Assembly: GCA_037387885.1 (NCBI GenBank)
Contig: JARRKQ010000015.1
Span: forward strand, 1-55,646
Length of the DNA stretch: 55,646 nucleotides
Reading direction: 5' to 3'
Source of the DNA: Alphaproteobacteria bacterium
Lineage (GTDB): Bacteria > Pseudomonadota > Alphaproteobacteria > JAPULJ01
Part shown: positions 1-55,646 of the stretch, piece by piece
How positions within the stretch are numbered: the stretch's first letter is position 1
Layout: the number at the start of each line of letters is the position of its first letter
Position numbers and translations under genes: made by a program
Notes under the pieces: model-generated
The model's input: only the letters and a program-made list of their open reading frames with translations
The model's database searches: none
Told to the model about the DNA's origin: nothing

Positions 1-9
1 GGCAAAGAC

Positions 10-1680
10 GTGAAGAGCGATATCGAGATCGCTCGCGCCGCGACGATGAAGCCGATCTGGGATATCGGCGTGGCGCTCGGTATCCCGGAAGACGCAGTGG
101 AGCCCTATGGGCGCTTCAAGGCGAAGATTGGCGGTGAGTTCCGCGCCGGCCTGGCGGACCGTCCCGACGGCAAGCTGATCCTCGTCACGGCGATGACCCC
201 GACGCCGGCGGGCGAGGGCAAGACCACGACCACGGTCGGTCTCGGCGACGGGCTCAACCGTATCGGCAAGAAGACCATGGTCTGCCTGCGCGAGCCGAGC
301 CTGGGCCCCTGCTTCGGCATCAAGGGCGGGGCGGCCGGCGGCGGCTATGCTCAGGTCGTGCCGATGGAGGACATCAACCTCCACTTCACCGGCGATTTCC
401 ATGCGATCGGCGCAGCGCATAACCTGCTCTCGGCGCTGATCGACAATCATATCCACTGGGGCAACGACAAGGCGCTCGATGCGCGCCGCATCGTCTGGCG
501 CCGCGTCGTCGATATGAATGACCGCGCGCTGCGCGATGTCGTGCTGTCGCTGGGTGGGGTGGCGAACGGCTTCCCCCGGCAATCGGGTTTCGATATCACC
601 GTGGCCTCCGAGGTCATGGCGATCTTCTGCTTGGCCACCGATCTTGAGGATCTGCAGGCCCGGCTGGGCAAGGTCGTCGTCGGCTACACCCGCGACCGTG
701 AACCGATCTATGCCCGCGATCTCGATGCCGACGGCGCCATGTCGGTGCTGTTGAAGGACGCCCTCAACCCCAATCTCGTGCAGACGCTCGAAAACAATCC
801 GGCCATCATCCACGGCGGGCCCTTCGCCAATATCGCCCATGGCTGCAACTCTGTGATCGCCACCAAGACGGCCCTGAAGCTCGCCGACTACGTGATTACC
901 GAGGCGGGCTTCGGCGCCGATCTGGGGGCGGAGAAGTTCTTCGACATCAAATGCCGCAAGGCGGGCTTGAAGCCCGACGCGGCGGTGATCGTCGCCACCA
1001 TCCGCGCGCTCAAGATGCATGGCGGCGTGGCCCGCGACGCACTGGGCGCGGAAGATGTCGACGCGGTGAAGGCGGGCCTGGAGAACCTCGGTCGTCACAT
1101 CCGCAACGTCGGCCAATTCGGCGTGCCGGCGCTGGTCGCGGTCAACCGCTTCACCTCCGACAGCGACGCCGAAGTGGCCGCGGTCCGCGATTTCTGCGCC
1201 GGGCTTGGGGTCGATGCCCATGAATGCACGCACTGGGCCGACGGTGGCGCCGGCACCGAGGGGCTCGCCGAGGCGGTGGCCGCGGTGGCCGATGTGGGCC
1301 GATCACAATTCCGGCCGCTCTACGACGATGACATGAGCCTCTGGGAGAAAGCCCGAACGGTCGCCCGTTCGATCTACGGCGCCGACGACATTATCGCCGA
1401 CAAGCGGGTGCGCGATCAGTTCGTCCAGTTCCAGGAACAGGGCTTCGGCAGCTATCCGGTCTGCATGGCCAAAACCCAATACAGCTTCTCCACCGATCCC
1501 AATCTCAAAGGCGCCCCCTCGAACCACGTGGTGCCGATCCGCGAGATCCGCATCTCAAACGGGGCGGAGTTCCTGGTGGTGATCTGCGGCGACATGATGA
1601 CCATGCCGGGCCTGCCGCGCGTACCGGCGGCCAACAGCATTCATATTGGTGAAACGGGCGAGGTCGAAGGGCTATTCTAG
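10..1680 (+). CDS. fhs: Formate--tetrahydrofolate ligase
   Basis: 556 aa; [58 protein letters not shown] and MPGLP motifs. Confidence 0.97.
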
Positions 1681-1703
1681 CCGTCCAGGCCGGCCACGAG
1701 ACG

Positions 1704-2405
1704 TCACATCTGGTCGTCGAGGGCGTAACCGGCTGCGCGGACCGTGCGGATCAGATCCGGCGCGTTGCCGGCGTTCAAGGCCTGGCGCAGACGGCGGATG
1801 TGCACGTCGACCGTGCGCGATTCGACGTAGACGTCGCGGCCCCATACCGCATCGAGCAACTGTTCGCGCGAAAGCACCCGCATCGGCCGCTCCATCAGAT
1901 AGCGCAGCAGGCGGAATTCGGTCGGACCCAGATGCACCGACCGTTTGCCGCGCTTTACCCGATGCGAGGCGAGGTCCATCGTCACATCGGCGAACTCCAA
2001 GAGCTCGGCCGAAAGCGACGGCCGGGACCGCCGCAGCACTGCACGGACCCGCGCGACGAGCTCGAAAGGCGAGAAGGGCTTGGTGATGTAGTCGTCAGCG
2101 CCCGTGTCGAGGCCGCGCACCCGGTCCTGCTCTTCGACACGCGCCGTCAACATGATGATCGGGATATTCTTGGTTTCGGGCTTGCGCCGAATGCGGCGGC
2201 AGACCTCCAAACCCGAAACGAGGGGCAGCATCCAATCGAGGACGATGAGGTCGGGTTTACGCTCTTCGACCGCCATCAGCGCTTCCTCACCGTCCATCGC
2301 CTCGGTGACCTCGAACCCGGCACTCTCAAGATTGTAACGCAGCACGCTAACCAGCGGTGCCTCGTCTTCCACCACGAGAATCAGTGGCTTGGCCGTAGCA
2401 CTCAT
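1704..2405 (-). CDS. phoB: Phosphate regulon response regulator PhoB
   Basis: REC (VVEDE, LDWMLP, KPFS) plus OmpR wHTH (RTVDVHIRRLR, IRTVRAAGY); start reassigned to ATG 2405, which overlaps the phoU stop (ATGA). Confidence 0.95.
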   Translation of the reverse strand: MSATAKPLILVVEDEAPLVSVLRYNLESAGFEVTEAMDGEEALMAVEERKPDLIVLDWMLPLVSGLEVCRRIRRKPETKNIPIIMLTARVEEQDRVRGLDTGADDYITKPFSPFELVARVRAVLRRSRPSLSAELLEFADVTMDLASHRVKRGKRSVHLGPTEFRLLRYLMERPMRVLSREQLLDAVWGRDVYVESRTVDVHIRRLRQALNAGNAPDLIRTVRAAGYALDDQM

Positions 2406-3139
2406 GCGCCGTTCTCTTTCCTTGCAGATTGACCGGGCTTGGACACGACCGTCACGCTGGTGTCGCCTTTCGGGCGTTCGTTTACCAACGGCGTGCCGTG
2501 TACCAGGAAGTATATGTACTCTGCGATATTTGTCGCGTGATCGCCGATGCGTTCGATGTTCTTTGCGACGAACAAGAGATGGGTGCACGCCGAGATGTCC
2601 CGCGGATCCTCCATCATATAGGTCAGCAACTCCCGAAAGAGGCTGGTGTACATTTCGTCGATTTCTTCGTCGGCGTTGCGGACCTCGACGGCCTTGTCGG
2701 CATCGCGTTGCGCATAGGCATCGAGCACGCGCCTGATCTGCGCTTGGACGAGTGCGCCCATGCGCGGGATGACATGCGCAGGCTTGACCTGCGGGACTTG
2801 CGATATTGCACCGACACGCTTGGCGATATTTGCCGCGTAGTCGCCGACGCGTTCCAGGTCGCTTGAAATCTTGAGCGCGGTTATGACCTCGCGCAGATCG
2901 TCCGCCATGGGTTGGCGGAGCGCCAACATTTGTACGGCCAGGGCATCGATCTCGTACTCCAGATCGTCGATACGCGTATCGCCTTCGACCGTCTTGGTCG
3001 CAAGCTCGGTGTCGCGCTTGAAAACGGACTGGACGGCGCAGGCCAGTTGCTTCTCGGCCAGACCGCCCATCCGTGCGATCAGATCGTTCAACTGGCCGAG
3101 GTCCGAATCGTAGGACTTCACGATATGTTCGTTGTTCAT
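2402..3139 (-). CDS. phoU: Phosphate signalling protein PhoU
   Basis: EHIVKSYD N-terminus, RQPMADDLR, DLERVGD and KNIERIGDHATNIAE repeats. Confidence 0.95.
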   Translation of the reverse strand: MNNEHIVKSYDSDLGQLNDLIARMGGLAEKQLACAVQSVFKRDTELATKTVEGDTRIDDLEYEIDALAVQMLALRQPMADDLREVITALKISSDLERVGDYAANIAKRVGAISQVPQVKPAHVIPRMGALVQAQIRRVLDAYAQRDADKAVEVRNADEEIDEMYTSLFRELLTYMMEDPRDISACTHLLFVAKNIERIGDHATNIAEYIYFLVHGTPLVNERPKGDTSVTVVSKPGQSARKENGA

Positions 3140-3171
3140 GGTCCCATCCGCTCTGGGGACATCCGGGTCAA

Positions 3172-3309
3172 CCGGGCCTAGCCAAAGCGTCCCGTTATGT
3201 ATCCTTGGGTTCGCTCGTCGGTCGGGTTGGTGAATATCTGAGATGTTTCGTCAACCCCACATACGAGCGAACACAAGGATACATAACCGGACGCTTTTGC
3301 TAGCCCCGG
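3172..3309. repeat. Imperfect inverted repeat (about 67-bp arms, 3-nt loop) at the pstB 3' end
   Basis: 3172-3238 matches the reverse complement of 3242-3309 at roughly 85%; the + strand ORF 3073..3303 ends in the mirror peptide [16 protein letters not shown]. Confidence 0.9.
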
Positions 3310-3858
3310 ATGAGCGATCGCTCGGGCGATGCACAGACGCTGTTGCTGCCCGCCGGAAAGGCCGGTGCCTGGCTCGTTCAGGCGATCGCGCACTTCGCCG
3401 ATCAGGCCCGCCTTTTCCAGGCTGGTGATGACGATTTCTTCGAGGTCGGTCTTGTCGCGGACAAGGCCATGGATCCTTGGGCCGTAAGCCACGTTGTCGA
3501 AGATCGATTTCGGGAACGGGTTGGGCTTCTGGAAGACCATACCGACCCGCGCGCGAAGCTGAACCGGATCGACCTGCTTACTGTAGACATCTTCGCCGTC
3601 CAGCAGGATTTGCCCTTCGACGCGGCAGCTTTCAATGCTGTCGTTCATCCGGTTGAGGCAGCGGAGATAGGTCGACTTGCCGCAGCCGGATGGCCCGATC
3701 AGGGCGGTTACTTCGTTCTCAATAATATCGAGATTGACCGCCTTCAGCGCCTGTTTGCCGCCGTAGAAGACTTCGACGCCCGAACTAGTGATCTTCGCCT
3801 GGCTCGGCTGAATCTGGGGTGTTGCTTTGGATGTCGGCACTTCGGTCACGATTTCCAT
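3178..3858 (-). pseudogene. pstB: Phosphate ABC ATPase PstB, disrupted as assembled (Walker B/D-loop/H-loop segment replaced by an inverted copy of its own 3' end)
   Basis: [37 protein letters not shown] and the C-terminal YITGRFG are present, but there is no MDEP or VTH segment; may be an assembly artefact. Confidence 0.8.
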
Positions 3859-3873
3859 ACTCTATCTCCCATC

Positions 3874-4933
3874 CTACCAGCGGCGCTCGAATTTTTTGCG
3901 GAGGACAATGGCGATTGCGTTCATGAGGATAAGGAAGGCGAGCAGCACCATGATGGCGGCGGCCGTCTTCTCCTCGAAGGCACGTTCGGGACTGTCGGCC
4001 CAGATGTAGACCTGAACCGGCAGTACGGTCGCCGCGTCGGTTATGCCGCTCGGCACATCGACGATGAAAGCAACCATGCCGACCATCAGCAACGGCGCGG
4101 TCTCGCCCAGGGCCTGGGCCATGCCGATGATCGTTCCGGTCAGGATGCCCGGCATCGATAAAGGCAGCACATGGTGCATGACGTTCTTCGGCGCGAATTC
4201 TTCCAGGTAGATCGCCGCCATCACACCGACGGGGAAGGCCAACAGCAGCGTCACGAGCATGGTGAGGCCGGAGCCGACGACGGCGCCCCAAATGCCGGCC
4301 TGCTCGGGCTCGCGGCTGTCGCCCCCTGTTAAGAACCGCCAATTGAATTGCCGCTCGACCGCGCCTTTCTTGGCGAGTGCGTCGAACCACGCGACTTGTT
4401 TGCGGCTTACCTTGGTGGCGCTGCCATCGGGATTTCGCTTGGCGTACCCCTTGCGAAGCATGTCGATCTCGTCGGAGGCGAGCAGCCAGACATGCTGGCG
4501 GGTTCCGATGATCTTGGGATTGCTGAGCACCATGCGGCGCAGCTTGTCGGCCGCACCTGTCGACAGCATCTTGCCCAAAGCGCGCCGGTCACGGCGGCCC
4601 TTTGCGTGCGGAAAAGCGGATCGGATTGCCGTGCGGGCGACGCCCTCGTAGTCGCCTCGCCGCAGATCGTCGATCTTGCGCGTCCCGTCAGGATCGATCT
4701 TCGCGGCATCGAAATAGACTTCGAGATTGATATGGGTCTGCTGAAAGGCGGAGTACCCTTTCGAAATGACGCTGAGCAAGAGGATGAAGAGCGCGACCAA
4801 GGCGAAGCCAATCGCCATCAGGCCGTAGATCTTCAGCCGCAGCTCGGACGCATGGCGTCGGCGGAGACCGCTCTTGACGGTTTCAGCGATTGCGCTCGGC
4901 TGTCGGTCCGCAGCGGCGATGGGGGCGGTGCCG

Positions 4934-4941
<8 letters not shown>
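3874..4941 (-). CDS. pstA: Phosphate ABC permease PstA with an in-frame internal deletion
   Basis: AAIYLEEFAPKN is joined directly to VMHHVLPLSMPGILTG...ALGETAPLL; the central NNLAAVPSI..EAA segment is absent. Confidence 0.85.
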
Positions 4942-6313
<1,372 letters not shown>

Positions 6314-6416
6314 TTCCCCGCCTTGGACCCGGCTCGTTTATGCGCAGCGCCAACCGACGGCCGGCGATGCATTCTTAGAAACAAACGAATATCGGCGCGT
6401 GATCGAAAATGGGTGA

Positions 6417-6443
6417 TGGCCGCCCGTTTATGACGGGCGGCCA
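6417..6443 (-). terminator. Intercistronic stem-loop after pstS
   Basis: TGGCCGCCCGT-TTATG-ACGGGCGGCCA, a perfect 11-bp stem between pstS and pstC. Confidence 0.6.
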
Positions 6444-6454
6444 CCTGCGTAGGC

Positions 6455-7519
6455 TTACATCGACAGGTTCTGGAGCTTGCTGCCCGCATTGCGGAATTGC
6501 TTGCGCTCCTTGTCGGGCATCGGGATCAGGCCCTTTTCGGCCAGATACCCATCCGGTCCCCAGGCTTTCTCGCTGGTGAACTCGGCCACGTATTCCTTGA
6601 TGCCGGGGATTTTCCCGACATGGGCTTTCTTCACGTAGAAGTACATCGAACGCGAGACCGGATATTTCTGCGCCGCGATGTTCTCGAAGGTCGGGGCAAT
6701 GCCTTTGACGATCGAGCCCTGGATCTTGTCTCCATTCTGGTCGAGGAAGCTGTAGCCAAAGACGCCGAAGGCTTTCGGATTGGCTTCGAGCTTCTGGACG
6801 ATCAGATTGTCGTTCTCGCCGGCGTCGATCCAAGCGCCATCCTCGCGGATGCCGTGGCACACGGCCTTGAACATCTTCTTGCCCTTCGACTTCTTGATCG
6901 CCGCCAGATGCTTGAAGGTCTTGCAGCCCTTCTCCATGGCGAGCTCGACGAAGGCGTCGCGCGTACCGGAGGTCGGCGGCGGGCCGAGCACCTCGATGCG
7001 CACATTCGGCAGCGAGGCGTCGATCTGCGACCAGGTCTTGTAGGGGTTCGGCACCAGCTTGCCGCCTTCCTTGCCACCCTCGGGAACCATCTTGGCGAGG
7101 GCGAGGAAGACCTGGCGAAGCGAGATTTTCATCTGCTTCGATTTCTTCGAGTTGGCGATGACGATGCCGTCATAGCCGATCTTGACCTCGACGATTTCCT
7201 TGACGCCGTTCTTCGCGCAGTTCTTGACCTCGGAGCTCTTGATGCGCCGCGAGGCGTTCGTGATGTCGGGGTGATTGACCCCGAGACCAGCGCAGAAAAG
7301 CTTCAGGCCGCCGCCCGAGCCAGTCGATTCGACCACCGGGGCTTTGTATTTGCGATAGGACTTCGCGAACTTCTCCGCTACGGCGGTGGAGAAGGGGAAG
7401 ACCGTCGACGAACCGACGATCTTGATCTGGTCGCGGGCCTGCGCGGGCACCGCGAATGCAACCGCGGCGAAGCCGGCGGCCACAAGAGTTCTTCCCAACA
7501 AGGGAGTTTTTGTGAGCAC
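6455..7519 (-). CDS. pstS: Phosphate ABC substrate-binding protein PstS
   Basis: Signal peptide (..PAQA|RDQI), VGSSTVFP, ESTGSGGG, GPPPTSGTRDAF and YPVSR motifs. Confidence 0.95.
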   Translation of the reverse strand: MLTKTPLLGRTLVAAGFAAVAFAVPAQARDQIKIVGSSTVFPFSTAVAEKFAKSYRKYKAPVVESTGSGGGLKLFCAGLGVNHPDITNASRRIKSSEVKNCAKNGVKEIVEVKIGYDGIVIANSKKSKQMKISLRQVFLALAKMVPEGGKEGGKLVPNPYKTWSQIDASLPNVRIEVLGPPPTSGTRDAFVELAMEKGCKTFKHLAAIKKSKGKKMFKAVCHGIREDGAWIDAGENDNLIVQKLEANPKAFGVFGYSFLDQNGDKIQGSIVKGIAPTFENIAAQKYPVSRSMYFYVKKAHVGKIPGIKEYVAEFTSEKAWGPDGYLAEKGLIPMPDKERKQFRNAGSKLQNLSM

Positions 7520-7610
7520 GGGACTGCCTCCAAAGACACTAAGCCGATCAGCGGATGCGGGCCCTTTCCCGGCCCGCGACGTGGCTGACCATAGCTGTCG
7601 GGCAAGATGG

Positions 7611-7643
7611 ATTTACTACTGTTTTGTTACGGTTTTTTGACAC
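7611..7643 (-). promoter_or_regulatory. Pho box (PhoB binding site) upstream of pstS
   Basis: The minus strand reads GTGTCAAAAAA-CCGTAACAAAA-CAGTAGTAAAT: three 11-bp units resembling CTGTCAT-A/T4. Confidence 0.7.
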
Positions 7644-7718
7644 AGCCAGACGGCCCGAATATCGGCAGATTCCAGCGCGAAATTGGGACTATTGAGCTAA
7701 ATTTAGCTTTTCCCGATC

Positions 7719-9113
7719 TCAAAGGCTGCGGGCGGACGCCCGGGCGGGAGCGGCGGGCAGCTTTACGGCAAATGTGCTGCCCTCGCCGGGGGTGCTTTCG
7801 ATCTCCAGCCGGCCGCCGTGCCGGTTCACGATGTGCTTGACGATCGCCAGGCCGAGCCCCGTGCCGCCCAAGGCGCGGGAGCGGGCTGCATCAACCCTAT
7901 AGAAGCGCTCGGTCAGCCGGGGCAGATGCTCGGCTTCGATGCCATCACCCTCGTCGCGCACGATGATGGCGATCTCGTCGCTCCCGCTGGGCGGTTCGAT
8001 ACGCTTCACGGCAAGGTTAACGGTCGATCCCTCATCACTGTACTTGATGGCGTTGTCGACCAGGTTCTGGATGATCTGCATGATCTCGTCGTCATCGCCG
8101 ACGACGATCGCCGGCCGCTCGGGCATATCGAGCCGCAGCCCGACAGCCTTGTCCTTGGCCTTGATCTGCAGGAGCTCGACGACCGATTGGGCGGCGCTGA
8201 CGACATCGACCCGGCCGCGCGGGCGTGAATGCTCGTTCAGCTCGATGCGCGAGAGCGACATGAGGTCGCCGATCAACCGGGACATCCGCTCGGCCTGCTC
8301 GCGCATCAGCACCAGGAACCGCTCGCGCGCCGCCGCGTCGTCCCGTGCCGGCCCATGCAGCGTTTCTATGAACCCGATCAGGGCGGAAAGCGGCGTCCGC
8401 AGTTCGTGGCTCACATTGGCGATGAAATCGGAGCGGGTCTGGTCAATGCGCCGCGCCGCGGTCAGATCCTGCAGGGCGATGATGACCGCCGTGCCGTCGC
8501 CTTGCGACGCCCGGATCGGGAGCAGTTGCGCCAGGAAATGGCGCGTCACTGCATCGACGATCGAAATCTCCACTTCCTCTCCCGGTGATCCGCTCAGGAT
8601 GTCGTCGACTGCATCGAGCACGCCAGGGTCGCGAATGACGGCGGAGAGGGTCTGGTCCTTGACGGCATCGCCGATGATGTCGCGGGCGGCGCGATTGGCG
8701 CTGCTGACCCGCTTCATCCGATTGACGATCAGAATGGGCACCGCCAGCGTCTCGATGATGCGCTCGCCGTCCGCGGCCTGGCGCTCCAGCTCCGTGATCC
8801 GCTCGCCGTACCGGCGATGGGTTCGCGATGCCACGTCGGCAAACTCCCCGACGATGCCGCGCGGGCCGATCTGCGCCGCGTCGGTGACCCCAAAATCTTC
8901 GCGCTCCAGCAAGCCACGCAACCGCTCTATCCGGGCGACCACGAGCCGCGCCACGATACCTGCGACTATCAGCGCGATCGCTATGGCGGCCGCCAGCGTC
9001 CCCACACCGCTCTTGTCGAACACCGCGAGCGCGATCACGGCCGCGACCGCGGGGGCCGCGAACAACATGGTCCAGCTTAACCAGCGCCCTATTGGCGGTT
9101 CGCGTTCCGGCAT
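7719..9113 (-). CDS. phoR: Phosphate sensor histidine kinase PhoR
   Basis: 2 TM helices, PAS-like region, DFIANVSHELRTPL, NLVDNAIKY, RLTERFYRVD and GGTGLGLAIVKH; sits upstream of the pst operon. Confidence 0.92.
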   Translation of the reverse strand: MPEREPPIGRWLSWTMLFAAPAVAAVIALAVFDKSGVGTLAAAIAIALIVAGIVARLVVARIERLRGLLEREDFGVTDAAQIGPRGIVGEFADVASRTHRRYGERITELERQAADGERIIETLAVPILIVNRMKRVSSANRAARDIIGDAVKDQTLSAVIRDPGVLDAVDDILSGSPGEEVEISIVDAVTRHFLAQLLPIRASQGDGTAVIIALQDLTAARRIDQTRSDFIANVSHELRTPLSALIGFIETLHGPARDDAAARERFLVLMREQAERMSRLIGDLMSLSRIELNEHSRPRGRVDVVSAAQSVVELLQIKAKDKAVGLRLDMPERPAIVVGDDDEIMQIIQNLVDNAIKYSDEGSTVNLAVKRIEPPSGSDEIAIIVRDEGDGIEAEHLPRLTERFYRVDAARSRALGGTGLGLAIVKHIVNRHGGRLEIESTPGEGSTFAVKLPAAPARASARSL

Positions 9114-9260
9114 TGTCCAGGCTTCGTGCGGGTCGATGACGGGAGCTGGCCTGATTTGGGTAAGGACAGCTCCACATTGGTGTAGCTAGGCCCGTATTGA
9201 ATGCGACGGATAGACGGTGTGAGGCAAGTCCGGGGTTCGTGGCAGGCGCGGCGGCATTGC

Positions 9261-9303
9261 GCCCATCGACGCCCAATCAAAGCCCAGTCGAAGCCCAATC
9301 GAC
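9261..9303 (+). repeat. Four tandem 10-11-bp direct repeats
   Basis: GCCCATCGAC / GCCCAATCAAA / GCCCAGTCGAA / GCCCAATCGAC in the divergent phoR-exonuclease intergenic region. Confidence 0.6.
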
Positions 9304-9306
9304 AGT

Positions 9307-10908
9307 ATGGGCGTTGCGTCGGGGGCCGATCGATGGCAAGCCTTGGGCGACGATGCGGCCGCGGGAGCGGGGGCAAGCCCGCTGATGCAGGATTTCGAAC
9401 TCGAACCATCGGGCGAGGACGAGGCGCCGGGCGGACGGCGCCTTCATCCGCGCGTGGTGGTGGCCGTCGTCTGCCTCGGCATGGGGGTGTGCGCGGCCGC
9501 GCTTTTCGTGCTCGTCATCGTCCTGGCGCTGGCGGGATTGCCAGCCGAAGCGCCAGCGCGGCTTCATATCTGGCTTGCCGGCATCGGCGGGCTCCTGGCG
9601 ATCGGGACGGCGGCGGCGCTGGCCTGGCTGTTCCTGGAGCAACACATCGCCCGGCCCATCGCCACGCTGACCCGCGAAACCGAGAGCGCGGTCCGCTCCT
9701 CCGCGCATACCGAGTTCGTCCTGCCCCGCACCCATGCGCTGGGCGAGCTGCCGGGCTTCGTCGCGGAGCTCGCCGGGCGCCTGGAGACGACGCGGCGCGA
9801 CACGGCCAAGGCGATGTCGGCGGCGGCCGCGCGCGCGGACGAGGATGTCGCGCGCCTTGAAGCCATCCTGCGGGATCTTTCCGAAGGCGTCATCGTTGCC
9901 GATCTCGAGCATCGGGTCGTTCTCTATAACCGCGCAGCATTGTGGCTGGTGGATGCGCCCGAGCGGCTGGGGCTGGGCCGATCGGTCTTCGAGGTCGTCG
10001 AGCCGGGCGCGGTCGAGGCCATATTGGCCGATCTTCAAGGTTTGGCGGATGACGACGCGGAGAGCCGGGTCGGCGGCCACACCGCTTCGCTCGAATGCCT
10101 CACCGTGCCTGAGGGTGCGGCGCTCGACGCGCGCATGGCGCTGGTGCGTGACGGGGAGGCGGCTGTTACCGGCTATGTGCTGACGATTGCCGCGCGGGCC
10201 AAGGCGGCCGCGCGGGACCCCGAACCCGCGGCGCTGCCGGCGCGGCCCGAATTCTACGACTTCGATCTGATGCGGCCGCGCGCGGCGGGGGCGCTCGCCG
10301 ACCGCGCGCTCAAGGATCTCAATTTCGTCGTCTTCGACACCGAGACGACGGGCCTTCAGCCCTCCAAGGGCGACCGCATCATCCAGATTGCCGGCGTGCG
10401 GATCGTCAACGGCCGCGTACTCCAGGGCGAGGTCTTCGACCGCCTCGTCAATCCCGGCCGGCGGATCCCCAAGGCCTCGATCCGCTTCCACGGCATCACC
10501 GACGATATGGTTGCCGGCGAAATGGGTATCGCAGATGTCCTGCCCGCTTTTGCTGAATTTGCGGGCGAGGCGGTGCTGGTCGCGCACAACGCCGCGTTCG
10601 ACATGAAGTTCCTCTCGCTCACGGAAGCGGAAACCGGCGTCGCCTTCGCCAATCCGGTCCTCGACTCGCTGCTGCTTTCGGTCTTCGTCCACGACCACGT
10701 GCCCGACCACACGCTCGACGCCATCGCCGGCCGCTTCGGCGTCGAGATCGAGGGCCGCCACACCGCGCTCGGCGACGCCCGCGCCACGGCGCGCATCTTC
10801 CTCCACCTGGTCGAGCTGCTCGAGGGCCGCGGCATCACCACCCTCGGCCAGGCCATGGAGGCCGAGCGCAGTATCTACGCGCTCCGCCGCAAGCAGGCGC
10901 GGTTATAG
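9307..10908 (+). CDS. Membrane-anchored PAS-domain DEDDh 3'-5' exonuclease (DNA Pol III epsilon-like)
   Basis: 2 TM helices, HAMP-like linker, PAS ([19 protein letters not shown]), RPEFYDFDL, Exo[11 protein letters not shown], ExoII HNAAFD, ExoIII HTALGDA; start uncertain (9307 or 9385). Confidence 0.85.
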
Positions 10909-10955
10909 CGGCACGCCCCACTCGGGCCTCCCACGATTTCGCAAAAGGTTCCGGA

Positions 10956-10983
10956 TTGACCGGGGACAGCGCTCCGCTACGAT
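10956..10983 (+). promoter_or_regulatory. Putative sigma70 promoter of the PG-binding effector gene
   Basis: TTGACC-16 bp-TACGAT, followed by an AGGAG RBS before ATG 11030. Confidence 0.5.
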
Positions 10984-11232
10984 CAGGGGATTTTTCCCAC
11001 TAGCTGATCGCAATAGGAGCAGACGCACGATGCCCCCAACCTTCCGCCGCCTCTTCGAAGGCCCCGACGAATTCGACTACGCCCCAGATCCTATGGGAAG
11101 GGTGGGCGCGGGAATGCAGGAGATCCACGACCCGACCGACGACCCGCGCGGCAACGAGCTCTTCCAGGACTTCCGCGAGGCCTGGGCCGAGGGGCACGAC
11201 CTGCCCGATCTCTTCGGCGGCGCGGGCATGCT
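10958..11232 (+). repeat. Direct repeat copy 1 (promoter/UTR plus 5' end of the effector gene)
   Basis: Diverged match to 13152-13438; the first ~42 bp are identical. Confidence 0.9.
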
Positions 11233-12436
11233 CGACATCAAGGAGCCGGTGGGCCCGGCCGCCCGCAACCGCCGCCCCGACGTGGCCAAGCTCGAGACCT
11301 TTCTCGACGCGCTGGGCGAGCACGACGCGGCGCGCACGGAAGGGCCGACCGGCTTCTACGGCATCGGCTTCGAGGACAACCTCAAGGCCTATCAGGCCCG
11401 CAACGGCCTCACCCCCGACGGCCTCGTAAACCCCGATGGCGAGACAATCGGCCGCATCAAGCAGGACCTCACGGCGACGCTGGGGCCGGGGGCGTGGGCG
11501 GGTGGCGCCGATGCCGCAGACGGTTCAGGGCCCGGTGCGCGGCTGATCCCGGTGCAGTCAAGTGGGGGCTCGCCGATAGGGCGCACGCCAGAGCCGCCGG
11601 ATCGCGAGCGGCGGGCGCGGCAGCAGTTTCTTGAAGCCAGTCGCGAGAGCGCGCGAAGGCTAAAGCGGCAGGAGAAGGAGGAGTTTCTCGAAGCTAGCCG
11701 TGAAAGCGAGCGGCGACTTCCCGAACAGGTTCGGCAACTAGATCGCAAGTATCGGCTAATGCTTTGGGGAGCAGTGGAGATCGAAAGACAGGCTCGACCT
11801 TTGGTCAACCTCAAACACGCTATCCCGGCCATGAGCCTCTACCTAGATGGTAAAGGCGGTACTGTTCACTATGACTCTGACTGGATCCGCGCGCAGCCGA
11901 TCATCAAGCGCGCTGAAGACCGAGTGCTGAGCCATTTCGGAGACTGGATGCGGGGGAAACCCCTTAGGCCCGGCGCATCCCCGCCGGATATTGCGAGCAA
12001 GATTCTGAAGCTAAAGCCGGGAGAGTCAGTCGGCGGTGACACCGACCGATCTGCTATTGCCAAATTCGTGAAACCCACCTGGCGGGACAAGATCACGGAC
12101 TTCTACAATACGAGCAAGAAAAGCAACATAAAGGGAATCGGAAGCTTCAGTTTTACCCGTAAAGGTAATACGATATACGTGACAGGAATCATCGATCAGA
12201 AGTGGCGCGACAAATTCGACTTTGAACCCGGGAAGGTAATCGAAATCCCATACGAGGGGTCGCCTGTAAGGGTCATTACAGACGAGTTGATTTTCTTGCG
12301 AGGGGTCGGCAAGGCCCGGACCTTTCAGCAGCGCTCTTCCTGGCAACGACGCGTAGTGGGGCAGATCGAAATTGTGCGAAATCCAAAGACGGGCAAAGAG
12401 CAGATAGGCGGGGTCGCCTTAAAATGGGCGGATTAA
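11030..12436 (+). CDS. Peptidoglycan-binding-domain protein with a lower-GC C-terminal domain (putative polymorphic toxin/effector)
   Basis: PG_binding_1-like DVAKLETFLDALG..PTGFYG..AYQARNGLTPDGLVNPDGET; codon and GC shift after ~11560; internal FLEASRES duplication; followed by a SEL1 gene. Confidence 0.65.
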   Translation: MPPTFRRLFEGPDEFDYAPDPMGRVGAGMQEIHDPTDDPRGNELFQDFREAWAEGHDLPDLFGGAGMLDIKEPVGPAARNRRPDVAKLETFLDALGEHDAARTEGPTGFYGIGFEDNLKAYQARNGLTPDGLVNPDGETIGRIKQDLTATLGPGAWAGGADAADGSGPGARLIPVQSSGGSPIGRTPEPPDRERRARQQFLEASRESARRLKRQEKEEFLEASRESERRLPEQVRQLDRKYRLMLWGAVEIERQARPLVNLKHAIPAMSLYLDGKGGTVHYDSDWIRAQPIIKRAEDRVLSHFGDWMRGKPLRPGASPPDIASKILKLKPGESVGGDTDRSAIAKFVKPTWRDKITDFYNTSKKSNIKGIGSFSFTRKGNTIYVTGIIDQKWRDKFDFEPGKVIEIPYEGSPVRVITDELIFLRGVGKARTFQQRSSWQRRVVGQIEIVRNPKTGKEQIGGVALKWAD

Positions 12437-12564
12437 GTCGATGACATCCGGAAGTTGAACCTCAAGAAGCAACGCGATTGGGTAAGAACCTCCCCAGACA
12501 GATGAGCGCTCAAGGTAAAGCCGCGTTGCCCCACTGTGGCCGCTCGCGCACAGTTTTTTGTCGC

Positions 12565-13341
12565 ATGTTGCGACCATTTATTGTCGCGATGGCATTGGTG
12601 TTCGCTGTTCCCGGTGCCGCAGATGATTTCGGCGATGCCAAGCAAGCCTTGGAAGCCGAGCAGCATGCAAAAGCCATCCGCCTGCTACGGCCCATGGCGG
12701 AGAAGGGCGACTCACGCGCGCAGCATTTGTTGGGGTACGCCCACATGTCGGGCTTGGGCGTAAAGAGAAGCGATAAAAAAGCGCAGTATTGGCTGATGAA
12801 AGCCGCTGCTCAGGACTACACACCGGCGATTGGCTTGCTTGGGCAGTTGTTGGTCAGTATCGACGGATCGCCGACCCGTGGCCTGCCGCTCATGAAGATC
12901 GCAGTTCGCCGCGGCGATGCCGCTACTCAAGCGGCTCTGGGCATGTGTTATTTGTTTGGAGTTCAGGGTATTCCGGCTGATGTGCAGGAATCGAAAAGAC
13001 TTCTGCTCTTGTCGGCAAGCCAAAAACACAAGTTTGCTTATCTTGGTCTCGCTTGGTGGCACGCGACCGACCGCGGAGGGAAAAAGCCGGACTATGTCGA
13101 GGTTCTCGTCGGCATCTCTTCAGCGATCCGTTGGGTCGCCCAGGCGCGGGCGACCGGGGACAGCGCTCCGCTACGATCAGGGGATTTTTCCCATTCACGA
13201 TCACAGCAGGAGCAGACGCCCGATGCCGCCAACCTTCCGCCGCCTCTTCGAAGGCCCCGACGAAATCGACTACGCCCCCGACCCCCTAAATTCATTTTGC
13301 GGGCCGGGTCGGCGCAGGCATGCAGGAGATCCACGACCTGA
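12565..13341 (+). CDS. Exported SEL1-like repeat protein (putative immunity protein); 3' end apparently truncated
   Basis: Signal peptide MLRPFIVAMALVFAVPGAA; SEL1 repeats (AEKGDSRAQHLLG..GLGVKRS..WLMKAAAQ; RRGDAATQAALG); after PDYVE the frame runs into repeat copy 2. Confidence 0.75.
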   Translation: MLRPFIVAMALVFAVPGAADDFGDAKQALEAEQHAKAIRLLRPMAEKGDSRAQHLLGYAHMSGLGVKRSDKKAQYWLMKAAAQDYTPAIGLLGQLLVSIDGSPTRGLPLMKIAVRRGDAATQAALGMCYLFGVQGIPADVQESKRLLLLSASQKHKFAYLGLAWWHATDRGGKKPDYVEVLVGISSAIRWVAQARATGDSAPLRSGDFSHSRSQQEQTPDAANLPPPLRRPRRNRLRPRPPKFILRAGSAQACRRSTT

Positions 13342-13438
13342 CCGACGACCCGCGCGGCAACGCGCTCTTCCAGGACTTCCGCGACGCCTGGGCCGAGGGC
13401 CACGATCTGCCCGATCTCTTCGGGCACGACGGCATGCT
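13152..13438 (+). repeat. Direct repeat copy 2
   Basis: Diverged match to 10958-11232 with substitutions and an AT-rich insertion near 13288-13300. Confidence 0.9.
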
Positions 13439-13440
13439 AG
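13223..13440 (+). pseudogene. Decayed 5' fragment of a second PG-binding effector paralogue
   Basis: MPPTFRRLFEGPDEIDYAPDP, then a frameshift, then MQEIHDLTDDPRGNALFQDFRDAWAEGHDLPDLFGHDGML-stop in another frame. Confidence 0.8.
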
Positions 13441-13480
13441 GGTGTTAGAGTCGAACCCCGAAATGCGATAGCCACCGCTC

Positions 13481-14941
13481 TCAAAACACCTCACCGGTGA
13501 ACTCCGAGCGGATGCGGCTGCGGAAGGCGCGGATGGCGCGCAGGCAGTCGCGGAGATAGTCCTTCTCGCGCTTGGAGAGCGACTTGGGCGCGATGTAGTA
13601 GCCGGCGGGTGCGCCCGCGGCGTGGTCGCGGAGCTGCTGGCGCAGCAGCAGATGGGCGATGTGCCGGAAGGCGCCCGAAAGGTAGTCCTGCTCGTCGGCC
13701 TCGAGCACGCCCGCGGCGGCGAGCGCCTCGATGCGCGCGAGGGTGGGGCCCGCCTCGATGCCCTCGCGCAGCGCAAGCAGGCGCACCGCGTCGATGATCG
13801 GCAGCGAGCCGGTGTGCTTCAGGTTGATCTTGCCCTTGTGCTCGGGCTCGTCGCGCACGGTGATGAAGCGGCCGAACCAACCGAGCGCAACCCCGTGCTC
13901 CTCATCGTCGCGGAAGAGCTCGCGGAGGAAGGCGTTGTTGCCCTTGGTGAGCGCGGTGACATGGGCGCGCAGCCGCGCCGGCATCGCCGGGTCGCCGTAG
14001 ACGCCGCGGAAGTCGAAGAAGATGTCGGCGAGGCGGAGCGCGGTGGTGTCGCGCTTGGCCTGCCAGAGCGAGATCTGTTCGCGCCACTGGCTCTCGGTCT
14101 TCCGCCAGAGCGGGTTCTGCGCCATCACGTAGCCCTTGCAGAGCGGCATGCCGATGGCGTTGAGATTGGCGTTGAGGCGAACGGCGAGCTCTGTAAACCA
14201 GCCGTCGATGCGGTCGTGCTCGGCGTCGGGGTAGTCGGCGAGGATGAAGCCGTTGTCCTGGTCGGGGAAAAGATAGTTCTCGTCGCGCCCGCCCGAGCCC
14301 ATGACGATGACGGCGAAGTCGACCGGCGGCGCGCCTTTGCCCTCTTCGGCCAGCGCTTCGAGCGTGCCGGCGGTGACGCGGCGGTAGATGTCGTTGTTGA
14401 CGTCGGTGAGGAGGGCCTGGATCTCGGTCGCCGGCACCGCATCGGCAAGGAGATCGGCGGCGAGGTCGATCTGCGCGGCCTTGACCTCGCGCAGGCCGTC
14501 CATCGTGCCCTCATGGGTCAGATGCTCGATGCGCTCGACCGTGGTCGCGGCGATATCGGCAAGGGCGTCGTGCAAATCGAGGTGGCCGACGGCGCGGCCG
14601 ATCCCGTCCACCACCGGCATGTTGCGGTGGCCGAAGCGGCGCATGCGGGCGATGGCGCGGTAGAGATAGTCGTCTGGCCCGATGGTCTTGACGCCCTCGC
14701 TCATGATCTCCGAGAGCGGCGTCTCGGGCGTGGCGCGGAAGGCGATGCGGCGGGTGACGTCCTGCTCCGTGATGATGCCGACGACCCTTTGGTCGCCGTC
14801 GACGACCACGGCGCAGGCGGCCCGGCCGACGGTCATCGCCCCCACGGCGTCCGTGACGGTCGCGGTCGTCTCCAGCGCCAGCGGCGCCGGTCCCATGAAG
14901 TCGCCCACCCGGCGGCGGAAGAGCTGGGTCTGGGATTGCAT
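13481..14941 (-). CDS. CBS-pair plus DUF294 putative nucleotidyltransferase (GlnD/GlnE-like)
   Basis: Two CBS domains (VGIITEQD); NTase motif MGSGGRDE....DQDNG; LCKGYVMAQNPLWR, IFFDFR and INLKHTG; no N-terminal cNMP-binding domain. Confidence 0.88.
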   Translation of the reverse strand: MQSQTQLFRRRVGDFMGPAPLALETTATVTDAVGAMTVGRAACAVVVDGDQRVVGIITEQDVTRRIAFRATPETPLSEIMSEGVKTIGPDDYLYRAIARMRRFGHRNMPVVDGIGRAVGHLDLHDALADIAATTVERIEHLTHEGTMDGLREVKAAQIDLAADLLADAVPATEIQALLTDVNNDIYRRVTAGTLEALAEEGKGAPPVDFAVIVMGSGGRDENYLFPDQDNGFILADYPDAEHDRIDGWFTELAVRLNANLNAIGMPLCKGYVMAQNPLWRKTESQWREQISLWQAKRDTTALRLADIFFDFRGVYGDPAMPARLRAHVTALTKGNNAFLRELFRDDEEHGVALGWFGRFITVRDEPEHKGKINLKHTGSLPIIDAVRLLALREGIEAGPTLARIEALAAAGVLEADEQDYLSGAFRHIAHLLLRQQLRDHAAGAPAGYYIAPKSLSKREKDYLRDCLRAIRAFRSRIRSEFTGEVF

Positions 14942-15102
14942 CCAAAAGGTCTCCCCGATTGGGCCGTTCTATAGCATGGCGCGCAGAGGTCGGCAGATTG
15001 ATCCAGGGCAAAGGATTGGCGTGTCGGCAAAGGCCGGGCTAGAGTGTCGGCGCCGAGGAGCCGCCAAGAGCCCAGGCACGAAACAGGGAAGGGAACCCCG
15101 CC

Positions 15103-15483
15103 ATGGCGCGGTCGGTGCTGGTGGTGGACGATGAGCCGAACATCGTCCTCTCGCTGGAATTCCTTATGAAGCAAGCGGGTCTCGAGGTCCGCACGGCCGC
15201 TGATGGCCAGGCGGCTCTGGCGTCCGTTCAGGCGAATACGCCAGATTTAATTTTGCTCGATATTTCAATGCCCAATGGAGATGGCTTCGAGGTTTGTCGC
15301 AAGATTCGCGAAAACCCCGTATGGCAGGATATCCGGATCATCATGCTGACCGCCAAGGGCAAGGACTCCGAGCGTGAGAGGGGGCTCGCCGCGGGGGCGG
15401 ACGACTACATCACCAAGCCCTTTTCGACGCATGAGGTGATCGACCGGGTCGCAGCGCAGATTGGAACCGCCAGGACCGATTAA
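15103..15483 (+). CDS. Single-domain response regulator (receiver only)
   Basis: VVDDE, LLDISMP, MLTAK and ITKPFS; 126 aa with no output domain. Confidence 0.92.
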   Translation: MARSVLVVDDEPNIVLSLEFLMKQAGLEVRTAADGQAALASVQANTPDLILLDISMPNGDGFEVCRKIRENPVWQDIRIIMLTAKGKDSERERGLAAGADDYITKPFSTHEVIDRVAAQIGTARTD

Positions 15484-15530
15484 CCACGGTTTGGCCGCCG
15501 TCTCCCCAAAACGCGGCAACCGCGCTAGGA

Positions 15531-15818
15531 TTGAAACATTATCAACCAGATCGTCTCTCAACCGGGACGGGGGCGGGGCAGTTGGCCGGACCAGCGAAGA
15601 CCAGCGAGCGCTCGATTTCGCTTTTGCTGCTTGGCTTGCTCGCCTTCAGCCCTCCGCTGCTCCTGATCTTCAGTGGGCAGTCGACGATCTTCGGTATCCC
15701 GTCGCTCTTTGCTTATCTGTTCAGCGCCTGGGTCGTTCTGATCGCGCTGAGCCGGATCCTCGCCGAACGGGCGCGGCCCGACGATGGGGCGCGGGTGCCG
15801 CCGCCCGGACAGCGCTAG
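15531..15818 (+). CDS. Small two-TM membrane protein preceding the SLC5-kinase
   Basis: Two hydrophobic segments (LLLLGLLAFSPPLLLIF; IFGIPSLFAYLFSAWVVLIAL); start uncertain. Confidence 0.6.
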   Translation: MKHYQPDRLSTGTGAGQLAGPAKTSERSISLLLLGLLAFSPPLLLIFSGQSTIFGIPSLFAYLFSAWVVLIALSRILAERARPDDGARVPPPGQR

Positions 15819-15836
15819 GCGCTTTGATGGTCCGCC

Positions 15837-18671
<2,835 letters not shown>

Positions 18672-20237
18672 GCGGTGGCTGGGCGCGTTGGCCGCAATCG
18701 CTGCGATCGCAAAGCCGGCAGCTGATCCCGATCGGCATCCGGTGCCGCCGGTCCTCGAGATCCATGCCATCGGCATAGATAATGTCGCTCGCATGGCCGA
18801 TGCCGCAGCCGATCTCGATCGCGAAGTGACTGCGCGGCGCGTGGTGGCCGGCGCCAGGCTTGGTGACCGCGCGGGCAATTGAGAAGTAGGCGGTGCCATC
18901 GGGCATTTCGCTCGGTTGAGCGACGATCTGGCCGGGCGACAGGAGCGCGGTGTGTACCGCCCATCGGGGGCACGCGCCGGAGAAGCGGGGAATCCGCAGC
19001 CCTGAACCCATGAACCGCTTGGAAATATTCCCCGCGGCATCGACGCGGACGAAATGGAACGGGATCGCCGCATCGCCCGGTCGTTGCAGGGTGGTCAGGC
19101 GGTGGCAGACCTGCTCGAAGCTGGCGCCGAAGCGCTGGCCCAATCGTTCGACGTCATAGCGCTCTACCCGTGCTGCTTCCGCGAACCGCTCGTACGGCAT
19201 CATGAGCGCTCCGGCGAAGTATCCTGCCAGCGCGCGGCGCGCCATCGCTTCGGAATCGGCGCCGCTAAAGGTCCCGTTTTCCAAGCAGGCGGACAAGAGA
19301 TCGCTGTGTGTGAGCACGGCATAATGCCGCGCGAGAGCGAATGCGGCGCTGCTCGGCGAAAGCGTCTCATCGAGCAGGACGCGGCCGTTGGCCTCGGATG
19401 CGACTTGCGTGGCATTGGCCGTGCGCTCGATGGTCACGCCGTGCCGCCGCTCCAGTAGGTCCGCAAGGGCCGAGAACGCGGCGGCCGGATCGAGCCCCAA
19501 CGCCTCGTGCAGGCTTTCCGCTTCGGCGTCGAGCTCGGTGAAATGGTTTCCGTTGAGCTCCAGGAACTCGCTGACCTCTTCGCCAGGCGGCCGACTGCCG
19601 ACGATGCCCTCGAGCGCATCACCGCGGGCGATCTCGACCAGCTGCCCGACCGCATCGGTCAGGCGCTCGCTCTCGCCGACGATGATGCCGAGAAACTTCT
19701 GGCGCTCCTCGGCGCCCATATCGGCGTGATCGTGGAGGATCTCGGAGAAGGAGCGGATCGAGGTCAGCAGGGTGAGGAGCTCGTGGATCGAGCTGGAGAT
19801 GAAGGCGTCGTCGGACAACCGGTCGCTCATCCCCCGCACATTGTCGTTCGCCGTCCGGTAGGCCCGGTAAAGGTCGACGATCGCCCGGCAGGCGGCGGGG
19901 GAGGCGTTGACGAGATCGGTGAGATCGTCACGCTCGATGCCGCTCTCCCGGAATATGGGATCGCCGAACGCCTCGATCAGATCGCCCAGAAGCCGGGTCT
20001 CATCCTCATCGGAGAAGGCCTCGAGATCGACCTCGAAAAGCCGAGAGACCTTGAGCAACAGCGGCAGCGTCAGTTGCCGCTGGTTGTGCTCGATCAGATT
20101 GAGATAGCTGGGCGAAATGCCGAGCTGTCCGGCCAGCGCAACCTGGCTTACGTCGCGATCCCTGCGAAGCCGCCGCACCTTGTGGCCAAGCATTGGACCT
20201 TGGGCCATGAAATCCGCCTCGTGACTTGTCCCGGGAA

Positions 20238-20273
20238 TTTACAAATTTTCATATTTACAATTCAATTAGTAAA
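20238..20273. promoter_or_regulatory. Candidate ScfR-family operator in the divergent promoter
   Basis: TTTACAAA (20238) and TTTACAAT (20254) plus an inverted TAGTAAA in an AT-rich patch; resembles the TTTGCAAA core of RamB/PccR sites. Confidence 0.45.
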
Positions 20274-20414
20274 CTATTAACCCAAAAATCGGCAGCCAAC
20301 AAGGGATACGTTGACCTCAATTTACGTCTGTGAACGCATTACAGCACTGCGCTGTCCGTTCAATCGTTGGCAGGCGGCGCAGGTGTCGTTTTTGTGGAGG
20401 GGGAGGACATAGCC

Positions 20415-22394
20415 TTGGCACCAAAGATCATCTGGCTATTCATCTTCGTCGCGCTGTACTGGGCCTACTGTATCTTCTGGGGCGTCAAGTCGGCGATGAC
20501 GGCGAAGACTGCCAGTGACTACTTCATCGCCGGCCGACGGCTGTCGATGTGGGTATTCATTCTGGCCGCCACCGCGACCTCATTCTCGGGCTGGACCTTC
20601 ATGGGCCATCCGGGGCTGGTCTATCGCGATGGCTTCCAATACGCCTACGCGTCGTTCTACACGATCACGATCCCGTTCACCGGGGTCATGTTCCTGAAGC
20701 GCCAGTGGATGCTGGGCAAACGCTTCGGCTATGTGACACCGGGCGAAATGCTCTCGGATTACTTCCAGGGCGACGGTATCCGGATCCTGACTGTGCTTGT
20801 CGCGCTGCTCTTCTCGATCCCGTATCTGGGTGTGCAGCTCGGCGCGTCGGGCTTTCTGTTCAACACTCTGACCGACGGCATGGTCAGCGTGAACTTCGGG
20901 ATGTGGGTCCTGTCGGCGGTTGTGTTCATCTACGTGGCATCGGGCGGTCTGCGCGCGGTGGCCTACGTGGATACGCTGCAGTGTATTCTGCTTGCCTTCG
21001 GCATCATCATGGTCGGCATCATTGCGATCCAGTTGGCCGGTGGCTGGGGGGCTCTGAACGAGGGCTTCGCCAAGATTGCGGCGCAGCCCGAGCTCGGGCG
21101 CTGGAAAGCGACACCAGCGGGGCACAACGCCTACTTCGCGATACCGGGCGTGATCCAGTTCACCGCCGGCCTCGGCAAAGAAACGCCCGTCGGTGGCTTG
21201 TGGACCGGCGTTATGTGCCTGACCTATATGTTCGCGCTGATGGGCATCCAGTCCGCCCCGGCGTTCTCCATGTGGGCCTTCGGCAACAACGATCCGAAGC
21301 CGTTCGCACCGCAGCAGGTCTGGGCTTCGTCGCTCGGAATCGGCTTCATCCTGTTCTTCTTCACGGCCTTCCAGGGCATGGGCGCGCATCTTCTTGGCGC
21401 CAACGGGATGGTCACGAAGGCGGGGCTTGCGACATCGAACGCGTTGCCGGACCTCACCAAGAACCTGCAGGGCAGGCTGGTGCCGGATTACATCAACACG
21501 ATTGGTGACTCGACACCGTGGCTCGTCGGCCTGATCGCGGTTTGTGCGCTCGCGGCCATGCAATCCACCGGCGCGGCATATATGTCGACGGCCGGCGGTA
21601 TGCTGACCCGCGATCTCTATAAGCGCTATCTCAATCCGACAGCCTCGCACGGCACTCAGAAGCTGTTCGGCCGGTTGGGCGTTGCCTTCATCGTGTTGTC
21701 AGCCCTGGTGGTCGCGACCTTCTCGCGTGACGCGCTGGTGCTGCTGGGCGGTCTGGCTGTGGCCTTCGGCTTCCAAATGTGGCCGTCGCTGGCGGCGGTC
21801 TGCTGGTTCCCGTGGATCACCCGTCAGGGCGCCACCTGGGGACTCGCGGCTGGTCTGCTTGCGGTGATCTTTACCGAGACGATCGGTCAACAGATTACCG
21901 GGGGCGCGCTGCCGTGGGGCCGCTGGCCGTGGACCATCCACTCGGCTGGTTGGGGCATCATCTTCAACCTGGCGTTCTGCATCCCGATTTCGGCGATGAC
22001 GCAAAGCGACACGGCTGCGCGTGAGCACCGCATGAAGTACCACAACTTCCTGCGCGAACACGCGACGCTGTCGGCCGACAAGAAGCGTCTGGTTCCGATC
22101 GCCTGGATCATCACTCTCGCCTGGCTGTTCTTCGGCATCGGCCCCGGCGCGGTGATCGGCAACACCATCTTCGGTGCGCCGGCAGCCGGCGTGGCCGGCT
22201 GGACCTTCGGCATCCCGTCGATCTGGGCCTGGCAGATCCTGTTCTGGATCCTGGGCGTCGGGATGATGTGGTTCCTGGCCTACAAGATGGAAATGTCGAC
22301 CGTGCCTGATAAGGAAGTTCAGGCGCTGGTCGAGGATATCGGCGACGTCGCCGTGACCCCGCCACAACAGGCGGGTTCCGGAGGCGCCACCTAA
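20415..22394 (+). CDS. Sodium:solute symporter (SSS), probable monocarboxylate transporter
   Basis: DYFIAGR, ATATSFSGWTFMGHPG, SGGLRAVAYVD and ALAAMQST; many TM helices; TTG start at 20415 after a GGAGG RBS; substrate inferred from context only. Confidence 0.88.
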   Translation: MAPKIIWLFIFVALYWAYCIFWGVKSAMTAKTASDYFIAGRRLSMWVFILAATATSFSGWTFMGHPGLVYRDGFQYAYASFYTITIPFTGVMFLKRQWMLGKRFGYVTPGEMLSDYFQGDGIRILTVLVALLFSIPYLGVQLGASGFLFNTLTDGMVSVNFGMWVLSAVVFIYVASGGLRAVAYVDTLQCILLAFGIIMVGIIAIQLAGGWGALNEGFAKIAAQPELGRWKATPAGHNAYFAIPGVIQFTAGLGKETPVGGLWTGVMCLTYMFALMGIQSAPAFSMWAFGNNDPKPFAPQQVWASSLGIGFILFFFTAFQGMGAHLLGANGMVTKAGLATSNALPDLTKNLQGRLVPDYINTIGDSTPWLVGLIAVCALAAMQSTGAAYMSTAGGMLTRDLYKRYLNPTASHGTQKLFGRLGVAFIVLSALVVATFSRDALVLLGGLAVAFGFQMWPSLAAVCWFPWITRQGATWGLAAGLLAVIFTETIGQQITGGALPWGRWPWTIHSAGWGIIFNLAFCIPISAMTQSDTAAREHRMKYHNFLREHATLSADKKRLVPIAWIITLAWLFFGIGPGAVIGNTIFGAPAAGVAGWTFGIPSIWAWQILFWILGVGMMWFLAYKMEMSTVPDKEVQALVEDIGDVAVTPPQQAGSGGAT

Positions 22395-22420
22395 GTCTCC
22401 GTCCTGACGACGGCTACTCG

Positions 22421-22453
22421 AGGGGGAGGGTTCGCTCTCCCCCTTTTTCTTTT
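22421..22453 (+). terminator. Rho-independent terminator
   Basis: AGGGGGAG..CTCCCCCT stem followed by TTTTCTTTT. Confidence 0.8.
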
Positions 22454-22551
22454 GGTTCAATTGGTTAACGATGATTGGCTTGCCAGCAAGCCGCGATTTG
22501 TTAGAGTCTCGATTGACGGATTGAAGCGCGATCAACCGACGGACGGCAGCA

Positions 22552-22785
22552 GTGTCGCCACAAACCTACCAGATCGTTTCGACCCTGCTGCTGACGGCGT
22601 TACTGTTCTATCCGGTGCGCCAGCTGATCTGGGTGTTGTCGGTCAGGCGCGTGGAGGGACGCGACGGCCAGCATGACGAGGATCGCCGCCTCCGGTTCAA
22701 GCGGCGCGCGACCGCAACAGCGATCCTTTTGTGCTTCGTGTTCTCGGTCCTGTTCACGAACTCCTTGATGAAGGGTCCTCAATGA
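22552..22785 (+). CDS. Small two-TM hypothetical protein
   Basis: 77 aa with two hydrophobic helices; its stop overlaps the next ATG (ATGA). Confidence 0.65.
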   Translation: MSPQTYQIVSTLLLTALLFYPVRQLIWVLSVRRVEGRDGQHDEDRRLRFKRRATATAILLCFVFSVLFTNSLMKGPQ

Positions 22786-23393
22786 GTCCCGAAGTCCTCT
22801 CGCGCTTCATCAAGTACATGTTCATCGGCATCCTTGTGATGGGTGCCGTCTATTTCATTCTGCCGGGTTTCGTGGAGCGGGCGCCGGGCGACTACTACAC
22901 CGAGCAGGGCGACATCCTGCTGCGCGACCGCAAGTATGCCGAAGCGCTGAAGAAATTCGACGAAGCCCTGAAGGAACGGCCCGACCATCGCGGCGCGCTC
23001 ATGGGGCGCGCGCTGGTCTTCATCCAGACCAAGAAGCACGACAAGGCGATCACCGAGCTCACCTATCTCATCGATTATCTCAACCGCACGCTGAAGCCCG
23101 ACGACCGGACCGGCAAAGGCGTGCTCGCCGCCGCCTATGCCAACCGCGGCATCGTCCACGACCGCGAGGCCCGCTACAAGAAGGCGTTCGACGACTACAT
23201 CATGTCGCTCAAGACCGATGAGGACGTCGTCTCCGGTCCCGATGTCATTCACAAAATCCTTTATGGGAACGCCCGGCCGTCGACGGTCCGCAAGCGCGCG
23301 CGCTATATCGCCGAGCAGCTCAAGCTGCCGCCGGAAAAGCGGGTGCTCCGCATCCCGGAGGTCGACAAGAAGCAGCGGATGTATAAGCCGTAG
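22782..23393 (+). CDS. Membrane-anchored TPR protein
   Basis: N-terminal TM; TPR patterns (YAEALKKFDEALKERPDHRGALMGRALVF; AAAYANRGIV). Confidence 0.8.
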   Translation: MSPEVLSRFIKYMFIGILVMGAVYFILPGFVERAPGDYYTEQGDILLRDRKYAEALKKFDEALKERPDHRGALMGRALVFIQTKKHDKAITELTYLIDYLNRTLKPDDRTGKGVLAAAYANRGIVHDREARYKKAFDDYIMSLKTDEDVVSGPDVIHKILYGNARPSTVRKRARYIAEQLKLPPEKRVLRIPEVDKKQRMYKP

Positions 23394-23403
23394 CCGGCAG
23401 GGC

Positions 23404-23859
23404 TTAAAAACCCGCGGGCTTCGGCACGATTATGACCTCTTCCTGACGGTAGCGGCCGTGGCATTCATCGGGCGATTCGTTGACGATCGCCCGCTTGAAT
23501 CCGGCATCGAGCGCAAGCCACCGTTTGCGCAGATGCGCCGGAACACCGGCATCGATCAGCGATTCTTCCAAAAGCTTGTGCCGGATCTCGAACACCTCGG
23601 CCGGCATGAACATGTGGACGTGGGCGTCGCGCGGTGAGCGGCCGCCGTAGATCGCCGGTCCGCCCATCAGAGTCGTCCAGAAATCCGTTTGCTGCGCCTC
23701 CACCACCTCACGCTTGGTGTGGAGGAAGAAGCCTTTGAGCCACGGATGGGCGAAAAGCCTGGTGTAGAGCAGGTTATGGACACGAGCCAGGCAGGCGCGG
23801 CCGCCGACCTCGTCGAAAAAATTCTCGCCCAACAGCGATTTGCCCTTGGCCGCCGCCAT
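23404..23859 (-). CDS. Group 1 truncated hemoglobin-like protein
   Basis: FDEVGG, HPWLKGFF and QQTDFW..MGGPAIYGGR....AH with the proximal His. Confidence 0.8.
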   Translation of the reverse strand: MAAAKGKSLLGENFFDEVGGRACLARVHNLLYTRLFAHPWLKGFFLHTKREVVEAQQTDFWTTLMGGPAIYGGRSPRDAHVHMFMPAEVFEIRHKLLEESLIDAGVPAHLRKRWLALDAGFKRAIVNESPDECHGRYRQEEVIIVPKPAGF

Positions 23860-23981
23860 CGTTCATGCCCGCCCAGATTGGCCCGCCCGGAGTGGATAAT
23901 GCGGACAACTTAGGTACTGGGCTTTCACGGACGGTTAATGAAGGAAGACGGTGCGGATTCCGAAGCCCCGATATCCGCGGC

Positions 23982-24185
23982 TCAGGTAAATTTGACGACC
24001 TTGAGCACGTCCTGAAGCAGGACCAGGAAGAAGAATATCGCCGCGATGCAGCCGAATAGGAGCCGCACCGTGTCGGGCTTGCCGTCCGCATCGCGCCAGC
24101 GAATGCCATGCACAGCAATGATCGCCGTGACGGCGAGAAATATGTAGTTGATCGGCTGTTCCCAGGCCCCGGCAAACTCGAACAT
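23982..24185 (-). CDS. Small two-TM hypothetical protein
   Basis: 67 aa, two hydrophobic segments, ATG start preceded by a purine-rich stretch. Confidence 0.55.
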   Translation of the reverse strand: MFEFAGAWEQPINYIFLAVTAIIAVHGIRWRDADGKPDTVRLLFGCIAAIFFFLVLLQDVLKVVKFT

Positions 24186-24332
24186 GTACTTTCTGCCTAT
24201 CCAGTCGGCTCATCCGTGGCGGGTGGTTGGAGGATCAATTCCGCACGGTGACGCATTCTGGCAATTGCGGCCGGCAACGCAAGGGCGCCGCAAGGGACAT
24301 TCGACAAACCGAGGAGCCGAAGCCGGGGTGCG

Positions 24333-24800
24333 CTATTGGCCCTTGTTCAGATCGGGGCCGCCCTTCTTGAAATAGGGAGGAAATATCGAGCCGTCCCCCC
24401 GGGTGACCTGGTCGGCCAGGAAAATACCGCCAAAGATCGCAATCAAGATAACGCCGGCCGCCCAGGCGAACTTGCGCAAGCCATCGGGAACCTGGGTGTG
24501 GTAGTCGGCGTCGTAGCGATGGTAGTAGGGCTCATTGTCATCGAGTTCGCCGCGTGCGTCTTGCGCGATGATCTTCCGCGCATACTGCCGGGCCCAGAAC
24601 GGCACTTCGCTGTGCAGCATATAATTGGCGAATAGGCGGTCGATCACCGCATCCGGCATGTCGCGTTTGTGCCAATCGTAGAAGGCTAGCTGCAAAAGCT
24701 GAAATTCGCCGACCTGCAGCAGATTGGCAGCTTTGACAACCTCCGATCGGTCGTCCTGCTCCTCTTTGTCGGGATGGATCAGTGTCTCGAGTAGGTTCAT
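24333..24800 (-). CDS. Hypothetical protein with a C-terminal TM helix
   Basis: 155 aa with protein-like composition; family not recognised. Confidence 0.65.
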   Translation of the reverse strand: MNLLETLIHPDKEEQDDRSEVVKAANLLQVGEFQLLQLAFYDWHKRDMPDAVIDRLFANYMLHSEVPFWARQYARKIIAQDARGELDDNEPYYHRYDADYHTQVPDGLRKFAWAAGVILIAIFGGIFLADQVTRGDGSIFPPYFKKGGPDLNKGQ

Positions 24801-24947
24801 GACCGCTGCTCGTTGCCTCGCCGGGGGCTGCCCCGACCACAGCTCATAGTACGCCTCGCCTCGATGTCGATGATAATCAATTCGGCGTGTTGCCTGGACG
24901 TCAGCTCCGACCGAAAGGCGCGGCGATGGGAAAATCGTCCCCGCAAA

Positions 24948-25621
<674 letters not shown>

Positions 25622-25625
<4 letters not shown>

Positions 25626-26305
25626 GATCGGAACAGCCTCGTATGGAGTGTCTCGTGCCGCATGCTGGCGATGTCGATGACCGCGGCGCAGGAGCCGACG
25701 GGTTCAACGGCGCTGGCAATCGCTTGTTCGGAGGTTTCAGCCACGACGGGCTCGAGCGCGGCGATGGCCCGCTGACCATCACGCTGGCCGAGCGGGACGA
25801 GCCGCATGCCGGCCGAAACCAGGTTCGCGGAGAACTCCGTCAGATATGCGCCCACCCCGACGCGGACCGGGACGCCGTGACCGGCGCAGGCCATCGCCAC
25901 GGCGATCGGAAAGACAATGGGGATGTTTTCATCGCCGTCGCTTAGCAGATCGAGCTCGGGGCAGGGCCAGGCATCTCGGGTGGCGATCAGGAAGGCCTCG
26001 CCCTGGCTGGTCGTTTGCAGGCGGATCTCGGCGCTCGGCGTCATCGCGTAGCCCAGCTCGGCGGTTTCGATCAAGAGCGCCTTGTCGCCGTTGGCCGCGG
26101 CGCCGTGGGCGACGGCAAAGAGCCAGGCATCGATCCATCCCGCGCCGTGGCGCAGGCTGGTGACGATCCAGTCGAGGAGGCTCTCCCGATCGATGACCTG
26201 ACCATCGGCGACGGCGGTTTCCAGGCCGCCCGAATAGGAGAACGAGCCGACCGGATAGGCCGGCGACAGCCAGGTCATCAGGCGGTAGAGCTCGCCGCCC
26301 ATCAT
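25622..26305 (-). CDS. ureF: Urease accessory protein UreF
   Basis: [25 protein letters not shown] and C-terminal [11 protein letters not shown]; start reassigned to 26305 (ATGA overlap with ureE). Confidence 0.93.
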
Positions 26306-26825
26306 CGCCCGGGGTCCTTGCCATTTGCGCGGATCGGCGTCTCGCCGTCGTGCGGATGGTGGTGGGCGTGTCCACCATGTCCGTGAGGGCTGTGGCCATC
26401 GTAGGCGCCGCCCTCGGGATTGAAGGGCCGGGTTACCGGCCGCACTTCCGCGCCGAGGCCACGCAGCATCGCCTCGATCACATGGTCGCGGTGGATATAG
26501 AGCGTCTCGCCATCGATCTCGGTGGGCAGATGGCGGTTGCCCAAATGCCAGGCGAGACGCAAGAGATGATGCGCGTCCTTCGCGTCGACAGCGGCGAGGG
26601 CTTCGGGTTGCGCCCGAACTAGAACCCACCGGTCGTCATCGAGCTTGAGGCCGTCGCCGTCGCCCAGCACGCCGGCTTCCGCCCGCTCCAGCAGCACGGC
26701 TTCGCCGTCATCGGTGTCGATCCGAATGCGGCGGCGGCAGCGGGTGTCATAGTCGAGCGTGACGGTCGCCGTCGCCTCGGCCACGGGCCACGCACCTTGG
26801 GTCACGATGACGGCGACGCGGCGCA

Positions 26826-26826
<1 letters not shown>
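26302..26826 (-). CDS. ureE: Urease nickel chaperone UreE
   Basis: RLAWHLGNRH, DHVIEAML and PFNPEGGAY, plus a His-rich tail. Confidence 0.95.
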
Positions 26827-28414
<1,588 letters not shown>

Positions 28415-28419
28415 CCCGC

Positions 28420-28755
28420 TCAGCCTCCCGCGCCGCCATTGAGGGCGCCGTTCAGCCTGCCATTGATGAGGCCATTGAAACCGTAGACCGTCTCGCCACC
28501 GCCATAGCGCACGAGCGTCACCGAACGCGTCATTCCGGGCTCGAAGCGCACGGCCGTCCCGGCCGGGATATCGAGGCGAAATCCCCGCGCCGTATCCCGG
28601 TCGAAGGCCAAGGCCTCGTTGGTCTCGAAGAAATGATAGTGTGAGCCCACCTGAACCGGCCGGTCCCCGGTATTGGTGACCTCAAGGGCGACGGTGTCAC
28701 GGCCGGCGTTCAGCGTGATCGTGCCCGGTGCCGGCATGACTTCGCCGGGGATCAT
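28420..28755 (-). CDS. ureB: Urease beta subunit
   Basis: [22 protein letters not shown] and [15 protein letters not shown]. Confidence 0.96.
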
Positions 28756-29327
28756 GCGACGAGTCCGAGGGCTGCCCCGGCCGTCGCCAGCACACCGGCC
28801 GCCCAACGCAGGGCGTTGCGCGCGCCGCCAGCCATTGCCGCGCGGCCGCCAAGCACGACGAAGAGAAGCAGCACGGCCATGGCGGTGCACATGCCGGCGG
28901 CAAAGGGCGCGAGCGCGTTCGCGCCGACCTCGATTCCGTGGAGGTGGCCATGCGCAAAGCCGAAAAAGCCGATCACCGTCGCAGCCGACCACAGCCCCAC
29001 GCGAAAGGCGCTCGCCGCGAGGAGGGCCGGGATCAGGATCGAAGCGAGCATCACATGCTCGAAGGCGGGCATCACCGCGCCGAAAGTCGCCACGCCAAAG
29101 CCGGCCAGCACCGAGGCGAGGAACGTTAAGGGCCATACCATCGGCGCGCGGCCACCGCGCACGACCGCCCATAGCGCGACCGCGGCGATGGCGAGAAGAT
29201 GGTCCCAACCGGTGAGCGGATGTAGCAGGCCGGCCATGAAAGACGCGTTGCCCGAATGCCCTGTATGCGCAGCGGCCGGGGTCGCCATGATGACGAACGC
29301 CAAACTCACCAGAATTTTTGAACGCAT
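28752..29327 (-). CDS. ureJ: HupE/UreJ family nickel transporter
   Basis: Signal peptide then AHTG; [14 protein letters not shown] and [10 protein letters not shown]. Confidence 0.9.
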
Positions 29328-29340
29328 TAGATTTCCCTCC

Positions 29341-29643
29341 CTATCGGATCGGTTGGTGGACGGTGACGAGCTTGGTGCCGTCGGGGAACGTCGCCTCGAC
29401 CTGGACCTCGTCGATCATTTCGGCGACACCGTCCATCACTTGTTCTCGGCTGACGACGCCGGCGCCGGCCGACATGAGGTCGGCGACGCTGCGGCCGTCG
29501 CGGGCGCCTTCGACGACGAAATCGCTGATCAATGCCACCGCCTCAGGGTAATTGAGCTTCACGCCCCGTTCCAAGCGCCGGCGCGCCACGATCGCGGCCA
29601 TGGCGACCAGCAGCTTGTCTTTTTCGCGCGGCATCAGTTTCAT
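29341..29643 (-). CDS. ureA: Urease gamma subunit
   Basis: 100 aa; [15 protein letters not shown] and [14 protein letters not shown]. Confidence 0.97.
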
Positions 29644-29658
29644 GAGCGCCCCTCCACG

Positions 29659-30567
29659 TCAGATTGCCCAGATCCTCGGGACGCGTCCGGTCGTACGGTA
29701 GCGCCGCCAGAAATCGGTATAGGCGTCGAGCAGCGTTTTCGCGTCGCGCCCGAGCCAACGCACGATCAGGAGGCCGTCGATCACCGTGGCACCTGCCATG
29801 AGATTGTCGGTGTCCCCGCCGATGATCGTCCGGGCCGTCTCAAGCCCGTCGGCTGCGTCATCTCCGGCATGAACAAAGAGCGCGCCCGCCCGTGCACCGG
29901 CGAGGCAGGCCGGATGATCGCGCACGGCCGACCAATCGTCGACGGCCATGCGGTCTGTCCAGATGAGGCGGCCGCTGCGGCGCACCTCCCAGATGTCGGA
30001 AAGCCGGCCACTCGCCAGGCGCTCGCCGGAGCCGGCCCGGCCATAGGCCACGACTTCGCCGGCATGAACGCTCGCCCCGGGCTCGAATGAAATTCGGGTC
30101 CTCCGCTGCAGCACCGCGCCGTCGAACAGGATCGTCGGCTGCGGCATCCAGGCGAGCGAGGCCCGGGCCGACACGGTGATCTCGCAGTCGACGCAGACCT
30201 CGGGTCCGGCGCTGCGGTAGATCTTCTCCGCGGCCTGGCTGGTGATAAGTGCGTGCGCGCCGTCGCTGCTGCTGATCTGGGTTGAGAGCGTGTCGCCGCC
30301 GACGAGCCCGCCGGCGACATTGGCCAGGACGGCCTCGAGCTCGTCGATGCTTCCGTAGCGCGGAAAGAACGCCCGGAGCGGCGCTTGCTGGTAGAGATCG
30401 ACAAGGCGCGTCCTGCCGGAGCGGCCATCGAAGGCGAGGCGGACCGAGCCCTCCATGGGCACGCCGCGCGTGGGCGCGACGGTTGGCTGCTGCGAGCGAA
30501 TCGGCGGTTCGTCGCGCGGGGGCGGGCTTCGATCATACGGTGAGGTGGCGTCTAACACGCGCTTCAT
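29659..30567 (-). CDS. ureD: Urease accessory protein UreD
   Basis: NVAGGLVGGD, TSQAAEKIYRS and WMPQPTILFDG; start uncertain (possibly 30456, or the out-of-frame ATG at 30536). Confidence 0.9.
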   Translation of the reverse strand: MKRVLDATSPYDRSPPPRDEPPIRSQQPTVAPTRGVPMEGSVRLAFDGRSGRTRLVDLYQQAPLRAFFPRYGSIDELEAVLANVAGGLVGGDTLSTQISSSDGAHALITSQAAEKIYRSAGPEVCVDCEITVSARASLAWMPQPTILFDGAVLQRRTRISFEPGASVHAGEVVAYGRAGSGERLASGRLSDIWEVRRSGRLIWTDRMAVDDWSAVRDHPACLAGARAGALFVHAGDDAADGLETARTIIGGDTDNLMAGATVIDGLLIVRWLGRDAKTLLDAYTDFWRRYRTTGRVPRIWAI

Positions 30568-31228
30568 CCATTACGTCCGCGGCCCCGGCGAGAACGATCT
30601 CGCCGCGGTCCATCACCGCGTATTGTTGCGCCAAGCGGCGGGCGAAGTCGAAATATTGTTCGACCAGCACGATCGCCATGTCGCCGCGCGCGGCGAGCAG
30701 CGCGATCACCCGCTCGATGTCCTTGATGATCGAGGGCTGAATCCCCTCGGTCGGCTCGTCGAGCAGCAACAGCTTCGGCTTGAGCACGAGGGCCCGGGCG
30801 ATCGCGAGCTGCTGTTGCTGGCCACCGGAAAGGTCGCCGCCGCGGCGTTTCATCATGTCTTTCAGGACGGGGAAGAGCTCGAAGATCTCCTCGGGGATCT
30901 TGCGCTCACTGCGGGGCAGGACCGAGAAGCCCGTCTGCAGGTTCTCTTCCACCGTCAGCAGCGAGAAGATCTCGCGGCCCTGGGGGCAGATCGCGATGCC
31001 CCGTCGCGTGCGCTGATGGGTCGGCAGCTTCGTGATGTCGTCGCCGTCCCAGAGAATATGGCCGCCGCGCACCGGCTCCTGGCCGATGATGGCGCGCAGC
31101 AGGCTCGTCTTGCCGACGCCGTTGCGGCCGAGCACCGCGGTTACCGCGCCCGCCTTCGCCTCGATCGAGACGCCGCGCAGCGCCTGGCTGCCACCGTAGT
31201 AGAGATCGATCTGGTCGACCTGCAGCAT
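30533..31228 (-). CDS. urtE: Urea ABC transporter ATPase UrtE
   Basis: GRNGVGKT, LSGGQQQQLAIARAL and LDEPTEGIQPSII. Confidence 0.93.
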   Translation of the reverse strand: MLQVDQIDLYYGGSQALRGVSIEAKAGAVTAVLGRNGVGKTSLLRAIIGQEPVRGGHILWDGDDITKLPTHQRTRRGIAICPQGREIFSLLTVEENLQTGFSVLPRSERKIPEEIFELFPVLKDMMKRRGGDLSGGQQQQLAIARALVLKPKLLLLDEPTEGIQPSIIKDIERVIALLAARGDMAIVLVEQYFDFARRLAQQYAVMDRGEIVLAGAADVMDEARVRRHLTV

Positions 31229-31232
31229 GGCG

Positions 31233-32021
31233 TCAGCGCCCCAGATAGACGTCGATGACGTCCTGATTGGATTGCACGTGATCGATCGAGCCCTCGGCCA
31301 GGACGCTGCCCTCGTGGAGAACGGTCACCCGCGATTCGAGCATGCGGATGAACTCCATGTCGTGCTCGACCACCACCACCGAATGGTTCTGGGCGATATC
31401 CTTCAGGAGCGTGGCCGTGCGCTCGGTTTCCTCGTCGGTCATGCCCGCCGCCGGCTCGTCGACCAGCAGCAGCTCGGGCTCCTGGATCAACAGCATGCCG
31501 ATCTCCAGCCATTGTTTCTGGCCGTGGGAAAGCGCGCCGGCCATCTCCGTCCGCCGGTCGGCCAGGCGGATCAGGTCGAGCATGGCGTCGATGCGCGCTT
31601 CCTGTTCCGTACCCAGGCGGTGAAAGAGGGCGGCCTTCAGACCACGATTGCCGGCCAGCGCCAGCTCCAGATTCTCATACACCGATTGTGTTTCGAAGAC
31701 GGTCGGCTTTTGGAACTTGCGCCCGATCCCGAGATTGGCGATGCGCGCCTCGTCGAGCTGGGTGAGATCCGTCTCGCCCTTGAAGAAGACCTCGCCCTTG
31801 TCCGGCTGCGTCTTGCCGGTGATGACGTCCATCATCGTGGTCTTGCCGGCGCCGTTGGGCCCGATGATGGCGCGCAGCTCGCCCTCGGCGAGGACGAAGC
31901 TCAAGGCGTTGAGGGCCTTGAAGCCGTCGAAGCTGACGGTCACGCCGTCGAGGTAGAGGAGGGAATTGGCGTGGTGCGCGACCTCTTTCGGGACGCCCAG
32001 CGGAATATCGTACTCAGCCAT
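31233..32021 (-). CDS. urtD: Urea ABC transporter ATPase UrtD
   Basis: VSFDGFKAL, GPNGAGKTT, LSHGQKQWLEIG and VYLGR. Confidence 0.93.
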   Translation of the reverse strand: MAEYDIPLGVPKEVAHHANSLLYLDGVTVSFDGFKALNALSFVLAEGELRAIIGPNGAGKTTMMDVITGKTQPDKGEVFFKGETDLTQLDEARIANLGIGRKFQKPTVFETQSVYENLELALAGNRGLKAALFHRLGTEQEARIDAMLDLIRLADRRTEMAGALSHGQKQWLEIGMLLIQEPELLLVDEPAAGMTDEETERTATLLKDIAQNHSVVVVEHDMEFIRMLESRVTVLHEGSVLAEGSIDHVQSNQDVIDVYLGR

Positions 32022-33171
32022 GGCCTTCCTCCGCCGGTTGACGGCCGGGGCCTGCGAGCCGCGTCAGCCAGGCAGGCCGCTTGACTGAGAAAGACGGAAT
32101 GGTGCCGACGATCCCCTTGGGCAGGAAAAGCGTGCTGGCGACGAACACGCCGCCGAGGAAGAACAGCCAATAGTCGGGAAACTCGCCGGTGAAATAGGTC
32201 TTGAGGTAATTGATCACGATGGCCCCGAGCACGGCGCCGTAAAGCGAGCCGCGGCCGCCGACCGCGACCCAGATGACGATTTCGATCGACTGGGCCGGTG
32301 AGAACTCGCTCGGATTGATGATGCCGACCTGGGGCACGTAGAGCGCACCGGCGATGCCGGCGAGCACGGCGGAAATCACGAAGGCGAAGAGCTTGTACTT
32401 GTCGACCCGGTAGCCGAGAAAGCGGGTGCGGCTTTCGGCGTCGCGGATCGCCACGAGCACACGGCCGAATTTTGTCAACGTGATCGCCCGGCACAGAATG
32501 TATCCGAGGATGACCGCAACGGCCGAAGCGACGAAGAGGCCGATCGTGGTTGAGGAGGCCTTGAGGTTGAAGCCGAGGACGTCCTTGAAATCGGTGAGCC
32601 CATTATTGCCGCCGAAGCCCATCTCGTTGCGGAAAAAGGCAAGCAGCAGCGCATAGGTCATCGCCTGGGTGATGATCGAGAGATAAACCCCGGTCACCCG
32701 GGAGCGGAAGGCGAACCAGCCGAAGACGAAGGCGAGCAGGCCGGGCACCAGCACGATCATCAGCGCGGCGAAGGCGAAGCTGTCGAAGCCGAACCAGTAC
32801 CAGGGCAGCTCCTTCCAATTGAGGAAGACCATGAAGTCAGGCAGCACTGGGTTCTTGTAGACGCCGCGGTCGCCGATCTGGCGCATCATGTACATACCCA
32901 TGGCGTAGCCGCCGAGGGCAAAGAACGCGCCATGGCCGAGGCTGAGGATGCCGGCGAAGCCCCAGATCAGATCGACGCTGAGCGCCAAAAGTGCGTAGCA
33001 GAGATACTTGCCGAAGAGGCTGACGAGATAGTCGGGCACATAGAGCGGCGAGCCCGGCGGCAGAAACTGGTTGGCCAGCGGCACCAGCACCGCGGCCGCG
33101 GCGATGATGCCGACCAGCCCCCGTCCACCTTTATCGGCGAGCAGCGCGCGGGTCACCGGACCGAGGGTCAT
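32014..33171 (-). CDS. urtC: Urea ABC transporter permease UrtC
   Basis: GILSLGHGAFF, LPDFMVFL, GFGGNNGLTDF and YVPQVGIINP. Confidence 0.93.
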   Translation of the reverse strand: MTLGPVTRALLADKGGRGLVGIIAAAAVLVPLANQFLPPGSPLYVPDYLVSLFGKYLCYALLALSVDLIWGFAGILSLGHGAFFALGGYAMGMYMMRQIGDRGVYKNPVLPDFMVFLNWKELPWYWFGFDSFAFAALMIVLVPGLLAFVFGWFAFRSRVTGVYLSIITQAMTYALLLAFFRNEMGFGGNNGLTDFKDVLGFNLKASSTTIGLFVASAVAVILGYILCRAITLTKFGRVLVAIRDAESRTRFLGYRVDKYKLFAFVISAVLAGIAGALYVPQVGIINPSEFSPAQSIEIVIWVAVGGRGSLYGAVLGAIVINYLKTYFTGEFPDYWLFFLGGVFVASTLFLPKGIVGTIPSFSVKRPAWLTRLAGPGRQPAEEGHG

Positions 33172-33199
33172 GGTTTGGCTCTCATACCGCTCAACCCTC

Positions 33200-34882
33200 T
33201 TAGCCTTCCGCCGCCCGGCCCTTGAGCGCGAAGAGCCCGCGCGGCCGCCGCTGGATGAAAAGGATGATGAAGATCAGCACCAGCACCTTGCCCAGCACCA
33301 CGCCTGCGTAAGGCTCCAGCAGCTTGTTGACCACCCCGAGGCTGAGCGCGCCGACGAGGGTGCCCCAAAGATTGCCGACGCCGCCGAACACCACGACCAT
33401 GAAGCTGTCGATGATGAAGCTCTGTCCCAGGTTGGGGCTGACATTGGTGATCTGGCTCAGTGCCACCCCGGCGATCCCAGCGATGCCCGAGCCGAGCCCG
33501 AAGGTCATGGCGTTGACCCAGCCGTTGCGGATGCCCATGGCGCTGGCCATCGGCCGGTTCTGGGTCACGGCGCGCATTTTCAGGCCGAGCGACGTCTTTC
33601 GCACGATCAGCAGAAGGCCGGCGAAAACGATGAGCGCGAAGACGATGATCCAGAGCCGGTTGTACGTGAGCGTGATGCCGCCGGCGACGTCGAAGCCGCC
33701 GCTCATGAACGACGGATTGCCGACCTCGCGGTTCTGGGCGCCGAAGATGGTGCGCACCGCCTGCTGGATGATGAGGCTGACGCCCCAGGTGGCAAGCAAG
33801 GTCTCGAGCGGGCGGCCGTAAAGGAAACGAATAATCCCGCGCTCCATCACGATGCCGATGATCCCGGCTGCGACGAAGGCAACGGGAAGCGCCACCGCCA
33901 GCGAATAGTCGAAAAGCTGCGGGGCGTTGCTGCGGAAGATTTCCTGCACCGTGAAGGTCGCATAGGCGCCGATCACGACCATTTCGCCATGCGCCATGTT
34001 GATCACGCCCATGACGCCGAAGGTGACGGCAAGACCGATCGCCGCCAGCAGCAGGACCGAGCCGAGACTGATGCCGCGGTAAAGATCGCCCGCGGTCGAC
34101 CACAGCGCGAGATTGCTCTCGATACCCTTGACCGCGCTGATCGCAGCTTTGCGCACCGCCGGGTCGGGCTCGAGGAACTTGCCTTTGGCGTCCTTGGCGG
34201 TGAGCGGTTTCAGCAAGGCGACAATTGCCGGACTGGATTCACTTGCCAGCGAGCGGATCGCGGCGATCCGCTCGGCCGCCACACTGCCATAGGTGATCAA
34301 GGTTGCGGCATAGGCGCGGCGAAGGCGCACCCGTGTGTCGGCGTCCTTCTCCACGGCCAAGGCCTTCTTCAGCAAGGGCAGGAAGGATTTGGAGCGCGCC
34401 TTGAAGGCGGCATCTGCGGCCGCCTTTCGGATCTCGATATTCTTGCTGAAGAGATTGAGTGTTGCGAGCGCGCTACTGATCGCACGGCGCACCCGGTTGT
34501 TGATGCGAGCCTTGGTGACCTCGCCCGATTTCAGCGTGACGGTCTTGGCCGGGTCGAGCGGATCGGACAGTGTGAGCGCATCGCCGTCTTCGAATTGTAG
34601 CACGAAAACCCGGCCGTCTGCGTCCCGGCGATAGAGCTTGCCGGACCGGTAGTGGTGCAGAATGTCGGCCGCGCGGGGATCGCCGGTTTCCGCAAAAGCC
34701 CGGACAGCGCGGGCCTTGCGCGAATAGCTGCCTTTGGCGAGCGCATCGATGCGGGCCCGAAAGGCTGCGTCGTCGCCATCTTCGGCCGCCAGGCGGCCCG
34801 CGGCGCCGACCATGGCCACCAGAACGGCGGCAAGCAGAACCGTGAGCGTGGCGAGCCGTGCAGGCATCAACCCGTTCTCCAA
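33200..34882 (-). CDS. urtB: Urea ABC transporter permease UrtB with a large N-terminal periplasmic domain
   Basis: TFGVMGVINMAHGE, LYGRPLETLLATWG, IIDSFMVVVFGG and RPRGLF. Confidence 0.93.
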   Translation of the reverse strand: MENGLMPARLATLTVLLAAVLVAMVGAAGRLAAEDGDDAAFRARIDALAKGSYSRKARAVRAFAETGDPRAADILHHYRSGKLYRRDADGRVFVLQFEDGDALTLSDPLDPAKTVTLKSGEVTKARINNRVRRAISSALATLNLFSKNIEIRKAAADAAFKARSKSFLPLLKKALAVEKDADTRVRLRRAYAATLITYGSVAAERIAAIRSLASESSPAIVALLKPLTAKDAKGKFLEPDPAVRKAAISAVKGIESNLALWSTAGDLYRGISLGSVLLLAAIGLAVTFGVMGVINMAHGEMVVIGAYATFTVQEIFRSNAPQLFDYSLAVALPVAFVAAGIIGIVMERGIIRFLYGRPLETLLATWGVSLIIQQAVRTIFGAQNREVGNPSFMSGGFDVAGGITLTYNRLWIIVFALIVFAGLLLIVRKTSLGLKMRAVTQNRPMASAMGIRNGWVNAMTFGLGSGIAGIAGVALSQITNVSPNLGQSFIIDSFMVVVFGGVGNLWGTLVGALSLGVVNKLLEPYAGVVLGKVLVLIFIILFIQRRPRGLFALKGRAAEG

Positions 34883-34978
34883 GAGAGCAATTCGGCGTGG
34901 GCGATAGGGACGTGGGCTGAAAGGATAGGGGGCCGCCTTGCGGGGAAGTCCAGGTAACAGACGGCCCCCCTTGCCAGC

Positions 34979-36283
34979 CTACTTCATAGTTGCGAAGCGG
35001 GGCTTGGCGCAGTTACCGCAGACCCAAGGATAGGTCCAATTGGCGGTGAGCTTCGCGCTTGCCGGGATGTAGTTGCTCCAGGCGTCGCCCTTGACCACAC
35101 TCTTTGTCTGCCAAACGATCTCGAACTGGCCGTTCGGCTGGATCTCACCGATCATCACCGGTTTGGAGAGGTGATGGTTGGTGTTCATGGTGACCGTGTA
35201 GCCGGAGAGCGAACGGGCCTTCTGCCCATACATCGCCTGGCGCACGGCATCGACATTCGTGGTGCCGGCCTGTTCGACCGCTTGCACCCACATCTGGAAG
35301 CCGATGTAGTGGGCCTCCATCGGGTCGTTGACGACGCGCTTCTTTGACTTGATGAACTTGTGCCACTTCGCGATGAAGGCGGCGTTCTCAGGCTTCTTCA
35401 CCGACATGAAGTAGTTCCAGGCGGCGAGATGGCCGACCAGCGGCTTGGTGTCGATGCCCGAAAGCTCTTCCTCGCCGACCGAGAAGGCGACGACGGGAAT
35501 GTCTTCCGCCTTGATGCCTTGGTTGCCGAGCTCCTTGTAGAACGGCACGTTGGCGTCGCCGTTGATCGTGGAAACGACCGCCGTCTTCTTGCCCTGCGAG
35601 GCGAACTTCTTCACCTGGGCGACGATGGTCTGCCAGTCGGAATGACCGAACGGCGTATAGTTCTCCATGATGTCGGCTTCCTTCACGCCCTTGGCCTTCA
35701 GGAAGGCGCGGAGGATCTTATTCGTGGTGCGCGGATAGACGTAGTCGGTTCCCAGCAACACCCAGCGCTTCACCGAGCCGCCGTCCTCGCTCATGAGGTA
35801 TTCGACCGCAGGGATCGCCTGCTGGTTGGGCGCGGCGCCAGTGTAGAAGACGTTGCGCGAGCTTTCCTCGCCCTCGTACTGGACGGGATAGAAGAGCATG
35901 CCGTTGTTCTTCTCCACCACCGGCAGCACGGATTTGCGCGAGACCGAGGTCCAGCAACCGAAGACGACCGCGACCTTCTCCTTGACCAGGAGCTCGCGCA
36001 TCTTCTCGGCGAAAAGCGGCCAGTTCGACGCCGGATCGACGACCACCGGCACCAGCTTGCGACCGAGAATGCCACCCTTGGCGTTCTGGTCCTTGATCAT
36101 CATCAGGACCGTGTCCTTGAGTGTCGTCTCGCTGATCGCCATGGTGCCCGACAGCGAGTGCAGAATGCCGACCTTGATCGGTGGTTTTTCGGCGACCGCC
36201 GCGGTGCTTGCCAGCGCCAATACCGAAGCGGCCAGCGCGGCCGTTCCAAGGCGACGCAGTCGCCTTGTGATCTGTTGATGCAT
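34979..36283 (-). CDS. urtA: Urea ABC transporter substrate-binding protein UrtA
   Basis: KVGILHSLSGTMAISE, FGCWTSVSRK, YPVQYEG and GTDYVYPR; start 36283 after a GAGGAGG RBS. Confidence 0.95.
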   Translation of the reverse strand: MHQQITRRLRRLGTAALAASVLALASTAAVAEKPPIKVGILHSLSGTMAISETTLKDTVLMMIKDQNAKGGILGRKLVPVVVDPASNWPLFAEKMRELLVKEKVAVVFGCWTSVSRKSVLPVVEKNNGMLFYPVQYEGEESSRNVFYTGAAPNQQAIPAVEYLMSEDGGSVKRWVLLGTDYVYPRTTNKILRAFLKAKGVKEADIMENYTPFGHSDWQTIVAQVKKFASQGKKTAVVSTINGDANVPFYKELGNQGIKAEDIPVVAFSVGEEELSGIDTKPLVGHLAAWNYFMSVKKPENAAFIAKWHKFIKSKKRVVNDPMEAHYIGFQMWVQAVEQAGTTNVDAVRQAMYGQKARSLSGYTVTMNTNHHLSKPVMIGEIQPNGQFEIVWQTKSVVKGDAWSNYIPASAKLTANWTYPWVCGNCAKPRFATMK

Positions 36284-36343
36284 TGTCAAACCTCCTCTCG
36301 TCTCACCTGTTCGCAGCCTTGATGCCGCTTTCAACTGAGCAAT

Positions 36344-36359
36344 TGCACTAACCGTGCCA
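36344..36359 (-). promoter_or_regulatory. Sigma54 (-24/-12) promoter of the urt-ure operon
   Basis: The minus strand reads TGGCAC-GGTTA-GTGCA. Confidence 0.75.
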
Positions 36360-36456
36360 GGGAGAGGATGACAACGCGGCGACTCTGTATCTATTTGTGA
36401 ACAAAGAAATAATTTCGATTCAGTCGGCCGTGTGGCCACGTCTCGTCTTTACGGGA

Positions 36457-36541
36457 AGCCTAATTATAGTGCACCGCAATGATGATTGATTAATATTTGA
36501 CCAATCATATCGGATTCTCAGATTTGCCTAATTGTTGGGCG
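36457..36541. promoter_or_regulatory. NtrC-like upstream activator sites
   Basis: AGCCTAATTATAGTGCA (36457-36473) and TGCCTAATTGTTGGGCG (36525-36541), 100-180 bp upstream of the sigma54 promoter. Confidence 0.6.
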
Positions 36542-36677
36542 ATTTCGATGCGTGCTATTGGGATATTTGCGGACGTATCGGGCGCACCGAATGCCTGTCC
36601 GCCGCACGAGAGGCGTCCGCGTCCGAACATGGAAATCAAAACCCGATGTCCGCATTGCTTGCGCGTGTGCACCAAGC

Positions 36678-37334
36678 TCAATCTGATACTAGGCCGATCC
36701 GTTCGAGCAGCGTCTTGCGCTTCGGCTCGTCGCGTGCGCCCAAACCCCAGGGTGCCGGCGCGCTCGCGACAATCTGGCTGAAGAGCCGGTCGAACTCGCC
36801 CTTGGGATTGTCGCCGAAGATCGGATCTTCGTTCTCTCCGAATGCCTGGTCGATCGCTTCCCAATCTGTCTCGGTCAGCTTGGCGCGAGCGACCGGCAGG
36901 ATCTCCGTCTCTTCCAGGCGCATGTGTTCCCACTGCAGCGTGATGTAGTCGCGCGCCGCCGCTTCGAACTTATCGAAGCCATTTTCAGGATCGGCCTGCC
37001 AATCGGACAACGCATCCCTCAGCGCTTTGGTCATCCGCACCACGTTTTCATGCTGCTCCTGAAGCTCGCCTATCAACTCCGCTGCTTTCGGATCGCGCTG
37101 GGCAACCGCCGGAAACAGATAATCGTCCTCCTTGGGATGGTGGAACCGGTCGGGAAACTCAGCCAGGTAGCGCAAGAGCAGCTCGAATGCATCGAACGGC
37201 GGATCGAGCGAATGGTCGCGCACTTCGTTCAGGAGATGCTCGAAACAATGCACCACTGCCGCCAGGGCACGGTGCTCGTTGCGGATGATGTCGAACCCTT
37301 TGTGGTGTCCGGCGGCTTTGGTGTGACTGGTCAT
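36678..37334 (-). CDS. Hemerythrin (HHE) domain protein
   Basis: EHRAL, FHHPKEDDYLFP, QEQH and WEHMRLEE motifs; start 37334 after a GGAGG RBS. Confidence 0.88.
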   Translation of the reverse strand: MTSHTKAAGHHKGFDIIRNEHRALAAVVHCFEHLLNEVRDHSLDPPFDAFELLLRYLAEFPDRFHHPKEDDYLFPAVAQRDPKAAELIGELQEQHENVVRMTKALRDALSDWQADPENGFDKFEAAARDYITLQWEHMRLEETEILPVARAKLTETDWEAIDQAFGENEDPIFGDNPKGEFDRLFSQIVASAPAPWGLGARDEPKRKTLLERIGLVSD

Positions 37335-37411
37335 TTCCAATCCTCCAGCCGAGGCTTGACGGTCGGCGCCGCAATTGACGAGCAGCATAGGCGAGGGCAG
37401 GGCGCGCCCCA

Positions 37412-37425
37412 TTGATTGAGGTCAA
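37412..37425. promoter_or_regulatory. Fnr/Dnr box
   Basis: TTGAT-TGAG-GTCAA upstream of the hemerythrin gene. Confidence 0.75.
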
Positions 37426-37449
37426 CTTGGCGGCTCGGCGCAACGGCGG

Positions 37450-39054
37450 CTAGTGGCTGGTGCCTTCGGAGCGGGTGATCTTGTTGTAGACGTTGTACTT
37501 GCCCGAGGGCTTGCGCATGGGGATGCGCTTGACCTCTTTCAGCGTCCGCGCGTCGTAGACGACGAGCGCGCCGTCCATGTGCCAGACGCTGACCAGCGCG
37601 TAGCGGCCATCGCGGGTGAACTCGACATGGGCGGCGGTCTTGCCAGGGGCGGGCCTCAGATCCTTCACGATCTCCAGCGTGCGCTTGTCGATCACATGGA
37701 CGACGTCGCGGTGCGGGCCGAAGAAGACATCGACGAAGGCGTAGCGCGATTTCTCGTGGCTGCGCATGAAAAAGCCGGGCCCCTTCGTCTTGATGCGCTT
37801 AATGGTCTTCCAGCTCTCCATGTCGATGACGCTGACCGTGCCAGTGCGCAAATGCGGTGTCGCCATGACGCGCCGGCCCCGCCATTTCCAGGTGATGCCC
37901 GAGCCCAGATGCGGCAGGCCGTCGAGTTCGAGATCGGCGATCTTGCGCCGGACGTTGAGATTGTAGACGGCGCCGCCCGCCGTGCCGCCGCGCGCGGCGC
38001 CAATCACTTGTGAGTAGTCGGGGCTGAAGAAGAAATCGTCGAAGTAGCTTTCGAGCTTGATGCGCCGGCGGGCGAAGGGCTGCTTCTCCGCCGCAATGCC
38101 CTCGACGTTGCCTTCGCGGTAGTTGTGCACGAGCCCGTCATAGACCGGCTTGGCCTTGGGGTCGTAGGACATCTCCCACAGCTCTTTCACGTCCTTGAGC
38201 GCGACGACGAAGCTCTTGCGGGGGGCGGCGTCATAGACCGCGCTCACCCGCGAGCTCCGGCCCTTGCGGTCGGTTACCGCAATGACGCGGAAGGGGCTGA
38301 GGTCGCGCGCATGCAGGATGACCAGGGTATGCGGCAAGTAGTTGCCGACCATCACCCATTTGCCGTCGGAGGAGACGGCGATGTTGCGGGTGTTGATGCC
38401 GGCACGGATCTCGGCGACGACCTTGAGATTCCAGAGATCGTACTTGGTCACCCAGCCATCGCGCGAGCCGAAGTAGACGAAGCGGCCCTTGGGCGAGAAT
38501 TTCGGCCCGCCATGGAGCGCGAAGCGCGAGCGGAAGCGCGTGATCGGCGTGAAGCGGTCGCCGTCGAGGATGGTGACGTGATGATCGCCCGATTCGACGA
38601 CGACGAAGAGGTTGAGCGGATCGGCCTTGAAGACCGGCTTGGCCGGCAGCGCGAGCGCCTTCGCATGGACGACGTGGCTCGCCATGATCTCCTTCAGCGT
38701 CCAGCGTGGCGCGACCTTTGGCTTCGTGTAGATGAACTTCACGATGCCGGCGACCTCGGGTTTGGAGATCGTCTTGCCGAAGGCGGGCATTTGGGTCGCC
38801 GGGCGGCCGTGCGCGATCACCCCGGCGGCCCGCGATTTGCGCAGGCGCCGCAGGTTCTCCGGCAGCAGCGCCGGGCCCTTGCCGCCCAGCCGGTCGGACC
38901 CGTGGCAGACCGCGCAGTGCTGGTAGTAGAGTGCGCGGGCCTTGTCGTCTGAGACAGGCGTCACCTTGGCCTGCTCGGCCGCGCCGGCAGCAACGCTGCC
39001 TGTGACGATCAGCGCGGCTATTGCCGCGGCACAACGGCTAGACCGCGCGCGCAT
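37450..39054 (-). CDS. nirN: Dihydro-heme d1 dehydrogenase NirN
   Basis: Signal peptide from ATG 39054, CAVCH heme c motif, ALHGGPKFS, d1 propeller and PSGKYNV; in frame with nirJ as assembled. Confidence 0.9.
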   Translation of the reverse strand: MRARSSRCAAAIAALIVTGSVAAGAAEQAKVTPVSDDKARALYYQHCAVCHGSDRLGGKGPALLPENLRRLRKSRAAGVIAHGRPATQMPAFGKTISKPEVAGIVKFIYTKPKVAPRWTLKEIMASHVVHAKALALPAKPVFKADPLNLFVVVESGDHHVTILDGDRFTPITRFRSRFALHGGPKFSPKGRFVYFGSRDGWVTKYDLWNLKVVAEIRAGINTRNIAVSSDGKWVMVGNYLPHTLVILHARDLSPFRVIAVTDRKGRSSRVSAVYDAAPRKSFVVALKDVKELWEMSYDPKAKPVYDGLVHNYREGNVEGIAAEKQPFARRRIKLESYFDDFFFSPDYSQVIGAARGGTAGGAVYNLNVRRKIADLELDGLPHLGSGITWKWRGRRVMATPHLRTGTVSVIDMESWKTIKRIKTKGPGFFMRSHEKSRYAFVDVFFGPHRDVVHVIDKRTLEIVKDLRPAPGKTAAHVEFTRDGRYALVSVWHMDGALVVYDARTLKEVKRIPMRKPSGKYNVYNKITRSEGTSH

Positions 39055-40242
39055 GATCGGCCTTGCGGCTGTAGGGCTCGACGGACCTGCGCGGCGTTTG
39101 GCGTCGAGCCCGATCTCCGCATCGCTCAGATAGCAGCCAGGGTCCTCGTCCCAGGGATCGCCGGCGAGCTGGAGCGCGCGGACCCGTGTGTTGCCGCCGC
39201 AGATATCGAAATGCGCGCAGGCAGAGCAACGGCCCTTGATGGCGCGCGGCTTGGCCTTGAGGCCACGCATGATCGGGTCGCTGACGTCCGGCCAGATCTC
39301 CGAGAACGGCCGCTTGCGGACATTGCCGAGCCGGTAGTGCCACCAGAAGGTGTCCGGGTGGACGTCGCCGACATTGTCGATATTGGCGACGTTGACGCCG
39401 GAGGAATTGCCGCCCCATTGAACGAGCTTGGTGCGCAGATGCTCGGTGGACTGGGGGAAACGCTCGGCCGCCCAGTGCAGCAGATAGACGCCGTCGGCGT
39501 CGTTGTTGCCGGTGACGAACTCCTTGCCGGTGCCGTTCTTGGCGTGCTCGTAGGCGGTGTCGAAGAGCAGGTCCATCGACGCGCGCGTCGCCCTGAAATG
39601 GGCATCGTCCTGGCGGTTCTTGTTGCCGCGTCCGGCGTAGTTGAGGTGCGAGAGATAGAACTTGTCGATCTCCTCGCGGCGCATCAGCGACAGAAGCTCG
39701 GGCAGGTCGTTCTGGTTGTCCTTCGTGAGCGTGAAGCGGATACCGACCTTGATGCCGTTTTCGTGGCAGAGACGGATGCCGTTCATCGAGGCGTCGAACG
39801 CGCCCTCCTTGCGGCGGAAGGCGTCGTGTGTGGCGCCGATGCCGTCGAGGGAGATGCCGACATAGTCGTAGCCGACATCCGCGATGGCACCGATGTTGGT
39901 CTCGTCGATCAGTGTGCCGTTGGAGGAGAGCCCGACATAGAAGCCCATCGCCTTGGCGCGGCGCGAGACCTCAAAGATATCGGAGCGCAGCAAAGGCTCG
40001 CCGCCGGAGAGGATGAGGACGGGCACCCGGAAGGCCTTGAGGTCGTCCATGACGCCGTAGACTTCCTGCGTCGAAAGCTCGCCCGGGAAATCGACGTCGG
40101 CGGAGATCGAGTAGCAGTGCTTGCAGGTCAGGTTGCAGCGCCGGATCAGGTTCCAGATGACGACGGGGCCCGGCGGTTTGCGCGCCGGTCCGAGCGGCGT
40201 CGGCGATACGATCTCGCGCATATACTGGCTGACACGGAACAT
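39038..40242 (-). CDS. nirJ: Heme d1 biosynthesis radical SAM protein NirJ
   Basis: MFRVSQY, WNLIRRCNLTCKHCY, SGGEPL, TGNNDADG and SPASM Cys motif; the natural stop is probably TAG at 39038 in a shifted frame. Confidence 0.9.
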
Positions 40243-40258
40243 GGGCGGTTGTGCTCCT

Positions 40259-40765
40259 TCAGGCGCTGAGCCGGAGGCCGGTCTTCTTGAGGATGCGGGT
40301 GCTGTAGAGCACCTCGTGGCCGCGATCGGCCGCGCCCAGGATCTCGGCGATGCGGGCAACCTTGCGCTCGACCTCCTCTCGGGCGCGGCCGTGCACCATG
40401 GCGAAGAGGTTGTAGGGCCAGAGCGGCAGATGGCGTGGCCGCCGGTAACAATGCGAGACGAAATCGAGCGTGCCGATTTCGTGACCCAATTCGTGGGCGC
40501 GCTCGTCGGGCACGTCCCAAACCGACATGCCGTTGGCTTCGAAGCCGAGCGCATAGTGGTTCGGCACAACGCTGATGCGGCGGATCACGCCGCGTTCGAG
40601 CATCGCGCGCATGCGGGCCATGACGTCGTCGGGCGTGAGACCGAGCTCGACCGCCAGCTCGTGATAGGGGCGCGGCGTCAACGGCAGGCCTTCCTGGGTC
40701 GCCTCGATGATGCGGCGGTCCATTGCGTCGACGGGCGGTTCGGTTCTGTTGGGTTGTGCGGTCAT
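40259..40765 (-). CDS. nirH: Siroheme decarboxylase subunit NirH
   Basis: QEGLPLTPRPY, NGMSVWDV, SHCYRRPR..WPYNLFAMVHG and ILKKTG. Confidence 0.9.
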   Translation of the reverse strand: MTAQPNRTEPPVDAMDRRIIEATQEGLPLTPRPYHELAVELGLTPDDVMARMRAMLERGVIRRISVVPNHYALGFEANGMSVWDVPDERAHELGHEIGTLDFVSHCYRRPRHLPLWPYNLFAMVHGRAREEVERKVARIAEILGAADRGHEVLYSTRILKKTGLRLSA

Positions 40766-41205
40766 AGGTTGAAGTGGAGTCCGATGAAGAACTCCTCCTC
40801 CTTGGGCATGTCGTAGACGGTGAGCCCGGTCTTCGCCTCGATTTCGGCGAGCACGGTGGCCTTACGGGCCGGGTCGTCGGTCGCGATTACGAACCACATG
40901 TTGAGGGCGTGCACGCGCTCGTAGTTATGCGCGACCTCCGGGAAGGCGTTGACGATCTCGGCGACCTCGTCGTAACGCTCGGCCGGGACTGCGAGTGCGG
41001 CGAGGGTGAGCGCGCCGCCCATCGCCTCGGCGTTGTAGAGCGGGCCGAAGCGCGTCAGCGTGCCGGCGTCGAGCATGTCCCCGATGCGCTCGATCAGCTC
41101 GTCTTCTTCGATGCCGACGCGCATGGCGGCCTCGGCGTAAGGCCGCTCGGCAATCGGAAAGCCGCCCTGGAAGGCGTTGATGATGCGGCGGTTGACGGCG
41201 TCCAT
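40762..41205 (-). CDS. nirG: Siroheme decarboxylase subunit NirG
   Basis: QGGFPIAERPY, RFGPLYNAE and EVAHNYERVHALNMWFV; start reassigned to 41205. Confidence 0.88.
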   Translation of the reverse strand: MDAVNRRIINAFQGGFPIAERPYAEAAMRVGIEEDELIERIGDMLDAGTLTRFGPLYNAEAMGGALTLAALAVPAERYDEVAEIVNAFPEVAHNYERVHALNMWFVIATDDPARKATVLAEIEAKTGLTVYDMPKEEEFFIGLHFNL

Positions 41206-41705
41206 CAGGCGCTCCGTTCTTCCGGCCCGCAGTATCGCGCGCCGCGCTGCTTGAAGCGGCGGCGGCTGAACAGGATCTCGCGTGCGATCCCGCCAAGATC
41301 GAGGTCCTCTGTGAGGTCGCCTACATGCGCCCGCGCCTCGCCCTGATCCTTGGCGTGGATCATGCAGAAGAGGTTGTAGGGCCAATCAGGCAGCCGCCGC
41401 GGCCGGCGATAGCAGAGGGTGACGAAGGGGAAGGTCGCCATCAGGCGGCCGATCTCGCCGACCTCGTCGTCGGGCACGTCCCAGACTACCATGGCGTTGG
41501 CGCGGTAGCCGAGCTCGTGGTGGCGGACGACCAGGCCGAAGCGCTTGATGAAGCCGCGGCGCTTCAAGCGCGCGATCACGTCGATCACGTCGGCTTCTGG
41601 GAGGCCCGCCCGCGCGCCCAGCACCTCATACGGCCGCGCGGTCAAGGGCAGGCCGCCCTCGATCAGCCGCAGCACCGTGCGCTCGGTCTCGCTCAGTCGT
41701 TCCAT
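41205..41705 (-). CDS. nirL: Siroheme decarboxylase subunit NirL
   Basis: RFGLVVRHHELGYRANAMVVWDV, TLCYRRPR and FSRRRFKQRGA. Confidence 0.88.
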   Translation of the reverse strand: MERLSETERTVLRLIEGGLPLTARPYEVLGARAGLPEADVIDVIARLKRRGFIKRFGLVVRHHELGYRANAMVVWDVPDDEVGEIGRLMATFPFVTLCYRRPRRLPDWPYNLFCMIHAKDQGEARAHVGDLTEDLDLGGIAREILFSRRRFKQRGARYCGPEERSA

Positions 41706-42196
41706 CGGACCTTGAACCCCAGATCGATGTGGTAGGCCTCCTCCAAGGGCAAATCCAAGACCTCGAGCCCGGTCGCGGCATTGATGTCGCGCAACGCCGC
41801 CTCGACCGCCTCGCGGCTCGGGCCAGTCACCACGAACCAGAGATTGAAGTCGTGCTCGCGCTCGTAGTTGTGATTGACGGCCTCGTGGCGGCTGACCAGA
41901 TCGGCAACCGCCTCAAGCCTGTCGGGGGGCACGGCCATCGCCGCGAGGGTGCTGGCGCCGACCCGGTTGGGCGGCACGACCGCGCCGATGCGGCTGAGCG
42001 CGCCCTGGGCCTCCAGGCGCTCCAGCGCGGCGATCACCTCTGCCTGCGTGACGTCGAGCGCCTCGGCCATGGCGGCGAAGGGGGCGGGGTCGAGCGGGAA
42101 GCCGTCCTGATAGCGATCGACGATCCGGCGTTCGAGATCGCCGGCGGCGGCCCTGGGAAGGTTCGAGATCGTCGGGGTGGTTTGTTGTTCGGCCAT
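41693..42196 (-). CDS. nirD: Siroheme decarboxylase subunit NirD
   Basis: YQDGFPL, GASTLAAM, VNHNYEREH and YHIDLGF. Confidence 0.88.
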   Translation of the reverse strand: MAEQQTTPTISNLPRAAAGDLERRIVDRYQDGFPLDPAPFAAMAEALDVTQAEVIAALERLEAQGALSRIGAVVPPNRVGASTLAAMAVPPDRLEAVADLVSRHEAVNHNYEREHDFNLWFVVTGPSREAVEAALRDINAATGLEVLDLPLEEAYHIDLGFKVRWND

Positions 42197-42205
42197 GCGC
42201 CGTCC

Positions 42206-43417
42206 CTAGAGACCCGTCTTGTGCGCGCGGGCGGAGAGGAAGATGCCGCTCGGCTTCTCCGCCGTGATCGCCGTCAGACGCTTGAAGGTGCGGGTGTCGT
42301 AGACGTCGACGCGGTCGGCGTCGCGCACCGAGACCCAGACCTGCTCGCCGCGCGGCGTGAACTCCATGTGGAGGATCGCCTTGCCGGGCTTGAACTCCTT
42401 GACGATTTTCATAGTCGCGACGTCGATCACCTGAAGCGTGTCGTTCAGGGGATGGGCGAAGTTGACCCAGACTTGCCGGCCGTCGGGGCGGGCCACGGCG
42501 AAGACCGGCTGACCGTGGACCTTTATGCGGGCGACCTCTTTCCAGCTTCGTGCATCGACGACCAACAGCTCGTGCCGGCCGATGGCGGGCAGGAAGAGCT
42601 TGCCGTCGGCCGCCGCCCAGCCTTCGAGGTGCGGCATCTTGTAGACGGGCAGCTTCTTCTCGCCGCGGCCGTAGCCGGCGAGGATGCGCGTCACGCCCTT
42701 CTCCGGATGCCAGAGATCGAGCTTGGCAAGCCCATCCTCGCCGAACAGGCCGGCGACGTATGTGCGGCCGTCGGGCGTGATGAGGCCATCGTAAGGTAGG
42801 GTGCCGATGCCTCTGTAGCGGGTGATCTTGGGTTTGGCGCCTCCGGAGAAATCGGCCATCCAGATCTCGCCCGCATCGTAGAGGCCGAAGACGAAACGCT
42901 GACCCGGTGCGTCGACCAGACCGATAACCTTGGAGCGTTTGCCATCCGCGCCTTTGGCCGGGATGTCGGCGACGGGGGCCAATGTCTCGGCATCGAACAC
43001 GCGCACGCCGCCCGGCTTGTAGTTCGAGACGGCGACCAGCGTGCCGTCCTGCGAGATCGCGCCGCCGATCGAGTTGCCGGCCTGCATCACGCGCTTGACG
43101 ATGCGCCCGGCGACGAGATCGACTTTGGTCAGCCCGCCGTCGCGGCCGAAGATGTAGGCGTAGCGCTGGTCGCGCGAGAAGACGGCCGACGCGTGCGAGA
43201 GGTCGCCGAACCCGCCGAGGCGCTTGAGGACGGTCCGGCGCGTGGTCTCGATGATCAGGATGCGGCCCTTGGTGCGCTCGATGATCAGGCCGAGATCGCC
43301 GGTGCCGCGGTTGGCACGCCATTCGGTGCTCTCTGCGCTGGCCGGTCCCGTGATGACAAACCCCAGCAGGGCCAGGCCCAGCAACCAGGCGATGGCGCCG
43401 CGTGCTCTAGCGTTCAT
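42206..43417 (-). CDS. nirF: Periplasmic heme d1 binding protein NirF
   Basis: RGTGDLG, GDLSHAS, FGRDGG, QAGNSIGG, YKMPHLEGW and PSGIF..RAH. Confidence 0.93.
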   Translation of the reverse strand: MNARARGAIAWLLGLALLGFVITGPASAESTEWRANRGTGDLGLIIERTKGRILIIETTRRTVLKRLGGFGDLSHASAVFSRDQRYAYIFGRDGGLTKVDLVAGRIVKRVMQAGNSIGGAISQDGTLVAVSNYKPGGVRVFDAETLAPVADIPAKGADGKRSKVIGLVDAPGQRFVFGLYDAGEIWMADFSGGAKPKITRYRGIGTLPYDGLITPDGRTYVAGLFGEDGLAKLDLWHPEKGVTRILAGYGRGEKKLPVYKMPHLEGWAAADGKLFLPAIGRHELLVVDARSWKEVARIKVHGQPVFAVARPDGRQVWVNFAHPLNDTLQVIDVATMKIVKEFKPGKAILHMEFTPRGEQVWVSVRDADRVDVYDTRTFKRLTAITAEKPSGIFLSARAHKTGL

Positions 43418-43760
43418 CTCTCAATCCCTTCTTCATTTCGCGCACCAGCCAAAAGGCTTCGTCGCGGCTGACCTCGAAGCTCCAGGGCGGCATCGGCCGG
43501 CCGGGCATGCCGTAGAGGATCACATGGACAAGCGTGTCGTCATCCTTGCCCTTGAGGGCCGCGGGCAGCAGCGACGGTCCGAGCCCGCCTTTCAGCGTGT
43601 AGCCGTGGCACGAGCCGCAATCCTGGCGGAGCCGGTAGATGAGCTCGGCCTGACGCGATTGCGACGGCGTATCTGCGCCCGACTGGGCATAAACGGCCGG
43701 GGCCGCAAGCATGAGCAACGCAGCGGCGGCAACAGCAATTCGGTCAAGCGCCTGCATCAT
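43407..43760 (-). CDS. nirC: Cytochrome c55X NirC
   Basis: Signal peptide, QDCGSCHG..LKGGLGP and PMPPW. Confidence 0.9.
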   Translation of the reverse strand: MMQALDRIAVAAAALLMLAAPAVYAQSGADTPSQSRQAELIYRLRQDCGSCHGYTLKGGLGPSLLPAALKGKDDDTLVHVILYGMPGRPMPPWSFEVSRDEAFWLVREMKKGLRDER

Positions 43761-44568
43761 GGCGGACCGTATCAGGGACCGCCGTCCTGTCACTGACGCA
43801 GGTCAATGTCTCGGCCAGGCCGACGACCCGGCCGATTACCGTCAGCATTGGCGGAACGAGCCCGGCTACCTCGATCCGCGTTCGAATATCAGCGAGCGTG
43901 CCGACGCAAACCTGCTCGCGCTCGGTCGTGCCGTTGGAGATCGCCGCGACGGGCGTTTCGGCGGGCAATCCAGCGGCCACGAGTTCGTCGATGATCTGAT
44001 CGATATTCGCGAGCCCCATATAGACGACGAGGGTCGTCTCCGGGTCGGCGAGGCCGGACCAATCGTAGTCGAGCGCCTGGTCGTCGCGGCAATGGCCGGC
44101 CAGAAAGCGCACGCCGCTCGCCGTGCCGCGATGGGTGAGCGGGATGCCGAGCGCGGCCGAGCATCCCGAGGCCGCTGTGACGCCCGGCACGATCTCGCAG
44201 GCGACACCGTGGGCGGCGAGCGCCTGCGCTTCCTCGTGGCCGCGGCCAAAAATGTAGGGGTCTCCACCCTTGAGGCGCACGACGACGCGCCCGGGCCGTG
44301 CCAGCCGGACCAGCAGCTCGTTGATCTCGTCCTGGGTCAGGTGGTGGGCGCCGCTCGCCTTGCCGGCAAAAATCTTGGCTGTGCCTTTGGGCACCAGCGC
44401 CATGATCTCCGGCGCGATCAGCCGGTCGTAGACCACGACGTCGGCGGTCTGTAACAGCTTCCACGCCCGCATCGTCAGCAGATCGGGGTCGCCCGGACCC
44501 GCGCCGACCAAATGAACGGTCGCGGGGCCTGCATCCAATTGCGGAAATTCTGTTCGCATGGTCACCAA
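43744..44568 (-). CDS. nirE: Uroporphyrinogen-III C-methyltransferase NirE
   Basis: LVGAGPGDPDLLT, RLKGGDPYIFGRG, PLTHRG and TLVVYMG. Confidence 0.92.
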   Translation of the reverse strand: MVTMRTEFPQLDAGPATVHLVGAGPGDPDLLTMRAWKLLQTADVVVYDRLIAPEIMALVPKGTAKIFAGKASGAHHLTQDEINELLVRLARPGRVVVRLKGGDPYIFGRGHEEAQALAAHGVACEIVPGVTAASGCSAALGIPLTHRGTASGVRFLAGHCRDDQALDYDWSGLADPETTLVVYMGLANIDQIIDELVAAGLPAETPVAAISNGTTEREQVCVGTLADIRTRIEVAGLVPPMLTVIGRVVGLAETLTCVSDRTAVPDTVRHDAGA

Positions 44569-44632
44569 TGCCTGCCTCCCGCGTCGTTTCGTCCGGGGCC
44601 TCGGTGGATCGGCGAATTCTCGTGGAGGAGAG

Positions 44633-44663
44633 CGGGGCCGGACGCATATTGCGCCCGGCCCCG
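44633..44663 (-). terminator. Stem-loop after nirS
   Basis: CGGGGCCGGACGCA-TAT-TGCGCCCGGCCCCG. Confidence 0.55.
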
Positions 44664-44670
44664 GCTTGCC

Positions 44671-46461
<1,791 letters not shown>

Positions 46462-46486
46462 CTAGCCAGCCAGGCCCAAGCCCGCC

Positions 46487-46500
46487 TTGACGGTTGTCAA
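46487..46500. promoter_or_regulatory. Dnr/NNR-type box upstream of nirS
   Basis: TTGAC-GGTT-GTCAA palindrome. Confidence 0.8.
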
Positions 46501-46532
46501 GCAACGCGGCATTTGACGCATCTCTCTGCATC

Positions 46533-46546
46533 TTGATGCCGATCAA
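46533..46546. promoter_or_regulatory. Fnr/Dnr box upstream of nirI
   Basis: Perfect TTGAT-GCCG-ATCAA. Confidence 0.85.
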
Positions 46547-46624
46547 GTGACGTCGAGGGGCGATCGCGTAGGGTTCCAGGCCTCAGTTGGGTCCCGGCCG
46601 CTCCGGGATCTTGGGGGACCGCCC

Positions 46625-48697
46625 GTGGGCTTGATCGCTCGCATAGTGCTGATCGTCGCCGTCCTCGCCGCCAACGCGGCGCGCGCCGAGGAGACGTTGT
46701 CCCAATTCGCGGGCGCGCGGCTGTCGGCGCTCTTTCCTGGCGCCGAGCGGATTGGCGCGTTCGAAGGACAGCCGCCCGCCGCACCGGTCTATCGTGCGGG
46801 CGCGCTTGCGGGCTACGTCTTCTCCACCGCCGCTGTATCGGGATCGACCGGATATTCCGGCAAGCCACTCGACGTCGTCGTCGGCCTCGACCTCAAGGGG
46901 CGCATCACCGGCGCGGTGCTGCGGGCGCATCAGGAACCGATCCTGGTGATCGGCATCCTCGAGCGTGACCTTGCCGCCTTCGTTGCGCGCTTTCGCGGCC
47001 ACGATATTCGCGACGCGATCAAGGTCGGCGGCCGTACGCGCAAAGGTCAGCGCGGCATCGATGCGATCAGCGGCGCCACCGTCAGCAGCGCGGTCATCGC
47101 CGACAGCGTCCTGCGCTCGGCGCGCACCGTGGCGCGGTCGCGAGGCATCCTCGCCGGCGGCGCCGGACCGCGGCTCGACATTGACCGGTTTGAGGCGCTC
47201 GATTGGCCGGCGCTGTTAGAGCGCCGACTCGTTGCCCAGTTGGCGCTCGACAACCGCAAGGTCGACCAGGCACTCGAGAAGGCGGGGGCCACCCCGATTG
47301 CCGGCCGGGACCCGGCCGCGCGCTTCATCACGCTCTATGCCGGGCTCGCAACCCCGGCGCTCGCCGGGCGAAACCTGCTTGGCCAGCGGCTTTACAACCG
47401 TCTGATGGCGGCGCGGCGTCCCGGATCCCAGATTGTCTTTATCGGCGCCAGCGGGCTCTACTCGTTCAAGGGCACCGCCTGGCGACGGCGCGGGACCTTC
47501 GACCGTGTGCGCCTCGTGCAGGATGGGCGCGCCATCCCGCTCACAAAAACACAGCATCGTCTGATCGAAAAGCTCGCCGCGGCGCAGTCGCCCGAGCTGC
47601 GCGAGATGGCCTATTTCATGCTGCCGCCGGGCGCGCGGCTGGATCCGCTGCGCCCGTGGCGTGTGGAGCTTACGGTGCGCGCCGCAGGATCGGATGCTGT
47701 CGTGAAATTCGCGCTCGCATATGAGCTGCCGCGCGAGCTGGTCATCGGCAAGCCGACGCCGCCGGTCGCCGCGCGCGGGGGCCTGTTGTGGCAGGAAATC
47801 TGGCGCGACCGGGTGGTGTCGATCGCTGTTCTGGTGGTTTCCCTGGTGGTCCTGACCGGCATCCTGTTCTTCCAGGGCCCGATCGTGCGCCGGCCCAGGC
47901 TCTACCACACGATACGGATCGGTTTTCTGCTGTTCACCGTGCTCTGGATCGGCTGGTGGGCGGGCGCACAGCTTTCGGTCATCAATGTGCTGACCTTCAC
48001 GCAATCGCTGCTCACCGGTTTCAAGTGGGAGCTCTTCCTGCTCGAGCCGTTGATCTTCCTTCTCTGGGGTTATGTCGCGGTCGCGATGCTGTTCTGGGGG
48101 CGCGGTGTCTTCTGCGGCTGGCTGTGCCCATTCGGGGCGCTGCAGGAGCTGACCAACCGCGCCGCGCGGGTCTTCAAGGTGCCGCAGATCGAAGTGCCCT
48201 GGGGGCTGCATGAGCGCCTCTGGCCGATCAAGTACCTCGCCTTCATGGGCCTCTTCGCGCTGTCGCTCGGCTCGATGGCGCATGCTACTGCACTTGCAGA
48301 GATCGAACCGTTCAAGACCGCGATCGTGCTGCACTTCTGGCGGGCCTGGCCCTACGTGCTCTACGCCGCGCTGTTGATCGGCGCGGGTCTGTTCATCGAG
48401 CGCTTCTTCTGCCGCTATCTCTGTCCGCTCGGTGGGGCGCTGGCGCTGCCGGCCCGGGCGCGCATGTTCGAGTGGCTGGTCCGCCGCCGGGAATGCGGCC
48501 GGCCCTGCCAGACCTGCGCCGTGAACTGCACCGTCCAGGCGATCCACCCGACGGGGCAGATCAACCCGAACGAGTGCATCCACTGCCTGCATTGCCAGGT
48601 CTTCTACTACGACGACCACCTGTGCCCGCCGCTGATCGAGCAGCGGAAACGGCGCGAACGCCGCCGGCGGCTGTCGGGCGGCGCCGCCGCTGGATGA
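46625..48697 (+). CDS. nirI: NosR/NirI-family membrane flavin/Fe-S protein
   Basis: GYSGKP, FMN-binding DAISGAT, GRGVFCGWLCPFGALQE, FFCRYLCPLG and ECIHCLHCQ; divergent from nirS; GTG 46625 chosen for its RBS. Confidence 0.88.
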   Translation: MGLIARIVLIVAVLAANAARAEETLSQFAGARLSALFPGAERIGAFEGQPPAAPVYRAGALAGYVFSTAAVSGSTGYSGKPLDVVVGLDLKGRITGAVLRAHQEPILVIGILERDLAAFVARFRGHDIRDAIKVGGRTRKGQRGIDAISGATVSSAVIADSVLRSARTVARSRGILAGGAGPRLDIDRFEALDWPALLERRLVAQLALDNRKVDQALEKAGATPIAGRDPAARFITLYAGLATPALAGRNLLGQRLYNRLMAARRPGSQIVFIGASGLYSFKGTAWRRRGTFDRVRLVQDGRAIPLTKTQHRLIEKLAAAQSPELREMAYFMLPPGARLDPLRPWRVELTVRAAGSDAVVKFALAYELPRELVIGKPTPPVAARGGLLWQEIWRDRVVSIAVLVVSLVVLTGILFFQGPIVRRPRLYHTIRIGFLLFTVLWIGWWAGAQLSVINVLTFTQSLLTGFKWELFLLEPLIFLLWGYVAVAMLFWGRGVFCGWLCPFGALQELTNRAARVFKVPQIEVPWGLHERLWPIKYLAFMGLFALSLGSMAHATALAEIEPFKTAIVLHFWRAWPYVLYAALLIGAGLFIERFFCRYLCPLGGALALPARARMFEWLVRRRECGRPCQTCAVNCTVQAIHPTGQINPNECIHCLHCQVFYYDDHLCPPLIEQRKRRERRRRLSGGAAAG

Positions 48698-48702
48698 GCT
48701 GC

Positions 48703-48716
48703 TTGACCCACGTCAA
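48703..48716. promoter_or_regulatory. Fnr/Dnr box
   Basis: TTGAC-CCAC-GTCAA upstream of the hemerythrin-Dnr gene pair. Confidence 0.7.
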
Positions 48717-48929
48717 GGCGCCCGGCACCGCCTGCGCCTAGTCTTTTCGCACTGCCGGACCTGTCCCGGACAAGGATTGGGCAGATGAGTCGATGAAGGC
48801 ATCTGAGGTTGTGTCTGTAGCGGCGCCGCCAGCACCGGCAAACCGGGCGGCGGGAAGGGGCCGAAGGTCGCTGTTCTTAAGCGCGGCCAGCCCGAGGGAG
48901 GCGATACACGCTTCGTAGCGCGCATCGAT

Positions 48930-49541
48930 GTGACAGCTGCGGCAAGAAATCCACTGGCAGATCTCCGCCCCGCCGAACCGAATGATCGGTTTCGCGATCC
49001 GTTGGGTTTCATCTACGCGGAGCACTACCGCAATCGCATCATTTGCAACACGCTCGAAGCGGCGAGCCCGGCTTGGCGGTCGAATCTGTCGACCCAGGAG
49101 CTGGAGGCGATCGTTGAGTTCTACACGGTCGATCGACCTCTCCACGTTGCCGACGAGGAGGAGCTCTTGTTTCCAATGCTGCGCAAGCGCTGCAAGCCAA
49201 TGGACAATCTGCCCGGAATCCTGGCGCTACTGGAGGGCGAGCATCGCTCCGATCAACCCTTGATCGACAGCGTGATCGGCGGCTTGAGCGACCTGATCAA
49301 ATCCGGCAGCGTCGGCGAGCCGGGGCTGTTCGCCGAAAAGTGCCGGGCGATGTCGGATTTTCAGCGGCGGCATCTCGCCTGGGAGAACAGCGTGTTGATG
49401 CCGCTCGCCAAACGCCGGCTCACCAAAAGCGACATCATCGATCTCGGCCGAGGCATGGCCGAACGGCGGGGGGTGAACCTTGATGCCTATGACACGGATG
49501 CCAACGACCCGGATGCCAACGACGGTTACGGTGATGAATGA
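48930..49541 (+). CDS. Hemerythrin (HHE) domain protein
   Basis: AEH, PLHVADEEELLFP, EGEH and RRHLAWEN motifs. Confidence 0.82.
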   Translation: MTAAARNPLADLRPAEPNDRFRDPLGFIYAEHYRNRIICNTLEAASPAWRSNLSTQELEAIVEFYTVDRPLHVADEEELLFPMLRKRCKPMDNLPGILALLEGEHRSDQPLIDSVIGGLSDLIKSGSVGEPGLFAEKCRAMSDFQRRHLAWENSVLMPLAKRRLTKSDIIDLGRGMAERRGVNLDAYDTDANDPDANDGYGDE

Positions 49542-49594
49542 GCGTCGCAGAAATTGCATACTAATTCGCGCAGCTGTCGCAGGAGAACGCGGCC

Positions 49595-50290
49595 ATGTCT
49601 ATTACACATAACGATATCGGGGCGGTGAAAGCCCTTCCTCTGTTCGAGGACCTGCCGCCCGACGCCTTGAGCGACACGATCGGGCACGCCGTGGTGCGCC
49701 AGCATCCGATCCGTACGATGCTCTTCGTGCAAGGCGACGACGCCGACCGCTTCTTCGTGCTGCTGGGCGGCTGGGTGAAGCTGTTCCGGCAGGCCAATAC
49801 CGGCGCCGAGGCAATAATCGAGGTCATCGGACCGGGGGAATCCTTCGCCGAAGCCGCTGCGCTTGGACTGGGGCACTATCCGGTTTCGGCCGAATGCGCG
49901 ACCGCGGTCCGCTTGCTGGAGGTTCCGGCCGAACCGTTCAAGCGCCAGCTCGCCGAGGATCCCGAGCTGATGCTGCGCATCATCGCCTCGCTGTCGGTTC
50001 GCCTGAAGGGGTTCGTGCGGCGCAACGAGCTGTTGATCACGCGCACGGCCAGCCAACGCGTGGCCATGTTCCTGCTGGCTTTCGCCTCGGAGTGTTCGGA
50101 GAAGGGCTCCGGCTCGGTCAAGCTACCCTACAACAAGCTGCTGATCGCCGGCCGGCTGGGCATGAAGCCCGAGACCTTCTCGCGGGCATTGTCCGAGCTG
50201 CGTCAGATCGGCGTCAATGTAAGTCGTTCGGAAGTGCTGATCGACGACGTCCGCACGGTCGAGCAGTTCGCCAATGGAGGCAATGCTTAG
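49595..50290 (+). CDS. Crp/Fnr-family regulator, Dnr/NnrR-like
   Basis: LFVQGD, GWVKLFR, GESFAEAA and HTH LIAGRLGMKPETFSRAL; no Fnr N-terminal Cys cluster. Confidence 0.88.
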   Translation: MSITHNDIGAVKALPLFEDLPPDALSDTIGHAVVRQHPIRTMLFVQGDDADRFFVLLGGWVKLFRQANTGAEAIIEVIGPGESFAEAAALGLGHYPVSAECATAVRLLEVPAEPFKRQLAEDPELMLRIIASLSVRLKGFVRRNELLITRTASQRVAMFLLAFASECSEKGSGSVKLPYNKLLIAGRLGMKPETFSRALSELRQIGVNVSRSEVLIDDVRTVEQFANGGNA

Positions 50291-50724
50291 GCCGAACTGT
50301 TGCTGAAGAGCGCGTGCAGGCGCGCGTCGTGCGTCTGGAAATGCACGGTGAACCAGTCGCGCAGGTGTTCTGAGAGCACCTCTTCATACTTGAAATAGGC
50401 GTCGGCCTCGTAGCGCTCGATGATATCCACGATGTCGCCGAGCAGCAGGTCGTGGTCGGCCTTGTGTTCTGTCAGCCGGTCGTAGCGCGCCTGTTGCATG
50501 ATGTATTCCTCGAGCGCGAAATGCGCGGCGATCCTGGCGTGGATCTCGCCCAGCCCGTCGGTCACCTGGCTTTTCGTAACGTCTTCGCGCTTGAGGCTCT
50601 CATAGACCTCGTTGATCAGCGCGATGAGCTCCTGGTGTTCCTGGTCAACGTCGTCGATGCCGACGGAAAACTCCGGTTTCCAGTCTATCAACGCCATGTC
50701 CTGATCCTTGCCTGTCTCGGCCAT
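50287..50724 (-). CDS. Single-domain bacteriohemerythrin
   Basis: W..EFSVGIDDVDQEH, HFALEE, EHKADH and WFTVHFQTHD. Confidence 0.9.
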   Translation of the reverse strand: MAETGKDQDMALIDWKPEFSVGIDDVDQEHQELIALINEVYESLKREDVTKSQVTDGLGEIHARIAAHFALEEYIMQQARYDRLTEHKADHDLLLGDIVDIIERYEADAYFKYEEVLSEHLRDWFTVHFQTHDARLHALFSNSSA

Positions 50725-50744
50725 GCAAATCCGCGGACCATAAG

Positions 50745-51248
50745 TCAGCGGAAAATGAAGCCGCCGCGGTCGCGTTGAAAGTCGATGATGAAGTGCTGGC
50801 GCGGTGTCAGCGCGATCTCCTTGCGGGTCTCGAAATCGTAGCCGGCCGTGCGGCCGCTATCGATCAGGCGCGCGACGATCACGTGCCGTCCGGGTGTCAC
50901 GACAAGCCCGCGATAGAACTTCGACGAACCGTCGCTCGAGAGGCCGGCCGGCCGCACGGTCGCTTGGTTTCGCGGCTGGCCGTCGACCAGCACTTCGAGG
51001 TGGATCGGGTAGCGTTCCCGCGGACAAATCAGCACCTTCCGCTTATGCGGCGGCAGCTTGGCCAGCTGCGCGCGGGTGCGGCGGATGCATTTGCCGACCC
51101 GCTGGCCGCCGGTGATGAAGCTGATCTTAATCAGCGCCTTGTCGTCCGGGAAATGCGTATAGCTCGGCCGATAGGTGAAATAGCCGAGCATCACCCCGAA
51201 AAGCGCCAGCACGACTAATAAGGCTGCCATCTGCCGCACTTTACGCAT
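50745..51248 (-). CDS. Membrane-anchored hypothetical protein
   Basis: N-terminal TM, two Cys (KC..ICPRER) and a beta-rich C-terminus; overlaps the upstream gene's stop. Confidence 0.7.
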   Translation of the reverse strand: MRKVRQMAALLVVLALFGVMLGYFTYRPSYTHFPDDKALIKISFITGGQRVGKCIRRTRAQLAKLPPHKRKVLICPRERYPIHLEVLVDGQPRNQATVRPAGLSSDGSSKFYRGLVVTPGRHVIVARLIDSGRTAGYDFETRKEIALTPRQHFIIDFQRDRGGFIFR

Positions 51249-52863
51249 CGCCGCCTGCCTTCTCCTCTAGGGCCGCTTCATCGGGGGCCTTTTCGTATTT
51301 CCGTGGCGGTGGCGGCGGCTTTCCTTCAGTCGCCGGCTTGGACGCCGGCAAGGGTGTCAGCCCGGCTTGGAAATCCCGCACCGCCGTGGCCAGCGCGCGG
51401 TTGCCGCCGGGCCCGACCCAGACCTTCGCGATGCGTTCGCGCGGCACGGCGGTGCGCAGTTTGGGGTTGCGCTCGCCCGCGAGCCGCGCCTCGGTCCATT
51501 CGATGCCGAAGCGGTAATAGCACTCGCCCTCGGTGCAGCCCGACAGCACCACGCCCTCGGCGAGGCCGCGGCTCAGGATGTAGTCGACGAAGGTCGGCGG
51601 CAACATGCCGATGCAGGGCAAGCTCACGGTCGCAACGCTGGTGCTCGACACCGTGTCGGCCTTGGCGCCGTGATCGCAGCCGATCACGATCACGCGGTTC
51701 TGGCCGTCGAGCTTCTCCGAAAGCGCCTCGATGCGATCGCGCAAGCCCGCAATCGGAATGCCGGGGAGCTCGATGCCCGAGACCAGCTTGCGCGAGCGTG
51801 CGCGATAGGGCGTGGCGGTCGGGCAGGCGCCCGCGCAGATGCCGCAGGAGAGGCAGAGCTTGTCGTTGACCACGGCTTCGCGCTCGTAGGGCTTGCCGTC
51901 GCTTCGCGGGACCATGGTGATGGCCGCGAAGGGACAGTCGTCGACGCAGCGCGTGCAGCCGTTGCAGTTGTCGAGATCGACGACGGCGGTCGCCAGGCGC
52001 TTCATCGGCGGCATGAACGGCAAGGCGACGATGAGCAGGGTGAGGACGCCCGCCACACCCCAGATCGCGCCCGGCGACCAGATGTCGAAGAGCGGATAGA
52101 AGGCGAGATAGAACCAGTCGAGCTTCAGCGTGCCCGGCACCTCGGCCAGGTTGGCAGGGCCTTGGCTCATCGCTGGCTGCACTAAGGATAACGCGACGAA
52201 CATGACGAAGGTCGCAATCGCGAGGCCGCGCGGCGGGTTGATCTGGGGCCGGCTCACCCGCTGCAGATGGATCCAAAGCACCGCCAGCAGGATCAGCGGC
52301 AGGATCACGTGCATAAACACAAGGAGCGTGAAGAAGCGGTTGTCGATGAAGTCCGGGTTGATGAAGTTGCGGGCGATCGATTCGGAGAAGATCGGCAGCC
52401 AGTCGAACCACTGCGAGGTGACCAGCGCCACGTAGTGGGCGAGCTTGTCCCAGACCATCCAATAGCCGGTGATGCCCGCGGCGAAGACGAGCCAGATGAT
52501 CGGCACGCCGGTGACCCAGGTGAACCAGCGCGCGCTCCGATAACGGTCGAGCGAGAACTCGCGCGCCATGTGGATCACCATGAACAGCACCAGCGCGTCC
52601 GAAGCGTAGCGGTGGAGGCTGCGCATGACGCCGGCCGCGTACCATTGCTGGTGCGTCATGTACTCGACCGAGAGGTAGGCCGCGGTCGTGCCGGTATCAA
52701 AGAAGATATAGAGGTAGATGCCGCTGACCGCGACGATCCAATAGAAGAAAAAGCCGAGCGCGCCCAGATGGTTGAGCGGGTTCCAGACCGGACCGACGAG
52801 CTTGTCGAGCCCGGCCTCGAATGGGACGAAGCCCGCACGCAGTATTCGCCGCAGCCAGCTCAT
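51241..52863 (-). CDS. Cytochrome b/b6-like + 2x[4Fe-4S] ferredoxin + MvhD/FlpD-like fusion protein
   Basis: SLHRYASD..VIHM and FMH..WIHL heme ligands; WVTG/TGYW; CNGCTRCVDDCP; CLSCGICAGACP; IGC..LPCIG..SGCTEGECYYRFG. Confidence 0.85.
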   Translation of the reverse strand: MSWLRRILRAGFVPFEAGLDKLVGPVWNPLNHLGALGFFFYWIVAVSGIYLYIFFDTGTTAAYLSVEYMTHQQWYAAGVMRSLHRYASDALVLFMVIHMAREFSLDRYRSARWFTWVTGVPIIWLVFAAGITGYWMVWDKLAHYVALVTSQWFDWLPIFSESIARNFINPDFIDNRFFTLLVFMHVILPLILLAVLWIHLQRVSRPQINPPRGLAIATFVMFVALSLVQPAMSQGPANLAEVPGTLKLDWFYLAFYPLFDIWSPGAIWGVAGVLTLLIVALPFMPPMKRLATAVVDLDNCNGCTRCVDDCPFAAITMVPRSDGKPYEREAVVNDKLCLSCGICAGACPTATPYRARSRKLVSGIELPGIPIAGLRDRIEALSEKLDGQNRVIVIGCDHGAKADTVSSTSVATVSLPCIGMLPPTFVDYILSRGLAEGVVLSGCTEGECYYRFGIEWTEARLAGERNPKLRTAVPRERIAKVWVGPGGNRALATAVRDFQAGLTPLPASKPATEGKPPPPPRKYEKAPDEAALEEKAGGDA

Positions 52864-52914
52864 TCCGCGAGGCCTTTTGTGATCTTACGCAACGTCATGG
52901 TGTCTTGCCGCCGC

Positions 52915-53730
52915 CTACCCCAATCGCCTGAGGGTATGGCCGCGCAGGGCAGCGCGCACGAGCACGAAGCCCGTGCCGCCCAAGCTGGCGACGCCGATGA
53001 TGAGGGCCACGAAGATGCCGTAGTTGAAGCGGTAACGGTCGGCGCCCGGACTATAGACCGTGCAGAAGAGGCGGATACGGTTCGCGAGGCCTGACAGAGT
53101 GACGAGGCTGCCGCGGCGGCCATAGACCAGCTCCTTCAACGGCTCGGCCAATGCCGGCGGCTCGAAGCCGCCACCATAGATCTGGCGGTAGACCCGGCCC
53201 TTCGCATCGACGATCGTCGTCTGGGTCACGTGGCTGAAGCCGCCAGCCGAGGCCCGGAAGACGAAGCCCGTGTCAGCGGCAAGCCGATTGACCGTCTCGC
53301 GATCGGTCGCAAGGAAGCGCCAGTTGGGCAGCACGGCGCCGCGCTCTTGGGCGAAGGCGCGCATCCGCTCCGGTGTGTCGTTGCGCGTGTCGAAGCCGAC
53401 CGTCACCACAGCGAACGAATCGGCGCCGAAGGCATCCTGCGCGATCTTGAGGCTGCGATGCAGGCTGCCGATCACCACCGGACAGGATTGGTTGCAGCCG
53501 GTATAGACCAGCGTGACGACGAGCGGCTTGCCGCGAAATTGGGAGAGGCGCACGTTGCGGCCGTCGGTGGTAACGAAATGCCCATCGCGCAGCGTGCGCC
53601 CAAGCGCGGCCTGACTGATTGCCAGCGCCTGCTTGTCATTGTCGATGATGGGTGGCTCATCGGCCAGGGCCAGTGGCGTTATGGCCAATGCCGTCATCGT
53701 CGCGAAGATCAAAAGCCGAACGGCTTTCAT
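52915..53730 (-). CDS. SCO1/SenC-family metal chaperone with a C-terminal TM
   Basis: YTGCNQSCP (CxxxC), downstream His (FSH) and VGFD..DTPE. Confidence 0.88.
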   Translation of the reverse strand: MKAVRLLIFATMTALAITPLALADEPPIIDNDKQALAISQAALGRTLRDGHFVTTDGRNVRLSQFRGKPLVVTLVYTGCNQSCPVVIGSLHRSLKIAQDAFGADSFAVVTVGFDTRNDTPERMRAFAQERGAVLPNWRFLATDRETVNRLAADTGFVFRASAGGFSHVTQTTIVDAKGRVYRQIYGGGFEPPALAEPLKELVYGRRGSLVTLSGLANRIRLFCTVYSPGADRYRFNYGIFVALIIGVASLGGTGFVLVRAALRGHTLRRLG

Positions 53731-54593
53731 CGCAACACCAGATAGTCGGCGATCGCCGCGAGCTGCAGCAGACCGAGCTGGAGCAGGGAGGCCTTGAAAT
53801 TGGCCATGGCACGCTTGCGGGTCGGCTGGCGCACGAAGGCGATGCTGCCGCGCAAAAAGAGGAAGCCGCCGAGCGCCGCCCCGACCCCATAGATCCAGCC
53901 GAGACCATAGAAAACGGGTACGATCGAAAGCGCGACCAGAACCACGGTGTGCGCGAGGATGATCCAGGCTGCTTTCGGGTTGCCGACCACCACCGGCAGC
54001 ATCGGGACGTCAGCCGCCGCGTATTCCTTGCGCAGCGCCGCGGCGAGGCTCCAGAAGTGCGGCGGCGTCCAGAGGAACAGCACGACAGCCAGAATAATCG
54101 GGGCCGGCGCCATGGCCGGGTCGACCGCGGAGGCGCCGGCCATGACGGCAAAGCTGCCGGCGAGGCCGCCGACGACGATGTTCCACCAGGTCCGCCGTTT
54201 CAGCCAGATCGTGTAGACGATGCCGTAGACGAACGCGCCCATGAAGGTATGAAAGGCAGCGGCGAGGTTGGTCGCAAGGGCCGCGGCCAACACCGCGACC
54301 GCGAGGATCAGCAAAATGGACGAGAGCCACAACGGCCCTGCCTGGAACGCACCGGTGACGAAGGGCCGGTCGCGGGTCCGCGTCATGCGCGCGTCGAGAT
54401 CGCGCTCGAAATACTGGTTAAGCGCGCCTGCGCTCGCAGACGACAGCATGACCGCCAGCGCCAGGACGACGACCTGCCAGGCGGATAGCGCCGGTCCGGG
54501 CGACACGGCGATGCCCGCCAGCGCGCTCAGCATGATTGCAACGCCGATGCGCAGCTTGAAGAGTGAGGCGATTTGGCGGGCCGTCTGGGTCAT
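53727..54593 (-). CDS. ctaB: Protoheme IX farnesyltransferase (heme o synthase)
   Basis: KLRI, NQYFERDLDARMTRTRDRP, YTIWLKRRT and FLWTPPHFWSL. Confidence 0.93.
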   Translation of the reverse strand: MTQTARQIASLFKLRIGVAIMLSALAGIAVSPGPALSAWQVVVLALAVMLSSASAGALNQYFERDLDARMTRTRDRPFVTGAFQAGPLWLSSILLILAVAVLAAALATNLAAAFHTFMGAFVYGIVYTIWLKRRTWWNIVVGGLAGSFAVMAGASAVDPAMAPAPIILAVVLFLWTPPHFWSLAAALRKEYAAADVPMLPVVVGNPKAAWIILAHTVVLVALSIVPVFYGLGWIYGVGAALGGFLFLRGSIAFVRQPTRKRAMANFKASLLQLGLLQLAAIADYLVLR

Positions 54594-54632
54594 GGGTGTC
54601 GTCCATCGCGCCATCGAATGATGAAAAGCGGT

Positions 54633-54660
54633 GGCCGGGCGGCGTGGGGTCCGCCCGGCC
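54633..54660 (-). terminator. Intercistronic stem-loop after the oxidase subunit I gene
   Basis: GGCCGGGCGG-N8-CCGCCCGGCC. Confidence 0.5.
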
Positions 54661-54668
54661 GGCTCCGG

Positions 54669-55646
54669 TCAGCGCAGCGGCCAAACGTCGGACAGGAACT
54701 TCCAGTTCACGAAGTAGTAGACGACGAAGGTGGTGAAGAAGACCGCCACCAGGATGATGGTGCCGGGAAGCTTCAGCGTCCCTTCGCTGCCCGAATGCGC
54801 GACCGGCGTTCCGGCGACAACTGTGGGGTTGGCCTTGACCGCGGCCGCGTCGCGCTTGGCGCCGAAGAAGATCGACATCAGCACGATCAGGACGAACGAG
54901 ACCCCGCCGATCGTGGCGAGTATGGCCGACAGGCCGTTCAACCCGAGCATCAGATGGGCGATCGGGGCGTAGTCGAACTTGAGCGTTGCGTCGGCGAAGT
55001 TGATGTCCCAATGCCGGCGCGAGACACCGACGATGCCGCTGCCCATCATGAAGACCGAGATGCCCGCAGCACCAAAGCCGAAGAGATAGGGCTGCCATCG
55101 GGCAAGGCCCTTCCAGACGATCTCACGCTGCCAGATGAGCGGGATCACGGCATAGGTGATGCCCATGAAGGCGAGCGTCGTGCCGGCGACGACGGTGCCG
55201 TGGAAGTGTCCCGGAACATAAAGCGTGTTGTGGATCAGGATGTTGATCTGCTCCACGCCCATCACGACGCCGGAGATGCCGCCGAGAAAGCCGAAGAAGA
55301 CCAGCGACATGAACATGGAGGCGAAGGCCGGGTTGCCCCACGGCGCCTTACGCAGCCACTCGAAGGTGCCCTTCACGAAGCCGTTGCGGCGCTGCGCCGC
55401 CTCGATCGCGCCGGGCACGCTCATGCCGTGGATCATGCTGCCGAGGACCGCCAGATACATGGCGTAGCTGGTGTTGAAGATCTTCCATTCCGAACTCACG
55501 CCCGGCTCGACCAGCAGGTGGTGCGCCGAGGCGAGCTGCAGGAAGAGGATGTACATGAGGAAGGCCGAGCGGCTCACCTTCTCCGACAGTGGTTTCGCCC
55601 CCACGGTCATCGCCGCGATCGCGTACCAGCAGGCCACCATCGCCGA
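54669..55646 (-). CDS. Heme-copper oxidase superfamily subunit I (B-family-derived, probable eNOR nitric oxide reductase); 5' end lies outside the window
   Basis: ASAHHLLVEPG, APWGNPAF, GVEQINILIHNTLYVPGHFH and GVSRR; directly adjacent to the nirS cluster. Confidence 0.75.
   Translation of the reverse strand, partial: SAMVACWYAIAAMTVGAKPLSEKVSRSAFLMYILFLQLASAHHLLVEPGVSSEWKIFNTSYAMYLAVLGSMIHGMSVPGAIEAAQRRNGFVKGTFEWLRKAPWGNPAFASMFMSLVFFGFLGGISGVVMGVEQINILIHNTLYVPGHFHGTVVAGTTLAFMGITYAVIPLIWQREIVWKGLARWQPYLFGFGAAGISVFMMGSGIVGVSRRHWDINFADATLKFDYAPIAHLMLGLNGLSAILATIGGVSFVLIVLMSIFFGAKRDAAAVKANPTVVAGTPVAHSGSEGTLKLPGTIILVAVFFTTFVVYYFVNWKFLSDVWPLR

What the first reader, a model, noticed from the sequence alone, without database searches (positions are those of the whole stretch)
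19627..19812. Transcription factor carrying a copy of its neighbour kinase's phospho-His domain: candidate novel phosphorelay
Seen: between its HTH region and ScfR core, the XRE regulator contains HELLTLLTSIRSFSEILHDHADMGAEERQKFLGIIVGESERLT. The adjacent kinase has HELRTPLTSIRSFTEILHDNPDLALGERKRFLGIIAKESERLT (His codon 17907). That is 30/43 identical by hand, and the His is kept (His142, 19783-19785). PhoR in the same window is far less similar. There is no HATPase domain in the regulator. Known: residues after the H-box determine receiver specificity, ATPase-less DHp folds act as phosphotransferases (ChpT, Spo0B), and the RamB/PccR proteins I know lack this domain. Inference: the kinase and the regulator dock the same single-domain receiver, giving SLC5-kinase -> REC -> His-phosphorylated (or REC-bound) ScfR that controls the divergent SSS transporter. 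Direct DHp heterodimerisation with the kinase is an alternative.
Basis: partly seen in the sequence, partly recalled or inferred. Interest (0 to 1): 0.92.

Follow-up and report, generated by a model that had tools for sequence, protein, structure and literature searches.

The report
Fatty-acid regulator with kinase docking domain
A fatty-acid-sensing gene regulator carries the docking helix pair of a histidine kinase and is almost always encoded beside a matching kinase and a bare receiver protein, which suggests a so far undescribed way for a two-component signal to reach a transcription factor.

Summary
The 522-aa XRE/ScfR regulator (18640-20208, minus strand) has a HisKA (DHp) helical hairpin inserted between its HTH and its M78/ScfR core, and no ATPase domain. 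In this genome only the neighbouring SLC5-type kinase has a closely similar DHp.

It is a large, apparently single-origin subfamily, not a one-off. About 40 of 401 sampled genomes of the class carry it. In 18 of 22 species loci it lies within 10 kb of an SLC5 kinase plus a single-domain receiver. None of 58 loci with insert-less ScfR genes has such a kinase.

It is not a recent copy of the neighbour. Identity to the cognate kinase equals identity to non-cognate kinases (41% each).

The His is kept in only 75-87% of members and was lost about 11 times, while the kinase His and receiver Asp are invariant. The predicted receiver-docking face is the best conserved part of the insert.

My reading: a kinase-derived pseudo-DHp lets the regulator read the receiver's state, and His phosphorylation is optional. 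My literature searches found no description of this architecture. All evidence is computational.

The parts
18640..20208 (-). Regulator gene, 522 aa: XRE HTH + DHp insert + IrrE/M78-like domain + ScfR C-terminal domain
   Evidence: ORF. Pfam domains. AlphaFold2 model with mean pLDDT 86.1. The core matches M. tuberculosis PrpR 6cyy, with TM-score 0.88 normalised to the target.
20017..20178 (-). HTH_3 DNA-binding domain (residues 11-64)
   Evidence: Pfam PF01381, E 2.3e-9.
19609..19812 (-). DHp (HisKA) helical hairpin insert, residues 133-200. Alpha1 is 134-160 and alpha2 is 166-195.
   Evidence: Pfam HisKA 136-198, 32.9 bits. Helices in the model. Matches the DHp of solved kinases 5c93, 4u7n, 6paj and 3dge. 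Absent from 83 of 136 ScfR representatives.
19783..19785 (-). His142 codon, at the phospho-acceptor position of the DHp
   Evidence: Sequence. Column counts: H 125 of 143, H 40 of 53, H 37 of 46.
19729..19767 (-). Predicted receiver-docking stretch of alpha1 (residues 148-160, LTSIRSFSEILHD). It includes the invariant E156 and I157.
   Evidence: Conservation. Contacts in the complex model.
18664..19395 (-). M78-like plus ScfRs sensor core (residues 272-515), with invariant Cys413, 497, 500 and 505
   Evidence: Pfam. Invariant columns. Fold match to PrpR. That PrpR binds CoA esters and a 4Fe-4S cluster comes from the abstract of PMC6765138. I did not map the Cys residues onto PrpR's ligands.
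15837..18671 (+). SLC5-type membrane histidine kinase, 944 aa. DHp 682-748, His691 codon 17907-17909, HATPase 795-906. Its 3' end overlaps the regulator's 3' end.
   Evidence: The closest long proteins to the regulator's insert are this kinase family.
15531..15818 (+). Small membrane-like ORF (95 aa) between the receiver and the kinase
   Evidence: ORF. No Pfam or NCBIfam family. A similar hydrophobic segment is read in frame upstream of the kinase in L040. An 81-aa hypothetical is annotated in the same position in Paracoccus. Inference only.
15103..15483 (+). Single-domain response regulator (receiver only, 126 aa), with Asp53 codon 15259-15261
   Evidence: Pfam Response_reg 5-116. D10, D53 and K105 are kept in 46 of 46 triads.
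20236..20260 (-). Putative operator. It has three 8-bp tandem units (TGTAAATA / TGAAAATT / TGTAAATT) 28-52 bp upstream of the regulator's ATG, in the 38% G+C intergenic region shared with the transporter.
   Evidence: The window's only two exact TTGTAAAT sites are 20237-20244 and 20253-20260. GC profile. GTAAA occurs 2.18 times per 136-nt upstream region against 0.05 expected, and 32 of 50 loci have two or more. Binding by the regulator is inferred.
20367..22394 (+). Divergently transcribed SSS-family solute symporter (675 aa from the TTG start listed), the likely regulated target
   Evidence: Pfam SSF and the NCBIfam sss superfamily. The same neighbour occurs in L001, L002, L004, L006 and L008. 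In other loci a Liv-type ABC transporter takes its place.

Best explanation
The regulator belongs to a distinct subfamily of ScfR acyl-CoA-sensing transcription factors. This subfamily acquired the DHp helical hairpin of an SLC5-type histidine kinase, apparently once, between the DNA-binding domain and the sensor core.

The insert has lost what a kinase needs: there is no ATPase domain and no H-box Pro. It has kept the face with which a kinase DHp docks its receiver.

Proposed mechanism:
1. The SLC5 kinase senses an external or transported carboxylate-type solute and phosphorylates the single-domain receiver.
2. The receiver, probably in its phosphorylated form, docks on the dimeric pseudo-DHp of the regulator.
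3. Through the long helix that joins the DHp to the HTH, docking changes binding to the TGTAAA repeats. This alters expression of the divergent uptake transporter and of the regulator itself.
4. The ScfR core adds the intracellular acyl-CoA signal.

In His-bearing members such as this one, the His may also allow back-transfer or dephosphorylation of the receiver, but this is not the conserved core of the mechanism.

Shown: architecture, origin, linkage, conservation pattern and a kinase-like docking model. Inferred: binding itself, its direction of effect, the ligand and the operator.
For: Architecture:
- Pfam HisKA scores above its cut-off and there is no HATPase.
- The model shows a hairpin, H134-160 and H166-195.
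- The ScfR core is PrpR-like.

Subfamily:
- 116 of the 120 best 90%-cluster homologues carry PF00512.
- 29 of 100 (the window plus the 99 best 50%-representatives) carry HisKA at E<=0.001.
- On a FastTree of 136 representatives built without the insert columns, presence of the insert needs 2 changes, against a shuffled mean of 42.

Origin: all 120 best proteins of 915-2610 aa matching residues 118-204 are kinases of about 915-1009 aa. Many are named Na+/proline symporter/histidine kinase by JGI.

Linkage:
- 18 of 22 insert-bearing species loci have an SLC5 kinase and a receiver within 10 kb. Two of the 4 misses are contigs under 6 kb. None of 58 insert-less loci has one.
- By my own sorting rule, 41 of an even sample of 401 class genomes had a regulator-type hit (about 40 after one false call, L103). 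38 of them also had a kinase-type hit, 34 on the same contig and 33 within 11 kb.
- 31 of 32 fetched loci gave a full regulator-receiver-kinase triad.
- The order regulator, receiver, kinase on one strand is the commonest (coordinates).

Docking face:
- The complex model of 2 DHp copies plus the receiver scores ipSAE 0.74, with best control 0.00. That mark was reached by 58 of 80 solved complexes and 2 of 110 mismatched pairs. The runs share at least 94% of contacts and the partner pLDDT is at least 84.
- The pose is the canonical kinase-receiver one, with the receiver touching His142.
- At the 15 main contact positions, the regulator and its cognate kinase are 65% identical, against 31% at 39 other DHp positions.
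- Within the regulator family, conservation is 0.84 at contact positions against 0.56 elsewhere.
- E156 and I157 are invariant in 143 sequences, S153 is kept in 141 and R152 in 136. His142 is kept in only 125.

His dispensable:
- Non-His residues (Y, F, Q, N, M, K, T, L) occur in 13 of 53 representatives, with 11 changes on the tree.
- The 5 His-less species loci with enough flank (L009, L030, L040, L045, L056) still have kinase and receiver.
- Kinase His, receiver D10, D53 and K105 are kept in 46 of 46 triads.

Precedent: the abstract of PMC4211667 describes DivL, a histidine kinase repurposed to sense a response regulator's phosphorylation state (listing).
Against: - There is no experiment of any kind.
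- The complex model may pass from memory of solved kinase-receiver complexes such as 3dge, which the insert matches by sequence. Its controls were unrelated proteins, not other receivers, so it does not test specificity.
- Several 'docking' positions (H, T149, E156) are generic HisKA consensus residues. Their conservation may partly reflect fold or dimer packing.
- Mutual-information covariation between insert and receiver showed no enrichment at contacts: 2 of 25 pairs fell in the top 5%. The kinase-receiver positive control failed equally, so the test had no power.
- His is still kept in 75-87% of members. A pure docking model does not require that.
- 14 of 58 genomes with a match had the kinase type but no regulator type at this threshold. 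In Paracoccus and Cupriavidus plasmids the kinase-receiver pair sits with a DUF294 nucleotidyltransferase, and in Paracoccus also an exonuclease, instead. The receiver therefore has, or can have, other outputs.
Confidence: 0.5

Rival explanations
1. True three-step relay. The kinase phosphorylates the receiver Asp53, the phosphoryl group then passes to His142 of the regulator, and phospho-His is the signal that changes DNA binding. This would apply in the His-bearing majority, including this window.
For: - His142 is present here together with E143 and T146.
- His is kept in 125 of 143, 40 of 53 and 37 of 46 sequences. That is far more than an unconstrained surface residue in a domain whose members average 50% identity.
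- The model places the receiver in contact with residue 142.
- From memory, not from any call: isolated DHp domains and Spo0B/ChpT-type proteins exchange phosphoryl groups with receivers.
Against: - His was replaced about 11 times independently by non-phosphorylatable, non-mimetic residues, in lineages that keep kinase and receiver next to the gene.
- H+1 is E in only 80 of 143 sequences, otherwise Q, R or K.
- tblastn with the receiver found no other receiver between 13500 and 24000 of the window that could take the phosphoryl group onward. The only other receiver in the window is PhoB at 1704-2588.
- I know of no transcription factor controlled through a DHp phospho-His (memory).
Confidence: 0.2
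2. The insert is only a dimerisation module, a four-helix bundle that sets the spacing of the two HTH domains. Linkage to the kinase and receiver then reflects co-regulation: the regulator controls, or is co-transcribed with, the two-component genes without touching them.
For: - DHp domains are dimerisation domains by nature.
- Core residues L144, L147, I151 and L158 are well conserved.
- The covariation test gave no signal.
- The TGTAAA half-sites are arranged differently between clades, direct in some and inverted in others. A spacing module could accommodate that.
Against: - A generic coiled coil would serve for dimerisation.
- Instead the surface positions that contact a receiver in the model are the most conserved (0.84 against 0.56) and stay kinase-like (65% against 31%) even where the rest has drifted to 21-34% identity.
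- The insert occurs essentially only where the kinase and receiver are adjacent.
Confidence: 0.15
3. The regulator's DHp pairs directly with the kinase's DHp. Such heterodimers would either tether the regulator at the membrane or let the kinase's ATPase domain phosphorylate His142 in trans.
For: The two hairpins are homologous and in this window 58% identical over 57 positions.
Against: - There is no cognate-specific similarity: 40.9% against 41.0%.
- The second half of alpha2 (residues 182-193), which is near-invariant in the kinases, is variable in the regulators: 0.25-0.87 against 0.56-1.0.
- In one clade cognate identity is only 21-34%.
- Trans-phosphorylation is subject to the same His-loss objection as the relay.
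Confidence: 0.07
4. Information flows the other way. The regulator's DHp acts as a phosphatase or phosphate sink for the receiver, so the acyl-CoA state of the regulator tunes the two-component pathway. The real output of that pathway would lie elsewhere, for example the DUF294 nucleotidyltransferase.
For: - The H-E-x-x-T arrangement is intact in this protein and T146 is kept in 114 of 143 sequences.
- A DUF294 protein lies next to the receiver here, and with kinase-receiver pairs that lack the regulator.
- From memory: E/DxxT/N next to the His is the HisKA phosphatase motif, and the isolated DHp of EnvZ has phosphatase activity.
Against: E143 is E in only 80 of 143 sequences, and the His itself is dispensable. 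DUF294 was found in few of the insert-bearing loci.
Confidence: 0.08

Closest known systems
ScfR family regulators (RamB, PccR, MccR/PrpR); solved example M. tuberculosis PrpR
   Same: XRE HTH, IrrE/M78-like domain and ScfRs C-terminal domain. The fold matches PrpR. There are four invariant Cys. The operator is AT-rich and built of repeated boxes, as described for the family in passages of PMC10370305.
   Different: A DHp hairpin of about 70 residues is inserted after residue ~132. The score against the NCBIfam RamB equivalog is 406.8, below the cut-off of 700, and is split in two stretches. [quoted passage not shown] PMC10370305 mentions in one sentence that a Paracoccus ScfR homologue (Pden_1785) clusters with two-component genes, and does not follow it up. 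I could not check whether that protein has the insert.
DivL of Caulobacter (a histidine kinase repurposed to sense DivK~P)
   Same: A kinase-derived DHp is used to read the state of a single-domain response regulator rather than to phosphorylate it. The phospho-acceptor position tolerates Tyr: 13 of 143 members here have Tyr. The DivL description is from the abstract of PMC4211667 in the listing. That DivL carries Tyr at this position is recalled.
   Different: DivL keeps a full kinase architecture and signals to another kinase (recalled). Here the DHp alone is embedded in a DNA-binding metabolite sensor, so the output would be transcription directly.
Spo0B / ChpT histidine phosphotransferases
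   Same: A DHp-like hairpin without ATPase activity that docks receiver domains. The properties of these proteins are recalled, not tested here.
   Different: Those proteins keep the His and pass the phosphoryl group on to a second receiver. Here the His is lost in 13-25% of members, no second receiver is encoded in the locus, and the hairpin is followed by an ScfR core rather than a pseudo-ATPase domain.
SLC5/STAC sensor kinases CbrA, CrbS and RpuS
   Same: The neighbouring kinase has an SSF-type membrane domain fused to HisKA and HATPase. Its family is the source of the insert. According to the abstracts of PMC5715377 and PMC9100948 (listing), CrbS/CrbR controls acetate use and RpuS/RpuR controls a monocarboxylate symporter.
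   Different: As I recall, those systems use DNA-binding response regulators. Here the partner is a bare receiver, and the DNA-binding protein is a separate ScfR regulator carrying a DHp.

Membership tests
ScfR (short-chain fatty acyl-CoA regulator) family | N-terminal XRE-type HTH | tested here: met
   Pfam HTH_3 11-64, E 2.3e-9.
ScfR (short-chain fatty acyl-CoA regulator) family | IrrE/M78-like domain followed by the ScfRs C-terminal domain | tested here: met
   PF06114 at E 5.9e-15 and PF09856 at E 1.1e-57. Foldseek match to PrpR 6cyy, E 2e-27, TM-score 0.88 normalised to the target.
ScfR (short-chain fatty acyl-CoA regulator) family | Cys ligands for a 4Fe-4S cluster and a CoA-ester pocket, as in MtPrpR | tested here: inconclusive
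   C413, C497, C500 and C505 are invariant in 150 sequences. I did not map them onto the PrpR ligands, and the abstract of PMC6765138 does not list residues.
RamB (NCBIfam NF038139 equivalog) | Score at or above the curated cut-off of 700 bits | tested here: not met
   406.8 bits, in two stretches around the insert.
HisKA (PF00512) DHp domain | Profile score above the gathering threshold, and a two-helix hairpin | tested here: met
   32.9 bits against 26.9. Helices 134-160 and 166-195. phmmer hits to solved kinase DHp domains.
Sensor histidine kinase | ATP-binding HATPase_c domain after the DHp | tested here: not met
   No PF02518 hit at E<=0.1. The hairpin is followed by the ScfR core.
Sensor histidine kinase | Conserved H-box (H-E-x-R-T-P) with an invariant His | tested here: not met
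   The window has HELLTL. None of the six commonest residues at the Pro position (142 of 143 sequences) is Pro. His is kept in 125 of 143 and 40 of 53. The neighbouring kinases keep His in 46 of 46.
Histidine phosphotransferase (Spo0B/ChpT type) | Conserved phospho-accepting His | tested here: not met
   Met in this protein, but replaced in 9 of 46 triads, with about 11 independent changes among 53 representatives.
Histidine phosphotransferase (Spo0B/ChpT type) | A downstream receiver-containing acceptor | tested here: not met
   Only one receiver gene lies in the locus. The other receiver in the window is PhoB at 1704-2588. An unlinked acceptor cannot be excluded in a 71.5%-complete genome.
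Histidine phosphotransferase (Spo0B/ChpT type) | Phosphotransfer to and from a receiver | not testable with these tools
   Needs biochemistry.
Pseudo-kinase receiver sensor (DivL-like logic) | A kinase-derived DHp with the receiver-docking face conserved while the phospho-acceptor is dispensable | tested here: met
   Docking positions score 0.84 against 0.56 elsewhere, with E156 and I157 invariant. His losses.
Pseudo-kinase receiver sensor (DivL-like logic) | Physical binding of the (phosphorylated) single-domain receiver | tested here: inconclusive
   Complex model ipSAE 0.74 against best control 0.00. That mark was reached by 58 of 80 solved and 2 of 110 mismatched pairs, runs share at least 94% of contacts, and partner pLDDT is at least 84. 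It may be memory of solved kinase-receiver complexes. It supports binding but does not show it.

The most novel reading that the evidence does not exclude
In the His-bearing majority, including this protein, the pathway is a His-Asp-His relay that ends on a transcription factor. The SLC5 transporter-like kinase phosphorylates the bare receiver. The receiver then phosphorylates His142 in the regulator's DHp. Phospho-His, together with bound acyl-CoA, sets DNA binding. As far as I recall, this would be the first transcription factor controlled by a DHp phospho-His. The His-less lineages would then be secondarily simplified, binding-only versions.
Probability: 0.2. Interest if true: 0.9.

Novelty: new variant of a known kind. 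Interest (0 to 1): 0.72.

Why it matters
Single-domain response regulators are numerous, and for most of them the output is unknown. This subfamily offers a concrete, testable answer for one widespread group: the receiver would be read by a kinase-derived docking domain built into a transcription factor.

The system would join an outside signal to an inside signal in one protein that controls an uptake transporter. The outside signal is solute at an SLC5 transporter-like kinase. The inside signal is acyl-CoA at the ScfR core.

It also gives a natural series of His-bearing and His-less versions of one domain. That is a ready-made experiment on what a DHp needs in order to sense, rather than phosphorylate, its partner.

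About a tenth of the sampled species of the class carry the module, including cultured Novispirillum itersonii. It is therefore neither rare nor out of experimental reach.

Tried and rejected
1. Recent copy or gene conversion from the neighbour. I rejected this. Cognate and non-cognate DHp identity are 40.9% and 41.0%, with permutation p 0.62 on 18 pairs (L011 left out because its kinase is broken in the assembly). The DNA of the two hairpins in the window is 83% identical by MAFFT's mean column measure, but this lineage is simply the slowest-diverging one.

2. Covariation between insert and receiver. I computed APC-corrected mutual information on 46 triads. Of the 25 contact pairs, 2 fell in the top 5% for the regulator and 2 of 25 for the kinase positive control. 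Among 285 interface-set pairs, 16 were in the top 5% for the regulator and 6 for the kinase, against 14 expected. The test has no power, so it counts neither for nor against.

3. Plasmid collection. All 14 records that matched the insert at E<=1e-10 covered the part of the query that kinases match. The two I inspected, in Paracoccus and Cupriavidus, are kinases, not regulators.

4. Literature. Four searches found no paper describing a DHp/HisKA domain in an ScfR regulator or a transcription factor used as a receiver dock. The library lacks most subscription journals. Carter & Alber 2015, the founding ScfR paper, is not held, and supplements are closed. The similarity network in Fig. S1 of PMC10370305 may show this subfamily.

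5. The operator comparison with PccR/RamB boxes rests on my memory of TTTGCAAA-type motifs, not on a call.

6. What I read of each paper:
- PMC6765138: abstract and outline.
- PMC10370305: passages found by term.
- PMC9100948: listing abstract and one passage.
- PMC4211667, PMC5715377: listing abstracts only.
- Willett & Kirby (phosphatase motif), Zhu et al. (EnvZ domain A), Spo0B/ChpT: recalled, nothing seen.

7. The sample of 143 sequences mixes the window, 22 locus-derived proteins and 120 database proteins. Some are the same protein twice (for example L009 and P0114 have the same hairpin sequence), so its counts are not independent.

8. In the tree I dropped 14 of 150 rows shorter than 430 aa and scored P0249 as insert-less by hand.

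9. The sorting's matches into regulator type and kinase type used my own rule: query start <=8 and frame <=620 aa, against frame >=850 aa. It mis-sorted at least G314, and G253 is doubtful.
Full report
**The observation**

The minus-strand ORF 18640-20208 encodes a 522-aa protein. Pfam finds four domains in it:
- an XRE-type HTH at residues 11-64;
- a HisKA (DHp) domain at 136-198, scoring 32.9 bits against a gathering cut-off of 26.9;
- an IrrE/M78-like domain at 272-372;
- the ScfRs C-terminal domain at 373-515.

There is no HATPase_c domain. The His142 codon is 19783-19785. The quoted 43-residue stretches of regulator and kinase are identical at 30 of 43 positions, and BLASTP gives 39% over 165 aa, E 9e-20.

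In the window's own genome the insert matches the neighbour kinase at 54% identity, E 1e-18. The next best match is the PhoR-like kinase of the same window at 33%, E 6.6e-6. The other kinases of the genome carry a different alpha1 (NAIIGFSE type) where these two have TSIRSF(S/T)EIL. That genome is a 317-contig assembly, 71.5% complete.

- a 126-aa receiver-only protein at 15103-15483;
- a small membrane-like ORF at 15531-15818;
- a 944-aa kinase at 15837-18671 with an SSF-type membrane domain;
- a divergent SSS-family transporter at 20367-22394.

**Structure**

An AlphaFold2 model built on 150 homologues has mean pLDDT 86.1. It shows a long helix 104-132 running into alpha1 (134-160, carrying His142), a short loop, and alpha2 (166-195). 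This is a DHp hairpin.

The rest of the protein superposes on M. tuberculosis PrpR (6cyy, E 2e-27, TM-score 0.88 normalised to the target). According to that paper's abstract, PrpR binds CoA esters with the help of a 4Fe-4S cluster (PMC6765138). Four Cys are invariant in the alignment.

The hairpin alone matches the DHp of solved kinases 5c93, 4u7n, 6paj and 3dge. The NCBIfam RamB model aligns in two stretches around the insert and stays below its cut-off, at 406.8 against 700 bits. The insert is therefore a clean addition of about 70 residues to an otherwise ordinary ScfR regulator.

**It is a family, not a singleton**

- 116 of the 120 best homologues (90% clusters) carry PF00512. Where the sources give a name, these proteins come mostly from Alphaproteobacteria.
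- Among the window plus the 99 best 50%-identity representatives, 29 of 100 score HisKA at E<=0.001.
- Judged by alignment, 53 of 136 representatives of at least 430 aa have the insert.
- On a FastTree built without the insert columns, presence of the insert needs only 2 changes, against a mean of 42 for shuffled labels. One origin is not excluded.
- In an even sample of 401 genomes of the class, about 40 have a regulator-type match (one false call was found).

**Where the insert came from**

I searched residues 118-204 against proteins of 915-2610 aa. All 120 listed hits are kinases of about 915-1009 aa at 45-63% identity, many labelled Na+/proline symporter/histidine kinase. They include some from Betaproteobacteria. 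The neighbour kinase, at 54%, is no closer than these.

Across 18 genomes, regulator-to-cognate-kinase DHp identity (40.9%) equals regulator-to-non-cognate identity (41.0%; permutation p 0.62). In one clade the cognate identity is only 21-34%.

The insert therefore descends from the SLC5-kinase lineage. It is an old acquisition, not a copy of today's neighbour. This window simply belongs to the slowest-diverging branch.

**Linkage**

Of 80 species loci recovered with the regulator, 22 have the insert.
- 18 of these 22 have an SLC5 kinase and a receiver within 10 kb.
- The four misses are two contigs under 6 kb and two Kiloniellales contigs with little sequence on one side.
- None of the 58 insert-less loci has an SLC5 kinase.

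In the class sample:
- 38 of 41 genomes with a regulator-type hit also have a kinase-type hit;
- in 34 the two are on the same contig, and in 33 within 11 kb;
- the commonest spacing is about 3.8-4.5 kb on one strand, which is the order regulator, receiver, (small ORF), kinase;
- 31 of 32 fetched stretches gave the full triad, with the receiver 0-0.8 kb upstream of the kinase.

In the window and its closest relatives the kinase operon has been turned round, so that it converges on the regulator.

The gene that diverges from the regulator is an uptake system in both main arrangements. It is an SSS symporter here and in L001, L002, L004, L006 and L008. In L003, L005, L020-L056 and L063 it is a Liv-type ABC transporter with binding protein, permease and ATPase.

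**The His**

The phospho-acceptor column holds:
- H 125, Y 13, Q 3, N 2 in 143 close homologues;
- H 40, Y 4, F 4 and one each of M, K, Q, T, L in 53 distant representatives, needing 11 changes on the tree;
- H 37, F 3, Y 2, Q 2, N 2 in 46 triads.

In the same 46 triads the kinase His and the receiver's D10, D53 and K105 are invariant. Five species with a His-less regulator and enough flanking sequence (L009, L030, L040, L045, L056) keep kinase and receiver beside it.

The H+1 Glu is kept in 80 of 143 sequences. None of the six commonest residues listed at the H-box Pro position (142 of 143 sequences) is Pro.

Still, 75-87% retention is more than drift would leave, so the His does something in most lineages.

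**The docking face**

The single complex job modelled two copies of residues 118-204 with the receiver, using my own alignments.
- It scored ipSAE 0.74 against a best control of 0.00.
- That mark was reached by 58 of 80 solved complexes and 2 of 110 mismatched pairs.
- The runs share at least 94% of contacts, and the partner pLDDT is at least 84.
- The pose is the textbook kinase-receiver one. Alpha1 residues 142-161 and alpha2 residues 175 and 179 of one chain, plus alpha2 of the other chain, meet receiver helix 1 (11-24), residue 55, and the loops at 84-86 and 105-110.

Such complexes are solved, so the pass may come from memory. It shows likeness, not binding, and it does not test specificity.

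The independent point is the conservation pattern.
- At the 15 main contact positions the regulators are 0.84 conserved, against 0.56 at 39 other hairpin positions.
- At the contact positions they are 65% identical to their cognate kinase, against 31% elsewhere.
- E156 and I157 are invariant in 143 sequences, S153 is kept in 141 and R152 in 136. All four are better kept than His142.

Some of these positions are generic HisKA consensus, which weakens the argument. A mutual-information test for covariation with the receiver had no power, because the kinase-receiver control failed too.

**Operator**

The intergenic region is 38% G+C in a genome of about 62-65%. It holds the window's only two exact TTGTAAAT sites, 16 bp apart at 20237-20260, with a degenerate unit between them.

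GTAAA occurs 2.18 times per 136-nt upstream region in 50 loci, against 0.05 expected, and 32 of 50 loci have two or more. The units are in tandem in this clade and form inverted repeats (TGTAAAT-ATTTACA) in another. That the regulator binds these sites is an inference.

**Reading**

The best-supported account is that this ScfR subfamily took over a kinase's DHp as a docking module, and now uses it to read the kinase's own single-domain receiver. An extracellular or transport signal and the intracellular acyl-CoA signal would then converge on one regulator of an uptake transporter.

The nearest precedent in logic is DivL, a kinase repurposed to sense a response regulator's phosphorylation state (abstract of PMC4211667).

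The other rivals are pure dimerisation, heterodimerisation with the kinase, and a reversed flow in which the regulator acts as phosphatase or sink.

The receiver may have other outputs. 14 genomes had the kinase type but no regulator type. In Paracoccus and Cupriavidus plasmids the kinase-receiver pair sits with a DUF294 nucleotidyltransferase, and in Paracoccus also an exonuclease. Homologues of both also lie in this window, at 13481-14941 and 9307-10908.

**Novelty**

Four full-text searches found no description of a DHp in an ScfR regulator. One paper notes in a single sentence that a Paracoccus ScfR homologue clusters with two-component genes, and leaves it there (PMC10370305).

I rate this as a new variant of known kinds (ScfR regulators, pseudo-kinase receiver sensors, phosphorelays). 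It rests on computation only.

Noticed in passing
window 13481-14941 (-) and 9307-10908 (+); L114 4310-11210; L113: A CBS + DUF294 nucleotidyltransferase and a DEDD exonuclease-domain protein lie beside the receiver-kinase genes here. In Paracoccus denitrificans PD1222 plasmid 1 the annotated order is DUF294, small hypothetical, SLC5 kinase, receiver, exonuclease, with no ScfR gene. A Cupriavidus megaplasmid has kinase, receiver and DUF294. The receiver may have a second, unexplained output through these proteins.
   Followed up: partly
window 15531-15818 (+): A 95-aa ORF with a hydrophobic core sits between the receiver and the kinase. It has no Pfam or NCBIfam family. A similar segment is read upstream of the kinase in L040, and an 81-aa hypothetical is annotated in the same place in Paracoccus.
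   Followed up: partly
window 20296-20316 (-); upstream regions of L001, L004, L006, L008, L020, L030, L057: There is a second conserved intergenic motif, GTCAAyAA-N3-6-TTGrT. It is a perfect palindrome TCAATA-ACC-TATTGA in L057. It lies between the TGTAAA repeats and the divergent transporter gene and may be the site of another regulator.
   Followed up: no
L081, L087, L095, L105, L112 (465 aa); L086, L090, L094, L104, L106, L109 (479-492 aa): One clade of insert-bearing regulators is 30-60 residues shorter than the window's protein, although it keeps the DHp. I did not work out which part is missing. Its operator half-sites form an inverted repeat rather than tandem repeats.
   Followed up: no
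L006 7384-7851 (+) and 14906-15367 (-): This Kiloniellales locus has two receiver-only paralogues. One lies between the regulator and the kinase. The other lies beyond the DUF294 gene and is the more similar to the window's receiver (60%).
   Followed up: no
window 1704-9113 (-): A phosphate regulon block: PhoB above its NCBIfam cut-off, PhoU above its cut-off, and a PhoR/PnpS-like kinase at 7719-9113 below both cut-offs. PhoB's receiver is 49% identical to the single-domain receiver, the closest receiver in this genome.
   Followed up: partly
window 11030-12436 (+) and 12478-13341 (+): Two long ORFs between the exonuclease and DUF294 genes have no NCBIfam family at E<=1e-10. I did not check whether they are real genes.
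   Followed up: no
L020 12288-16352 (+): The stop-to-stop frame holding the SLC5 kinase is 1354 aa, about 430 aa longer than in relatives. This could be a C-terminal extension or fusion, or a missed stop in the assembly.
   Followed up: no
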